Numbered from the stretch's first letter, positions 1 through 58,227 are shown. The stretch is DNA of 58,227 nt from Flavobacteriales bacterium (GCA_020847755.1 JADLBK010000018.1:1-58227), one strand, 5' to 3'. The notes: a model not told the origin generated them from the sequence alone. Numbers and translations: made by a program.

Positions 1-36
1 GACCTCGCGGAGGATATCGTCGGTGTCTTGTGCCAT
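1..36 (-). CDS. First 12 codons of a CDS that runs off the left edge; possibly a SufB-like Fe-S assembly protein
   Basis: ATG at 36-34 on the minus strand reads MAQDTDDILREV and continues out of the window. It lies directly downstream of the IscA/HesB gene on the same strand. Identity is a guess from 12 residues and context. Confidence 0.3.
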   Translation of the reverse strand, partial: MAQDTDDILREV

Positions 37-119
37 GGGAATGCGGGGGGCTAGAACAGGGTAGGTCGACCCGGTGGGTCGACGCTACGGGTGCGTTTCG
101 GGGATGTCGGCGCCATACC

Positions 120-446
120 TTAGATGCTGAAGCTTTCACCACACCCGCAGGTCCGGCTGGCGTTGGGGTTCACGAACTGGAAGCCCTTGCCGTTGAGGCC
201 ACCGCTGAAATCGAGCGTGGTACCCAGGAGGTAGAGCAGGCTCTTCTTGTCCACCACCACCTTCACGCCGTTGTCCTCGAAGACCTTGTCGCCCTCCTTC
301 ATCTGGTCGTCGAAGGTGAGGTCGTACATCAGGCCGCTGCAGCCGCCGCCCTTCACGCCCACGCGGACGAAGTGGTTCGGGCCGCGGCCTTCCTGGCCCA
401 GGAGCTTGGTGACTTCCGCCTTGGCGGGTTCGGAGACCTTGATCAT
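120..446 (-). CDS. Iron-sulfur cluster insertion/assembly protein, HesB/IscA/ErpA family
   Basis: 108 aa. Typical A-type carrier sequence with the C-terminal CGCGESF motif and an internal GGGCSG. Confidence 0.9.
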   Translation of the reverse strand: MIKVSEPAKAEVTKLLGQEGRGPNHFVRVGVKGGGCSGLMYDLTFDDQMKEGDKVFEDNGVKVVVDKKSLLYLLGTTLDFSGGLNGKGFQFVNPNASRTCGCGESFSI

Positions 447-490
447 TGCTGTTCGGTCTTATTTAGATTAGTTCTAAACAAGTTTCAGAG

Positions 491-498
491 CAAAGGTA
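491..498 (-). promoter_or_regulatory. Candidate Bacteroidota sigma-A -7 box (TACCTTTG on the minus strand) for the IscA gene
   Basis: Plus-strand CAAAGGTA equals minus-strand TACCTTTG. It matches the TAnnTTTG consensus and lies 45 nt upstream of the ATG at 446. Confidence 0.35.
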
Positions 499-562
499 AT
501 CCCCCCACAGCGCCTGACAAGGGGTGCTGTGGAACACCGGTGGCGGACAAGGGGTTCACCGG

Positions 563-570
563 TACTTTTG
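563..570 (+). promoter_or_regulatory. Candidate -7 box TACTTTTG for thiL
   Basis: Exact TAnnTTTG match 15 nt upstream of the ATG at 585. Confidence 0.4.
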
Positions 571-584
571 CCCTCACCCGATCC

Positions 585-1628
585 ATGAGCGACACCCCCA
601 CCCGCACCGAGCTCTCCGCCCTGGGCGAGTTCGGCCTCATCGACCGCCTGGCCGCCCGGGTGCGGCTCACCCAACCTTCATCCGTGAAAGGGATGGGGGA
701 CGATGCCGCGGTGATCGACCCTGCCGGTCTGTACCAGGTGGTCACCACCGACATGCTGGTGGAGGGCGTGCATTTCGACCTGGCGTACATGCCCCTGAAG
801 CACCTCGGCTACAAGGCCATCGTGGTGAACCTGAGCGATGTGTACGCCATGAACGCCGAGCCGCGCCAGGTGACCGTTGCGCTGGCCCTGAGCAATCGTT
901 TCCCGGTGGAGGCGGTGGATGAGCTCTACGAGGGCATGCTGCTGGCCTGCCAGCAGTACGGCGTGGACCTGGTGGGCGGCGACACCTGCAGCAGCCGCAG
1001 CGGACTGGTGATCGCGGTGACCGCCATCGGCGCGGCAAGGTCCGAGGAACTGGTGTACCGCAACGGGGCCGGCGAGCACGACCTGCTGGTGGTGAGCGGC
1101 GATCTGGGCGGTGCCTACATGGGCCTTCAGGTGCTCGAGCGCGAGAAGTCCGTCTTCACGGAAACAGGTGCCCAGCCCGACCTCGCTGGTCACGACTACA
1201 TCCTGGAGCGCCAGTTGAAGCCCGAGGCCCGCAAGGACATCATCGTGTTGCTGAAGCAGCTCGGTGTGAAGCCCACCGCCATGATCGACATCAGCGACGG
1301 GTTGGCCAGCGAAGCGCTCCACATCGCGCGCAGTTCGGGCTTGGGCGTGCGCGTCTACGACGAGAAACTGCCCATCGATCCGCACACGTTCAACACGGCC
1401 CGCGACTTCCACCTGGACCCCACGGTGTGCGCGCTCAGTGGGGGCGAGGACTACGAGCTGCTCTTCACGATCCGCCAGGCCGACTTCGAGGCGATCAAGG
1501 GCAACCCGAACCTCACCGTTGTGGGCCACATGACCGATGCGAACAGTGGCTACCGCCTGGTGGACAAGCAGGGTGGCGAGCACGAGCTCACGGCCCAGGG
1601 CTGGGATGCCTTCCTGAAGAAGGGCTAG
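585..1628 (+). CDS. thiL: Thiamine-monophosphate kinase (AIR synthase-related fold)
   Basis: Internal ATG of the 30..1628 ORF. MSDTPTRTELSALGEFGLIDRL...GDDAAV...VEGVHFDL is the canonical ThiL N-terminus. The upstream part of the ORF is antisense to the IscA gene. Confidence 0.9.
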   Translation: MSDTPTRTELSALGEFGLIDRLAARVRLTQPSSVKGMGDDAAVIDPAGLYQVVTTDMLVEGVHFDLAYMPLKHLGYKAIVVNLSDVYAMNAEPRQVTVALALSNRFPVEAVDELYEGMLLACQQYGVDLVGGDTCSSRSGLVIAVTAIGAARSEELVYRNGAGEHDLLVVSGDLGGAYMGLQVLEREKSVFTETGAQPDLAGHDYILERQLKPEARKDIIVLLKQLGVKPTAMIDISDGLASEALHIARSSGLGVRVYDEKLPIDPHTFNTARDFHLDPTVCALSGGEDYELLFTIRQADFEAIKGNPNLTVVGHMTDANSGYRLVDKQGGEHELTAQGWDAFLKKG

Positions 1629-1629
1629 G

Positions 1630-3222
1630 TCACTCCTTCACCACGCGCACCACACTGCGCTGAGCGCCATCGCGCACCTCCACCGCATAGAGGCCGCTGG
1701 GCCAGCTGGTGCCGAGGTCATCGTGGTAGCTACCGGCATGCACCAGGCGACCGTTCGTGTCGAACGCGTGCACCAACGCCGAGCTGCCGGGCCGAGGCGT
1801 GAGCGCGAAGCCTTGCGTGAAGGGCGAGGGGAACGCGATGAGCACCGGCCTGCCCGGCCCCTCCGGCACCGCGGTCGAAGGGTTGGTGATGCGCCCGATG
1901 GCGAAGCTCTGCACCCCGCTTGCGCCGGTCTGCAGTGGTGGGAAGCTGAACACGTCGTTGCTGTGGTTGCTGAAGTAGAGGGTGCCGTTCGCTGGACAGG
2001 TGATGGTCTGGCTGGAGACGAAGCCGGTGGGTGCGCTGGTGGAGGTCCATTGCGGCGTTCCGTCCGGGTCGAAGGCCACGATCGTCTGCGCATGGTCGGT
2101 GACCGCACCGGCCACGCTTGTAACACCATTGCCCCAATCCACCACGCCGCGTACGGAGCCGGTGAGGTAGGGGATGCCCGCACCGTCCACCGCCAGGCAG
2201 CTGCGGGTTCCGGCCTCCATGTCGCCGGTGATCGTTCCGCCGACCGGATCGCTCGTCACGCCCCACAGGAACTGGCCGGTGCTGTCGGCCTTCGCCAGGA
2301 AGGTGGCGGACATCCAATCCGCGCCGTTGAGCCAGATGCCACCCCACGAGGTGCTGTCCGCGATGTTGCCTCCGAGGTATGCATGACCGGCGTGGTCCGC
2401 GATCACCATGGGGTACTGGAAGGTGATGTCGTGCGCGAAGCGCGCCCAATCCCCGGTGCCATCGGGCTTGAAGCGGCACAGGAACATGAGGTAGGGCTCG
2501 TTGGCGGGCTGGGCGGGGTTGATCCCGCCGAACGCGAAACCGCCGTTATCGGTGCCGCCGCTCACGTACAGCCCGCCCCATGGATCGAAGCTCATGCCGC
2601 CGATGGTCTTGCCCCCGTCGATGGTGCGCAGCTCTGCATCGTTCCCGTTCGCGTCGACCTTGCTGATGCGGGTGAGCATGAAGTCGCTGGTGGCGTACCA
2701 CAGGGCGCCGGTGTGATCGAAGGCGAGCGCGGCCATCATGGTGGCGTTCGGCTGCGTGAGCGAGAGGTTCCGCATCCACACCGGTGCGCCGGTGGGGTCG
2801 AACTTGATCAGGTACAGGTCCACGTCGAGCCCGGTGCCGGAATGGCCAAGGGTGGACCCGTCGCACAAGGCCATGTCCTCCATGAACTGACCGGCCACGT
2901 ACACATTGCCGCTGTCGTCCACAACGCCGCATTCCACGGTGACCTTCTGGCCCAGCCCGCACGACCACAGGGGCTGCCCGATGGCGGGATCGAGCCGGTG
3001 CACCACGGCACCACCGAACACCTCGCTGCCGTACAGCTGGGTCACCCCGTCGAGCCGGGCGGTCATCAAGGCCCCGCCCGGGGAGGCGGCGAGCACGTGG
3101 CGCGGCATGCCGGGGTTCATCGTCCAGTTCACGGGCCAGCCCACGAGCCAGTCGGGTTGCTGGGCCGATGCGGAGAAGACGAGAAGCGCTGCCGATAAGG
3201 CGGGGAGGAATGGTGTTCTCAT
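1630..3222 (-). CDS. Secreted beta-propeller-like repeat protein with a T9SS type A C-terminal sorting domain
   Basis: Signal peptide MRTPFLPALSAALLVFSASAQQ. Repeated G-rich beta-strand modules. C-terminus ...GLYAVEVRDGAQRSVVRVVKE is typical of a Por_Secre_tail CTD. Confidence 0.8.
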   Translation of the reverse strand: MRTPFLPALSAALLVFSASAQQPDWLVGWPVNWTMNPGMPRHVLAASPGGALMTARLDGVTQLYGSEVFGGAVVHRLDPAIGQPLWSCGLGQKVTVECGVVDDSGNVYVAGQFMEDMALCDGSTLGHSGTGLDVDLYLIKFDPTGAPVWMRNLSLTQPNATMMAALAFDHTGALWYATSDFMLTRISKVDANGNDAELRTIDGGKTIGGMSFDPWGGLYVSGGTDNGGFAFGGINPAQPANEPYLMFLCRFKPDGTGDWARFAHDITFQYPMVIADHAGHAYLGGNIADSTSWGGIWLNGADWMSATFLAKADSTGQFLWGVTSDPVGGTITGDMEAGTRSCLAVDGAGIPYLTGSVRGVVDWGNGVTSVAGAVTDHAQTIVAFDPDGTPQWTSTSAPTGFVSSQTITCPANGTLYFSNHSNDVFSFPPLQTGASGVQSFAIGRITNPSTAVPEGPGRPVLIAFPSPFTQGFALTPRPGSSALVHAFDTNGRLVHAGSYHDDLGTSWPSGLYAVEVRDGAQRSVVRVVKE

Positions 3223-3342
3223 GGCTGGTCGTACACCAGGAAGACCGGCGTGTGAAGCTCAACGTTGCCCGCCGAGGACGAATGCCGGATCTTCTGCTGA
3301 TGGAGCGGGAAAAAGGCGGGATGGACCGGCTGGAACGCGGGC

Positions 3343-4902
3343 TCAGGCCGCCCGGCTTTTTCCGCGGGCCCGCTCCCGGACAAGCTCGCCATAGGGTCTG
3401 CCAGAAAGATGGCTCTCCGCCCAGGTCAACGGGTCAAGGTGTTCGAAGGCCGGTTGTTCCAACGGGTCGCCGGCGAGCTGGGCAAGGTCGTCGTGGAAGC
3501 GCTGGAAGGCGGCACGCTGCTGAAGGATAGGCAGCGGCTTCAGCAGGTCACGCACGAGGCGCAGAAAGACCTGTTCGAAGCGGTGGGTGCGTGAACGACC
3601 TTTCAGGTACCGTTCCGTATTTCGGAGGGTGTAGTGCAGCAGCTCCTTGTCCTCGGTCTCCAGCCGCAGCATCAATTCCAGCATGCGTGCGTATGACACG
3701 ATGCCACCCTGGTCGTCTTGGGCCTCGTTCAGCAGGCGATGGCACCAGCGTAGGGCTTCCGCCGGTCGGCCCCCGCCGAACAAGGCCATCGCAACCTGGA
3801 ACATGTGCCCCGCGCGGCGAAGGGTCCCCAGCGCCTCGCCATGCCGTTCCAGCCCGCGTTCGACGGTGGGCACCAGCGCGAGAGCGTGATCGAACTCTCC
3901 GCTGGCGCAGTGGATGCTGAGCTCCAGGGAGGTGCCCGTGGCGAACAGTTTCATCTCAAGGTCCTCCGTGTCGGGCATCTGCCAGGCAGCCGGGGCCAGT
4001 CGATAGGCGTGCAGGTGTTCACTCGCCTCCTTGAAGCGACCTGTGCGGGTGCAGACATAAGCCAGGTTGCTCAGTACCGCCAGCAACCGGTACGGCTCGT
4101 CGATGAAGATCGGCCGCTCGGCCTCGAGCAGGTCGCGGTTCGCAAGAAGGTGCGCATGGCTGGCCTCGAGGTCACCGGTGGCAAAGCCGGCCACGGCCTC
4201 CAGATGGTGGTGCAGGTAGCGTGCCTGGGCCGAGCCAAGGGCATCCACCTGCGGTCGGCCCGGACGTGCCATGATCGCCCGCACCCGCTCCACTTGCGCC
4301 GTGTTCCGGGCCTGACCTTCCCCATAGAGCGTCAGATACACTTCGCTTTTCAGGTCCCACAGCGCGTCGAGCTCCGTCATCCGCGCAAGCAGCCGTGCGG
4401 TCCGCTGGCGCTGCTCATCGAGCGTGGCCGCGGTCACGCCTTGGTAGTGCGTCCGCTCAAGCAGGCGGCGCTGCCACACGTGGACCTCGGCGAGCACGTG
4501 GAACTTCTCATGCTTGGCGGCAAGACGCTCCACACCCCCCAGATGCCGCTCGGCATCGGCATACAGGGCCCGTTGGTAGAGCACCTCCACCTCGTGCATG
4601 CGGCGGCGCAGCCTGGCGTCCACGGAGGAATGGGCGTGATAGGCCGACAGGCTCTCCAGGATGGAGTTGTGCAGGCGCTGCTTGGCGATGGCTAAGCGCG
4701 CAGTGAACCCCCGTCCCTTGAACCGCCGCAGCAACGCTTCCTCGTCATAGACATCCATCGCGGCAATGGCATTGAAGAGCAGCAGATGGTTGCTCCGCCC
4801 CCGGATCAGGTGCCTCCCCGCATACAGCTTGAAATAGCGCTTCTCGGCCGCATCCATCGACCGGATCAGCCGGTGGACCTGATCGGACGCTTTCCTCGAC
4901 AT
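3343..4902 (-). CDS. Conserved hypothetical helical-repeat (TPR-like) protein
   Basis: Start taken at MSRKASDQVHRLIRSMDAAEKRYFKLY (ATG 4902). Long alpha-helical composition and coding-like GC3. No function recognised. Confidence 0.7.
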   Translation of the reverse strand: MSRKASDQVHRLIRSMDAAEKRYFKLYAGRHLIRGRSNHLLLFNAIAAMDVYDEEALLRRFKGRGFTARLAIAKQRLHNSILESLSAYHAHSSVDARLRRRMHEVEVLYQRALYADAERHLGGVERLAAKHEKFHVLAEVHVWQRRLLERTHYQGVTAATLDEQRQRTARLLARMTELDALWDLKSEVYLTLYGEGQARNTAQVERVRAIMARPGRPQVDALGSAQARYLHHHLEAVAGFATGDLEASHAHLLANRDLLEAERPIFIDEPYRLLAVLSNLAYVCTRTGRFKEASEHLHAYRLAPAAWQMPDTEDLEMKLFATGTSLELSIHCASGEFDHALALVPTVERGLERHGEALGTLRRAGHMFQVAMALFGGGRPAEALRWCHRLLNEAQDDQGGIVSYARMLELMLRLETEDKELLHYTLRNTERYLKGRSRTHRFEQVFLRLVRDLLKPLPILQQRAAFQRFHDDLAQLAGDPLEQPAFEHLDPLTWAESHLSGRPYGELVRERARGKSRAA

Positions 4903-5013
4903 GGGGCTTGACCTGATGAAAGGAAAGCTAGCCTGTTCGTGTGTCCACGGGTGCACGTTCGCGAGGAACGGGCAGCTTGCTTCGGGAAGCGGCAGGAACA
5001 CGGCGGAACGACA

Positions 5014-5037
5014 ACGCCCTGGACCAGGCCAGGGCGT
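5014..5037 (-). terminator. Terminator-like hairpin after the regulator-kinase-lipoprotein operon
   Basis: Perfect 9-bp stem ACGCCCTGG/CCAGGGCGT with a 6-nt loop, 23 nt downstream of the stop at 5060. No strong U-tract. Confidence 0.4.
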
Positions 5038-5059
5038 CGATCATTCGCGGTCCGAACGG

Positions 5060-5371
5060 TCAGTTGCCGGTCGATCCGTTGTTCTTCTTCTTGTTCCGCT
5101 CGCCATCGGCATCCTCATCCCCGTCATCGGAGATGTCGCCGTCATCCTCTCCACCACCCTGTTCGTCCAGATCACCGGACCGAACGATGGCTCCCTGACC
5201 TTCAGGCTCTCCTTTCCCTGCCGCAGCGGCTCCGGCCATGCTGCCGCTCGGCTCCTCCTGCATGCGCTTGTCCTCGCCCTGGGTAAGTTGGTCCGTGGGC
5301 ACGACCTGTTCTTTGGTGCATGCGGCGAGCGCAACGACCATCAACAGGCAGGCGATGAGGTTCCGGACCAT
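5060..5371 (-). CDS. Small acidic, probably disordered lipoprotein
   Basis: Lipobox-like MVRNLIACLLMVVALAAC followed by a D/E/G-rich tail. Its ATG overlaps the kinase stop (TGATG). Third-position GC is coding-like. Confidence 0.55.
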   Translation of the reverse strand: MVRNLIACLLMVVALAACTKEQVVPTDQLTQGEDKRMQEEPSGSMAGAAAAGKGEPEGQGAIVRSGDLDEQGGGEDDGDISDDGDEDADGERNKKKNNGSTGN

Positions 5372-8300
5372 CAGGTTTCAAAGATAGGGTGCCCAGGCCC
5401 CGTTCGCAAATCGGTTCCGTGGCGGGGTGATGGACCGTTGCCGGGCAGGTCGATCGTGACCCGGGTGCCAAGGACCCTTCCATCGGACCCTTGTACTTGT
5501 TCGGGTCCTACGATCCGGATGTCGGTCACCTGCAGGTTCCGCAGCACATCGGCCCGCCCCTTGGTGATCTCGATCCCCCTGGAGATATGGTCCCCGGTCT
5601 GTTTACGCGCCTTGCTCTGCTCGATGCCCAGCCCATCGTCGGCGATGGTGACCCGCACGCGGCCAGGCCCGCCCGGCGAAACCCGGATGGTGACCTGGCC
5701 CTGGCGCTCGGTGGGCAGAATGCCATGCCAGATGCTGTTCTCCACATAGGGCTGCAACATCATGGCCGGCAGCCGAACATGGAGCGTGTCCACGCCCGGC
5801 TCCACGGTCAGTACGTAGCGGAACCGGTCCTTGAAGCGCATGTGCTCCAGAACGAGATACAGCTCCAGTCGTTCGAGCTCCTCGGCCAGACTGGTGGTAT
5901 CGCTCTGGCTGGCGTCCAGGTTCTTGCGGATAAGCTTGGCGAAGCTGGTGAGATAGCGGTTGGCCGTGGCCCGGTCCTGTTTGTTGATGTGGTATTGGAT
6001 GCTGTTGAGGGCGTTGAAGATGAAGTGCCGGTTCATGTTCGCGTTCAGCGCCTGCTGCTCGAGCTGGAGCATGCGCGAGCGGAGCATCAACTGGCGGGTG
6101 CGTTCCTGGCGACGGCGCTGCACGGACCGGTATCGGGCCACACCACCCACGGAACCGATCACCACGGCCCCGGTGAGCGCGAAGAACCACCAACGGGCCC
6201 AGAACGGGGGCTGTACATCGAAGGCATATTCCTTCGGTGCGCTCCACCGGCCACTGCGCCCCCTGGCCATCACCTGGAACACGTAGTGCCCATGCGGTAG
6301 ATTGCTGAAGCTTGCAGAGCGCACGTCCGTTTCGGGCAACCAGTCATTGTCATGGCCCAGCAGACGATAGCGGTAGACCACCTGCTCCGGCGCGTTCAGG
6401 CTGATGCCGGCGTAGTCGAAGGTGAGGTGGTTGCGCTCATAGGGGAGAAGGAGCCCGGTGGGAAGCCCGGTGACCGTGTCGGACCCAGCGGATCGCCCTT
6501 CCCATCCCGAGGGCCGCAGGAACCACCGGAGGCCCGTGATGTGGAGCGGGATGACGCCCCCATGCCGTGAGCGTTCCGGACCGGGCAGGTGCACCACCAG
6601 GCCGCGGGAGGTGCCGAAGAGCAACCGCCCCTTGGTGTCGAGGTGCGATGCGTTCAGGTTGCATTCCAAGCTCAGCAGTCCATCGCTGGTGGTGTAGTGC
6701 GTTACTCCGCCCCCAGTGGCCAGCAGGCTGTCGGGGGTCACCTGGAACAGCCCGTTGTTGGTGCCCACCCAGAGATGCCCATCCGCGGTGGTGCGCAACA
6801 GGTCGATGTAGTTGGACCCGAAGTCCGGGGCGAGGCGGAGCACACGCGGGCCGGATCCCGTGAAGCACACCAACCCGTCCGCTGTACCGGCCCAGACCCG
6901 CCCACCATGGTCCTCCGCCAGGCAATAGACCGCACCGGCCGGAAGCTCCCGGCCTGCGGTCCATGTGGTCCAACCATTCGGACCCCGGCGGGCCACACCC
7001 ACTTCGTGGGCGGCCCATAGATGGCCCTGGCGATCGCGATGCAGGGCCCGGATGGACCGGAGCTGTGTGCCAGGCGGGCCGGGTTCACGTTGCAGCCGGC
7101 CCTCGCGGATCGAGAAGAGCCCTTCTCGTGCGCCGCACCACAGCGTACCATCCGCATCCTCGTGCAGGGCCACCACACGCTCATCACGCAGCGACAAGCT
7201 ATCCGGCAACGGCACCACCACGCCATTGCGCAGCCTGCACAATCCGTCACTGGTGCCGAACCACAGGCTGTTGTCCCGGCGGCGCAGTCCGGTCCAGACC
7301 GTGTTGTTCGGCAGGCCGTCCAGGGTGCTCACCAGCGCCATGCCGTCCATCCGGCAGATGCCGTTGCCGTAGGTGCCCAGCCACAGGTCGTTCGCGCTGT
7401 CGGCCACCAGGCACATCACCTGGTCGCTGCACAATCCGTCGCGCTGGGTGTAAGTGACAAAGCGGTCGCCGGTCCATCGCAGGATGCCCGCCCCGTCCGT
7501 CCCCAACCACAGGTCGCCGTGGTCATCCACCGATACGCACCAGATGTTGTCGTTCGGCATCCCTTGGTTCACCGTGAGCGCACGGATGCGCCCGCCTTCG
7601 ATGACGTTGACGCCGAACTTGCTGGCCAGCCACACGCGGCCCTGTCGATCGACCGTCACGCTGCGCACGTTGTTCTGCAACAGGCCGTCGCTCTCATCGA
7701 TCTCCTCCACGGCGCCGCTCGGACGCAGCGCGAAGACCCCCTGGCCGAATGTGGCCACCCACAAGGTGCCATCGCTGCCCACGGCCATGCTGCTCACGTT
7801 GGAACGGTCCTCGCTTCCCAAGGCCACGACCGAACACCGGCCATCGGCCCAGCGGAGGAGACCGTTGCGCAGGCCGATGTAGATGGTGCCGTCCGGCAGG
7901 CACAGCAGCGACCGCACGGTGCCCGCGGTGTCGGTGGGGAAGCCTTCGAGTTCGCGGATCCGGCCGTCCTCGTGCACAAGTACGCCCCGGTCCTCCACCC
8001 CGATCAGCTCACGCCCGTTCGCATCGGTGGCAAGGGCGGTGATGCGTGGCCGATCAAGGCCGGGAAGCGGGATCGGGACCACCTCAATGCCATGCCGGAA
8101 ACTGACAAGGCCTCCACCGGTGCCGCACCACATCGAGCCGTCCGAACGGGGCAGCAGGGCGTTCACTTGTGCATCGGGCAAACCTTGCTGCAGCGCGTGG
8201 TTGCGGAAACCGCTGCCATCGAAGCGGCTCACTCCGCCCAGCGTGCCGACCCACAGAAAGCCCTGTGCGTCCTGTGCGATCGTGCGCACCTGGCTCTGGG

Positions 8301-8403
8301 CAAGGCCGTCCCGTGTGGTGTAATGGATGAACCCGAACTGCTGGGCCTTCAGCAGGCCCGTGGACCCCAGCAGCAGCCCGAGCAGCCAGCCCGTGCACCG
8401 CAT
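5371..8403 (-). CDS. Sensor histidine kinase: signal peptide, two-component-regulator propeller repeats, Y_Y_Y domain, TM segment, LytS/YehU-type His_kinase + HATPase
   Basis: 1010 aa. Repeated ...GL.....V..I..D..G..W.GT.GGL motifs. A TM segment (WWFFALTGAVVIGSV) is followed by NRHFIFNALNSIQYHI (PF06580-type) and a C-terminal ATPase. Confidence 0.9.
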   Translation of the reverse strand: MRCTGWLLGLLLGSTGLLKAQQFGFIHYTTRDGLAQSQVRTIAQDAQGFLWVGTLGGVSRFDGSGFRNHALQQGLPDAQVNALLPRSDGSMWCGTGGGLVSFRHGIEVVPIPLPGLDRPRITALATDANGRELIGVEDRGVLVHEDGRIRELEGFPTDTAGTVRSLLCLPDGTIYIGLRNGLLRWADGRCSVVALGSEDRSNVSSMAVGSDGTLWVATFGQGVFALRPSGAVEEIDESDGLLQNNVRSVTVDRQGRVWLASKFGVNVIEGGRIRALTVNQGMPNDNIWCVSVDDHGDLWLGTDGAGILRWTGDRFVTYTQRDGLCSDQVMCLVADSANDLWLGTYGNGICRMDGMALVSTLDGLPNNTVWTGLRRRDNSLWFGTSDGLCRLRNGVVVPLPDSLSLRDERVVALHEDADGTLWCGAREGLFSIREGRLQREPGPPGTQLRSIRALHRDRQGHLWAAHEVGVARRGPNGWTTWTAGRELPAGAVYCLAEDHGGRVWAGTADGLVCFTGSGPRVLRLAPDFGSNYIDLLRTTADGHLWVGTNNGLFQVTPDSLLATGGGVTHYTTSDGLLSLECNLNASHLDTKGRLLFGTSRGLVVHLPGPERSRHGGVIPLHITGLRWFLRPSGWEGRSAGSDTVTGLPTGLLLPYERNHLTFDYAGISLNAPEQVVYRYRLLGHDNDWLPETDVRSASFSNLPHGHYVFQVMARGRSGRWSAPKEYAFDVQPPFWARWWFFALTGAVVIGSVGGVARYRSVQRRRQERTRQLMLRSRMLQLEQQALNANMNRHFIFNALNSIQYHINKQDRATANRYLTSFAKLIRKNLDASQSDTTSLAEELERLELYLVLEHMRFKDRFRYVLTVEPGVDTLHVRLPAMMLQPYVENSIWHGILPTERQGQVTIRVSPGGPGRVRVTIADDGLGIEQSKARKQTGDHISRGIEITKGRADVLRNLQVTDIRIVGPEQVQGSDGRVLGTRVTIDLPGNGPSPRHGTDLRTGPGHPIFET

Positions 8404-9179
8404 CAGAAGGTGGGGATCAGGGCGAGGAAGTCAGGCATCTTGCGGCGCGATACGGGGATCATCGCTCCGTTGTCCAGCACGGCCATGTTGCCTTCGCCGC
8501 GGCTGAAGGCTCGAAGGTGCTCGAGATTGATGATGTATGATTTATGGACGCGGAAGAAGCGCTTCGGGTCCAGGTTGTTCTCGAACACCCGGATGTGCTT
8601 GCTGCTGATCTGCCGCTTGCCGTCGCGCGTATGGATGGTGGTGTAGCTGTCGCTGGCCTCCAGGTAAAGGATGTCCTCGTGCCGTACCAAGGTGAGCCCG
8701 TCGCGTCCGGGCACGGCCATGCGCTTGCTCAAGGGCGAGGCGGGGTCGAGCAGCAACGCCGCGATGGCCCCGGTCTGTTGCGGTGCGGCCGTGGGATCCG
8801 ACGTCATTCGACGAAGCTTCGAAGACGCCCGCTTGAGCTCCTCCACGTCAATCGGTTTCTCCAGGTAGTCGAGGGCGTTCTCCTTGAAGGCCTGCAGCGC
8901 ATATTCGTAGTAAGCGGTGGTGAACACCACCGGCAGCTCCTGGCCTTGCAGGGAGCGAAGCAGGGCGAAACCATCCTCGCCCGGCATCTTGATGTCCAGG
9001 AACAGCGCCTGAGGATGTTCCGTCGCGATCAGCTCGCGCGCCTCCTGGGCGCTTCCGGCCGAGCCCACCACCATCAGGTCGGGGCAGTGCTCCTCCAGCA
9101 TCATCCGCAGGTTCTCCCGGGCGTCGGGTTCGTCGTCCACGATCAGTACACGCATGGCCGATGGGTTTGGTGGGCTCAA
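8403..9179 (-). CDS. LytR/AlgR (LytTR) family response regulator
   Basis: The receiver starts MRVLIVDDEPDARENL. C-terminal LytTR domain (FFRVHKSYIINLEHL). Its stop overlaps the kinase ATG (TGATG). Confidence 0.92.
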   Translation of the reverse strand: MSPPNPSAMRVLIVDDEPDARENLRMMLEEHCPDLMVVGSAGSAQEARELIATEHPQALFLDIKMPGEDGFALLRSLQGQELPVVFTTAYYEYALQAFKENALDYLEKPIDVEELKRASSKLRRMTSDPTAAPQQTGAIAALLLDPASPLSKRMAVPGRDGLTLVRHEDILYLEASDSYTTIHTRDGKRQISSKHIRVFENNLDPKRFFRVHKSYIINLEHLRAFSRGEGNMAVLDNGAMIPVSRRKMPDFLALIPTF

Positions 9180-9266
9180 GCTAGGGCGCGCCCGCGGTGG
9201 TTCTCAGGCCCGTCGCCTGACCGGTGCGTGCGATCGAGCGGACCGTCATCCCGGTCGTGTGGACCG

Positions 9267-10040
9267 TCAGCGGACCCGCTCGAGGAACTCGCCCACGCGC
9301 TCGCGTGCGATCGGCACCCGCCGTCCGTCGCGGAGCACGGCCCAGTGACCATCGTCGCGCAGGTATTCGCGCAGGTGCTCCAGGTTCACGATGTGTGAAC
9401 GGTGCACACGCAGGAACACGGCCGGGTCCAACAGCTCCTCGTACACGCGCAGGGTGCGGGTGTCCAGGTAGCGCGTGCCATCGCTGAAGTGCAGCTGCGT
9501 GCAGTTGCCCTCGGCCTCCAGGTGGCTGATGGTGCGCGGATCGAAGAGCTTGAAGCCTTTGGCGTGGTCGATCACGATGCGGCCCGCGGGCAGGGAGGCC
9601 TCCCGCACGGCGGCGTTCAATCTCTCGCGGTATGCCTGGGCCTCGGCCGGGCGTTCATGCAGTTCGCGCACCCGCGCGAGGGCCTTCATCACCGCCGCGC
9701 GCAGCTCATCGGGGTCGATCGGCTTCAACAGGTAGTCCACCGCATGGGTGTGGAAGGCCTGCAGCGCGTAGTCCTTGAAGGCGGTGACGAAGATGACGAG
9801 CGCTCGGAGGTCGCGGAGCTCGGCCAGCAGGTCAAGGCCCTCTGTGCCGCTGGGCATGCGGATGTCCAGGAACAGCAGGTCGGGATCCAGCTCCGCGATG
9901 CGTTCGCGCGCCTTCGCTGGTCCATCGGCCGTACCCGAGACCTCCACCTCGGGGCAAAGCTCCTCCAGCATCAGCCGCAGGTTCTCCCGGGCCGGTTCCT
10001 CGTCGTCCACGATCAATGCCCGCACCTGCCGCGACCCCAT
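9267..10040 (-). CDS. Second LytTR family response regulator (no adjacent kinase)
   Basis: Start taken at MGSRQVRALIVDDEEPARENL (ATG 10040). LytTR domain FLRVHRSHIVNLEHL. Paralog of the 8403..9179 gene. Confidence 0.9.
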   Translation of the reverse strand: MGSRQVRALIVDDEEPARENLRLMLEELCPEVEVSGTADGPAKARERIAELDPDLLFLDIRMPSGTEGLDLLAELRDLRALVIFVTAFKDYALQAFHTHAVDYLLKPIDPDELRAAVMKALARVRELHERPAEAQAYRERLNAAVREASLPAGRIVIDHAKGFKLFDPRTISHLEAEGNCTQLHFSDGTRYLDTRTLRVYEELLDPAVFLRVHRSHIVNLEHLREYLRDDGHWAVLRDGRRVPIARERVGEFLERVR

Positions 10041-10355
10041 GACGGCGAAAATAGCGGCACCGCCGGAGCGACCGTTCTCCACTTCGCCGCCACCGTTTCC
10101 CGGTTCGGGCTGGCGATCGGGCGAGGAGCGTTGTAGGTTGGGGTCTCCATCGAACGCAAACCCCTTGTTGCCATGGCTTCCACGAACTCCCACAGCAGGC
10201 TCTGGATCTTCTCGGACCAGGGCAGTTGAACCGCGCAGTGCTCATGTCAGGTTTTGGTGTGGAGGGTCGGTCCGCCGGGTGGCGGACCGGCCCTCCGGCG
10301 TTCTTCGGGAACCCTTTGGCCGGTGGCGGCGTACAACGGCGCGAAGAACCGGCCC

Positions 10356-10619
10356 ATGGCCCAGCACAACGCACCCCACGAGATCCGCGTACGCATCGAC
10401 CAGCTCGAGCGCCTGCTGATGTTCGACTATGATCCCGCCTCCCGGGACGCCCTCTTCGACATCGTGGACCCCAGCGGCCGGATCGTCAAGACCGGCGACG
10501 TCAACGGTCCTGTCACCCGCGTGCGCATCACCGACCTGGACGGTGAGGAGTACTTCCTGATGGTGCTCGATGGCGACGTCAGCACGGTGAGGCCCATCCA
10601 CTTGCGCCGCGCCGTCTGA
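10356..10619 (+). CDS. Small hypothetical protein (87 aa)
   Basis: Internal ATG of ORF 10254..10619 (MAQHNAPHEIRVRIDQLERLL...). Coding-like GC3. No recognisable family. Confidence 0.45.
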   Translation: MAQHNAPHEIRVRIDQLERLLMFDYDPASRDALFDIVDPSGRIVKTGDVNGPVTRVRITDLDGEEYFLMVLDGDVSTVRPIHLRRAV

Positions 10620-10795
10620 TGCACGCACCAGCTGCCGTCATTCCGGTTTACCGGGCCCTCACCATCGTGGGCAATGTGCTGCGCATCGATCGCGACGGCA
10701 TGGCCCATGTCCCCTTCCGGAGCGATACCACGATCGGCGCACCGGTCGAGGTCGTCTTCATCCTGGTGCCCATCGTGCCTGCGGATCCCAGCTGA
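10619..10795 (+). CDS. Small hypothetical ORF (58 aa), not in the supplied ORF track
   Basis: ATG overlaps the preceding stop (TGATG at 10617-10621). Manual translation: MHAPAAVIPVYRALTIVGNVLRIDRDGMAHVPFRSDTTIGAPVEVVFILVPIVPADPS. GC3-rich codons. Confidence 0.3.
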   Translation: MHAPAAVIPVYRALTIVGNVLRIDRDGMAHVPFRSDTTIGAPVEVVFILVPIVPADPS

Positions 10796-10896
10796 CCCGC
10801 CCGTTATCGCCGGTCCCTGCCCGGATCCCACCTTCCGCTGATCGGTGCAAGCGGGTCACCTCCACATCCGATACGTTGGTGGCAAACTCCGTTGCC

Positions 10897-12732
10897 ATGA
10901 TCCGACATATGCTCCCCCTTGCGCTGTTTCCCACCTGCGCCTGGACCTTCCCGTTCATTGTGAGCGCCCAGGGCACGGCCGTCACGTCCATCGCCAACGA
11001 CCGCATGGAAGTCGGCCTCACCTCCTGGGGCCTGATCGGTGCGGGAGCCGATGGGGCCGGCCCGGCGTACGAGGTCCCGCCCGGCGCGGGCACCCATGTC
11101 CTGTGGGGCAGCGGCTTGTGGGTGACCGGGCGGGGCCCGGGCGATACGCTGCATGCCGCAGGAGCGAGCTATGGCGGACTGTTCGATTCGGATTACTGGA
11201 CCGGCCCGCTCACCACCGACGGTTCCGCCACCGCCCTGCCCGGCGTGGCCCAGGCCTATGATCGCATCTGGTGCGTGGAGCGCTTCGACATCGAGCAGCA
11301 TCTCAACTTCCACGATTGCCTGGATGATCCCGATTGCGACGAGGCCCTCGAGTTCCCGGGATACCAACCGGCGCAGGCGCTGGTCGATTGGCCGGCCATG
11401 GGCGACATCGCCCTTGGTCTGGATCCCCATCAGGCTCCGTTCGTGGACCGTGATGGCGACGGCATCTATGATCCGGCCTTCGGTGATGTGCCCTGCATCC
11501 TGGGTGATCGGGCCTGCTTCATGGTGCTGAACGACCAACGGCCGCACAGTTTCTCGCAGGGTATTCCCCTCGGCATCGAGCTCAGGTTGATGCCCTTCCT
11601 CTTTGACAGCACCGACCCTGAGCTGGCCCACACACTGTTCCTGCGGGTGCACGTGATCAACCGCAGCAGTAACCCCTACACCGATGTGCGCATCGGCCTG
11701 CACACCGACTTCGACCTGGGGGATCCCGACGATGACATGATCGGCACCGACCCGTCCCGCAACCTCTGGTACGCCTACAACGGGGATGGCTTCGATGGTC
11801 CGTCCATCTGGGGCCCTGGCTTTGGCGGCCAGCCCCCCGCCTTCGGGGTGCGGCTCATCAAGGGTCCGCTGGTGGAGGCCGATGGCAACGACGACCCGGT
11901 CGTTCCCCTCATCCCCGGATTCAACGGCCAGGGCTTCGCCGATCAGCAGATCGATGATGAGCGCTTCGGGCTCACGGGCAGCCGCACCTACACCACGGCC
12001 TCCGGCGCCACGGGCATCCCCCAAACCGCTGTGGATGTGGAGCGCTACCTGGCCGGTCAATGGCTGGACGGCCTGCCGCAGACCTACGGGGGAAATGGGT
12101 ACTCGCTGGATCCGAACGCGGTGTCCGCGCGGTTCATGTACCCTGGCGACAGCGATCCCCTCGGAGCAGGCACGGATGGCGCACCGCAGGCACCCTGGTC
12201 CGAAGTGAGCGAGGGGAATACACCGGGCGACCGCCGCATGCTGGGCGTCACCGGACCCTTCACCCTGGAGTCCGGCGAGCATGCCGACCTGCTGTTCGCC
12301 TACCTGTTCGCCCAGCCGACATCCGGCGGGCCGCTGGCCAGCATCAGCGCCCTGCAGACCGCAGCGGACAGCGCGCTCGCCAGCGTCCTCGGCGATGTGG
12401 GCGGCATGGCCGGTATGTTCGGCATCGGGGAAGAGAACGCCTTGTCCGTCTGTGCCCCGCACCTCGTCACCGTGGGCCTGCAGGACCGTGACCGGAACGA
12501 AGGCGTTCAGCTCTTCCCCAACCCCGCGAAGGACCACCTGATGGTGTGGACACCGGGCCTCGCCACTGGAGCGATGCTCTCCTTGCGCGACGCCACAGGG
12601 CGTGCCGTCCTTGCCATGCGGACCGCCGGGGAGCGCACCAGCATCGATGTGACCGACCTGGCGAAGGGTTTCTACCTCTGCGAGGTAGCCGACGGCGGAG
12701 TGCGTTTCACCACGAGGCTGGTGAAGGAGTAG
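10897..12732 (+). CDS. Secreted protein with a T9SS type A C-terminal sorting domain
   Basis: MIRHMLPLALFPTCAWTFPFIVSAQG is signal-like. C-terminus ...GFYLCEVADGGVRFTTRLVKE. The start could also be 10876 (TTG) or 10909. Confidence 0.8.
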   Translation: MIRHMLPLALFPTCAWTFPFIVSAQGTAVTSIANDRMEVGLTSWGLIGAGADGAGPAYEVPPGAGTHVLWGSGLWVTGRGPGDTLHAAGASYGGLFDSDYWTGPLTTDGSATALPGVAQAYDRIWCVERFDIEQHLNFHDCLDDPDCDEALEFPGYQPAQALVDWPAMGDIALGLDPHQAPFVDRDGDGIYDPAFGDVPCILGDRACFMVLNDQRPHSFSQGIPLGIELRLMPFLFDSTDPELAHTLFLRVHVINRSSNPYTDVRIGLHTDFDLGDPDDDMIGTDPSRNLWYAYNGDGFDGPSIWGPGFGGQPPAFGVRLIKGPLVEADGNDDPVVPLIPGFNGQGFADQQIDDERFGLTGSRTYTTASGATGIPQTAVDVERYLAGQWLDGLPQTYGGNGYSLDPNAVSARFMYPGDSDPLGAGTDGAPQAPWSEVSEGNTPGDRRMLGVTGPFTLESGEHADLLFAYLFAQPTSGGPLASISALQTAADSALASVLGDVGGMAGMFGIGEENALSVCAPHLVTVGLQDRDRNEGVQLFPNPAKDHLMVWTPGLATGAMLSLRDATGRAVLAMRTAGERTSIDVTDLAKGFYLCEVADGGVRFTTRLVKE

Positions 12733-12752
12733 GGATGCCTGTGGCGAGCAAT

Positions 12753-12786
12753 GCATGAGCCCCGCGAGCGATCGCGGGGCTCATGC
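12753..12786. terminator. Bidirectional terminator-like hairpin between convergent genes
   Basis: Perfect 14-bp stem GCATGAGCCCCGCG/CGCGGGGCTCATGC with a 6-nt loop, between stops at 12732 (+) and 12806 (-). Confidence 0.55.
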
Positions 12787-12805
12787 GTTCGTGACGAAGG
12801 GTGGT

Positions 12806-14110
12806 TCACGCCACCACTTTCCGCCTGCTCATCAGCTCCTCCACCGCCTCCGCTTCCACCGGGATCTCCGCGAACAGGTCGATCGGGTTGTCGCGCGTCA
12901 CCAGGATGTTGTTCTCCAGGCGGATGCCCAGCTTCTCCTCGCGGATGTAGATGCCCGGCTCCACGGTGAAGACCATGTCCGGCTGGATCATCTCGTTCCA
13001 CAGGCCCACGTCATGCACATCGAGCCCTAGGAAGTGGCTGGTGCCGTGCATGAAGTACTTCTTGTACAACGGCCGCTCAGGGTCCTGCTTGGCCACATCG
13101 GTCTTGTCCAGCAGCCCCAGGCCGATCAGCTCGCGCTCCATGATCCTGCCCACCTCCTTGTGGTAGTCGGCCAGCAGGGTGCCGGGGCGCAGCAGTTGGG
13201 TGGCCTCGTTCTTCACGCGCAGCACGGCGTTGTACACCGCGCGCTGGCGATCGGTGAAGCGCCCGTTCACGGGGATGCACCGGGTGAGGTCGCTGGCGTA
13301 GCCGCCGTACTCACAGCCGAAGTCCATCAGGATCACATCGCCGTCTTGGCACACCTGGTCGTTGGTGATGTAATGCAGCACGCAGGCGTTGTAGCCGCTG
13401 GCGATGATGGGCGTGTAGGCATGCCCGCGCGAGCCGTTGCGCAGGAACTCGTGCGTGATCTCCGCCTCGATCTCGTACTCCTTCACGCCGGGCTTCACGA
13501 AGCCGCACACGCGTTCGAAGGCCTTGCCGGTGATGGCGATCGCGCGCTTCATTTGCGCCACTTCCTCCGCTGTCTTACGCGAACGGATGCGGTGCATGAT
13601 CGGCGCGCTGCGCTTCACACTGTGCAGCGGGTATTGCGCGCGCAGTTCCTTGTTCTTGCGGTCCTCGCGCGTCTCCACCTCGTTGTGCTGGCGCAGGTGC
13701 TCGTTGCTGTTCAGGACCAGGTGCTCGCACTGCGGGACCAGGCGCTTGATCGTGGCCTCGTAGCTGCTCGTCCACAGCACCGTCGCGATGCCGCTGAGGT
13801 CCCTCGCTTCCTGCTGGCTGAACTTGGCCCCCTCCCAGATCGCGATCAGCTCGCTGGTCTCGCGCACGAACAGGATCTCGCGGTCCTTCGGGTCCACCGC
13901 ATCGGGAAAGAGCAGCAGGATCGTCTCCTCCTGGTCGATGCCGGTGAGGTGGAAGATGTCGCTGGCCTGCTTGAACGGCATGCTCCCATCGGCGCTGGTG
14001 GGCATGATGTCGTTGCTGTGGAAGATGGCGAGTCCGCCTTTCTCCAGGTGTTGGCGGAAACGGGCGCGGTGCTCGCGGTAGGTGGACGCTGAGAGCGGTG
14101 TGTAGCGCAT
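12806..14110 (-). CDS. pepP: Xaa-Pro aminopeptidase (M24B, aminopeptidase P family)
   Basis: Start taken at MRYTPLSASTYREHRARF. N-terminal creatinase-like domain plus M24 pita-bread region with HGTSHFLGLDVHD and the EPGIY motif. Confidence 0.9.
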   Translation of the reverse strand: MRYTPLSASTYREHRARFRQHLEKGGLAIFHSNDIMPTSADGSMPFKQASDIFHLTGIDQEETILLLFPDAVDPKDREILFVRETSELIAIWEGAKFSQQEARDLSGIATVLWTSSYEATIKRLVPQCEHLVLNSNEHLRQHNEVETREDRKNKELRAQYPLHSVKRSAPIMHRIRSRKTAEEVAQMKRAIAITGKAFERVCGFVKPGVKEYEIEAEITHEFLRNGSRGHAYTPIIASGYNACVLHYITNDQVCQDGDVILMDFGCEYGGYASDLTRCIPVNGRFTDRQRAVYNAVLRVKNEATQLLRPGTLLADYHKEVGRIMERELIGLGLLDKTDVAKQDPERPLYKKYFMHGTSHFLGLDVHDVGLWNEMIQPDMVFTVEPGIYIREEKLGIRLENNILVTRDNPIDLFAEIPVEAEAVEELMSRRKVVA

Positions 14111-14127
14111 GAGGGCGAAGGTAGGAT

Positions 14128-14218
14128 CAAGACTCAAGACACAAGGCGCAAGGCTCAAGCAACAAGGTGGGGCGGTCTTGTGACATGGAACTTGGGTCTT
14201 GAAACTTGTGTCTTGTAT
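14128..14218. repeat. Dyad-symmetric heptad array: (CAAGnnn)x6, a 7-nt spacer, then (CTTGnnn)x6
   Basis: CAAG at 14128, 14135, 14142, 14149, 14156 and 14163. CTTG at 14177, 14191, 14198, 14205 and 14212, with CATG at 14184. All pairs are symmetric about 14171/14172. Confidence 0.8.
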
Positions 14219-14230
14219 TTGGGCGTGCCC

Positions 14231-14310
14231 CTCGCAAAGCCTCGGGTCGGGCTATCCGCAGTAGTCCTCGCTCGCAAAGCCTCGCTGTGGGCTACTTGCT
14301 GCTATCCCTC
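14231..14310. repeat. Tandem ~40-bp imperfect direct repeat in the intergenic region
   Basis: The 14-mer CTCGCAAAGCCTCG occurs at 14231 and 14271, each time followed by a GGGCTA-containing segment. The region ends in GCTATCCCTCACGC. Confidence 0.7.
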
Positions 14311-14330
14311 ACGCGGCCGATCTTCACCCT

Positions 14331-14753
14331 ATGCCCACCCCCAACAAGACCCACCGCACCACCGCCTCCGTCGCCGCCTTCATCGACACTCGCCCCAAGG
14401 CGGAGATGCACGATGACAGCCGGGTCCTGATGGCCATGATGCAGGAGCTCACCGGCAAGGATCCGCACATGTACGGGCCTTCCATCATCGGCTTCGGCAC
14501 CTACCACTACACGTACCCCAGCGGGCATTCGGGCAGTGCGCCCCTGGCGGCTTTCAGTCCGCGGAAGACGGAGCTCGTGCTGTACCTGGGCCAGGAAGTG
14601 CTCGACCCGGATACGCTCGCCAAGCTGGGCAAGCACAGGGCCACCAAGGGCTGCCTGTACGTGAAGCGCCTGGCCGACATCGACCTGAAGGTGCTGCGGA
14701 GCATGATCAAGAGATCCATCGCCGCCACCCGGAAGGCCTATCCGGCGCCCTGA
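14331..14753 (+). CDS. DUF1801 (YdhG-like) domain protein
   Basis: 140 aa. ...VAAFIDTRP...MYGPSIIGFG.YHY.Y.SGH...FSPRK..LVLYL...G..CLY.KRLADIDL.VL pattern typical of DUF1801. Confidence 0.75.
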   Translation: MPTPNKTHRTTASVAAFIDTRPKAEMHDDSRVLMAMMQELTGKDPHMYGPSIIGFGTYHYTYPSGHSGSAPLAAFSPRKTELVLYLGQEVLDPDTLAKLGKHRATKGCLYVKRLADIDLKVLRSMIKRSIAATRKAYPAP

Positions 14754-14837
14754 TCCTCAGCAGCTTAGGATTTCGTCCGGGCCGCCTACCTTCGCCGCCG
14801 CGAACGCGACCACCCCGTTCGCTGTTCACTGGAAACC

Positions 14838-15515
14838 ATGGCACGCTCCGCCCTCCTCGGCTCCTCCCTCACGAAGAAATACTGGATGGCCCTCACGGGC
14901 CTTTTCCTTTGCCTGTTCCTGGTGATCCACCTGGCAGGCAACCTGCAGCTGTTGGACGCCAGTCCGGAGGGCCGTCTGAAGTTCAATGCCTACGCCAGGT
15001 TCATGACCACCTTCCCGGTGATCAAGGTCGTGAGCTACCTGCTGTACTTCAGCATCCTGTTCCACGCCTTCGATGGCATCCTTCTGGCGGTGCAGAACCG
15101 CCAGGCCCGCCCCACGCGGTATGTGAAGGAGAAGCCCTCCGCCAACCGCACCTGGTACAGCGGCCAGATGGCCCTGCTGGGTTCCCTGCTGCTGGTGTTC
15201 ATCGTGCTGCACATGAAGCATTTCTGGTATGAGATGCACTGGGGCGGCCTGCCGCTGGACAGCGAGGGCAACACCGACTTGTTCACCGTGGTGGCCGAGG
15301 CCTACAGGCAGCCGCTGTATGTCGTGCTGTACGTCGCCTCCATGGCCGTGCTCGCCTTCCACCTCCTGCACGGCTTCCAGAGCGCCTTCCAGAGCCTGGG
15401 CCTCAACCATCCCCGCTACACCCCGATCATCAAGAACGTGGGGGTGTTCTTCGGCGTGGTGGTGCCGATCCTTTTCGCCCTCATCCCGGTGTGGATGTTC
15501 GCTTTCCCCGGTTGA
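14838..15515 (+). CDS. sdhC: Succinate dehydrogenase/fumarate reductase cytochrome b subunit, b558 family
   Basis: 225 aa, five TM helices. N-terminus [28 protein letters not shown] is typical of the Bacteroidetes/Bacillus b558 subunit. Confidence 0.9.
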
Positions 15516-15543
15516 TCCCTCCCTTAGATCCGTCCGCAATTCC

Positions 15544-17574
<2,031 letters not shown>

Positions 17575-17622
17575 TCATATAGCGTCGACCCACCGGATCG
17601 ACCTACCAGAACAGCAAGGCAG

Positions 17623-18381
17623 ATGGGCAACATGAAACTTACACTCAAGATCTGGCGCCAGAGCGGTCCCAACGACAAGGGCCGCATCGTGGACTACCCG
17701 GTCAACAACGTCTCCGAGGACATGTCCTTCCTGGAGATGCTGGACGTGCTGAACGACCAGCTGATCCGCGAGGGCAAGGACCCGGTCGCCTTCGACCATG
17801 ACTGCCGCGAGGGCATCTGCGGCATGTGCAGCCTCTTCATCAATGGCGAGCCCCATGGCCCGGGCCGTGGCATCACCACCTGCCAGTTGCACATGCGGAA
17901 GTTCAAGGATGGGGATACCATCTTCATCGAACCATGGCGCAGCGCGGCTTTTCCCGTGATCAAGGACCTCTCCACCAACCGCAGCGCCTTCGATCGCATC
18001 CAGGCCGCCGGCGGCTTCGTGAGCGTGAACACCAGCGGCAACCTGGTGGACGGCAACGCGGTGCCCATCCCGAAGGATGATGCCGACAAGGCCTTCGACG
18101 CAGCCACCTGCATCGGCTGCGGTGCCTGCGTGGCCACCTGCCCCAACGGTAGCGCCATGCTCTTTGTGGCTGCCAAGGTGAGCCAGTTCGCGCTGCTGCC
18201 CCAGGGCCGCCCCGAGGCCAAACGCCGCGCATTGGCCATGGTGGAGCAGATGGACAAGGAGGGCTTCGGCAACTGCAGCAACACCGGCGCCTGCGAAGTG
18301 GAATGCCCCAAGCAGATCAGCCTTGAGCACATCGCCCGATTGAACCGGGAGTACCTGGCGGCGACGGTGACGAAGGAGTGA
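17623..18381 (+). CDS. sdhB: Succinate dehydrogenase/fumarate reductase iron-sulfur subunit
   Basis: 252 aa. Cluster motifs [21 protein letters not shown] and [12 protein letters not shown]. Confidence 0.95.
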
Positions 18382-18509
18382 GCCCGCTCCATCACGAGAA
18401 TGTGCGAAGGGCTGTCATCGACGGCCCTGCGCTTTTCCGTCCATTCTGTCGATCCGGCCATCCAAGTGCCGAACGTTGCATCATCGGCCGTCCCGGAGCT
18501 TCGTGTCAC

Positions 18510-18599
18510 ATGCCCATCACCTCCAGACTCCCCCACGTCGGCACCACCATCTTCACGGTGATCCGCATGCTGGCCATTGAGTGTGGCGCATTGCCCTAA
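18510..18599 (+). pseudogene. Orphan 5' fragment (29 codons) of a YbdL-type aminotransferase gene
   Basis: MPITSRLPHVGTTIFTVIRMLAIECGALP*. Positions 18528-18562 are identical over 35 nt to 20111-20145 in the intact gene. Confidence 0.8.
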
Positions 18600-18604
18600 C
18601 TTTG
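18597..18604 (+). promoter_or_regulatory. Candidate -7 box TAACTTTG for the DUF433 gene
   Basis: TAnnTTTG match at the end of fragment 1 (its TAA stop is part of the box), 19 nt upstream of the ATG at 18623. Confidence 0.4.
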
Positions 18605-18622
18605 TTCATCAAGCCGTTCGCC

Positions 18623-18829
18623 ATGACCTATTTGATGGAGCGCATCACCGTTGACCCGCAGGTCTGTGGAGGTCGGGCGTGCATCCGTGGCTTGCGGATC
18701 CGGGTGACGGATATTCTTGATCTGTTGGCAGCCGGCCTTTCCGCCCAGCAGGTGGTCGAGGAGCTGCCGGACCTGGAACTGGCGGATGTGGAGGCGGCGC
18801 TGAAGTTCGCCAGCGGCCCCTTGGCGTAG
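18623..18829 (+). CDS. DUF433 domain protein (antitoxin-like, HTH)
   Basis: MTYLMERITVDPQVCGGRACIRGLRIRVTDILDLLAAGLSAQQVVEELPDLELADVEAAL matches the DUF433 signature (P..C.G.P.I.GTRI.V..I). Confidence 0.8.
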   Translation: MTYLMERITVDPQVCGGRACIRGLRIRVTDILDLLAAGLSAQQVVEELPDLELADVEAALKFASGPLA

Positions 18830-18834
18830 TTTTG
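18827..18834 (+). promoter_or_regulatory. Candidate -7 box TAGTTTTG for the antitoxin-RelE pair
   Basis: TAnnTTTG match that includes the DUF433 TAG stop, 20 nt upstream of the ATG at 18854. Confidence 0.4.
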
Positions 18835-18853
18835 ACCGACCGACCACTGAACC

Positions 18854-19048
18854 ATGAAAGGAGTGACCGTGCTCTATGACGAATCCCGCAAGAAGCGGCT
18901 CGTGCAGATCGATATGGAGGTGGTGGTGCGCAAGCGCGAGGAATTGGAGGAAATGCTTGACCTGTTGGTGGCGGAGAGCCGCAAGGACGATGAGATGGTT
19001 CCTTGGGAGAAGGCCAAGGCCATGCTCAAGAAAGCAGGCAAGCTCTGA
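18854..19048 (+). CDS. Putative antitoxin of the RelE/ParE module
   Basis: 64 aa, charged and helical (MKGVTVLYDESRKKRLVQIDMEVVVRKREELEEMLDLL...). Its stop overlaps the toxin ATG (TGATG). Function is inferred from position. Confidence 0.6.
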   Translation: MKGVTVLYDESRKKRLVQIDMEVVVRKREELEEMLDLLVAESRKDDEMVPWEKAKAMLKKAGKL

Positions 19049-19305
19049 TGTACGAGCTGTTCATCAGTCGTCAGGCGATCAAGGACCTTGAAGCCCTGCC
19101 GACGAATGCGGTCGTCAAGGTCACCAAGGCCATCGAGGGTTTGCGCATGGAGCCTCGCCCGGCCGGATGCAAGAAGCTGAAGGGCCAGCGTGAGTATTTA
19201 TGGCGGATCCGCGTTGGCAACTATCGGATCATCTACGACATCAAGGACAAGATCCGCGTGGTCGAGGTGCGCGAGGTCGGCGATCGCAAGGAGGTGTATC
19301 GTTGA
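19048..19305 (+). CDS. Type II toxin, RelE/ParE family
   Basis: 85 aa. MYELFISRQAIKDLEALP...LKGQREYLWRIRVGNYRIIYDIKDKIRVVEVREVGDRKEVY is the classic RelE/ParE pattern. Confidence 0.85.
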   Translation: MYELFISRQAIKDLEALPTNAVVKVTKAIEGLRMEPRPAGCKKLKGQREYLWRIRVGNYRIIYDIKDKIRVVEVREVGDRKEVYR

Positions 19306-19315
19306 GAACGCTGCC

Positions 19316-19462
19316 ATGTCGAACTCTGGAACGGCAAAGCCTGATCTGGTCGGAGATCTCCCCTACGTCGGCACCACCATCTACACGGTGATGAGCAAGC
19401 TGGCGGCCGAGTGCGGCGCCATCAACCTGAGCCAGGGCCGTACCTTTGAGGCATGCGGCTAA
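19316..19462 (+). pseudogene. Second orphan 5' fragment (48 codons) of a YbdL-type aminotransferase gene
   Basis: MSNSGTAKPDLVGDLPYVGTTIYTVMSKLAAECGAINLSQG then out-of-family RTFEACG*. Positions 19358-19438 align to 20111-20191 with about 8 mismatches in 81 nt (manual alignment). Confidence 0.8.
19441..19448 (+). promoter_or_regulatory. Candidate -7 box TACCTTTG for the MNT-HEPN pair
   Basis: TAnnTTTG match starting 3 nt after the end of aminotransferase homology and 5 nt before the ATG at 19453, which implies a leaderless or very short leader mRNA. Confidence 0.35.
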
Positions 19463-19746
19463 CACCGGAAGAGATAGAAGGTCTGAAGTCCTATTTTGCC
19501 ACCAAGCCGGTGGTGAACGCGTACCTCTTTGGTTCGTTCGCACGCGGCGATGCCGATGAGAAGAGCGATGTGGACATCCTTGTCGATCTGGACCGTACTG
19601 TTCCGTTCGGCCTCGGTTTCTTCGGCATGATCGGCGACCTGCAGGAACTCCTGGGCAGGCAGGTTGACGTGGTCACGCGCGAGGCGCTATCGCCGCATGT
19701 GGAGAAGTACGTGGAGCGCGACCTACTTCCCATCTATGCGCGATAG
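19453..19746 (+). CDS. Nucleotidyltransferase (MNT) antitoxin of a HEPN/MNT module
   Basis: 97 aa. GSFARGDADEKSDVDILVD is the minimal NTase G[SG]x9-13Dx[DE] motif. Confidence 0.85.
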   Translation: MRLTPEEIEGLKSYFATKPVVNAYLFGSFARGDADEKSDVDILVDLDRTVPFGLGFFGMIGDLQELLGRQVDVVTREALSPHVEKYVERDLLPIYAR

Positions 19747-20092
19747 GCTCGGGGATCGCATCCGTGTCCAGCACATGTTGGAATCCATCGAGATGACCGA
19801 GGGCTTCATGAAAGGCCGTTCGATGGATGACCTCTCGAAGGATGCCACGCTCCGTTTCGCGGTGGTGAAGCAGCTGGAGGTCATTGGCGAAGCGGCTTCG
19901 CGGATCACACGGGAGACATTGGATGCTGAGCCGTCCATTCCATCGAGGCAGGTTGTTCTGATGCGCCATGTGCTCGTGCATGACTACTATCGCATCGACG
20001 TTCCAACCGTCTGGAACACTGTGACGAACGATCTTGGACCGCTGAAGCAAGCATTGCTGCGGTTGCTGGGATCGCTGCCCCCCGCTCCCTGA
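19736..20092 (+). CDS. HEPN (DUF86) domain toxin
   Basis: 118 aa. Overlaps the MNT gene by 11 nt. The R(x4-6)H-like motif MRHVLVHDY is typical of DUF86. Confidence 0.85.
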   Translation: MRDRLGDRIRVQHMLESIEMTEGFMKGRSMDDLSKDATLRFAVVKQLEVIGEAASRITRETLDAEPSIPSRQVVLMRHVLVHDYYRIDVPTVWNTVTNDLGPLKQALLRLLGSLPPAP

Positions 20093-21235
20093 ATGGCCCT
20101 TCCAACCAAGCTCCCCCACGTCGGCACCACCATCTTCACGGTGATGAGCCAGCTCGCGCAGGAGTGCGGCGCCATCAACCTCAGCCAGGGCTTCCCGGAC
20201 TTTCCCATCGACGAGGCGCTGATCGATCTGGTGGAGAAGGCCATGCGCGACGGGCACAACCAGTATGCGCCCATGCCCGGCGTGCCCGCCCTGCGCGAGG
20301 CGATCGCCGCCAAGGTGCAACGCCTGTACGGCCATGCGTATGATCCGGAGACCGAGGTGACGGTGACAGCGGGCGGCACCCAGGCCATCTTCACAGCGTT
20401 GGGCGCCGTGGTGCATCCTGGCGATGAAGTGATCATCATCGACCCGGCCTACGATTGTTATGCCCCCACGGTGGAGCTGTTCGGCGGGAGGCCTGTGCAT
20501 GTGCGGCTCGGCAGCGACATGAAGTTCGATGCGGAAGCGGTGAAGGCGGCGATCACACCCCGCACACGCATGCTGATGATCAACACGCCGCACAACCCGG
20601 CGGGGACCATCCTGCGCGAGGCCGACATGCGCCGCATCGCCGACCTGCTGCGCGGCACCGACATCGTGCTGTTGAGCGATGAGGTCTATGAGCACCTGGT
20701 GTTCGAGAACGAGGTGCATGCCTCCGTGGTGCGGTACCCCGAGCTGCGCGACAGGGCCTTCGTGGTGTTCAGCTTCGGCAAGGTGTTCCACGCCACCGGC
20801 TGGAAGATGGGCTACGTGCTGGCACCGAGGGCGCTGATGGCCGAGTTCCGCAAGGTCCACCAGTTCAACGTGTTCAGCGCCAGCACGCCGGTGCAGCATG
20901 CACTTGCGAACTACCTGAAGGACCCCCTCCACTACGAAGGGGTGTCGTCGTTCTATGAGGCCAAGCGCGACCGTTTCCTGATCGGCCTGCACGCTTCGCG
21001 CTTCGAGCCCCTGGCCTGCGAGGGCAGCTACTTCCAGCTTGCGGACTACAGCGCCATCAGCGACGAGCCCGACACCGACTTCGCCAAGCGCCTCACCCGC
21101 GAGTTCGGCGTGGCCGCCATCCCGATCAGCGTCTTCTACAAGGAACCACCGCCGGGCCAGCGCATCCTCCGCTTCTGTTTCGCCAAACGGGATGATACAC
21201 TGGACGAGGCCATCGACAAGCTATGCGAGATCTGA
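20093..21235 (+). CDS. ybdL: PLP-dependent aminotransferase, methionine/glutamine transaminase YbdL-like
   Basis: 380 aa. LPHVGTTIFTVMSQLAQECGAINLSQGFPDFP...NQYAPMPG...SFGKVFHATGWKMGY (PLP lysine region). The ATG directly abuts the HEPN stop (TGAATG). Confidence 0.9.
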   Translation: MALPTKLPHVGTTIFTVMSQLAQECGAINLSQGFPDFPIDEALIDLVEKAMRDGHNQYAPMPGVPALREAIAAKVQRLYGHAYDPETEVTVTAGGTQAIFTALGAVVHPGDEVIIIDPAYDCYAPTVELFGGRPVHVRLGSDMKFDAEAVKAAITPRTRMLMINTPHNPAGTILREADMRRIADLLRGTDIVLLSDEVYEHLVFENEVHASVVRYPELRDRAFVVFSFGKVFHATGWKMGYVLAPRALMAEFRKVHQFNVFSASTPVQHALANYLKDPLHYEGVSSFYEAKRDRFLIGLHASRFEPLACEGSYFQLADYSAISDEPDTDFAKRLTREFGVAAIPISVFYKEPPPGQRILRFCFAKRDDTLDEAIDKLCEI

Positions 21236-22002
21236 AGCTCACCCTGGTGCAACGCATGCTCCACTGGGAGGATGCGGCGGCCAACCGTTCCCAGTTCCAG
21301 GAGGTCATGGCCGCGCTGCGGGGTACGACCGACCTCATCGTGCTGCCCGAGATGTTCACCACCGGCTTCAGCATGCGCAGCGCGGAGCTGGCCGAGACCA
21401 TGGACGGCGCCACCGTACGCTGGATGCGCGAACAGGCCAACACCCTGGACGCGGCCCTCTATGGCAGCGTGATCATCAAGGACGGCGGCAGGTGCTTCAA
21501 CCGCGGGCTTTTCGTGCAGCCGGATGGACAGGTCGCGGTGTACGACAAGCGCCACCTGTTCCGCTTCGCCAGCGAAACGGATCACTACAGCCCGGGGCGC
21601 GAGCGGATGATCGTGGAATGGCGCGGCTGGCGCATACTCCTGCAGATCTGTTTCGATCTGCGATTTCCGGTGTTCGCCAGGAACCGGGGCGACTATGATG
21701 CGATCCTCTACGTGGCCAACTGGCCCGAGGCCCGCCGCTTCCCCTGGAGCCAGTTGCTCATCGCACGCGCCATCGAGAACCAATGCTTTGTGGCCGGGGT
21801 CAACCGCGTGGGCATGGACGGCAAGGGCATCCACTACAGCGGGGATCGTGTGGTGATCGATCCCCGCGGTGCGGTGCTGGCCGCCGTGCAACCGTCCCAA
21901 GAAGAGGTCCTTACGACCATGCTCGACCGTGCGGGCCTTGAGGACTTCCGGACCAAGTTCCCCGTGGCGCTGGAGGCCGACGACTTCGAACTGCGCCTCT
22001 GA
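21223..22002 (+). CDS. yafV: Nitrilase-superfamily amidohydrolase, omega-amidase YafV-like
   Basis: 259 aa. LVLPEMFTTGF (catalytic Glu), KRHLF (Lys), ICFDLRFP (Cys). Overlaps the aminotransferase stop by 13 nt. Confidence 0.88.
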   Translation: MRDLKLTLVQRMLHWEDAAANRSQFQEVMAALRGTTDLIVLPEMFTTGFSMRSAELAETMDGATVRWMREQANTLDAALYGSVIIKDGGRCFNRGLFVQPDGQVAVYDKRHLFRFASETDHYSPGRERMIVEWRGWRILLQICFDLRFPVFARNRGDYDAILYVANWPEARRFPWSQLLIARAIENQCFVAGVNRVGMDGKGIHYSGDRVVIDPRGAVLAAVQPSQEEVLTTMLDRAGLEDFRTKFPVALEADDFELRL

Positions 22003-22006
22003 TCGG

Positions 22007-25000
22007 CTAGCGGATGATGGTCACGTGCCCCATGCGCTCCTGCTCCATCCCCACGCCGCCCTGCTCGTCGTCCACGAAGCGGTAGCGCATCTTCCACACG
22101 TAGACCTCGTTGGCCACCTCGGCCCCGTGCGAGGTCCCGTCCCATTGGTCCGTCGGGCTGTTGGTCTGCCAGAGCACCCCGCCCCAGCGGTCGAACACGA
22201 TGAGCTCGAGGGTGGCCACGTTCTTGCCCACCGGGCCCCAGGAATCATTGATGCCGTCGGCATTGGGGGTGAAGGTGTTGGGCACGTAGATGCTCGCCGG
22301 GCAGAACTCGTTCACCTTCACTGAATCGCGCAGCCCGCAGTTGAACGTGTTGGTGATGTCCACGAAGTACCAGCCATATGCTCCGGCCAGGATGATCTGG
22401 GAGGTCTGCCCGGAGCTCCAACCGAAGCTGGATCCCGGATTGCCGGCGTCGATCACCACGAAGTGCGGCTCCTCGTCCAGGCAGGTGAAGATCTGGTGCA
22501 CCGGCAGGCTGCTCGGCCGCGGATTGAACCCGGCCACCACCGCGTCGCTCGCGCTGCAATGGCCGTTGTCCACGGTGACCATGTAGGTGCCGTTCTGGAT
22601 CACATCGATGGTGCGAGTGACCGCTCCCGTGCTCCAGGCGTAGGTCGTACCCGGGTTCCCGGCATCGAGCGTCAGCACATCCCCCTGGCAAAGAGCCGTG
22701 TCCGGGCCGAGGTCCACCACCGGCCAGGGCACGAAGGTCACCACCGCAGCGAACGATGCGCTGCAGCCCTGAGGCGTGGTCACCAGCACCGTGTAGGTGC
22801 CGGCAGCGGTGGGTGCGATCGTGCGTGTGATGGCGCCGGTGCTCCAGGCGTAGCTGGAACCGGCGTTGCCCGCATCGAGCAGCACGGGTTCACCGGTGCA
22901 TTCGGTGACGTCGACCAGGACATCATCCGGTCCGGGTAGCACGGTGAGCGTCACGCTGTCCGACGCCTGGCAGGCGATGTTGCTGACCACCACGGCGTAG
23001 GTGCCGCTCTGCGCGGGGCTGATGCTCTGTGCGGTGGCTCCGGTGCTCCATAGGTAGGTGCTGCCGGGATTTCCCGCGTCGAGCACGACTCCGGAACCGG
23101 TGCAGACCACGGTATCAGGACCCAGGTCGACCTCAGGTGGGGCCACCAGGGTGACCTGGGCCTCGAAGGTGTCGCTGCAGCCCTGGGTGTTCGTCACCAG
23201 TACGCTGTAGGTACCGCTCGCGGTCACCGTGATCGACTGGCCCGTCGCGCTGGTGCTCCACAGGTAGCTGCTGCCCGCATTGCCCGCGTTCAGGGTCACC
23301 GGGGTGGTGGCGCATGCAGTGAGGTCCTGCAGCTGGTCCACAGGCAGCGGCGCGAAGGTGAGCGTGACCGCATCCGTGCTCACGCAGCCCTGGGGGCTCG
23401 TCGCGGTCGCCGTGTAGGTGCCGCTCCCGTTCGCCTGGAACTGCTGGCCCGTGCTTCCATTCCCCCACACCACCGTATTGCCCGGGCTGTTGGCTTGGAT
23501 CAGATAGGATGTGACACCGCAGAACAGGCTGTCCGGTCCCAGGTCGATCACCGGTAGCGCGTTCAGCACGACGTTGAAGGTCTTGGTGGTCTGGCAGCCC
23601 TGAGCGTCGGTGATCTCCACCACGTATGTGCCTGTCGCGTTCACTGTCACCGTTTGCGTCGTCGGACCATGGGTCCAGTCGTAGCTGCTTCCGGGGAAGC
23701 CGGCGTCAAGCACCAGGCTTTGCCCGGCACAGCCCGCGATGTTCACCGGGTTCACCATGCTGTCGAACGCATCGATGATGCGAACGGAGTCCGTCACGGA
23801 GCACCCGTTCGCATCGGTGATGGTCACTTCGAAGAGCATGGTGGTGTCGGCCATCACCGTCGGGGAGGCGATGGTTCCGGAGTTGAGCAGGAAGGCGGGG
23901 GTCCAGGCGATGCTGAACGGCGCGGGCACGTTGTGCTGCACATCGAGCTGGAACCCGAGCGCATTGCACAGCGTGGTGTCCTCCGTGGCGGCGATGCTGT
24001 AGGCCGTGGTCACGGCGATGGTGATCGAGGCCTGCGCGCTGCAGCCGGTCTGTGTGTCGGTGAGGGTCGCCGTGTAAGTGGTGGTGGTGCCCGGGGTGGC
24101 CACCGGCGTGGGTGACGTGGCGCTGCTGAGGCTGCCGGCGTTGTTCCACACGAGCTGCAGTGTGCCGGTGCCCTGGATCACGGCGTTCAGTTGGCTGCTC
24201 TCGCCCTGGCAGAGGGTGAGGTCGCTCGCGCTCAGAACGAGGCCCAACGGAGGACCCACCGCGACCGTCACCGCATCGCTGGCGGTGCACCCGATGTTGT
24301 TGGTGGCCGATGCCGTATAGGTCGTCGTGGCCGATGGGCTCGCGACGGGCCCGGAGATGCTGCTGTTGTTCAGGCTGCCGTTGTTCGGGGTCCAGCTCCA
24401 TTGGATGCCCTGGCCGGAACTGGCGGTGGCCTGCAGCTGGGTGGATCCGCCGCCGCACAGGAGCACGTCGCTGCCCGCGTTGATGGTGAAGGCCGGAGCG
24501 ACCTGGATGAACACGGGATCGCTGAACGTGCAGCCGGTCCCACTGGTGACCTGCACGGTGTACCAGGTGTCGGCCGGAGGGGTGGCCACCGGACTGGCGC
24601 TTGTCGGGTCGTTCAGTGTGGCACCGGGCGACCACAGCAACGGAACCCCGGTGTTGTCCACTCGTGTCAGCGTCACGTTGTCCAGCGCCCACACGTCCTG
24701 TGCGGCACCGCTGTTGGCCAGCTGTCGCCAACGGAAGTGCGTGGCGGCGGACCATGCGGCGGGCGGAATGGCGAGCGTGATCGGGGTGAAGACCGGATAC
24801 TGCGCCTCGTTCAGCGTGTGGAACGCGGTCCAGGCCACGCCGTTCAGGCTGTACTCCACCACCACGTCCTCGCCCGGCTCAGCTCCGTCGCAGGGTGCGG
24901 TGCCGGCCGAGATCATGAGACTGAAGATCAGGCTGCCACCTTGCGGAACGTTGAGCGCATTGGTGCGGGCCTGGCGTGCACCTGCGGCATTGAACAGCAG

Positions 25001-25741
25001 GGCGTTGCCGTTGACCGCGCCGCAGGTGCCGCTCACACTGCCGCCCTGGACCTGGGCCCACAGCGACGATGTACCAATGTCCAACGGATCGAACCCGATC
25101 ACCCGCTGTGTGCGCGTGCCCAATTGCACCGCTTCTCCAAGACAGATGATGCTGTCGGCCGTGGTGGCCTCCACGCTGTGCACGGTGTTCGGCGTCACCT
25201 CCACGAGCACGCTGTCCGTGGCGCTGCCACAGCCTAGCGGACTCGTCACGTTCAGCTTGAACCACGTGGTGGTCATCGGATAGGCCACCGGGTCGGGGAT
25301 GGAGGGGTTGCTCACCAGGGCCGCCGGGGTCCAGCTGAGCGTGTAGGCGTTGGGGTCCAGGTTGGGTTGTGCGCCGAGCTGCACGGGCTGATATTGGCAG
25401 ATGGTCGTGGCGTTGGCTCCGTTGGCGGTGGCCTCCACGGTCACGGGTACCTGGAGGCCCACATGGAAGGTGAACTCCAGCGGGCAGGACGAGCCGGGGG
25501 CGGTACCGGAAATCGTATAGGAATCGTTCGTCGTGGGCGTGAAGGTGTAGCTCAACCCATTGGCGAGCACCACGCCGGGTGCGCTGGCGGCCTCCCATTG
25601 CGGGTTGTCCATGGGCTCTGGCGAGGTGAGCGTCACCGGGCCGTTCACGCACAGCAGCGAGTCCTGCACCAGCACCGGCACCACCGTGGCGTTGGCGTTG
25701 AACGCGTAGCTCTCGCCCGTGCCGAAACCGGTGGCGTACAC
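22007..25741 (-). CDS. C-terminal 1244 codons of a giant T9SS type B (CHU_C) adhesin, in frame with 25814..27010 across one TGA
   Basis: Ends with a gliding-motility-type C-terminal domain (VPNTFTPNADGINDSWGP...VYVWKMRY...GHVTIIR). Eight ~70-aa CxG...LDAGNPGS.Y.WSTGA.T..I modules. The 'start' at 25741 is only a GTG in the same frame as the upstream ORF. Confidence 0.85.
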   Translation of the reverse strand: MYATGFGTGESYAFNANATVVPVLVQDSLLCVNGPVTLTSPEPMDNPQWEAASAPGVVLANGLSYTFTPTTNDSYTISGTAPGSSCPLEFTFHVGLQVPVTVEATANGANATTICQYQPVQLGAQPNLDPNAYTLSWTPAALVSNPSIPDPVAYPMTTTWFKLNVTSPLGCGSATDSVLVEVTPNTVHSVEATTADSIICLGEAVQLGTRTQRVIGFDPLDIGTSSLWAQVQGGSVSGTCGAVNGNALLFNAAGARQARTNALNVPQGGSLIFSLMISAGTAPCDGAEPGEDVVVEYSLNGVAWTAFHTLNEAQYPVFTPITLAIPPAAWSAATHFRWRQLANSGAAQDVWALDNVTLTRVDNTGVPLLWSPGATLNDPTSASPVATPPADTWYTVQVTSGTGCTFSDPVFIQVAPAFTINAGSDVLLCGGGSTQLQATASSGQGIQWSWTPNNGSLNNSSISGPVASPSATTTYTASATNNIGCTASDAVTVAVGPPLGLVLSASDLTLCQGESSQLNAVIQGTGTLQLVWNNAGSLSSATSPTPVATPGTTTTYTATLTDTQTGCSAQASITIAVTTAYSIAATEDTTLCNALGFQLDVQHNVPAPFSIAWTPAFLLNSGTIASPTVMADTTMLFEVTITDANGCSVTDSVRIIDAFDSMVNPVNIAGCAGQSLVLDAGFPGSSYDWTHGPTTQTVTVNATGTYVVEITDAQGCQTTKTFNVVLNALPVIDLGPDSLFCGVTSYLIQANSPGNTVVWGNGSTGQQFQANGSGTYTATATSPQGCVSTDAVTLTFAPLPVDQLQDLTACATTPVTLNAGNAGSSYLWSTSATGQSITVTASGTYSVLVTNTQGCSDTFEAQVTLVAPPEVDLGPDTVVCTGSGVVLDAGNPGSTYLWSTGATAQSISPAQSGTYAVVVSNIACQASDSVTLTVLPGPDDVLVDVTECTGEPVLLDAGNAGSSYAWSTGAITRTIAPTAAGTYTVLVTTPQGCSASFAAVVTFVPWPVVDLGPDTALCQGDVLTLDAGNPGTTYAWSTGAVTRTIDVIQNGTYMVTVDNGHCSASDAVVAGFNPRPSSLPVHQIFTCLDEEPHFVVIDAGNPGSSFGWSSGQTSQIILAGAYGWYFVDITNTFNCGLRDSVKVNEFCPASIYVPNTFTPNADGINDSWGPVGKNVATLELIVFDRWGGVLWQTNSPTDQWDGTSHGAEVANEVYVWKMRYRFVDDEQGGVGMEQERMGHVTIIR
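22300..23975 (-). repeat. Coding tandem repeat: eight ~210-bp (70-aa) Ig-like modules (approximate bounds)
   Basis: Recurrent LDAGNPGS(S/T)Y.WSTGA.T..I.V...GTY.V.V......C...D...V protein motif. Bounds estimated from protein positions. Confidence 0.7.
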
Positions 25742-25813
25742 ATGGATGCCCTGCGGAGCGGTGACACGGTGCGTGCCCGTGGTGATCGTGCGGCTGGCAT
25801 GCGACCAGGTGGG

Positions 25814-27010
25814 TCACGCGGCGAAGGCCGTGAAGCTGCCGGCAGGGACCACCGTACCATCGACGGCCACCTGGCCCACTACGGCGGTGGGCACCACGAG
25901 CTCCACCCGGTGGCCGGTGATCTGCGGCGAGCTCACGGTGCTGAACGTGGTGGAGGTGGTGGTGCGGTCGTCCGGTTCGATCACCACCATCGAAGGGTCG
26001 CCCGCGTTGGCGCAGTTGTACCCTTCGTAGATGACCACCACGGAGACCGGTGCCGTGGCGTTGATGCAGGCGGTGCCCGCCAGTCCGTTGATCTGATGCG
26101 ATTGACCTGCGTTCAGCGGGATGGGCGCACCCCCGTTCACCGTGACGTTGGTGCCGTTCTGGCCGGCGAGCACCCTCACCGTCGCGTTGGCGATCCCGCT
26201 CGGCAGGAAGGTGCGGAAACTCGTGCCCCATCGCTCCAACGGGATCATCTGTTCCACCAGATGGTCGCAGGCCGGGCAGCCCACGGGCACGTTGGCGCAC
26301 ATGCTGCCGCTGAGCACCGCGAAGGGGCGACAGGGGCCGCTCGCCGCCGTGGCGCGCACACGGGTGCCGGTGAGGTCGAGCGATGACAGGGCCGATTGCA
26401 CCTGGTAGGTCTGCCCCTGGTCCAGCAGCACCGTAAAGGGGACGCCGGCGGGCCGGCCTCCGGCCGTGTTCACGCTGGGGGTGATCTCCACCTCCGTGTC
26501 GTCCGTGGTGGCCACGACGAGCAGCTCGCTCTTGTAGAACTCGTTGAAGCCCGGCAGCCCGCGGTAGGCCTCCACAAAGTAGTCGGTGCCCAAGGCCTCC
26601 ACAGGAAGAACCTGCGTGCCATCGTGCGTGTAGCTCTGGTAGCTGATGGCGGTGACGGCCACTGGAGCGGCGGCCTGGATCCGCACACCCTTGCCGGTCA
26701 CGGTCTCGGAACCGACATGCTCGGCGGTGGTGGGCACGTTCACCTGCACCACCGCGTTCGCCGCCACGCTGAAGGCCTGGCTCCAACCGGTCTGCGGTAT
26801 GCTCACCGTACCACTGGTCGCGGTGGGCGCACTGATGTACAACCGGGTCTCCTGGGCGCCGTAGGCGTTCTGCATGAAGCCGGTCCACAGCTCCGTGCCG
26901 AGGGTCGGCATCGGGCCGTTCACCTGGGCCTCGACGGTGCTGAGCCACAGGATGGCCAGGGCGCCGAGCAGCGTCGGGCGGATGCGGAAGATGGGGGTCG
27001 GGGCGGTCAT
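25814..27010 (-). CDS. N-terminal part (signal peptide + IgGFc-binding-like N-terminal domain) of the same adhesin, ending at an in-frame TGA
   Basis: Start taken at MTAPTPIFRIRPTLLGALAILWLSTVEAQ (ATG 27010). Collinear with residues ~30-420 of the 27131..31735 paralog. TGA at 25816-25814. Confidence 0.8.
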   Translation of the reverse strand: MTAPTPIFRIRPTLLGALAILWLSTVEAQVNGPMPTLGTELWTGFMQNAYGAQETRLYISAPTATSGTVSIPQTGWSQAFSVAANAVVQVNVPTTAEHVGSETVTGKGVRIQAAAPVAVTAISYQSYTHDGTQVLPVEALGTDYFVEAYRGLPGFNEFYKSELLVVATTDDTEVEITPSVNTAGGRPAGVPFTVLLDQGQTYQVQSALSSLDLTGTRVRATAASGPCRPFAVLSGSMCANVPVGCPACDHLVEQMIPLERWGTSFRTFLPSGIANATVRVLAGQNGTNVTVNGGAPIPLNAGQSHQINGLAGTACINATAPVSVVVIYEGYNCANAGDPSMVVIEPDDRTTTSTTFSTVSSPQITGHRVELVVPTAVVGQVAVDGTVVPAGSFTAFAA

Positions 27011-27083
27011 GTCCACCGAAGAGCGGGGTGGTTCGCGCCGTGCATACGCGATCCGCCGCTCAAGGTTCCTGGCCCGGAACGGC

Positions 27084-27110
27084 GAAGGGCCGGGAGAACC
27101 CCGGCCCTTC
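27084..27110 (-). terminator. Terminator-like hairpin between the two adhesin paralogs
   Basis: Perfect 10-bp stem GAAGGGCCGG/CCGGCCCTTC with a 7-nt loop, 21 nt downstream of the stop at 27131. Confidence 0.5.
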
Positions 27111-27130
27111 ACAACGATGTGCGTCGTGCG

Positions 27131-30100
27131 TCAGCGGATCAGGGTCACATGGCCCACGCTCTCCTTCTCGGCCCCGATCATGCCGTTCACGTCCTCGATG
27201 AAGCGGTATTTGAGCTTCCACACGTACACCCCGTCCTGGACATCGGTGCCGTTGCGCTTCCCGTTCCAGCCCACTTCCGCATCCTTCCCGGCGAAGATCT
27301 CCTCGCCCCAGCGGTCGAAGATCTTCATCTCCATGGTGGCGATGTTGTACCCGCTCGGCATGAACAGGTCGTTCACCCCGTCGCCGTCCGGGGTGAAGCT
27401 GTTCGGAACGAAACACTGCGGCGGGCAGTATTCCACCACCTCGATGGAGTCGGTGATGGTGCAGTTCAGTGGGGTCGTGATGTCCACGATGTACCAGCCG
27501 TACGTGTTCACCTCGATGGTCTGGGTCTCCTCGTCGGTGCTCCACAGGTAGGTGCACCCGGGGTTCCCGGCGTCCAACAGGGTCTTCTTCGGCCAGTGGT
27601 CCAGGCAGATGATCTGCTCCTCCTCCGCGATGATGTTCGGCAGCGGGTTGAAGATCACCTCCACCGTGTCGCGCGTGGTGCAGTAGCCGTTGAAGACGTC
27701 CACCCACACGTCCTGCGTGGTGGTGACGAAGGTGGTCTGCGTGGTGGCCCCGGTGCTCCAGATGAAGGCCTGACCCGGGTTGCCCGCGTTCAGGTCCATG
27801 GTGTCGGTGTCGCACAGCGCCGTGTCCGGACCGAGGTCCACGATGGGGAAGGGGATGATGTCGATCACCGCATTGGCGGAATCGACACACCAGGTCGGCG
27901 TGGTCACCACCACCGAGTAGGTCGCGCTCACACTGTCCACCTGGATGCTCTGGGTCGTCTCGTTCGTGCTCCAGAGGTAGCTGCTGCCCGGGTTCCCGGC
28001 GTCCAGGGTGATCGTCTCGCTGATGCACACGGTGGTGTCGCGCAGGTCGATCACCGGCAGCGGGTCGAACACCACGTTGATGCTGTCGCTGTTCACGCAA
28101 TCGTTCCCATCCGTCACCTCCACCCAGTACAGGTCATCCGTGGTCACCGTGATGGCCTGGGTGATGGCGGTGGTGTTCCAGAGGTATTGGCTGCCGGGGT
28201 TGCCGGCGTCCAGCGTCCAGTTCTGACCGATACAGAGCGAGGTGTCAGGACCCAGTACGATCACCGGCAGGGGGTCCACGGTCACGTTCGTGGTGAAGGT
28301 GGCCTGGCAGCCCTGGGCGTCGGTGATGACCACCGTGTACGCACCGGCCGTGGATACCGTGATGGTCTGGGTGGTGGCGGTGGTGCTCCAGGCATACGTG
28401 CTTCCCGGATAGCCCGCATCGATCACCATGCTCTGACCGGCGCACAAGGACGAATCCGAGATGAAGGTGAGGTCGTCGAAAGGCACGTTGATGTTCACCG
28501 TGTCGCGCGCCGAACAGCCCAGGGCGTCCTGCACCACCACGATGTACTGGGCGGTGGAATCGAAGGTGATCACCGGGTTGGCGGTGTTGGCGCCCACCAA
28601 CTGGTTCGTCGGGGTCCAGCTGATGATGGCGCCAGGCACATTGTGTTGCACGTCCAGGACGAAGCCCACCGGGTCGCAGAGGGAGGTGTCCGCGGTGGCG
28701 TTCACCACGTAGGCCGTGCTCACCGTGATGTCGATGTCCTCCGTGAGCACACATCCACTGATGGTGTCCGTGACGGCCAGGACATAGGTCGTGGTGGTCA
28801 GCGGCGTTGCTGTCGGGTCCTGGACAGCGGCGTCATTGAGCGATCCCGCCGGGGTCCAGCTGTACACCAGGTTGGTGGTGTTACCGGCGATGGTGGCGTC
28901 CAGCAACGTGCTCTCACCCTGGCACAGGTCGTCGTCCGGTGTGGTGATGGTGAGCCCCAGGAGCTGGTTCACCGTGATGGTCACACTGTCCGTGGCGGTG
29001 CAGCCCTGGCCGGTGGTCACCGTCACGAAATACTCCGTGGTGGAGGGCGGTGTGGCGATGGGCGATTGCACGAAGGTGGCCGAGAGCGTGCCGTTGTTCG
29101 GCGTCCAGGTCCAGGTGTGGTTGGTGCCCGAGCTCGGAGCGGCGTTCAACTGGATGCCGCCCAGGTCGCAGATCGTGGTGTCCGGCGTCATGGCGATGCT
29201 GAACGGAGCCCCCACCTCGATGTACACCGAGTCCTGGTAGCTGCACTGGGTCCCGGTGAGCGTGCTTTGCACGTAATACCAGCCCGTGCTCGTCGGGTAG
29301 GCCATCGGGTTGGTGATGTTCGCCGCGCTGAGCGTGGCGGCCGGTGACCAGTTGATGGTGAGGCCGGTGGTGCCCTGAGCGCCGATGGCCACGTTGTCGA
29401 GGCTCCAGTTGTCGTTGCCCGGTCCGCTGCTGTTCAACTGCCGCCACCGGAAGAGCGTCGCGGCCGTTTGTGCGGGCGGCGGAATGGGCACGCTCACCGT
29501 CGCGAAGTTCGGGTACAGGTATTCCCACAACGTGGTCATCACCGTCCATGCACCGCCGCCATTGGTGGAGTACTCCAGCACCACGTCCTCGCCGGGGTCC
29601 GCGTCATCGCAGGGCGGGGCCGCCGCACCGATCTTGATGGCGAAGCTCACGCTTCCCCCATTGCTCACGTTCAAGGCGCTCGTCGTGGCCTGGCGTGGAT
29701 TCACCCCGTCGAAGTAGAGCGCATCGCCGAACACCGAGCCGCACGCATTGCTGATGGAGCCGCCCTGGATCGAGCTCCACATCGGCGAGAACACCAGGTC
29801 GAAGGGGTCCTCGGCGATGATCTGGTGCACTTGCAGGTCCAGTTGTGAGGAGTCCCCCAGGCACAGCGCGTCCACGGCCGTGCTGGCCTCATAGATGAGG
29901 ACATCGCCCTGGATCACATCGATGTACACACTGTCCAGGCTCACGGCACATCCGTTCAAGGTGCTCACGCTCACGTAGAACCAGCCGCTCTGGGTGGGTG
30001 TGGCGACCGGGTTCTGTAGGGAGCCATCGTTCAATTGCGGATCGGGCCACCAATTGTAGAGGTAGGTGCCCGGCGGGTCCACGACCACGTTCAGCTGTAC

Positions 30101-31735
30101 CGTTTCATACTCGCAGATGGTGATGGACGCCGGAGAAGGCACGCCATTCGCCGTCGGCGTGAGCAGCGGCGGGGTGTCCACCTCCACGCTGAAGAAGTAC
30201 TGCTCCTCGCATTGGCTCAGGTTCTCGTAGCCGGTGACCACATACACGTCGCTGCCGGGTGGGGTGAACGTGTAGCTCATCCCATAGTGCAAGGTGTCCG
30301 TGGGGTCGGAGATCACCGTCCAGAACGGGTTGAACAACGGTTCGGGCGGCGCCAAGGTGAGCGTGCCCGTGCTGTCCACCCCGCAGAACACGGAATCGAT
30401 GTTGATGGGCGGCAAGGGGGTGAAGGATCCCACCGAGTAAGCGTAGCTCTCGGCGCTCCCCATGCCGTACACATAGGCCGACAGGCCACCGGGGCAGGAC
30501 AAGGTGTGGCTGCCCTGCGTCAGCGGCACGCTGGCGTAGGCCGATGTCGGGCAGGCCGGGTAGGCCGTGAAGCTGGCCGGCGGCACGAGCACACCGTCCA
30601 GCGACACCTGGTTGATGTTCGCCGTCTCGGTGATGATGTTCAGGTAGTGGTTGGTGATCACCGTGGACGACACCGTGCTGAAGGTGATGTTGTCGATCTG
30701 CTGCTCCTCGGCGTTCAGGATCAGCAGCGCGGGGTCGCCATTGCCGCTGCAGGTGATGCCTTCCATGAGCTGGGCCACGCTGAAGGGCACGTTGCCCTCG
30801 AAACAGGCGGCCTGGCCGAAGGCGTTCACCTCCGTGAACTGGCCGGCGTTGAGGTTGATGGGCGGGCCGCCGTTCACCGTCACCACGGTGCCGTTCTGAT
30901 CCGCCAGGATCCGGTACGTGTAACCGGTGGTGGTGGAGTAGGGGACCGAGTAGTACTTGCGGCCCCACACGTTCCGCGGCAGGTTCTGCTCGCACACGTG
31001 GTCGCACGCATAGCAGCCCTGCGGGATGTTGGTGCACACCGACCCGCTGAAGACCGCGAAGGGCCTGCAACTCCCGCTCTGCGCCGTGCCGATGATCGTC
31101 GAGCCCGTGAAATCGTCCGTCACGTTGGTGCCCGCCGCCTTCACCTGGTAGGTCTGCCCGGAGTCCAGCTGCACCGTCCACGGCACACCGGCCACGTGGC
31201 CGCCCTCGGTGTTCACCGTGGTGGTGATCTCCACCTCGGTGTCATCCTGAGTGGACACAACGAGGAACTCGGAGGCCAGCCCGGACACCCCTGACAACCC
31301 GCCGTAGGCGTGGATCCGGTACTCGGTGCCCAGCGACTGCACGGGATATACCGTGGTGCCGTCGGCCGTGTATTGCTCGAAGTTGATGGCGAAGACCGCC
31401 ACGGTATCCTGCGTCTGCACCAGCACCGACTTGTTGTCGATGACGTCCGATTGGAAGTGCATCGCCGTCGCGATGGGGATCGTGACCGTGGTGGTGACGT
31501 TCGGTGCGACGTTGAAGGCCTGCGTCCAGCCCACGAGCGGCATGGTCACCACGCCGACCGTGGCCACGGGCGAACTGATGAAGATGTCCAGGCTCTGTGT
31601 GGGGTTGCCCTGGTAGTTCTGCATGAAGCCGAGCCAGAACTCCTTGCCCATGGTGGGCACCACCCCCTGGCCGTGCGCCTGGCCCAGGCTCAGCACCGCC
31701 ATCACGGGCAGTGCACGCAGAAAAGATCGCATCAT
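27131..31735 (-). CDS. Giant T9SS type B (CHU_C) adhesin: IgGFc-binding-like N-domain, Ig-like repeats, central beta-sandwich, five 70-aa modules
   Basis: Start taken at the ATG pair MMRSFLRALPVMAVLSLGQAHGQG (the track ORF begins at an upstream TTG, 31762). C-terminus VPNSFTPDGDGVNDLF...VYVWKLKY...GHVTLIR. Confidence 0.9.
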   Translation of the reverse strand: MMRSFLRALPVMAVLSLGQAHGQGVVPTMGKEFWLGFMQNYQGNPTQSLDIFISSPVATVGVVTMPLVGWTQAFNVAPNVTTTVTIPIATAMHFQSDVIDNKSVLVQTQDTVAVFAINFEQYTADGTTVYPVQSLGTEYRIHAYGGLSGVSGLASEFLVVSTQDDTEVEITTTVNTEGGHVAGVPWTVQLDSGQTYQVKAAGTNVTDDFTGSTIIGTAQSGSCRPFAVFSGSVCTNIPQGCYACDHVCEQNLPRNVWGRKYYSVPYSTTTGYTYRILADQNGTVVTVNGGPPINLNAGQFTEVNAFGQAACFEGNVPFSVAQLMEGITCSGNGDPALLILNAEEQQIDNITFSTVSSTVITNHYLNIITETANINQVSLDGVLVPPASFTAYPACPTSAYASVPLTQGSHTLSCPGGLSAYVYGMGSAESYAYSVGSFTPLPPINIDSVFCGVDSTGTLTLAPPEPLFNPFWTVISDPTDTLHYGMSYTFTPPGSDVYVVTGYENLSQCEEQYFFSVEVDTPPLLTPTANGVPSPASITICEYETVQLNVVVDPPGTYLYNWWPDPQLNDGSLQNPVATPTQSGWFYVSVSTLNGCAVSLDSVYIDVIQGDVLIYEASTAVDALCLGDSSQLDLQVHQIIAEDPFDLVFSPMWSSIQGGSISNACGSVFGDALYFDGVNPRQATTSALNVSNGGSVSFAIKIGAAAPPCDDADPGEDVVLEYSTNGGGAWTVMTTLWEYLYPNFATVSVPIPPPAQTAATLFRWRQLNSSGPGNDNWSLDNVAIGAQGTTGLTINWSPAATLSAANITNPMAYPTSTGWYYVQSTLTGTQCSYQDSVYIEVGAPFSIAMTPDTTICDLGGIQLNAAPSSGTNHTWTWTPNNGTLSATFVQSPIATPPSTTEYFVTVTTGQGCTATDSVTITVNQLLGLTITTPDDDLCQGESTLLDATIAGNTTNLVYSWTPAGSLNDAAVQDPTATPLTTTTYVLAVTDTISGCVLTEDIDITVSTAYVVNATADTSLCDPVGFVLDVQHNVPGAIISWTPTNQLVGANTANPVITFDSTAQYIVVVQDALGCSARDTVNINVPFDDLTFISDSSLCAGQSMVIDAGYPGSTYAWSTTATTQTITVSTAGAYTVVITDAQGCQATFTTNVTVDPLPVIVLGPDTSLCIGQNWTLDAGNPGSQYLWNTTAITQAITVTTDDLYWVEVTDGNDCVNSDSINVVFDPLPVIDLRDTTVCISETITLDAGNPGSSYLWSTNETTQSIQVDSVSATYSVVVTTPTWCVDSANAVIDIIPFPIVDLGPDTALCDTDTMDLNAGNPGQAFIWSTGATTQTTFVTTTQDVWVDVFNGYCTTRDTVEVIFNPLPNIIAEEEQIICLDHWPKKTLLDAGNPGCTYLWSTDEETQTIEVNTYGWYIVDITTPLNCTITDSIEVVEYCPPQCFVPNSFTPDGDGVNDLFMPSGYNIATMEMKIFDRWGEEIFAGKDAEVGWNGKRNGTDVQDGVYVWKLKYRFIEDVNGMIGAEKESVGHVTLIR
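27420..28480 (-). repeat. Coding tandem repeat: five ~210-bp (70-aa) modules (approximate bounds)
   Basis: Same LDAGNPGS.Y.WST..TTQ.I module as in the paralog. Confidence 0.7.
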
Positions 31736-31879
31736 GGTCGTCAGGTTCGTTCGGGTCTCCAAGGTCGGATCGTGCTGAAAGGTATCGCGGGGATCGGGAA
31801 CCGGTCCTGCACGGCCGATCGTGGACCGAGTACATGACGCGGAGGTTGCTCCGTACGTTGCCAGCGTCCAAAGAACTCT

Positions 31880-33460
31880 TCAGGGCAGGGTCCAGTTCAC
31901 GTCCAGGTCCCACCCGGCGCGCACGTTCACCGGCTCCGGATGCGTCAGGACCGGCTCAGGCAGCAGGCCGTCCCGCCAGCGCCCCGGGTCCCAGCGGCCA
32001 TTGCTGTTGCCGTCCCGCACCACCCGGATGCTGTAGGTGCCGGGCGGAAGGCCTTCCCACTGCACGCTATGGGCGCCGCCTTGCAGCGGCTGCCGGCGCA
32101 CGGCCCGCCCTTGGGCATCCTGCAACAACGCGATCAGCGCTCTTTCGGACCCTCCGTCGAAGGTGAGCTTCAAGCTGCCCAACGTGGCCGGGTCAGGGGC
32201 CGAAAGGGCCACCGTGGTGCTGTCGTTCCACCCGCCGTAAAGGTCGTGTATCGCCTTGGGCTTCAGTAGGATGGAGCCTCGAGATCCGGACAGGGGCCGG
32301 ATCCACAACAAGCGACGGTCAGCCGTGTCCCGCTCCACCGCGAACCGCACGCTGTCGGCTCCCGGCCCGGTGGCCACCACGCGGTCGGGAGCCACCCGAT
32401 CGATGGGCCGGGAGGCCCGAAGGGGCACCCCTTTCGGACCCGGCCCACCGGCCCGCAGCATCAGGTTGAAGGGGGGACGCGGCGGCCGTCGGTAGGTCAC
32501 CGTGTCCGCCGGGGCACTGTCCGGTCGCAGGATCACCCGCACCCCGTGCAGCAGGGTGGTGTCCGAGGGCCAGGCCAGCACCGTATCCCGCCCACCGCCC
32601 CATTCCAGCTGCCAATCGGGCCGCGGACCGCCTTCCTGTCCGACCGTGAGGGTGCGGAGGCGCAGACTGTCCACGGGCTTGCTGAAGACCAGTTGCAGCG
32701 CGCCTTCTGGCAGCACCCGGTCGTCCATCACCTGCGCCTGGAGGCACGGCTCGCGATACAGGTCCAGGACGTGCCGAAGGCTATCGCCCGGCAGCACCAC
32801 CCCCGCGGGGTCGAACGCGATCTCCTCCCCGGGCAGGTCGTAGCGCAGGTTGCCGTTCATGTCGCGCAGGGCGCGCAGGTCGTAGCGTCCACCGGCCAGG
32901 TAGCGCAATCGGAAGCGGCCCTCCGCATCGCTTCGGGCGATGTAGCGCGGGCGGCCGGTGGTGAAGGCGGCGGTGTCGCCTTCGGGATACAGGAGCATCT
33001 GCACGGCCTTTTCCGGCGCACCGGTGTAGGCATGGCGCACCAGTCCGGTCAGCTCGAGGCTGTCCACCGCATCGCCGGTGCTCAGGACGTGCATGAGCTC
33101 CTCGGCGGCGTTGCCTTCCGTGAGGTCCACCACGGCCTGGCCGAGGTTGATCACGTAGGTGGTGTGGGGCAGCAACGGGCCGGGCAGGTCGATCCGCACC
33201 TCGCGGGGACCGGTGCGCGTCACCTCCGGCGGGCTGTCCAACGGCGGCGACACCACCAGGTTCTCCCGCACCTTGCGCAGGTCGATCCGCTCATCGAACC
33301 ACAGGGTGATGGCCCCCCCCGTGAAGCCGGTGGTGCCGCTCGGCGGCGAGGCCTCCACGAGCTGCGGCGGGATCTCGTCCTTGGGTCCGCCAGTGGGGTC
33401 GCGCACCTGGGCGCAGGCCGTCAGCGTCACCAACAGGGCCGTCGCCGCGCGCCGGCTCAT
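31880..33460 (-). CDS. Lipoprotein with an N-terminal Ig-like (SbsA_Ig-type) domain, function unknown
   Basis: Internal ATG of the 716-aa ORF. MSRRAATALLVTLTACAQVRDPTGGPKDEIPPQLV (lipobox LTAC). Its ATG overlaps the GAF gene stop (ATGA). Confidence 0.75.
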   Translation of the reverse strand: MSRRAATALLVTLTACAQVRDPTGGPKDEIPPQLVEASPPSGTTGFTGGAITLWFDERIDLRKVRENLVVSPPLDSPPEVTRTGPREVRIDLPGPLLPHTTYVINLGQAVVDLTEGNAAEELMHVLSTGDAVDSLELTGLVRHAYTGAPEKAVQMLLYPEGDTAAFTTGRPRYIARSDAEGRFRLRYLAGGRYDLRALRDMNGNLRYDLPGEEIAFDPAGVVLPGDSLRHVLDLYREPCLQAQVMDDRVLPEGALQLVFSKPVDSLRLRTLTVGQEGGPRPDWQLEWGGGRDTVLAWPSDTTLLHGVRVILRPDSAPADTVTYRRPPRPPFNLMLRAGGPGPKGVPLRASRPIDRVAPDRVVATGPGADSVRFAVERDTADRRLLWIRPLSGSRGSILLKPKAIHDLYGGWNDSTTVALSAPDPATLGSLKLTFDGGSERALIALLQDAQGRAVRRQPLQGGAHSVQWEGLPPGTYSIRVVRDGNSNGRWDPGRWRDGLLPEPVLTHPEPVNVRAGWDLDVNWTLP

Positions 33461-33945
33461 TCGAACAGGGGTTCCAGCAGGGCGCCCACCTGGGCCAGCG
33501 CGTGGGCGTCCACCTCGCTGAAGTCGTTGAGGGCGCTGCTGTCGATGTCGAGCACGGCGGCCACGTGCCCGTGGCGGTCGCGCAGGGGCACCACGATCTC
33601 CGACCGGCTCAGGGGGCTGCAGGCGATGTGCCCCGGGAACTGCTCCACATCGGGCACCACCAGGGTGCGCTCCTGCTCCCATGCCGCGCCGCACACGCCC
33701 TTGCCGAAGCCGATGCGGGTGCAGGCCACAGGCCCCTGGAACGGGCCCAGCACGAGCTCGGCCCCCATCACGCGGTAGAAGCCCACCCAATGCCAGCCGA
33801 AGGACTGGTGCAGGGCGGCGCTCACGTTGGCCATGGCGGCGATGGGGTCGCGCTCCTCGGCCAGCAGCTCGCGCAATTGGGGCATCAGCGCGGCATACAG
33901 CGCCACACGGTCCGTGGTGGCCGGCAGCGAAAGCGTGGTCTCCAT
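33457..33945 (-). CDS. GAF domain protein, free methionine-(R)-sulfoxide reductase (MsrC/YebR)-like
   Basis: 162 aa. WVGFY....ELVLGPFQG.VAC.RI..GKGVCG.A......VVPDV..FPGHIAC....SEIVVP is the YebR/fRMsr signature. Confidence 0.85.
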   Translation of the reverse strand: METTLSLPATTDRVALYAALMPQLRELLAEERDPIAAMANVSAALHQSFGWHWVGFYRVMGAELVLGPFQGPVACTRIGFGKGVCGAAWEQERTLVVPDVEQFPGHIACSPLSRSEIVVPLRDRHGHVAAVLDIDSSALNDFSEVDAHALAQVGALLEPLFE

Positions 33946-33962
33946 GGGGGGCGGAAGGGGGG

Positions 33963-33970
33963 CAAAGGTA
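33963..33970 (-). promoter_or_regulatory. Candidate -7 box (TACCTTTG on the minus strand) for the GAF-lipoprotein operon
   Basis: Plus-strand CAAAGGTA, 18 nt upstream of the ATG at 33945. Confidence 0.4.
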
Positions 33971-34080
33971 TCGGTGGGGATGGGCTGGGAGAAGGTGATC
34001 TGGACCTACCTCCGGTCCGGGGCGCCTCATCGTCCCGTGCTACCTTCGACCAAATGAACCCCCGGACACCTTCTATGAAT

Positions 34081-34194
34081 GGCAGCGCCCGTGACGGCCA
34101 TGTGGTGGACCTGGCCGACCGCGCACCGGGCGTGTACCTGGCGCGTTTGATGGAGGGGAGCGGTGTGGTGCGATCGGTGAAAGCCCTGCGGTGA
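34081..34194 (+). pseudogene. Orphan 3' fragment (last ~38 codons) of a T9SS type A sorting domain; upstream copy of a 114-bp direct repeat
   Basis: Encodes ...GSARDGHVVDLADRAPGVYLARLMEGSGVVRSVKALR*. Matches 35523-35636 with 4 mismatches in 114 nt. No upstream coding body. Confidence 0.8.
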
Positions 34195-35636
34195 TGAGGA
34201 CACCAAGGACCTTGGCGGTGCTGCTGATGAGCGGCACCGGAGCGGTGGGCTTGGGCCAATACTGGGCACCCTTGCAGCCCGTGGCCAAGTTGCATCCACA
34301 AGTGAACGTGGTCTATGGCGACAGCGTGTGGGATAAGCTGCTGGTGGGGGGCAACTTCAAATGGGCGGTGGTGGGAGCGGATACGATCTTCACGGCAAGT
34401 GCAGCCATGTGGGATGGGGTGGGCTGGTCGGCGCTCCCGGCTCCCGTGGATGTTTGCATCGGTGGGAACATTTGTTCTCCGGTGTGGGAGTTCATGCGGA
34501 TCGATGGGCGTTTGCACGCCAATGGCGGGTTCGCGTTTTGGGACGCTGATTCGCTGGTGAACGAAGCCTTCGCCCGCTGGAACGAGCAGACCAGCGCCTG
34601 GGAGCGCTTGCCGTGCGTGAACCCGGGCGTGGGGGGCATGGCCACGCTGGTGCCGCATTTTCCACAGGACACCCTGTACCTGACGGGCTACCGGGGCACG
34701 CTGTGCGGCTACGACAGCAGCTGCGTGTTCGCATACGTGGGGGACACGATCGTGCCCCTGCCCTACCAGGCGCCGGTGCTGCACCACGGGCCCACCAGCT
34801 ACGTGGGCTTTGTGTTCAAGTACCAGGGGGTGCCCTACCTCACGGGCCTGCTGTACGACCCCCTGCAGGGGCAGCACTACAGCTTCATGCGGTGGAACGG
34901 CACGGCGTGGGAGGGTGTGCCGGGGTGGTCCACGCTGGACCCGATCAAGGATGTGCTGATCAAGGACGGCTGGTTGTACGTGTGCGGGTGGTTCTTCGAG
35001 GCGGGCGGTGCGCCAGGCAACATGGTGGCGCGCTTCAACGGAACGCAGTGGGAGGCCTTGGGCAGTGGGCTGCTGGCGGCACTGCCCTCCAGCTCGCAAG
35101 GGGTGGCAATGGACCTGCACGAGTGGAACGGCGACCTGTACGTGGCGGGCCAGTTCAACTATGCGGGCGGGGTGCCGGCGGAGAACGCGGCGCGTTGGGA
35201 TGGGAGCCGCTGGTGCGGCCTCGGGGGCAGCTATGCCATGCAAACCCCGGGTGGCAAGGCCAACGGGTTCACCGTGTGGCGCGATGAGCTGTACATGTCA
35301 GGCGGTTTCATCACCATCGACGGGGACACCATGTGGCATGTGGCGCGCTGGTTGGGCCAGGTGGAGAACTGCAGCGCTCCGGTGACGCTGCCCGAAGGCA
35401 TGGCCGATGAAGCGCCGTGGTGGGTGCCTCTGGAGCCCGGGCGCTGGCAGCTGCGTTTGCCCCAGGGCCAGGTGGGCCGCCTGGAGCTGTGGGACGCACG
35501 GGGGCGCTTGGTGCTCGTGCAGGGCAGCGCCCGTGACGGCCATGTGGTGGACCTGGCCGACCGCGCACCGGGCGTGTACCTGGCGCGTTTGATCGAGGTG
35601 AACGGTGCGGTGCGATCGGTGAAAGCCCTGCGGTGA
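34194..35636 (+). CDS. Secreted beta-propeller-like protein with a T9SS type A C-terminal sorting domain
   Basis: MRTPRTLAVLLMSGTGAVGLGQ signal. C-terminus ...DGHVVDLADRAPGVYLARLIEVNGAVRSVKALR. Its ATG overlaps the stop of the orphan fragment. Confidence 0.8.
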   Translation: MRTPRTLAVLLMSGTGAVGLGQYWAPLQPVAKLHPQVNVVYGDSVWDKLLVGGNFKWAVVGADTIFTASAAMWDGVGWSALPAPVDVCIGGNICSPVWEFMRIDGRLHANGGFAFWDADSLVNEAFARWNEQTSAWERLPCVNPGVGGMATLVPHFPQDTLYLTGYRGTLCGYDSSCVFAYVGDTIVPLPYQAPVLHHGPTSYVGFVFKYQGVPYLTGLLYDPLQGQHYSFMRWNGTAWEGVPGWSTLDPIKDVLIKDGWLYVCGWFFEAGGAPGNMVARFNGTQWEALGSGLLAALPSSSQGVAMDLHEWNGDLYVAGQFNYAGGVPAENAARWDGSRWCGLGGSYAMQTPGGKANGFTVWRDELYMSGGFITIDGDTMWHVARWLGQVENCSAPVTLPEGMADEAPWWVPLEPGRWQLRLPQGQVGRLELWDARGRLVLVQGSARDGHVVDLADRAPGVYLARLIEVNGAVRSVKALR

Positions 35637-35652
35637 GGCGAGGTGACGAGCC

Positions 35653-36390
35653 CTACGCCGTCGCCGCCGTACACACGCTGACCCGCAGGCCGGGCACTCG
35701 CAACAGGGCGCGGATGCAGCCCTCGAGGGTGGCGCCGGTGGTGATCACATCGTCCACCAGCAGCACATGGGCGCCGGCCAGCGAACGTATTTCGCCCAGC
35801 TCGAAGGCCTCCTTCACGTTGGTCCAGCGCTCCCAGCGGCCTTTGCGGGTCTGGGTGGTGGTGCGCACCACGCGCATCAGCCCCTGGTCGGGCATGCGCA
35901 GGGGCCACAGCTCGCGGAAGCCGTCCACGAGCACCTGGCTTTGGTTGTAGCCGCGCTGCCGGAGCCGGTCGGGGTGCAGGGGCACGGCCAGTACGTGGTC
36001 CACCGTGGCGAAGCGGGGACTGGCGCGCAGGGCTTCGGCCATCCACCGGCCCAGTTCCAGCCCCACGGCCCGGTCGCCCTGATACTTCAAGCGATGCAGC
36101 ATGCGCTGGGTGCGGCCGCGACGGTTGAACTGCAGCAGGGCCGCGGCAGCCTCCACCACCACCTTGCCGTGGAAAAGCCGTTCCACACGATTGTCCGCTT
36201 GCAGGTGCATGCCGGTGCGCGGCAGGTCCAGCACGCAGGGCAGGCACACGGCCTTTTCCTGCGTCATCAATGGACGATCGCAGGCGCTGCACCGGCGGGG
36301 AAGGAAGAGCTCGGCCGCGTCCAGCAGCCACTGTCCGATCCCCATCGTCGTTGCTTGGGCCATCCCGGTCGACGTGTTGATAATTGCCAT
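35653..36390 (-). CDS. comF: ComF family protein (phosphoribosyltransferase domain)
   Basis: N-terminal Cys pairs (RRCSACDRPL...CLPC). C-terminal PRT motif VLLVDDVITTGATL. The start may be 36363 or 36345 rather than 36390. Confidence 0.85.
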   Translation of the reverse strand: MAIINTSTGMAQATTMGIGQWLLDAAELFLPRRCSACDRPLMTQEKAVCLPCVLDLPRTGMHLQADNRVERLFHGKVVVEAAAALLQFNRRGRTQRMLHRLKYQGDRAVGLELGRWMAEALRASPRFATVDHVLAVPLHPDRLRQRGYNQSQVLVDGFRELWPLRMPDQGLMRVVRTTTQTRKGRWERWTNVKEAFELGEIRSLAGAHVLLVDDVITTGATLEGCIRALLRVPGLRVSVCTAATA

Positions 36391-36449
36391 CGAAAGCCCT
36401 GAAGGCCGCGATGTGCGGCGGTAATTTAGCCGCCCGAGCCCGAACCCCC

Positions 36450-37364
36450 ATGGACCAGACCGGAAACAGCCCCCAGCCGACCAAGCCCCGTTCCAACGTC
36501 GCCCTGCTGGCGCTGGTGGTGCTCCTGCTCATCAGCAACGTGGTGATGCTCTACCTGCTGATGCAGAGCAAACGCCAGGAGGAGGCGACCCAGAGCGAGG
36601 TGGTGAAGGTGTCCAGCGAGAAGGAGAACGTGACCCGCATGCTGGAGGACATGCTCTCCCAGTACGACACGTTGGAGACCGAGAACGAACAGCTGCGCGT
36701 GGAGATGGACGCCCAGAAGCAGCAGATCGAGAACCTGCTGGAGCAGGTGAAGAAGGGCAACTACAGCCTGGCCAAAGCCCAGAAGGAGGCGGCCACGCTG
36801 CGCAAGATCATGAAGGGCTACGTGGCCACCATCGACTCGCTGAACCAGGTGAACCTGCAGCTCACCGCCGACAAGGCCAACCTGACGCAGGAGCTGGGGA
36901 CGGTGAAGGGACAGAAGGATGCGTTGGAGCAACAGACCGCCGAACAGCAGGCGCTCATCGCCAAAGGCTCCGTGCTGACCGCCACCACCATGAGCGCCGG
37001 TGCGGTGATGCTGCGCAACAACGGCAAGCAGGTGGACACCGACCGGGCCAAGAAGGCCGAGATGGTGAAGTGCTGCTTCACCCTCGGGGAGAACCGCGTG
37101 GCCCGTGCCGGCGACAAGACGCTCTACATGCGCATCATCAGCCCGGATGGCCGGGTGTTGCCGGCCAGTGAGTCCAACAACCGCTTCCAGTTCGAGGGCG
37201 TGGAAGGCGAGTTCAGCGTGAAACGCGAGGTGAACTACCAGGGCGTGCCGGTGGACGCCTGCATGTTCTGGACCGCCAGCGGCGAGATGAGCACCGGCCA
37301 GTACATCGTGGAGGTGTATGAAGGCGGGGGCAAGGTGGGCCGTTCCACCTTCGACCTGAAGTAG
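36450..37364 (+). CDS. Membrane-anchored coiled-coil protein with a C-terminal beta domain, function unknown
   Basis: Start at MDQTGNSPQ. TM segment VALLALVVLLLISNVVMLYLL, then a long heptad-rich segment, then a globular C-terminus. Confidence 0.7.
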   Translation: MDQTGNSPQPTKPRSNVALLALVVLLLISNVVMLYLLMQSKRQEEATQSEVVKVSSEKENVTRMLEDMLSQYDTLETENEQLRVEMDAQKQQIENLLEQVKKGNYSLAKAQKEAATLRKIMKGYVATIDSLNQVNLQLTADKANLTQELGTVKGQKDALEQQTAEQQALIAKGSVLTATTMSAGAVMLRNNGKQVDTDRAKKAEMVKCCFTLGENRVARAGDKTLYMRIISPDGRVLPASESNNRFQFEGVEGEFSVKREVNYQGVPVDACMFWTASGEMSTGQYIVEVYEGGGKVGRSTFDLK

Positions 37365-37378
37365 GCCGCGAGAGCTCC

Positions 37379-38260
37379 CTAGAAGAAGGCGCGGATCTGC
37401 GCGCCGCCCACATGCACGGTGGGGGTGTTCTCGCTCTTGCGCCCGTTGTAGGTGATGTCCACCTGCAGGTTCTGGTTCAGCCGCCGCTGGATGCTGAGGC
37501 TCCAGGTCCAGTTGGTGCCCACCTTCAGGCCACCCAGCATCTCGTTGCCCAGGCTGGTGTTGGGGTCCCCGTCGTAGCGGATGTCCACCAGGTCGAGGTT
37601 CAACTGGATGCTGCCCTTGCCGGCCGTGTTCCAGCGGGTCTCCAGCCCCAGGTTCTGCACGGTGGCGGCCTCGCCGCCCAGCTCCTCGCGGTTCAGCTTG
37701 TCGGTGTAGCGGTAGCTCAACGCCGCGCGCAGGTCGGTGTTGGGCCGCCAGGTGATGCGGGGCCGCGTGGTGTATTGCCGGATGCTGTACGTGCGGCCGC
37801 TCAACAGGTCCGACGCGTTGGCCACCCGGCCCGCCTCCGCCTCCAGGTCGGCTGTCCACTGCTGGGTCGCGTTCCAGCGCAGGCGCACCTGGTTCAGCTC
37901 GCGCAGGCGTGATTCGAACCCGTTCAGCAGCAGCGTCTTGGTGCGGTCGCTCTGGAAGGTGTGGTCCACGCTCCACTTGGGGCTCGTGCGGTCGTAGAAG
38001 AGCGTGTTGCGCAGCGAACTGGTGAAGGCCGTGAGCAGCGTGTCCGCCGGGTCGATGCGGAAGGGGTCGAGCGCCTGCCCCAGGTCGGCCGTGCTGGTCT
38101 TGCGGTCGCTGCGGAAGGAGGCCAGGTCCGAGAAGCGCGCCAGGAAGCCCCGCATCCCTTTGCGCCCGCCCCAGGCCACCGCGGGCCGAAGGTCGAGCGA
38201 GGCGCTCAGCTGGTTGCTGAAGGTGCGCGAGTAGGTGTTGCTGGGCACGAACACCCGCAC
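37379..38260 (-). CDS. C-terminal 293 codons of a large outer-membrane beta-barrel-like protein, in frame with 38306..~40912 across one TAG
   Basis: Alternating beta-strand pattern. Ends ...GGAQIRAFF (terminal aromatic typical of OMPs). The 'start' at 38260 is a GTG in the same frame as the upstream ORF. Confidence 0.75.
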   Translation of the reverse strand: [293 protein letters not shown]

Positions 38261-38305
38261 GTAGTTGGCCTCATAGCCGAAGTTCGCCTGCTCGAACTCG
38301 TTGAG

Positions 38306-40912
38306 CTACTTGAGGCCGTTGCCGTTGTAGTCGTTCCAGATGTACAGGCCCTGCCCGGCGGGCACCTCCACGTAGAGGAACTCGCGCTGCTGCTCAAGCC
38401 CCGAGCCCAGCTCGTAGAACAGGTCCCAGACCGCCACGCCCTTGCCCAGGGTGAGGTCGTGGTCGATGCGCATCAGGTAGGTGTCCTCGGGCCGTTGCGC
38501 GGTGAGCGTGCTGTCCACGATGCGCAGCTGGCGGTAGGTGAAGGTGGTGGCCAGGCGGTGTCGCGCATCGCGGCCCACGCCCAGGGTGGCCGTGCCCGCG
38601 GTGGCCACGGTGCTGCGGGCCAGCCCGCCGTTCCGAAGGCCCTGGTCGTAGCGCTGGCCACCGCCCACGCGGAAGGTGGTCCGGGCCGTATCGCGGCTCT
38701 GGATGAAGGCCTCCCAGTCGTAGAACTGGTAGCTGCCGGCCAGCAGCGCGGTGCCTGTGTCCGCCCGGAAGCGGTTGCGTTCGTGCTCGTCCTGCATACC
38801 GACGGTGAACCATCGCATGCGCCGCGCCAGTCGGGCCTTGTGCCGCAGGAACTCGGTGCGCACCGGGTCGGTGGTGGTCAGCAGGCTGGCGGTGCCCGTG
38901 ATGTCGAACCGCCCGGGGTGCAGGTCGCTGATCAGGTCGTGGCGCCAGCCGGCATAGCGGTCGCGCACCTGGAAGGTGTTGATCACGTAGCGCAGCCTAC
39001 CGGCCTTGCCGGCCCGAAGCCCCACGCCCAACCCGGCCAGCAGCTGGTCGCCATCGAGCGGCCGCCCCAGGGCGTTCCAGTTGCGCTCGAACTCCACCGC
39101 GCGGTATCGTTCCACCGGGGTGAAGGAGGCGGTGAGCGCCTCGGTCTCCAGGCCCAGTTCCAGCGCCCAGGTGCTGTCAGCGGCCCGCAGGGGGATCGCC
39201 TGGTCCGCCTTCACCCGTGCGGCGAAGGCCTGGTCGTCGGCGGCGTCCCTGCTGCTGAAGGTGTTCCGGTCATAGCGGCCGTAGGCCAGTTCGGTGCTCA
39301 GCCGCAGCCCGCCTGCCGTGCTGTGGTCCGCGCCCAGGGTCACCACCTGCTGCGAGCGCGGAGGGATCAGCACGCGCACCGGGGCGTGGTCGCCGCGACG
39401 TACGATGGCACCCGCCACCGTGTCCGGAGCCACCCAGCGGTACACCCGGCCGTTGGGCGTGAACTCCTGCTGCACATAGTCCCCCAGCCCCGCGCCGACG
39501 GTGGAGAAGGTGATCCGGTAGCGCGCGCTGTCCGCCGAGGTGCTGTACACGTACACCGGGCTGTAGCCCAGGGAGTCCACCGCCTTGTACAGCACCTGGT
39601 CGGCGACGAAGGCCACGGTGTCCACACCGGGCACCACGGCGGCCAGGGGGTCGTCCCCTGCTTCAGCGAGCGCCCGCTGCTCGTCGTCCGTGAGGTCCTG
39701 CTGCAGCGGCTGCCCCTTGTGGTCCTGTTCGCTGAACACGTTGAGGCGGAGCGTCGTGCGTCCGCGCGTCCAGGTGTCGTCCAGGCGCACCAACGTGCGC
39801 ATGTAGTTGCGGTCGGAGTATTGGAACTCCACGGTGATGCGGCGGTCCTTGGTGATCAGGCGCCGTGCGGTGAAGGTGAGCTCGGCCGTGTTGTAGTCGA
39901 TCACGTAGTCATTCTCCTGGCCGCGCACCAGCAACTGGCCGTCGATGAACACGCGTTCGGTGCCGGAGAGGATGATGATGAAGGTCTCGCCGGCATCGCC
40001 GCGCAGGCGATAGGGGCCCTGCACGCCCTCGACACCCTGTACCACGTTGCGGGCGAACTTGCCTTTGGAGATGGCCACTGAGGTGCCCAACGCGTTGACG
40101 GCCTTCGCACCCTTGCTGCGGGTGTTGAACGACAGGCCCTTCGATTTCTTCAGGTAGGTGAGGAAGTGGCTGTTCGGTCGCTGCAGCACGAAGTCGCCGG
40201 CGATCAGCTCCCAGTTCTCCTCGAACAGCTTGATGAACACCTGGTCGAAGTCCTGCAGCTCCAAGGTATTGCCCTCGGCCTGGATGGGGATGTTGTTGTC
40301 GGTGATCGAGGCCTGCACCTGGATGCGGTCCGTGATGCGGCCGCTGAGCTCCAGGTTCAGCGACGAGTTCACCGACAGGTCCTGGTTGTTGCCGAACAGG
40401 ATACCGCGGGAGATGCTGCCGCTCTTGTTCAGGCCGGCGTTGCCGAAAAGGTCCTCGCGTTGCGACGGGGCCTCGTACTTGAACGGGTCGCGCCGGTCGG
40501 GGTCCTCGCTCAGGAGCCGCGTGCGGTCCTTGTGGCGGCGCTCCGCCGCGAAGAGCAGCGGCCACACCCGGTACCGTGCGATGAGCGTGTCGCCCACCGC
40601 GCCGTCGATCACCCATAGCCGTGCGCGGTATGGGTCGAGCGCGAAGGCGGAGTCCGGCAGCGCGCTCCCGTTCCGCCCGAGCGACAGGCTGCCCGGGGCG
40701 ATGCTCAGGGTGTCCAGCACGATGGTGTCGCCGGTGAGCACGATGCGGCGCGCGCGCCGGTTGTCCCCCGGGCCCTGGGCCAGGACCTGCAACGCCGGCA
40801 CCAGCACCAGAAGGAGGGGCAGGAGCACGGTCGTCCAGGGCCGGGCCGGACGTGGTGCGGTGGAGGAAGGGTGGCGCCCCAAGGGCGGAAAATTACCCAG
40901 CTGTTCACGCAC
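38306..40912 (-). CDS. N-terminal ~870 codons of the same large outer-membrane protein, ending at an in-frame TAG
   Basis: Signal-like [22 protein letters not shown] near the N-terminus. The true start is uncertain (candidates GTG 40912, ATG 40987, or TTG/GTG near 40830-40875). TAG at 38308-38306. Confidence 0.7.
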   Translation of the reverse strand: [868 protein letters not shown]

Positions 40913-40982
40913 CCGATGCCCATCAAGATCCGATCGTTGATGAGCGGACCGGAGGCCGCTGAGCTTCCACCGGGGGGCCGGG

Positions 40983-40990
40983 TACATTTG
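40983..40990 (+). promoter_or_regulatory. Candidate -7 box TACATTTG for the SBP gene
   Basis: TAnnTTTG match 5 nt upstream of the GTG at 40995, implying a very short leader. Confidence 0.35.
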
Positions 40991-40994
40991 GCCG

Positions 40995-42728
40995 GTGACC
41001 TTGGAGAACGTCCGGAACCCCTGGCTGTTGTGCACCGTGGCGATGGCCTTGCTGATGGCCTGTGGCGGCGACGGTGGGGACCGCATGCGGCGCGTGCAGG
41101 GCGGCAAGCAGTACGGTGGGGTCTTCAACATGAACGAGGCCGGCGGGGTGCGCAGCATCTTTCCGCTCCACATCTCACAGGCGTCGGAACACCGCATCGC
41201 CTCGCAGATCTACCAGGGCCTGGTGCGCTTCGACCCCGTGGACCTGAAGGTGCTGCCCTGCCTGGCCGAGCGCTGGGAGGTGGATGCCGATGCCACCACC
41301 TTCACCCTGTATCTGCGCAAGGATGTGCGCTTCCACCCCGATGCGGTACTGACCTCGGAGGATGACCGGCTGGTGGACGCCGAGGATGTGCTCTATTGCT
41401 TCCGCGCACTCTGCACGGCCGACCCGGAGAACCGCATGTTCTGGCTCTTTCAGGACAAGGTGCTGGGGGCCAACACCCATTACGCCAACACCGCCTCGGG
41501 TGGCGATCGTGAGGCCCCCATCGCCGGCCTTGAGGTGGTCGACACCCACACCTTCCGCATCAAGCTGGCGCACCCCAACGCCGGTTTTCTGCAGGTGCTG
41601 GCCCACCAGGGCTGCTGGATCTATCCACGGCAGCTGGTCGAGTCCTACCGCGATGACCTGATGGCGCACGCCATCGGCACCGGGCCGTTCAAACTGCGCA
41701 CCTATTCCCCCGCCGAGGCGTTCGTGCTGGAACGCGACCCCGATCATTGGGACCGCGATGAGCACGGCAACCCCCTTCCGTTCCTGGACGCCGTCCGCAT
41801 CACCCTCGACCCCGACAAGAACAAGGAGCTGGAAGCCTTTCTGGACGGCCGCCTTTCCTGCCTGACGGACCTGCCGGTGGACCGGCTCGGCAGCGTGAGG
41901 GATTCGGTGGACGCCTCCGGGCGGAAACGCTTCATCCTCCAATCCGTGCCGGGCTCCGCCGTGCAGTTCTATGGGTTCAACCTGCACGCCCATCCGTTCG
42001 TGGATCCCCGGGTGCGCCGTGCCTTCAGCCTGGCGATCGACCGGCGCTACCTGGTGGACAGTGTGCTGGGTGGGCTGGCCGTGCCTGCGGAGCATGGACT
42101 TGTGGCGCCCGGTCTGTCCGGGTATCCGTATTCCGCGGTCACCGGGCACCGGTTCGACCCCGACGCGGCACGCGCGCTCCTGGCCGAGGCCGGATTTCCC
42201 GGCGGAAGGGGCTTTCCGCAGGTGGTGCTGAACGCCAGCCCGGGCTTCGGCTACATCCAGGTGGCGGAGGCCGTGCAGGACATGCTGCAACGCCATCTGG
42301 GCGTGCCCCTCATCCTGTCGGTGCTCCCCATTGACCAGCACTACACGTCCATCGAGCGCGGTCGCGCCCGCTTCTGGCGCGAGGGCTGGGTGGCCGACCT
42401 GCCGGATGCCGAGAACTTCCTCTCCCTGCTCTACGGCAAGAACGCACAGGCCGACACCGCCCTGCCCACCTACCTGAACACCAGCCGGTACGCCGATCCG
42501 CGCTTCGATTCACTGTTCGCGCAGGCGCAGCGCACCGTGGACGATGCCCGGCGCATGCAGCTCTTCGCTGAGGCGGAGGACCAGGCCATGACCGATGCGC
42601 CGGTGACCCCGCTCTACCACGAACGCACCATCCGGCTGCTTCGCCCCGACGTACGGGACATGCCCTTGAACGCCATGGACCTGCGCGACCTTGGCCGGGT
42701 GTGGTCCGATGCGACCATCAGCCGGTGA
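40995..42728 (+). CDS. ABC transporter substrate-binding lipoprotein, family 5 (peptide/nickel type)
   Basis: 577 aa. Lipobox LLMAC. IYQGLVRFDP.DL...P.LAE.WEV..D.T.FTL.LRKDV.FH is typical of SBP_bac_5. Confidence 0.88.
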   Translation: MTLENVRNPWLLCTVAMALLMACGGDGGDRMRRVQGGKQYGGVFNMNEAGGVRSIFPLHISQASEHRIASQIYQGLVRFDPVDLKVLPCLAERWEVDADATTFTLYLRKDVRFHPDAVLTSEDDRLVDAEDVLYCFRALCTADPENRMFWLFQDKVLGANTHYANTASGGDREAPIAGLEVVDTHTFRIKLAHPNAGFLQVLAHQGCWIYPRQLVESYRDDLMAHAIGTGPFKLRTYSPAEAFVLERDPDHWDRDEHGNPLPFLDAVRITLDPDKNKELEAFLDGRLSCLTDLPVDRLGSVRDSVDASGRKRFILQSVPGSAVQFYGFNLHAHPFVDPRVRRAFSLAIDRRYLVDSVLGGLAVPAEHGLVAPGLSGYPYSAVTGHRFDPDAARALLAEAGFPGGRGFPQVVLNASPGFGYIQVAEAVQDMLQRHLGVPLILSVLPIDQHYTSIERGRARFWREGWVADLPDAENFLSLLYGKNAQADTALPTYLNTSRYADPRFDSLFAQAQRTVDDARRMQLFAEAEDQAMTDAPVTPLYHERTIRLLRPDVRDMPLNAMDLRDLGRVWSDATISR

Positions 42729-43461
42729 GGCGGTCCTTGGCGTGCTCCGTGGCGATGAAGCGGTGCACCAATTGCTTGGCCAGCGGCATGAAGGTCTCGA
42801 TGTGCGGCACCTCCCAATCGCACTCGAACCCGAAGGTGGCCGGCACGGGCAGTTGAGGCCGATGGGCGATCAGCTCCGCGCGGATCACCTCGTAGGTGGT
42901 GCGCAGGCCCAGCGGTCGGCTGCCCACGAAGTGCGTCACCACGCTGCGCCAGTGCAGGTCGACATCCGCGTCGCGCAGCAAGGAGACCGAGTAGGTGTAG
43001 ATGCGCGCTTCGCGGCCCTGCCGAAGAAGCAGGTAACCCGCACGCGGGTCGAGCGGAAGCACGCCTACCGGACCGAACTGGATGTGCTCGCGGATGCGTT
43101 CCCGCAGCTCACTGCCCTGGGCCAGGTGGTCGCGCAGCTCCGGAACGGCATCGTCGATCACCTCGTCGATCACACCCAACGCACCGGTCGGCTCGGGCAG
43201 CGGAGCATAGGCCACGGCACCCTTGAGCGGGTCAAGCCCGGTGATGTCACGCGGCATGGTGGCCCGCAGGCCCTCCGTGCGCTGCTGTAGTTCCAGGAGG
43301 TCGTTCAAGTGGTCCGCAACGTCCAGCAGATAGGGGTACAACTTGCGCTCAGCGAACCGCTTCCGCACCCGTTGCAGGTACGCCAGCAGGGTGTAGTGCT
43401 TCAGTTCCCGGTCGATCGCCGGGATCAGGATCCAGTCCTTGGGCAGAAGGGCTTGGGCCAT
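42718..43461 (-). CDS. Conserved hypothetical protein (247 aa)
   Basis: Internal ATG (MAQALLPKDWILIPAIDRELKHYTLLAYLQRV...) of the 462-aa ORF. The upstream Ser/Arg-rich part of that ORF is antisense to the OmpA-like gene. Confidence 0.65.
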   Translation of the reverse strand: MAQALLPKDWILIPAIDRELKHYTLLAYLQRVRKRFAERKLYPYLLDVADHLNDLLELQQRTEGLRATMPRDITGLDPLKGAVAYAPLPEPTGALGVIDEVIDDAVPELRDHLAQGSELRERIREHIQFGPVGVLPLDPRAGYLLLRQGREARIYTYSVSLLRDADVDLHWRSVVTHFVGSRPLGLRTTYEVIRAELIAHRPQLPVPATFGFECDWEVPHIETFMPLAKQLVHRFIATEHAKDRLTG

Positions 43462-43558
43462 GGCTCGATCGATGAACGGCGTGTTCACAAAAAGGTTGCA
43501 CGATGGTCGGTGATGTTCACCGGGGTCGGGACCTTTGTCCGAACCGAAAGGTAACACC

Positions 43559-44509
43559 ATGAAGCTCCGTTCCATCGTCCCGTACGCCCTGTTCTTCACG
43601 CTGTTCTTCACCGCCTGCGTGCCACAACGCAAGTACGAGGAGCTGCAGACCTCCATGGACGCGATGCGGGCGGAGTCCGAGGCGGCGCTGGCGAAGGCAC
43701 GGGACGCGCAGGCCGCCCTGGATGCACAGGCCGGCGAGATGAGCGACCTGGAACGACGCGTGAAGCTGCTGGAACAGGATACCACCACACTGGGCACCTC
43801 CCTGCGGAAAATGCAGCAGCAATATGACAAGATCAACGCGCTGAACGACGAGTTGCTGGACAAGTACAACAAGTTGCTGGCCGGCGACCGCAGCGAGAAC
43901 CGCAAGCTGCTCACCGACCTGGAGGCCTTGCGCCTGGACCTGCAGAACAAGGAGGACTCCATCGCCCGCAGCAGCAAGCGCCTGGCCGAGCGCGAGGCGC
44001 GGCTGTCCGAACTGCAGGCTGAACTGGACCGCAAGGACGCCGCCATGCGCGACCTCAAGGACCGCGTGAGCCGCGCCCTCACCGGGTTCGAGGGCAAGGG
44101 CCTCACCGTGGAGCAGCGCGACGGGCGGATCTACGTGAGCCTGGAGAACAAGCTGCTGTTCCCCAGCGGCAGCGCCACGGTGGACAAGCAGGGTCGCGAT
44201 GCCTTGGTGAAGCTGGCCAAGGCCATCGAGGCCGACCGTGACATCAGCATCCTGGTGGAAGGTCACACCGACACGGACAAGATCCTGCCCGGCAGCACCT
44301 ACAAGGACAATTGGGAGCTCAGCGTGGAGCGGGCCACCAGCGTGGTGCGCATCCTGCAGGAGGGCAGCACCATCGAAGCGCGGCGCATGACGGCGGCGGG
44401 GCGCAGCGAATATGTTCCCGTGGATCCCGCCGACAAGTCGAAGAACCGCCGCATCGAGGTGATCCTCACACCCGACCTCAGCGCGCTGTACAACATGGTC
44501 AAGGACTGA
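43559..44509 (+). CDS. OmpA/MotB-domain lipoprotein with a long coiled-coil N-terminal half
   Basis: MKLRSIVPYALFFTLFFTAC lipobox. C-terminal OmpA-like domain (LFPSGSATV...LVEGHTD......NWELSVERA..V...L........GRSEY.P.......NRRIEVIL). Confidence 0.85.
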   Translation: MKLRSIVPYALFFTLFFTACVPQRKYEELQTSMDAMRAESEAALAKARDAQAALDAQAGEMSDLERRVKLLEQDTTTLGTSLRKMQQQYDKINALNDELLDKYNKLLAGDRSENRKLLTDLEALRLDLQNKEDSIARSSKRLAEREARLSELQAELDRKDAAMRDLKDRVSRALTGFEGKGLTVEQRDGRIYVSLENKLLFPSGSATVDKQGRDALVKLAKAIEADRDISILVEGHTDTDKILPGSTYKDNWELSVERATSVVRILQEGSTIEARRMTAAGRSEYVPVDPADKSKNRRIEVILTPDLSALYNMVKD

Positions 44510-44568
44510 TCGGGCGTTCCGCCCGTCCAGCGAACAATGTCCCGGCCGCAGCGGTCTACTTTTGCCGC

Positions 44569-45726
44569 ATGAGCCGCCTGACGCCGGAACTGGACCCGCT
44601 TCCCCTGGACCAATGGGGCCTGGACGTGGAGCGTCCCCTTCACATCGCGGGACCGTGCAGCGCCGAAAGCCCCGAGCAGGTGATGGCCGTGGCCGAGGGC
44701 ATCCGGCGTCATGCGCCCAGCGTGCGCGTGCTCCGGGCGGGGGTGTGGAAGCCCCGCACACGGCCCGGCGCCTTCGAGGGGGCCGGAGAACCGGCGTTGC
44801 GTTGGCTGCGTTCGGCCGCCGACTCCACCGGTCTGCTTGTGGCCGTTGAAGTGGCGACCCCCCACCATGTGGAGGCCGCGCTCAAGGCGGGGATCGACCT
44901 GCTGTGGATCGGCGCCCGCACCACGCCCAACCCGTTCAGCGTGCAGGCCATCGCCGAGGCACTGGTCGGGGTGGATGTGCCGGTGCTGGTGAAGAACCCC
45001 ATCAATCCGGACCTTCCCCTGTGGGTGGGCGCGTTGGAACGCCTGCACCGCGCCGGCATCCGCCGCATGGCCGCCGTCCACCGGGGTTTCAGTTGGTCCG
45101 GCCACACGCCCTTCCGCAACACCCCGATGTGGGAGTTCCCCATCCGACTGATGGCCGCCTGCCCGGAACTGCCCATGCTGTGCGACCCCAGCCACATCGC
45201 CGGCCGGCCCGACAGGCTCGCCGACGTCGCCCAACAGGCGCTGGACCTGAATTTCAGCGGGCTCATGGTGGAGGCGCATCCCGATCCCAGGCATGCGCTG
45301 AGCGATGGGGACCAACAGGTGACCCCGGAAGCCCTGGGCACGCTCCTGGGCGGCTTGGTGCATCGTGCGCCCGCGCCGGGACCCCGGTTGCGGGATCTAT
45401 TGGACGAACTGCGCGACCAGATCGACCAACTTGACGCGGACATCGCCCAGAAGCTCGCTGAGCGCCTCGACATCGCTGAGCGCATCGGGATGTACAAGCA
45501 GGAGCACAACGTGGCCATCCTCCAGCCCGAACGGTGGGAACGCATCATGGCCGCCCAGCACGACCTGGGCCGCCGCTCAGGCCTCAGCCCAGCCTTCGTG
45601 GAAGCGTTCATGAACGCCGTCCACCAGGAAAGCATCCGCCGCCAGACGGAGGCCTGGGAACGCGCCCTCGTACCCGCCGCAGGATCCAAAGCACCTGCCA
45701 ACGATCAGTTGCCTCGCCAACGGTAG
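44569..45726 (+). CDS. Bifunctional 3-deoxy-7-phosphoheptulonate (DAHP) synthase / chorismate mutase type II
   Basis: Start at MSRLTPELDP. IAGPCSAES...RAGVWKPRT.PG.F.G...DPSH match a KDO8PS-like DAHPS I-beta. C-terminal helical CM segment (LR.QID.LD..I...L..R). Confidence 0.9.
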   Translation: MSRLTPELDPLPLDQWGLDVERPLHIAGPCSAESPEQVMAVAEGIRRHAPSVRVLRAGVWKPRTRPGAFEGAGEPALRWLRSAADSTGLLVAVEVATPHHVEAALKAGIDLLWIGARTTPNPFSVQAIAEALVGVDVPVLVKNPINPDLPLWVGALERLHRAGIRRMAAVHRGFSWSGHTPFRNTPMWEFPIRLMAACPELPMLCDPSHIAGRPDRLADVAQQALDLNFSGLMVEAHPDPRHALSDGDQQVTPEALGTLLGGLVHRAPAPGPRLRDLLDELRDQIDQLDADIAQKLAERLDIAERIGMYKQEHNVAILQPERWERIMAAQHDLGRRSGLSPAFVEAFMNAVHQESIRRQTEAWERALVPAAGSKAPANDQLPRQR

Positions 45727-45731
45727 CCACC

Positions 45732-45739
45732 TAGCTTTG
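45732..45739 (+). promoter_or_regulatory. Candidate -7 box TAGCTTTG
   Basis: TAnnTTTG match 45 nt upstream of the ATG at 45784. Confidence 0.35.
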
Positions 45740-45783
45740 GGCGTTCTGCAAGGAACCGAACCACCCAACCCCCGAACCGCCTC

Positions 45784-48597
45784 ATGGTCCATCGTTACGC
45801 ATCCGCGGCAGCGCTCCTGCTGTCCGCGAGCGGGCTCATTGCGCAGCCCGTGTTCACCAACCAGTCGACCAACCTGTCGCACAACGCCAGCAGCGGTGGT
45901 TGCATGGCAGTGGTGGACATGGACTTCGATGGGTTGGATGACATCGTGCAGCTCGACATGAGCAAGCACGTGTACATCCTGTACCAGAATCCCGACCACT
46001 CCTTCACCACCATCGACTACGGCGTGGTGGATGGCAGCAACCAATGGGGCTGGGCCATCGCCGACATGGACCGCAGTGGCCATAAGGACATCATGAGCGG
46101 CGTTTCCGTCACGCGCTACCTGCGCATCACCTCCCGCGGGGTGGCACAGTTGGTGAACCTCAACGGGCCCACCATCTTTCACCAAGGGGTGAGCATCGCG
46201 GACATGAACGGCGACGGGTGGGCGGACCTGTACGCCTGCAACGACGTGGGTCCGAACAACATCTGGATCAACGATGGTTCGGGCAACCTGCTGTACGATG
46301 CGACCTTCATCGACTGGACCACCACGCCCGCTTCGGACATGAGCGGGAATTACGCCAGCGTCTTCACCGACTTCGATGACGACGGCGATATCGACCTGCA
46401 CATCAGCCACTGCCGCCAGGGCGTCAACAGCCCGACCGACCCGCGCCGCTGGGACCGCCTGTTCGTGAACGACGGCAACAACAATTACTCCGACCTGGCC
46501 GCCACCTATGGCCTCCAGAACCGTGAACAGGTGTGGACCACCGACTTCGGCGACTACGACAACGACGGGGACCTGGACGCCTTCAGCACCACGCACAGCA
46601 CCACGCTCATGCTGTTCGAGAACGATGGCGCGAACAACTTCGTGAACGTCACGGCCGGCAGCGGCCTGCAGAATTACACCGGCTTCTTCCTGCAGGGCCT
46701 GTTCCGCGACCTGGACAACGACGGCTGGCTGGACATCATGACCGGTTCCGCGGACTATTACTTCCAGGGCAATGGCGACGGCACCTTCACCGAAGTGCCC
46801 TCCATGTTCCCCGCCGGCAAGAACATGTTGAGCTTCGCGTTCGGCGACCTCAACGAGGACGGGTTCACGGACGTGTATGCCAGCTACGGCGATGCCTACG
46901 TGGACGGCGACCCCAGCTTCCCCGACCGCTTGTGGATGAACACGCCGAACGGCAACCACTGGCTCGACATCGATCTGGTGGGCGTGCAGAGCAACAAGGA
47001 GGCCATCGGTGCCAAGGTGAAGATCTGGGGCCCGTGGGGCATCCAGGTGCGCGAGGTGCGCAGCGGCGAGAGCTATGGCGTGGTGAACAGCACCACCCTG
47101 CACTTCGGCCTCGGCGCCATCACCGAAGTGGACAGCCTGGTGGTGCAGTGGCCCAGTGGTCAGGTGGACAGCTATACCGACATCGACGCCGATCAGACCA
47201 TCACCCTCCTGGAAGGCACCTGCATCGCACCTGTGGCCGAGATCACCGCCGGTGGGGCCTTGGTCGTGTGCGCAGGAGGAACGCCCCTGACCCTGACCGC
47301 CAATCCCGGCTTCCAGTACACCTGGAGCACCACCGCCACCACCCAGAGCATCGATGTCAACACCGGTGGCACCTACACGGTGACGATCGATGACGGCACC
47401 GGTTGCTGGAGCCAGGCGTCGGTGACCGTGACGGAGAACCCCGACGAGACCCCGACCGTGACCGTGGCCGGTGAGACGACCTTCTGCGAGGGTGGATCGG
47501 TGGAGCTGACCTCCTCACCGGCGAGCGGCTACGTGTGGAGCAATGGCGCGACCACGCAGACCGTTCAGGCCACCACCGATGGTCCGATCACTGTCACTGT
47601 GGCCGGCCTGTGCGGCAACTTCACCTCCGCCCCGGTCGACCTGGAGGTCATCGATACCCCTGACGCACCGGCCACGACCGGCGCCACGATCCTGGGCCCG
47701 GGCACGGCTGACATCAGCGCCACCGGAGGCGCGATCACCTGGTACGACCTGCCCACCGGTGGCACCGCTCTGGGCACAGGCAACACGTGGACCACGCCGT
47801 TCGTGAACAGCACCACCGGCTTCTGGGCCGAGGACCTGAACACCTTCGGAGGTGGCACGGCCAGTGGCGGTCGGACGGACAACACCACCAGCGGTCAGTA
47901 CCACCAGAACGACGGGTTCTACCTGCTCTTCGACGCGTACGAGCGCTTCACCATCAACAGCGTGAAGGTGTACTCCAACACGGCCGGGGTGCGCACCATT
48001 TCGGTGATCGACATGAGCGACAACAGCACCGTGGCGAGCGCAACGCCCAACATTCCCAGCGGAACGCAGGTGGTGAGCCTCGGGCTTGAAGTACCGGGCC
48101 CCGGCAATTATGCCCTGCGCTGTGTGGGCACGCCGAACATGTGGCGCGATGGCCTCGGCAGCAATCCCCAGTACCCCTACGCCCTGGGCACGCTTGGCGC
48201 CATCACCGGCACCAACATCGGTGGACAGAACGCGCTGCAGTACTACTACTTCTTCTACGACTGGCAGGTGGAGGCCTTCGGTGTGGAGTGCGCCAGCCCG
48301 CGCACCGAGGCGATCGTCACGGTGAGCTCCGTCGGTCTTGAAGAGAACGCCGCGGAAGCCACCCTTCAGCTGATGCCCAACCCCGCCGATGAGTCGGTGA
48401 CCGTGGTCTTCCCGGTGAGCGAAGGCCGTGTCACCGTGGAGCTGTCCGACCTCAGTGGTCGGGTGCTGCGGAGCGTGGGTGGTGCCGGCAACGGCGGTCG
48501 TCTGACCATCGATGTCAGCGACCTGGCCTCAGGCCCATATCTCGTTCGCCTGGCCTCGGCGGACCGCCAGCAGGTCACGCGGTTGACCGTGCGCTGA
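45784..48597 (+). CDS. FG-GAP/VCBS repeat + ASPIC/UnbV (CRTAC1-like) protein with Ig-like modules and a T9SS type A sorting domain
   Basis: 937 aa. DMDFDGLDDIV, DMNGDGWADL, DFDDDGDIDL and DLNEDGFTDV repeats. NHWLDIDLVG..SNKEAIGAKV.....G.QVREV.SG.SY (UnbV). C-terminus ...GPYLVRLASADRQQVTRLTVR. Confidence 0.85.
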   Translation: MVHRYASAAALLLSASGLIAQPVFTNQSTNLSHNASSGGCMAVVDMDFDGLDDIVQLDMSKHVYILYQNPDHSFTTIDYGVVDGSNQWGWAIADMDRSGHKDIMSGVSVTRYLRITSRGVAQLVNLNGPTIFHQGVSIADMNGDGWADLYACNDVGPNNIWINDGSGNLLYDATFIDWTTTPASDMSGNYASVFTDFDDDGDIDLHISHCRQGVNSPTDPRRWDRLFVNDGNNNYSDLAATYGLQNREQVWTTDFGDYDNDGDLDAFSTTHSTTLMLFENDGANNFVNVTAGSGLQNYTGFFLQGLFRDLDNDGWLDIMTGSADYYFQGNGDGTFTEVPSMFPAGKNMLSFAFGDLNEDGFTDVYASYGDAYVDGDPSFPDRLWMNTPNGNHWLDIDLVGVQSNKEAIGAKVKIWGPWGIQVREVRSGESYGVVNSTTLHFGLGAITEVDSLVVQWPSGQVDSYTDIDADQTITLLEGTCIAPVAEITAGGALVVCAGGTPLTLTANPGFQYTWSTTATTQSIDVNTGGTYTVTIDDGTGCWSQASVTVTENPDETPTVTVAGETTFCEGGSVELTSSPASGYVWSNGATTQTVQATTDGPITVTVAGLCGNFTSAPVDLEVIDTPDAPATTGATILGPGTADISATGGAITWYDLPTGGTALGTGNTWTTPFVNSTTGFWAEDLNTFGGGTASGGRTDNTTSGQYHQNDGFYLLFDAYERFTINSVKVYSNTAGVRTISVIDMSDNSTVASATPNIPSGTQVVSLGLEVPGPGNYALRCVGTPNMWRDGLGSNPQYPYALGTLGAITGTNIGGQNALQYYYFFYDWQVEAFGVECASPRTEAIVTVSSVGLEENAAEATLQLMPNPADESVTVVFPVSEGRVTVELSDLSGRVLRSVGGAGNGGRLTIDVSDLASGPYLVRLASADRQQVTRLTVR

Positions 48598-48613
48598 TCG
48601 ACACGACCGTTTG

Positions 48614-48649
48614 ACGAACGAGCCCCCGGAACACCGGGGGCTCGTTCGT
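48614..48649 (+). terminator. Strong terminator-like hairpin
   Basis: Perfect 16-bp stem ACGAACGAGCCCCCGG/CCGGGGGCTCGTTCGT with loop AACA, 17 nt after the stop at 48597. The downstream U-tract is weak. Confidence 0.65.
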
Positions 48650-48652
48650 TCG

Positions 48653-49351
48653 ATGCCGGCCGCAACGATGTACTTTGGCGGCATGCGCGCCAGCACAGCC
48701 CCGCTGCGTTCCTCTCTTCTGGTCCTCGGTGTCGGCGGGCTGGGCAATGCCCTGCTCGAGCGCTGTGCCCGGTTGCCCCTCCGCCTTCTCACCTTGGTGG
48801 ACGGCGACCGCGTGGAGCCGCACAACCTGGAGCGCCAGCCGCTCTTCGCCCCGGTGGACCTGGGCCGGCCCAAAGTGGCGGTGGCCGCCGCATGGCTTCG
48901 CCAGGCGATGCCCGGCACCGTCATCGACGTGGTGGACGCCTTCGCCGATGCTGCTTCGCTACCGGAGCTGGTGAAGGAGCACAGCATCGTGGTCGACTGC
49001 ACCGATGACGTGCATGCACGGGCACTGATCGACCAGGTCTGCGCGGAGCGATCCATCCCGCTGGTGAGCGGCGCCGTGCATGTGCGCGAGGGCCAGGTCT
49101 TGTTGCTCCATGCGCACGATGGTGCGGGGGACCCGTCCATGACGCGCGAACAGGTGTTCAGTGGACGACCCGGGCCTGGCCAGGACGAGTGCGACATGCG
49201 CAACGTGCCTCTGGAGGTCCTGGAGGCCGTGGGTGCCCGGTTGCAGCAGCGGGTCGGCGACCTGATGGCCGGTCGTCCCGTGGAGAACGGCGCCTTGGAA
49301 CTCTACGCCGGCGGCCGATGGACCCGGTACGCTCCTCCGACGCCGAACTGA
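48653..49351 (+). CDS. ThiF/MoeB/HesA family adenylyltransferase (short form), probable MoaD activase
   Basis: VLGVGGLGNALL nucleotide loop and VDGDRVEPHNLERQPLF. Start ambiguous (ATG at 48653, 48668 or 48683). Lacks the usual N-terminal RYSRQ segment and the C-terminal CxxC pairs. Confidence 0.78.
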   Translation: MPAATMYFGGMRASTAPLRSSLLVLGVGGLGNALLERCARLPLRLLTLVDGDRVEPHNLERQPLFAPVDLGRPKVAVAAAWLRQAMPGTVIDVVDAFADAASLPELVKEHSIVVDCTDDVHARALIDQVCAERSIPLVSGAVHVREGQVLLLHAHDGAGDPSMTREQVFSGRPGPGQDECDMRNVPLEVLEAVGARLQQRVGDLMAGRPVENGALELYAGGRWTRYAPPTPN

Positions 49352-49356
49352 CCGTC

Positions 49357-50073
49357 ATGCTCGCCGCCCTTGGCATCGCCCTCATCGCCCTGCTTTATGC
49401 CTCCGTGGGCCATGGCGGTGCCAGCGGCTATCTGGCGTTGATGGCGCTCATGGGACAGGCTCCGGCCGAGATGCGCCCCGCTGCGCTGTGGCTCAACCTG
49501 CTGGTGAGCGCCGTGGCCACCGTGCAGTACGCGCGTGCCGGCCATTTCGCTTGGCGCCTTTTTCTGCCGTTCGCGCTGGTGTCCGTGCCCATGGCCTACC
49601 TCGGTGCGCGGATCACCCTGGAGGCGGAGACCTATGAGCGCCTCCTGGCGCTCTGCCTTCTGCTGGCGGCCCTGCGTTTGCTCGGCGTGTTCGGTGCACC
49701 GACCACGGCCACGCGCCCTGTGCATCGGTTGGGTGCACCGGTGCTGGGGGCCGGGATCGGACTGATCGCGGGGCTCGTCGGGATCGGCGGCGGTGTGCTG
49801 CTGAGCCCCGTCCTGCTCCTGCTGCGTTGGAGCGACGCTCACCGCACTGCCGCTGTCAGCGCACCTTTCATCCTGGTGAACAGCGCCGCCGGGCTCATCG
49901 GACTTCAAGCGGTCGGCCCGCCGGCCGGCCTGCACATCGGATGGCTGTTCGCCGCTTTGGCCGGTGCGCTGCTCGGCAGCACCCTCGGTGCCCGCGTACT
50001 TCCGGACCTCCGACTGCGCCAGGTGCTCGGTGCGGTGCTCCTGCTCGCCTCCGCCAAGTTGCTCCTGCCATGA
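49357..50073 (+). CDS. TauE/SafE (DUF81) family membrane permease
   Basis: Polytopic. GHGGASGY and GIGGGVLLSP motifs in two halves. An alternative start at 49318 would overlap the ThiF-like gene. Confidence 0.8.
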   Translation: MLAALGIALIALLYASVGHGGASGYLALMALMGQAPAEMRPAALWLNLLVSAVATVQYARAGHFAWRLFLPFALVSVPMAYLGARITLEAETYERLLALCLLLAALRLLGVFGAPTTATRPVHRLGAPVLGAGIGLIAGLVGIGGGVLLSPVLLLLRWSDAHRTAAVSAPFILVNSAAGLIGLQAVGPPAGLHIGWLFAALAGALLGSTLGARVLPDLRLRQVLGAVLLLASAKLLLP

Positions 50074-51245
50074 TCAGTGTGCGGGAGGCCCATGCCGCAC
50101 TTTTGAAGGTGGTGCGGGTGCTGCCCACGGAGGTCGTTCCCCTGTCCAACGCCGTGGGCCGCTTCCTGAGCGCGGATGTCCTGGCCACCGATGCCTTTCC
50201 GCGGTTCGACATGAGCGCGGTGGACGGCTACGCCGTGGGCGACGGCCCCGGTCCGTGGAGACGCATCGGCGCGGTGGCCGCCGGCGAGGTGTTGTCCCGC
50301 CCGGTCGGCGCCGATGAGTGCGTGCGCATTTTCACCGGGGCCCAGGTCCCGGCGGGTTCCGTGGCCGTGGTGATGCAGGAGCGGTGCACTGAGAAGGATG
50401 GCCTGATGCGGGTGACCGGTGGAGCGCCACATGCCGGTGCCCACATCCGCCGCAAGGCCGAGGGCTACCGCACGGGCGACCTTCTCCTGCGCACGGGCGA
50501 CCGCCTGGACCCTGCGGCGATCGGTCTGTTGGCCTCGTCCGGGATCCGGTCCGTGGCTGTGACCCGAAGGCCCCGCGTAGCGGTGATCCGCACCGGTGGC
50601 GAGTTCATCATGGAGGGCCAGCCCATGGAGGGGCGGATGCATAGCAGCAACGAGATGATGCTGGAGGCCGCACTGAGAGAGGCCGGCGCCGCGCTCAGTG
50701 CCCCGCCCTTCGCGGTGGACGATGATGCCGACCGGTTGGGCGCGACGCTGCGCACTGCGTGTGCCGAAGCCGACCTGGTGTTGACCACCGGAGGTGCCTC
50801 CGTTGGCGATCACGACCTGCTCCGGCCCGTGCTGGAGCGCGAGGGTGGCACGATCGTGTTCCATGGCGTGCGTCAGAAACCGGGCAAGCCGATGTTGTTC
50901 GCCACGTTGGGCGGTACACCCCTGATCGGGTTGCCGGGCAATCCCCGTGCGGTGCTCGTCCTCTTCATGGTGTATGTGCGCAGCGTGCTCCGCGCCCTCC
51001 AGGGCGCCCGGCACCCTGGTCCGCAGGTGGACCTGCTGCCGCTGGCCGCTCCTTTGGAGCGCAAGGGCGAACGCGATGAGTTCCGTGCGGCCCGCGTGAC
51101 CGATGGCCGGGTGGAACTGCTGCCGGATGAAGGCTCGCACCTGCTCGGCGGCCTGGTCGGGGGCACGGTCCTCTGTCACTTGGAAGCTGCGCAGGCCCGG
51201 CTGGATGCCGGCGACCTCGTGCGTGTGATCCGTCCGCTGCCATGA
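50070..51245 (+). CDS. moeA: Molybdopterin molybdotransferase
   Basis: MISVREAHAALL...P.FD.SAVDGYAV...TTGGASVGDHD...PGNP. ATGA overlap with the TauE stop. Confidence 0.9.
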   Translation: MISVREAHAALLKVVRVLPTEVVPLSNAVGRFLSADVLATDAFPRFDMSAVDGYAVGDGPGPWRRIGAVAAGEVLSRPVGADECVRIFTGAQVPAGSVAVVMQERCTEKDGLMRVTGGAPHAGAHIRRKAEGYRTGDLLLRTGDRLDPAAIGLLASSGIRSVAVTRRPRVAVIRTGGEFIMEGQPMEGRMHSSNEMMLEAALREAGAALSAPPFAVDDDADRLGATLRTACAEADLVLTTGGASVGDHDLLRPVLEREGGTIVFHGVRQKPGKPMLFATLGGTPLIGLPGNPRAVLVLFMVYVRSVLRALQGARHPGPQVDLLPLAAPLERKGERDEFRAARVTDGRVELLPDEGSHLLGGLVGGTVLCHLEAAQARLDAGDLVRVIRPLP

Positions 51246-51808
51246 ACGACCGCGCTTGGACCGGGGTGGTGCTGGCCGGTGGTCGCAGCCGCCGCATGGG
51301 TACGGACAAGGCCTTGATCGAGCTGGACGGGTTGACGCTCCTGGACCGCGCGGTGGAGCTGCTGCGTCCGCACGCCCGTGAGCTGCTCATCATCGGGGAT
51401 GTCACCCGCCACGCGCATCCGCATGCCGCCACGGTGGGTGACCGGCGCCCGGGCCTGGGTCCGTTGGGCGGCCTGATCACGGCGCTGGAGCGCAGCCGCT
51501 ATGGCCGCATCATCGCCCTGGCCTGCGACATGCCCGGGGTGAACGACCGTCTGATCCTCCGCCTGAAGGGTCATTGTGATGCGACGGTCGATGCGGCCGT
51601 TCCCGTGCATGCCGGTGGCGCGGAGCCCTTGGCCGCTGCCTACCACCTGCGCTGCCTGTCGCCCTTCGAGCAGGCGGTGGACGCCGGCAACCTGAAGCTC
51701 ACCGATGCCTTGGTCCGTGTGCGGTGGGCCCCCGTGGAGGTGAGGCCCGGACAGGAAGGATGGCCGGCCGACCTGTTCCGCAACATCAATGCGCCGGACG
51801 ATCTTTGA
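51242..51808 (+). CDS. mobA: Molybdenum cofactor guanylyltransferase
   Basis: GVVLAGGRSRRMGTDKAL motif. ATGA overlap with moeA. Confidence 0.88.
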   Translation: MNDRAWTGVVLAGGRSRRMGTDKALIELDGLTLLDRAVELLRPHARELLIIGDVTRHAHPHAATVGDRRPGLGPLGGLITALERSRYGRIIALACDMPGVNDRLILRLKGHCDATVDAAVPVHAGGAEPLAAAYHLRCLSPFEQAVDAGNLKLTDALVRVRWAPVEVRPGQEGWPADLFRNINAPDDL

Positions 51809-51812
51809 GCCC

Positions 51813-52037
51813 ATGAAGGTGCTGCTGTTCGGTCTGATCGCGGAACGTGCGGGTACGCCCACGCTCGAGCTGTCCGCGGCCAGCACCAACGAACTGAAGG
51901 TCCGGCTGGCCGAACACATCGAAGGCCTCGCCGCGCTGACCTACGCGATCGCCGTGGACCATCGGATGGTGATCGGGAACATGCCGTTGAACGGCCATGA
52001 GGAGGTCGCCGTGCTGCCTCCGTTCGCCGGGGGATGA
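51813..52037 (+). CDS. moaD: Molybdopterin synthase sulfur carrier subunit (ThiS/MoaD fold)
   Basis: 74 aa. MKVLLFGLIAERAG... ending in PPFAGG (C-terminal Gly-Gly). Confidence 0.85.
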   Translation: MKVLLFGLIAERAGTPTLELSAASTNELKVRLAEHIEGLAALTYAIAVDHRMVIGNMPLNGHEEVAVLPPFAGG

Positions 52038-52044
52038 TCCACCG

Positions 52045-52518
52045 ATGATGCCGACGATCCGAATGAACGATGTGAAGACCCACAGGAAGCGCGACATCTT
52101 CGTGGAGGGGCCGATCGACCCGGCCTTCATCGCCGGGAGCATCGCCAAGCACGCCACGCGCACGGACATCGGTGCCCATGAGATCTTCCTGGGCCAGGTG
52201 CGGGCCGATGTGATCGACGGTCGCACGGTGGAAGCGATCGAGTACAGCACTTACCGCGATATGGCTTTGGAACGCATGACCGCCATCCGCGAGGAGGCCT
52301 TCACGAAATGGCCCGGCATGACCTGTCTGCATGTGCACCACAGTTTGGGAACCATCAAGGCCGGTGAGTTGTGCTTCATGGTCTTTGCCAGTGCGCCACA
52401 CCGCCAATCTGCGCGCGAGGCGGTGGCCTGGGTGGTGGACCGCATCAAAGCCGACCTGCCCATCTTCGGGAAGGAGATCGTGGAGGGTGGTGGGCATATC
52501 TGGAAACGCAACACGTAA
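52045..52518 (+). CDS. moaE: Molybdopterin synthase catalytic subunit
   Basis: GAHEIFLGQVR......V.AIEY..Y..MA...........KW.......HH.LG....GE......ASAHR..A......V.D.IK...PIFGKE. Confidence 0.9.
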   Translation: MMPTIRMNDVKTHRKRDIFVEGPIDPAFIAGSIAKHATRTDIGAHEIFLGQVRADVIDGRTVEAIEYSTYRDMALERMTAIREEAFTKWPGMTCLHVHHSLGTIKAGELCFMVFASAPHRQSAREAVAWVVDRIKADLPIFGKEIVEGGGHIWKRNT

Positions 52519-52544
52519 GGGCGCGTCATGACGCGCCCCAACAG

Positions 52545-53462
52545 ATGATCGACATCACCCACAAGCCCACCACCCTGCGCGAGGCCACGGCCACGGCGCT
52601 GGTCACCGTGAGCGATGCCGGCACCATCACCGCGTTGAAGGAGAAGCGCGTGCCGAAGGGTGATGTGCTGGAGAGCGCCCGGGTGGCGGCCCTCTTCGGG
52701 GTGAAGAAGACGCACGAACTGATCCCCGACTGTCACCCTTTGCCCATTGAGCATGCGGAGTGCACGTTCGCGGTGGGAGAGATGGAGGTGATCGTCACCA
52801 TGCGCGTACGTACCATCTACCGCACCGGCGTGGAGGTGGAGGCCATGCACGGCGCCAGTGTGGCGGCCCTCACCATCTACGACATGCTCAAGCCCATCGA
52901 CAAGGGCGTGATGATCGGAGGCATCCGGCTGCTGGAGAAGAAGGGCGGCAAGAGCGATTGGAAGGACCGTTTCGACGGGCCCGTGAAGGCCGCCGTGCTG
53001 GTGATCAGCGATGGGGTGGCCAGCGGAAAGAAGGAGGACAAGGCCGGCATCTCGATCTCCGAGCGCTTGCAGCACCTGGGTGTGGAGCTGACCGGCAATG
53101 CCGTGGTCCCCGACGAACCGGAGCAGATCGCGATGCGCGTGAACGCTTGGGCGAATGAAGGCATCGACCTCATCCTCACCACCGGCGGCACGGGCCTTTC
53201 CCCCCGTGACCGCACGCCCGAGGCCATCGCACCCATCCTGGACCGCGAAGTGCCCGGCATCATGGAAGCCGCGCGCAGCTACGGGCAGGAGCGCATGCCC
53301 TGGGCCATGATGAGCCGGGGCATCGCGGGCATGATCGGCCGAACCCTGGTGATCACCCTGCCGGGTTCCACACGCGGCGCACAGGAGACGATGGATGCAC
53401 TGTTCCCGTTTGTGCTGCATGTAGTGAAGGTGCAGGAGCATGCGTTCCGTCACGGGATGTAG
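52545..53462 (+). CDS. moaC: Bifunctional cyclic pyranopterin monophosphate synthase MoaC / MoaB-MogA-type molybdopterin adenylyltransferase
   Basis: N-terminal half: MIDITHKP.T.R.A.A...KGDVL..ARVA...G.KKT.ELIP.CHP...TGVEMEA. C-terminal half: VLVISD......ED..G......LILTTGGTG.SPRD.TPEA. Confidence 0.9.
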   Translation: MIDITHKPTTLREATATALVTVSDAGTITALKEKRVPKGDVLESARVAALFGVKKTHELIPDCHPLPIEHAECTFAVGEMEVIVTMRVRTIYRTGVEVEAMHGASVAALTIYDMLKPIDKGVMIGGIRLLEKKGGKSDWKDRFDGPVKAAVLVISDGVASGKKEDKAGISISERLQHLGVELTGNAVVPDEPEQIAMRVNAWANEGIDLILTTGGTGLSPRDRTPEAIAPILDREVPGIMEAARSYGQERMPWAMMSRGIAGMIGRTLVITLPGSTRGAQETMDALFPFVLHVVKVQEHAFRHGM

Positions 53463-53549
53463 GTCGATCACATGGGTGGTCGGCCTTGGCCTTGAGCGGC
53501 GTGCAACGGGCAGAACAGGTGGTCATCTTTGCCTGCACAATACGCTGCC

Positions 53550-54458
53550 ATGCAAACGGTCCTCGGCGCCAACGGCGTCATCGGCAACGAGCTCTCCAAG
53601 CTCCTTCCGCAGTACACGGACAAGGTCCGGCAGGTAAGCCGCCGCCCCAAGCAGGTGAACGCCACTGATGAACTCTTCCCGGCCGACCTGTTGGATGCCA
53701 CCGCGGTAAGCGAGGCGGTGAAGGGCAGTGAGGTCGCCTACCTCGTGGCCGGCCTGAAGTACGATGCCAAGGTGTGGGCCGACCAATGGCCGCGCGTGAT
53801 GCGCAACACCATCGAAGCCTGCAAGCGTCACGGCACCAAACTCGTCTTTTTCGATAACGTGTACGCCTATGGCCGGGTGGCAGGCGCGATGACCGAGGAC
53901 ACGCCCTACAACCCTTGCAGCAGGAAGGGTGAGGTGCGCGCCCGCATCGCCACCACGCTCATGGACGAGGCAAAGCGCGGCGAGTTGCAGGCGATGATCA
54001 TCCGTGCGGCCGATTTCTACGGACCGGGTGCGCTGCTGAGCCTCACGCATGCCACCGTGTTCGAGCGGCTGCGCGCAGGCAAGACCCCGCAATGGGTCGG
54101 CAACGCCAAGGCCGTACACACCTTCACCTTTACGCCCGATGCGGGTCGCAGTGTGGCGCTGCTGGGCAACACCCCTTCCGCCTACGGGCAGGTGTGGCAT
54201 GCGCTTACCAGCAAGGAGGCCATCACCGGTGAGCGGTTCGTTCGCCTCGCCTGTGAGCTGGCCGGCAAGCCATTCAAGCTCCAGGTGGCACCGGGGTGGA
54301 TGCTCGCGCTGATGGGCCTGTTCGTCCCGGTGCTGCGCGAGAACAAGGAGATGATGTACCAGTTCGAGCAGGACTATCGATTCGACAGCAGCAAGCTGGA
54401 GCGGGCCTTGGGTGTGCAGCCCACGGACTACCGGACGGGGATCAAGGCCATGCTCTAA
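53550..54458 (+). CDS. NAD-dependent epimerase/dehydratase family (atypical SDR) protein
   Basis: MQTVLGANGVIGNEL Rossmann loop. ~300 aa SDR-a5-like layout. Confidence 0.82.
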   Translation: MQTVLGANGVIGNELSKLLPQYTDKVRQVSRRPKQVNATDELFPADLLDATAVSEAVKGSEVAYLVAGLKYDAKVWADQWPRVMRNTIEACKRHGTKLVFFDNVYAYGRVAGAMTEDTPYNPCSRKGEVRARIATTLMDEAKRGELQAMIIRAADFYGPGALLSLTHATVFERLRAGKTPQWVGNAKAVHTFTFTPDAGRSVALLGNTPSAYGQVWHALTSKEAITGERFVRLACELAGKPFKLQVAPGWMLALMGLFVPVLRENKEMMYQFEQDYRFDSSKLERALGVQPTDYRTGIKAML

Positions 54459-54538
54459 AGGCCCTCCCGAATACCTTCGCCATCCCGTCTTTGCCAACAG
54501 GCCTGGGCGCGCAAGGCATGATCAACGGCAAGGAGGCC

Positions 54539-55540
54539 ATGGTGGAGGAGTTCGTCGTCCACCGGATCGGAACGGGCGGCGTGCCCAGCATCGTCAGCGA
54601 CTACAGTGCGGTACTCCAGGGACCCGAGGAGCAGGAGTTCCTGCGGAAGCTCTTCCTCAAGCCCTTTGCCGGGGTGGTGCAGACCCACGCCTTCACTGCA
54701 CGGGAGGGCGGCGGAACCAACCACCTTCAGGAGCTGTGCGCCAAGGTGGAACAGGGCAACGAGCTGGTGGCGGTGTCGCGCGCGATCGCGAAGCAGCTCA
54801 TCGAAGTGGCCCAGGAGCATGACGTGCGCACCGGCGACCTGTTCGTGGTGCGTTTCCATGGGGTGGAGCTGGGCGGTGCCCATGTGGATGCTGTGGGCCT
54901 CTACAAGTTCGATGACAAGGAGGTCTTCCTGGAGAGCCGCGCCGAGGCGGACAGCATCAGCCTGCAGCTGAAACGGGGTCTTGGCGGCCGCAAGCCGGAC
55001 CAGGCCTTGCTCGTGCTCTTCACCCCGGAGGAGCACACGTTGCTGGTGATCGACGACGACCCGCGCAGCGGCTTCTGGCAGCAGGTGTTCATCGGGTTGC
55101 GCGCCAAGCAGGACCATGTGAACAGCACCCGCAATGTGCTGGAGATGACACGCACCTTCATCACCGAACAGCTGCCGCAGGACTACGAGATCCCCAAGGC
55201 CGACCAGATCGACCTGTTGAACCGCTCGGTGCAATACTTCAAGGAGAACACCGCCTTCGACCGTAGCTCCTTCGCCCGCGAGGTGTTCCAGAGCGATGAG
55301 GTCATCGGGTCCTTCGAGCGCTTCGGCGACCGGTTCAAGGAGGAACGTGCCGTGGAGCTCGATGACCGGTTCCAGATCAGTGCCGATGCCGTGAAGAAGC
55401 AGGCCCGCGTGTTCAAGAGCGTGCTGAAGCTGGACAAGAACTTCCACATTTACATCCATGGCGACCGGGAGAAGATCGAGCGGGGCGTGGACGAGAGCGG
55501 CAGGAAGTACTACAAGATCTACTACGACCAGGAGCTGTAG
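54539..55540 (+). CDS. Nucleoid-associated protein, NdpA/YejK-like family
   Basis: Start taken at MVEEFVVHRIG. ~330 aa with conserved ...LYKFDDKE.FL... and a C-terminal ...YYKIYYDQEL. Family assignment is from overall pattern and moderately confident. An alternative start is 54518. Confidence 0.7.
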   Translation: MVEEFVVHRIGTGGVPSIVSDYSAVLQGPEEQEFLRKLFLKPFAGVVQTHAFTAREGGGTNHLQELCAKVEQGNELVAVSRAIAKQLIEVAQEHDVRTGDLFVVRFHGVELGGAHVDAVGLYKFDDKEVFLESRAEADSISLQLKRGLGGRKPDQALLVLFTPEEHTLLVIDDDPRSGFWQQVFIGLRAKQDHVNSTRNVLEMTRTFITEQLPQDYEIPKADQIDLLNRSVQYFKENTAFDRSSFAREVFQSDEVIGSFERFGDRFKEERAVELDDRFQISADAVKKQARVFKSVLKLDKNFHIYIHGDREKIERGVDESGRKYYKIYYDQEL

Positions 55541-55603
55541 GGTCACACATCGTTGATGGCGCTCGTCCGCGCGATGCAGCGGCGTGATCGGTGCAGGTGG
55601 CTG

Positions 55604-55764
55604 GAGCGCATCTCAAAATGACTTTTGGAAGCGAGCGGCAGGTATTCCGGGGCCAGCCCAGGCGCGAGACCCGAGCATAGCCGGTAGCTCTGTGAGGGGC
55701 GAGCAACGCCGGAAGGCCCCGAAAGGCCGCCGCGCAGCCCGAAGGGTTATTTTGAGATGCGCTC
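55604..55764. repeat. 161-bp element bounded by perfect 16-bp terminal inverted repeats (MITE-like or invertible-segment-like)
   Basis: GAGCGCATCTCAAAAT at 55604-55619 and its exact reverse complement ATTTTGAGATGCGCTC at 55749-55764. The GC-rich 129-nt interior contains local stems (e.g. GGCC-CCGAAA-GGCC). Confidence 0.75.
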
Positions 55765-55865
55765 TAACGAAGGTTATATTGATTCTGTGCTGGACCGCAG
55801 ATTGTTTTGCGGGCCACGGCGGAACCGTGTGCGATGTTGCACCCGCGGCTGTCGGTCAATAGGCC

Positions 55866-57275
55866 ATGAAGCATCTTCCACACCTCGCATTGTTCTTCTC
55901 GGGCCTGCTCACGGGCTTTGGGTCCTCCGCCCAGCCCGGATCGGTGGATCCCACGTTCGATCCGGGGTCCGGACCGGACGGGCGTGTGTTCGTCACCTCG
56001 ATGCAGGGCGATGGCAAGGTGCTCATCGCCGGTGATCTCGGGCAGGTGGCCGGCATACCGCGCAACAAGATCGCGCGACTCAACGCTGACGGTACGCTGG
56101 ACACCACGTTCGATCCCGGCACCGGCCCCGGAGCCTTCAACGTGACCTGCATCACCGAGCAGCCTGACGGCAGGATCCTCGTGGGTGGCGGATTCCCCAG
56201 CTTCAATGGGACCTCGTCCAGCATGATCGTGCGCCTGAACCCGGATGGCAGCGTGGACCCTGGTTTCGACACCGGTCTGGGTGCTGATTGGATCGTGTTC
56301 GCCATCGCCCTGCAACCGGATGGCAAGATCCTGGTCGGGGGGAACTTCGACACCTTCGATGGGTTACCCCGCTCGGGGGTGACCCGGCTCAACGACGACG
56401 GAAGTCAGGACCTCACGTTCAGTCCGGGCTCCGGCCTCGGGACCAACGGTCCGGCCAAGACCATCAACGCGTTCGCGCTGCAGCCCGACGGCAGGATCGT
56501 CATTGCAGGTCAGTTCAGCAGTTACGATGGCACCGCTCGCAACTGCATCGCGCGGTTGAATGCAGACGGCTCCTTGGACCCCACGTTCGATCCCGGTTCC
56601 GGTGCCGCGAACGGCGACATCCGTGACATGGTGCGTCAATCCGATGGAAAATTGGTCATCGCCGGAGGTTTCACCCATTACAACGGGGTGTCCAGGCCGC
56701 GATTCACGCGGGTCAACGGCGACGGTTCGTTGGATGTGGATTTCAGTACGGGCGACGGTCCGGACAGCTTCGTTCTTGCGCTGGCGCTGCAGCCTGATGG
56801 ACGCATCCTGCTCGGCGGGTTCTTTGATAGCTACGACCAGGTCGTCGTTCGTGACGTGGCGCGTGTCCATCCGGACGGGACCTTGGATGGGGCGTATGGT
56901 TCCATCCCCGGGGCGTTCGGGCTCGACAATGGCATTTATGACATCGTTCTCCAGGTGGACGGCAAGCTCATCATCGGTGGGCTGTTCTCGGAGTTCGATG
57001 GAACGCCCAGGAACAATGTGGCCAGGCTGGAGGGCGGAGGGTCCACAAGCGTGGACGGTGTCGCATCCGTTCAGGAGCCGCTTCGTGCCTGGCCCAACCC
57101 GACCAGCGATGCGCTCATGGTCGCTGGTGCGATCTCCGGGACGATCCTCGACCTGCAAGGCCGCGCCATGGGCGCATTCACCAAGAGCACCACGATCGAC
57201 GTGTCATCACTTGCTTCCGGCAGCTATGTCTTGCGGACGGATGAGGGCCGTGCCTTCCCGTTCGTGAAGGAATAG
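55866..57275 (+). CDS. Delta-60 repeat protein with a T9SS type A C-terminal sorting domain
   Basis: Signal MKHLPHLALFFSGLLTGFGSSAQ. About seven repeats of ...DGSLD.TFDPG.G......V.A.ALQPDGKILVGG.F..... C-terminus ...GSYVLRTDEGRAFPFVKE. Confidence 0.85.
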   Translation: MKHLPHLALFFSGLLTGFGSSAQPGSVDPTFDPGSGPDGRVFVTSMQGDGKVLIAGDLGQVAGIPRNKIARLNADGTLDTTFDPGTGPGAFNVTCITEQPDGRILVGGGFPSFNGTSSSMIVRLNPDGSVDPGFDTGLGADWIVFAIALQPDGKILVGGNFDTFDGLPRSGVTRLNDDGSQDLTFSPGSGLGTNGPAKTINAFALQPDGRIVIAGQFSSYDGTARNCIARLNADGSLDPTFDPGSGAANGDIRDMVRQSDGKLVIAGGFTHYNGVSRPRFTRVNGDGSLDVDFSTGDGPDSFVLALALQPDGRILLGGFFDSYDQVVVRDVARVHPDGTLDGAYGSIPGAFGLDNGIYDIVLQVDGKLIIGGLFSEFDGTPRNNVARLEGGGSTSVDGVASVQEPLRAWPNPTSDALMVAGAISGTILDLQGRAMGAFTKSTTIDVSSLASGSYVLRTDEGRAFPFVKE

Positions 57276-57283
57276 CGAGGGCT

Positions 57284-58227
57284 TCATCCCCCTATGCTCA
57301 CCATCGGCCGATCGCTGAGGTCGTGAAGCACCTGTTCCTGCTTCTCGGGCTTGAAGGGCGGCAGCCCGCCGAGCATGGCGTGCTTCGACAGCACGTTCGC
57401 CTCGATCAGCGGGGCGATGTCGTCGCCACGGCGCAATGCTGAGAGCAGGTCGGTCTCCTCGCGCGCGAAGAGACAGTTGCGCATCTTTCCTTCAGCGGTG
57501 AGCCGCATGCGGTCGCAGCTGCCGCAGAAGGGCTCGGTCACCGTGCTGATCACAGCGAAGGTGCCTTTCCAACCGGGAACGCGGTAGGCCTTGGCCGTGC
57601 TGTGGGGATCGTCGGAGACCTTCTCGACGCTGTGCACGCTGCCGATGTGGCCCAGCATCTCGGCATAGGTGTACACACGTTCCCTTCCCCAGTGGTTGCC
57701 CGCGAACGGCATGAACTCGATGAAGCGCACATGCAGGTCGTGATGCTCCGTGAGCTCCACGAAGCGCAGGATCTCGTCGTCGTTGATGCCGCGCATCACC
57801 ACCATGTTCAGTTTCACTCGCAGTCCGCGTGCATGGGCTGCTTGGATGTTCGCCCAGACCGTGTTGTAGCCATCGCGTCGGGTGATCGACCGGAATCGCC
57901 CCGCATCGAAGGTGTCCAGGCTCACGTTCAGGCTGCGCAGACCCGCGTCGATCAGTCCGTCGAGGTGCCGGTGCAGGGTGAGGGCGTTGGTGGTGAGGCC
58001 GAGCTTCACGGGCAGAGCGGCCATGTCGCGCACGATGTCCACCGCATCCGGTCGGACCAGGGGTTCGCCGCCGGTCAGCCGGACCTTGTCCACCCCGAAC
58101 CGCTCCACGAAGAGCCGGGTGATGGTGCCGATCTCCGCCCGGGTCATCAGCTCCTCCCGCCGCAGGAAGTGCTGGTCCTCCGGCATGCAGTACGTGCAGC
58201 GCAGGTCGCACTTGTCCACGATGCTGA
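57284..58227 (-). CDS. moaA: GTP 3',8-cyclase (radical SAM), 5' end beyond the window
   Basis: ...IVDKCDLRCTYCMP (CxxxCxxC radical SAM), GGEPL, and a C-terminal FC..C.R.R.T..G. The frame stays open to the right edge. Confidence 0.92.
   Translation of the reverse strand, partial: SIVDKCDLRCTYCMPEDQHFLRREELMTRAEIGTITRLFVERFGVDKVRLTGGEPLVRPDAVDIVRDMAALPVKLGLTTNALTLHRHLDGLIDAGLRSLNVSLDTFDAGRFRSITRRDGYNTVWANIQAAHARGLRVKLNMVVMRGINDDEILRFVELTEHHDLHVRFIEFMPFAGNHWGRERVYTYAEMLGHIGSVHSVEKVSDDPHSTAKAYRVPGWKGTFAVISTVTEPFCGSCDRMRLTAEGKMRNCLFAREETDLLSALRRGDDIAPLIEANVLSKHAMLGGLPPFKPEKQEQVLHDLSDRPMVSIGG

Follow-up and report, generated by a model that had tools for sequence, protein, structure and literature searches.

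How chromosomal toxin-antitoxin (TA) modules that lack mobility genes come to spread is poorly understood. The closest described class for the locus analyzed here is insertion with long target duplication, which Nobusato and colleagues are said to have reported in 2000 for restriction-modification (RM) gene units, and which has since remained a descriptive class without a mechanism, tied to restriction enzymes. Insertion into a gene start is known from SXT/R391-type elements of about 100 kb, which carry their own integrase, use a short defined att core and integrate into the 5' coding end of prfC, supplying new first codons and transcription. Furuta et al. (2010) defined the RM class by direct repeats of more than 30 bp that are single copy in the empty site, by the lack of a mobility gene and by a size below 20 kb (PMC2853133), and such units are flanked by target duplications of 30 to ~420 bp (PMC2853133; PMC3874152). 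The minimal mobile elements (MMEs) of Neisseria are alternative sets of 1-3 genes at one syntenic site, also without mobility genes (Saunders & Snyder 2002; PMC1797815), and are thought to be exchanged by homologous recombination in their flanks (PMC1797815). Experimentally, donor DNA with partial repeats has been found to yield repeat-bordered duplications through alternative pairing (Johnston et al. 2013, PMC3784515).

Here we describe a locus in a Flavobacteriales bacterium at which RNase-type TA modules, and other cargo as well, show the long-target-duplication footprint. Our preferred reading, to which we give about an even chance of being correct, is an old, species-fixed array of two addiction-type cassettes that were inserted with long target duplication, probably by homologous recombination, and that captured the operon behind them.

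Results

Three copies of a gene start bracket two TA cassettes

The 5' end of a methionine aminotransferase gene occurs three times in the window (the whole 58,227-nt stretch of DNA that was analyzed), as two fragments and the intact gene, at the positions given by a first-pass annotation (Table 1). Copy 1 translates as MPITSRLPHVGTTIFTVIRMLAIECGALP followed by a stop, and its 35-nt core is exactly that of the intact gene (copy 3), as had been claimed. Copy 2 opens with 14 unrelated codons. The next 81 nt (19358-19438), which correspond to aminotransferase codons 7-33, align with copy 3 at 90% identity, with 8 mismatches as previously estimated, and amount to about 27 homologous codons, not the 41 first reported. 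The similarity of the fragments is far above chance, with E-values of 3e-5 and 6e-9 in tblastn and of 3e-16 and 3e-25 in nhmmer. The first six codons of the copies do differ, as noted at the outset, but this is uninformative because the segment varies widely among intact orthologues, whose mean identity there is only 52.6%. A donor for the odd N-terminus of copy 2 (MSNSGTAKPDLVGD, Y for H and F) was sought among 199 loci, and no aminotransferase among them has it. Peptide-level selection on the fragment ORFs was rejected, substitutions in the fragment cores being mostly non-synonymous.

Table 1. Features of the array and its flanks, in window coordinates.
Feature	Position	Strand	Evidence or remark
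sdhB, succinate dehydrogenase Fe-S subunit; conserved left flank of the hotspot	17623..18381	+	Pfam Fer2_3/Fer4
Post-sdhB hairpin, GGGCTGTC-atc-GACGGCCC, then T-rich tail	18409..18437	+	native intergenic
GAGCTTCG, degenerate remnant of native aminotransferase -7-like box	18496..18503	+	
Copy 1, aminotransferase 5' end	18510..18599	+	29 codons and stop; core 18528-18562
TAACTTTG, Bacteroidetes -7 box	18597..18604	+	18 nt from box end to DUF433 ATG
DUF433 protein, antitoxin-like	18623..18829	+	Pfam PF04255, E = 4.6e-24
TAGTTTTG, -7 box 5' of the 64-aa/RelE-ParE pair	18827..18834	+	
64-aa ORF, putative RelE/ParE antitoxin	18854..19048	+	position and 1-nt stop/start overlap
RelE/ParE-family toxin	19048..19305	+	Pfam ParE_toxin, 41 bits (cut-off 23)
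Copy 2, 48-codon ORF	19316..19462	+	core 19358-19392, 2 mismatches to the 35-mer
TACCTTTG, -7 box forming the conserved cassette 'linker'	19441..19448	+	begins 12 nt before MntA ATG
MntA-type nucleotidyltransferase, type VII antitoxin	19453..19746	+	Pfam NTP_transf_2, E = 3.8e-16
HepT-type HEPN RNase toxin	19736..20092	+	Pfam HepT-like, E = 1e-21
Methionine aminotransferase, YbdL type, intact (copy 3)	20093..21235	+	NCBIfam NF006569, 599 bits (cut-off 420); core 20111-20145
YafV-type omega-amidase/amidohydrolase	21223..22002	+	NCBIfam PRK10438, 307 bits (cut-off 249)

Copy 1 is the original in-situ 5' end, truncated by cassette 1 and not itself cassette-borne, because the 128 nt upstream of it align with the intergenic region of relatives' empty sites. 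It retains the native leader and hairpin, and its pre-core segment is identical at 15 of 18 positions to native alleles L007 and L198. The hairpin aligns with that of four empty-site relatives (L001, L002, L004 and L005); it was not flagged by a simple terminator scan, the counts of which equaled shuffle level. SdhB itself shares 88-96% amino acid identity with the relatives' proteins encoded at the equivalent position.

The inserts, of about 0.75-0.83 kb, appear to be two small TA units, DUF433 with the 64-aa ORF/RelE-ParE pair and MntA-HepT. The labels originally given to the DUF433, ParE/RelE, MNT (NTP_transf_2) and HepT genes all score above Pfam cut-offs. No cognate toxin gene adjoins the DUF433 gene. 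The 64-aa ORF, which has no match in Pfam, NCBIfam or PADLOC, overlaps the toxin gene in the sequence TGATG at 19046-19050, and the toxin scores 26.7 bits against TIGR02385 (cut-off 27.9). MntA carries the GSxxRG...DxD motif (GSFARG...DVD in translation) and HepT reads RHVLVH, that is, Rx4H; as an adjacent MNT nucleotidyltransferase and HEPN RNase with Rx4-6H, the two are predicted to form a type VII pair. We treat them as family members and not equivalogs because their NCBIfam equivalog scores fall under cut-off (51 bits for MntA, cut-off 60). PADLOC assembled no known defence system, only MntA matching, to candidate-system models. The HEPN stop abuts the aminotransferase start as first described, TGA directly adjoining ATG (TGAATG), but the HEPN start had to be corrected to the ATG at 19736, which makes mntA and hepT overlap by 11 nt; hepT is called as a 118-aa gene in other assemblies. 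Among known RNA elements, only a chance sub-threshold match to sR14 was found in the array (20 bits; gathering score, 38).

The array is fixed in its species, and the junction varies among relatives

The same array is present in at least eight independent assemblies, from different assemblers and samples, so it is no artefact and is fixed in the species. Two short Logan contigs do end within the copy-1 core, so the repeat does break assembly graphs, as it would if a metagenome assembler had chained strain variants through the shared 35-mer. We nevertheless regard the chance of such a chimera as negligible: beyond the independent assemblies, the fragments are truncated and decayed, they run into cassette genes and not into other aminotransferase alleles, and homologous single-cassette loci exist in other MAGs, one of them on a 1.6-Mb contig. 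Contigs with identical MntA, ParE or SdhB gave solely the same array and no strain-level empty site.

Among related Flavobacteriales MAGs, the sdhB-aminotransferase junction is empty, carries a single cassette or is otherwise filled, with at least 10 different occupants; the hotspot with serial occupancy proposed by the first-pass annotation is thus borne out by these states. Empty junctions, about 14-120 nt long, were found in L001, L002, L004, L005, L006, L084, L150, L163, L180 and L191. A single MntA-HepT cassette with its fragment occupies the site in L008, L088 and L190, and an eroded fragment is left in L130. Elsewhere a fragment accompanies a PIN gene (L087/L219 and L167), a USP gene (L082) or a gene for a secreted protein (L102). 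The linker, fragment end and TGAATG junction are common to the MntA-HepT carriers, L130 included, and the PIN cassette of another MAG has both junction designs in common with the array. Moreover, one fragment end, at codon 33, is common to the MntA-HepT, PIN(+) and PIN(-) cassettes; to explain this, one must assume a site preference or a common ancestral scaffold in which the cargo was replaced.

The MntA-HepT block is old, its synonymous divergence being about that of host genes. Vertical descent with loss could for this reason explain much of the distribution, and an account with no horizontal movement can be built on it: one or two ancient in-situ rearrangements (a tandem duplication, or a long target-site duplication by staggered breaks and fill-in), then descent, cargo replacement and repeat-mediated losses. 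Fixation within the species and the shared design of all MntA-HepT carriers agree with this account, and popped-out sites would resemble empty ones. However, the carriers are scattered over the host-gene tree, interspersed with empty or otherwise filled lineages, which would call for many independent precise losses of addictive modules. Divergence also disagrees between window and L190, with third-position identity of 66-70% in the cassette versus 50% in the flanks. The post-core part of copy 2, in nearest-neighbour comparisons of 18-46-nt segments, matches other alleles better than the window's own gene, and descent alone leaves two stacked cassettes, each with a fragment, unexplained. We therefore consider purely vertical descent rather unlikely. 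As for timing, third-position identity rules out recent transfer for most carrier pairs, and recent or continuing activity finds no support, with an array identical in all population assemblies and MntA-HepT as diverged synonymously as host genes.

The 35-nt core is the most conserved block of the gene

The first-pass annotation had proposed site-specific recombination at the 35-mer as one of two routes. The 35-mer would then be the att core of a recombinase, of the tyrosine or serine family, whose gene lies elsewhere in the genome, and the cassettes integrase-less CIME- or integron-like units that accreted in tandem. Several observations are in keeping with this. The window and L008 are homologous from the left edge of the core onward, across the fragment, MntA, HepT and TGAATG, and not to the left of the core; most fragments keep the core at 94-100% identity while in most of them post-core identity has fallen to 57-76%; accretion typically yields tandem arrays of att-flanked units; and one fragment end serves three cargo types. 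On the other hand, the core would stand out anyway: no block of the aminotransferase gene is more conserved, and in 198 of 351 (56%) pairs of aminotransferase alleles it is the longest one that is identical. No inverted repeat was found in it, and the repeated segment, folded as single-stranded DNA on both strands, gave hairpin or attC-like structures no better than shuffles (z = -0.28 to +1.5). Duplication lengths vary from ~45 to 130 nt across events.

A similar layout recurs at other genes. In L005, L001 and L006, a DUF1801 gene shows the fragment-cassette-intact-gene arrangement with repeats unrelated to the 35-mer, which makes a dedicated att site unlikely, and the pepP 3' end in L005 contains a similar repeat-bracketed insertion, again with unrelated repeats. 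Furthermore, Pfam searches of all cassette genes and 20 mid-sized ORFs of the ~43 in the window found no recombinase or transposase (six ORFs had no Pfam hit of any kind), and the gene tables, covering +/-6 kb, and those of relatives list none. The statement that the window holds no recombinase thus stands for this set, and we regard the site-specific route as quite improbable. The other proposed route, homologous recombination with donor DNA, fits better and is the more probable.

Promoter boxes accompany the cassettes

The genes downstream of the array are an aminotransferase and a YafV-type amidohydrolase, as annotated, both above NCBIfam cut-offs; the latter gene overlaps the aminotransferase stop, and the two form one operon. 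In most relatives, TAG(C/T)TTCG begins 14 nt before the aminotransferase ATG. No -7 box lies upstream of the intact gene in the window, where the native box survives as a degenerate remnant in front of copy 1. The left edge of each cassette bears a Bacteroidetes -7 box; the window has 10 matches against 2.3 expected, three of the 10 inside the array. The box in front of MntA is the same, and lies at equal distance, in 5 of 5 MntA-HepT carriers, and it lies at ~11 nt in the PIN cassette. A sigma-70 promoter scan was uninformative, its model type being wrong for Bacteroidetes. Because the cassettes carry their own boxes, we infer that the operon is most probably driven by cassette promoters and not by the old aminotransferase promoter, and that its genes are now, most probably, the last to be transcribed in the MntA-HepT operon. 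Read-through into the aminotransferase gene, expected from the outset, is likely on this promoter-motif evidence.

Discussion

We propose that these cassettes were most probably inserted by homologous recombination, with no dedicated recombinase. A cassette would travel together with a copy of the target gene's 5' end, either as an excised circle that integrates at the chromosomal 5' end through one Campbell-type crossover, or through a double crossover in which a donor fragment mispairs with the recipient's intact gene. Each insertion would leave a truncated gene start of ~80-100 nt on the left and a complete gene on the right. In keeping with exchange between alleles, the window's gene body from nt 54 groups with non-carriers (nearest neighbour, 18-46-nt segments). 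Crossovers, later gene conversion and repeat-mediated loss would fall mainly in the 35-nt core, since diverged alleles share no longer run of identical sequence. Repeated insertion would give stacked cassettes, and since an incoming unit could recombine at either the intact gene or a fragment already in place, the two cassettes may have arrived in either order. Against this explanation weigh the invariance of the array within its population and the synonymous divergence of the cassette, described above. A left arm of 35 nt is near the lower limit for RecA-dependent exchange, and a true staggered-break target duplication, with both copies derived from the recipient, would yield an identical anatomy and, at this divergence, may be what happened; in L190, for example, both copies begin with MA.

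The resemblance to RM units inserted with long target duplication is close: in both cases a small unit that is selfish or addictive, and that encodes neither integrase nor transposase, lies between repeats of tens to hundreds of bp, the length of which varies between events. Here, the repeats around the inserts measure 62-81 nt and are single copy in empty-site relatives, and the sub-kilobase inserts come without a mobility gene in the set searched. Unlike RM units, however, the cargo consists of TA modules with RNase toxins (DUF433, RelE/ParE, MntA/HepT) and other small genes, so the array is a variant of the class and not a member as originally defined, and DNA cleavage by the cargo, suggested by Furuta et al. 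(PMC2853133), cannot be the driver. The duplicated target also differs in being a gene start, and the target gene is consequently preserved and re-promoted. In addition, two units are stacked and unrelated cargos have junction designs in common. In the literature searched, we found no description of TA modules inserted with long target duplication.

Other systems share parts of this design. As in MMEs, alternative content without mobility genes occupies one syntenic site, but duplicated target fragments and stacking are no part of the definition of MMEs, and natural transformation is documented for Neisseria and not for these Flavobacteriales. Integron arrays, CALINs and XerCD-dependent dif modules likewise hold small promoter-proximal cassettes, often TA, that are repeat-bounded and recombinase-free. 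Yet the sdhB-aminotransferase interval has no adjoining IntI and attI, no recombinase or intI having been found in the set searched, and no attC-like folded sites; its repeat is the coding sequence of the downstream gene and differs between hotspots, and its cassettes carry their own promoters. Compared with SXT/R391 elements, the units are tiny (~0.75 kb) and without a recombinase. The merodiploidy of S. pneumoniae provides a parallel in repeat-bordered duplications from a partly repeated donor, although those span 100-900 kb and are bordered by IS copies, not sub-kilobase cassettes (Johnston et al. 2013, PMC3784515).

A bolder reading, which we think unlikely, is that the cassettes represent an undescribed class of recombinase-free, homology-targeted units that move by RecA-dependent crossover at ultra-conserved gene starts. 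Such a unit would combine a ~33-codon mimic of a conserved gene start, a -7 box, small cargo (usually a TA pair) and a stop fused to the target ATG. They would form integron-like arrays by stacking, exchange cargo while keeping a common scaffold, and become entrenched by bringing the transcription of the housekeeping operon behind them under their control.

Returning to insertion with long target duplication by homologous recombination, the footprint spans TA and other cargo and recurs at other genes of the clade, which argues for a mechanism independent of cargo. The locus occurs naturally in empty, single, stacked and eroded states and with different cargo in a common scaffold, and it offers material to test homology-driven insertion. 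Each cassette brings its own -7 box and the aminotransferase-yafV operon has lost the one it had, and the probable capture would penalize imprecise loss of the cassette. By putting its own promoter in place of that of a housekeeping operon, a selfish module may in this way make itself difficult to lose.

Three copies of the aminotransferase 5' end in a fixed array

Reading the 17800-20500 region and listing its ORFs confirmed that the 5' end of the aminotransferase gene is present three times downstream of sdhB, as the first-pass annotation had proposed (Table). A repeat search of the window returned the copies as a single 81-nt family of three members, at spacings of 830 and 753 nt. Both fragments resemble the aminotransferase significantly, by tblastn (E = 3e-5 and 6e-9) and against an nhmmer profile built from intact 5' ends (E = 3e-16 and 3e-25), and chance similarity is therefore excluded. 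The 35-mer said to be identical between copy 1 (18528-18562) and the intact gene (20111-20145) is indeed so, and copy 2 carries it with 2 mismatches; the 41 homologous codons assigned to copy 2, however, are reduced to ~27, since its initial 14 codons are unrelated to the aminotransferase. Pfam confirmed sdhB, DUF433, ParE/RelE, MNT nucleotidyltransferase, HepT HEPN RNase, class I/II aminotransferase and CN-hydrolase, and NCBIfam models above cut-off identify the aminotransferase gene as a methionine aminotransferase and the CN-hydrolase gene as a YafV-type amidohydrolase. HepT starts at 19736, overlapping the MntA stop.

Contigs encoding exactly the window's MntA, ParE or SdhB were found in at least 8 independent assemblies (ENA, JGI, NCBI, Logan), and all of those long enough to span the junction show this same two-cassette array, including both fragment ORFs. 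The array is genuine and has become fixed in the population; it is ancient and without activity, and an artefact is exceedingly improbable. Two short Logan contigs (L217 and L218) stop ~176 nt past the sdhB stop, within the copy-1 core, as expected at a repeat. Short-read assemblies tend to break at the repeat, and such arrays could be hidden in fragmented MAGs.

The cassette genes (18581-20092) have a GC3 of 0.73-0.79, lower than the 0.85-0.89 of neighbouring core genes, which is consistent with foreign origin or weaker codon adaptation. The DUF433 gene (18623-18829) has no adjoining PIN/DUF5615-type partner, unlike its counterpart in the more distant relative L162, and may represent either an orphaned antitoxin or what is left of an older cassette.

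Table. Aminotransferase copies, comparable sites at other genes, and occupancy of the sdhB-aminotransferase junction in relatives
Feature	Location or loci	Detail
Copy 1	window 18510-18599	encodes MPITSRLPHVGTTIFTVIRMLAIECGALP, then stop
Copy 2	window 19316-19462	48 codons
Copy 3	window 20093-21235	intact gene
DUF1801 hotspot	L005 4597-6196; L001 3949-5424; L006 4137-5814; window 14159-14330	window site empty
pepP 3'-end duplication	L005 1941-2070 and 2714-2844	83-92% identity
Empty junction	L001, L002, L004, L005, L006, L084, L150, L163, L180, L191	~14-120 nt
Fragment, then MntA-HepT	L008, L088, L190	
MntA-HepT with eroded fragment	L130	
Fragment, then PIN gene	L087/L219; L167	plus strand; minus strand
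Decayed fragment, then USP gene	L082	
Fragment, then secreted-protein gene	L102	
Fragment-less occupants (several)		USP, macro domain, alpha/beta-hydrolase, VapBC-like genes, small ORFs

Junction occupancy and cassette anatomy in relatives

Scanning genomes with the aminotransferase and metagenomes with a 24-mer taken from the core yielded ~35 loci from related high-GC Flavobacteriales MAGs (72-87% amino acid identity). Occupancy of the junction is polymorphic: it is empty, holds a single cassette or is otherwise filled, which supports the earlier suggestion of a hotspot with serial occupancy. The cleanest single-cassette case, L190, reads sdhB, native leader, fragment, MntA, HepT, aminotransferase. 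A duplicated aminotransferase start was present in none of 163 outgroup loci (1.8 Mb). In L162 (1-1312), a DUF433 and DUF5615-like pair lies directly upstream of an aminotransferase start and adjoins a minus-strand IS200/RayT-like Y1 transposase gene, the sole mobility-type gene seen close to these junctions; its label as a transposase and the DUF5615 label come from reading translations and are putative.

Copy 1 is the gene's original start, left behind, because the 128 nt 5' of it can be aligned to the intergenic region of empty sites, post-sdhB hairpin and leader included, and its first six codons equal native alleles at 15 of 18 positions. The MntA-HepT blocks of the window and L008 become homologous at the left edge of the core and stay so across the remainder of the fragment, a short linker, the two genes and the TGAATG junction, whereas sequence left of the core is unrelated. 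MntA-HepT cassettes and PIN cassettes of either orientation share, to the nucleotide, one fragment end, which follows codon 33 (...AACCTGAGCCAGGGC). In L102 and L082 the fragment ends elsewhere, and the duplications are therefore long and variable. The complete PIN cassette of L219 repeats the MntA-HepT design, with a native-type leader, a perfect-core fragment, a promoter box, PIN and a 78-aa ORF ending in a stop that overlaps the start codon of the aminotransferase (GCATGATCC). The common codon-33 boundary and promoter box point to either one ancestral scaffold with later cargo replacement or a mobile scaffold. The 78-aa ORF (L219 5453-5689) is small and basic and lies 3' of the toxin gene, the reverse TA gene order, and the L219 aminotransferase has a 12-codon pre-core N-terminus (MIRTALARPTSK) beginning at the overlap with its stop.

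Conservation of the core and age of the cassettes

Within the 5' end of intact orthologues, conservation peaks in the core, with a mean pairwise identity of 91.6% compared with 83.6% after it and 52.6% before it, and in 198 of 351 allele pairs the longest stretch of identity anywhere in the 1143-nt gene includes at least part of the core. Most fragments keep 94-100% identity in the core, with post-core identity down to 57-76% in most cases; erosion is possible, as the eroded core of L130 illustrates. Because substitutions in fragment cores are mostly non-synonymous and the core is nonetheless kept, conservation acts on the DNA; repeated gene conversion from the intact copy, or exchange with it, would be expected to have this effect. 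No Rfam family matches the repeat above threshold.

At third positions of conserved four-fold codons, MntA/HepT are 46-70% identical and sdhB, aminotransferase and yafV 40-68% in the same genome pairs. The MntA-HepT block is therefore about as old as the lineage split. Duplication at a true staggered break, with vertical descent and loss thereafter, is in keeping with that age, although we regard it as rather unlikely. Carriers are dispersed over the host-gene tree among empty and differently filled sites, and in the window-L190 pair the cassette is 66-70% identical at third positions versus 50% for the flanks. From nt 54 onward the window's gene body groups with the non-carriers L152, L102, L001 and L002, and copy 2 post-core matches other alleles at 43 of 46 positions versus 40 of 46 for the window's own gene. 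These comparisons, made over short segments, favour at least some horizontal exchange with crossovers near the core.

The same layout at other genes

At a DUF1801 gene upstream of sdhC, L005 carries a short 5' fragment, a muconolactone-isomerase-like gene, an 81-nt 5' fragment (MAKANKTHRPAASFSAFIDTRPKEE, then stop), minus-strand HepT/MntA and the intact gene. L001 has the same content as L005 at this site, and in L006 an OmpA-like gene lies between a fragment and the intact gene. The pattern also occurs at gene 3' ends, since in L005 a 130-nt duplication of the 3' end of a pepP-like aminopeptidase gene brackets a 161-aa ORF. Neither the DUF1801 nor the pepP repeats are related in sequence to the 35-mer.

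Other repeats occur in the window. A 114-nt direct repeat (34081-34194 and 35523-35636; 96.5% identity) copies the last 38 codons (T9SS C-terminal sorting domain end, ...VRSVKALR and stop) of a 481-aa gene (34191-35636) immediately 5' of that gene, the copy's stop overlapping the gene's ATG (GTGATGAGG); this further gene-end duplication is far more recent than those of the aminotransferase. Two paralogous LytTR response-regulator genes in tandem (8403-10193) share ~70% nucleotide identity over ~320 nt. Most other direct-repeat families, in the window and in relatives, are internal repeats (~207-216 nt) of very large T9SS/CHU_C surface proteins (window 22007-31762).

Mechanism and relation to known systems

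[quoted passage not shown] Furuta et al. put forward cargo-mediated DNA cleavage as a possible driver of these insertions (PMC2853133). Here, in contrast, the cargos are RNase toxins and unrelated small genes, and the mechanism should therefore not depend on cargo. In the literature searched, we found no description of such insertion for TA modules. The sdhB-aminotransferase site behaves like a Neisseria minimal mobile element (PMC1797815).

The first-pass annotation offered two routes to the array. The 35-mer as an att-like site would call for a trans-acting site-specific recombinase. We consider this route improbable: the other hotspots have unrelated repeats, no unusual single-strand structure was found in the repeat, and, in line with the absence noted earlier, a search of the cassette genes, 20 further window ORFs and the gene tables for related loci turned up neither a recombinase nor a transposase. 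The second route, homologous recombination, is favoured by the geometry and by the indications of exchange near the core. The left copy has kept its native upstream sequence and is cut off at a fixed boundary, whereas the right copy is complete and has upstream only what the cassette supplies; this geometry is that of insertion-duplication by homologous recombination. If the gene's first ~33 codons travel with the cassette, left-truncated and right-complete copies would result, and pairing of a donor's fragment with the recipient's intact gene would let cassettes stack. Experiments have validated the alternative pairing of partly repeated donor DNA as an origin of repeat-bordered duplications (PMC3784515). 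Homologous recombination with a cassette-borne 5' end is thus our favoured mechanism, unproven and with about an even chance of being correct.

Cassette promoters and the aminotransferase-yafV operon

The 58-kb window contains 10 matches to the Bacteroidetes -7 motif TAnnTTTG, versus 2.3 expected, and three of these boxes (18597, 18827 and 19441, all plus strand) fall within the 1.8-kb array, each just 5' of a cassette gene. All five MntA-HepT carriers have a perfect box that begins 12 nt ahead of the MntA start codon, and in the PIN cassette it begins ~11 nt ahead of the PIN start. Because perfect boxes stand at a constant distance from the start codon and are few (1-3 in total per such locus), the conserved cassette linker is a promoter element; cassette transcripts are probably leaderless or nearly so. 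Across the window, boxes a few to ~45 nt 5' of start codons include 5379-5386 (minus strand), the three array boxes, 44557 and 45732, among other sites; these distances, with the native aminotransferase box at -14, suggest that mRNAs in this organism commonly have no leader or a very short one.

In most relatives the native box, TAG(C/T)TTCG, begins 14 nt before the aminotransferase ATG. This type of box is absent from all four aminotransferase genes that abut HepT; the box remaining 5' of copy 1 reads GAGCTTCG. Since the HepT-abutting genes lack the native box and the cassettes have boxes of their own, we infer from these motifs that the aminotransferase-yafV operon is most probably transcribed from cassette promoters, and the read-through proposed earlier agrees with the box positions. 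The array is a variant of a known, mechanistically unexplained class, with added interest from the stacking of its cassettes, from junction designs common to unrelated cargos, and from the probable transcription of a housekeeping operon by the cassette promoters.
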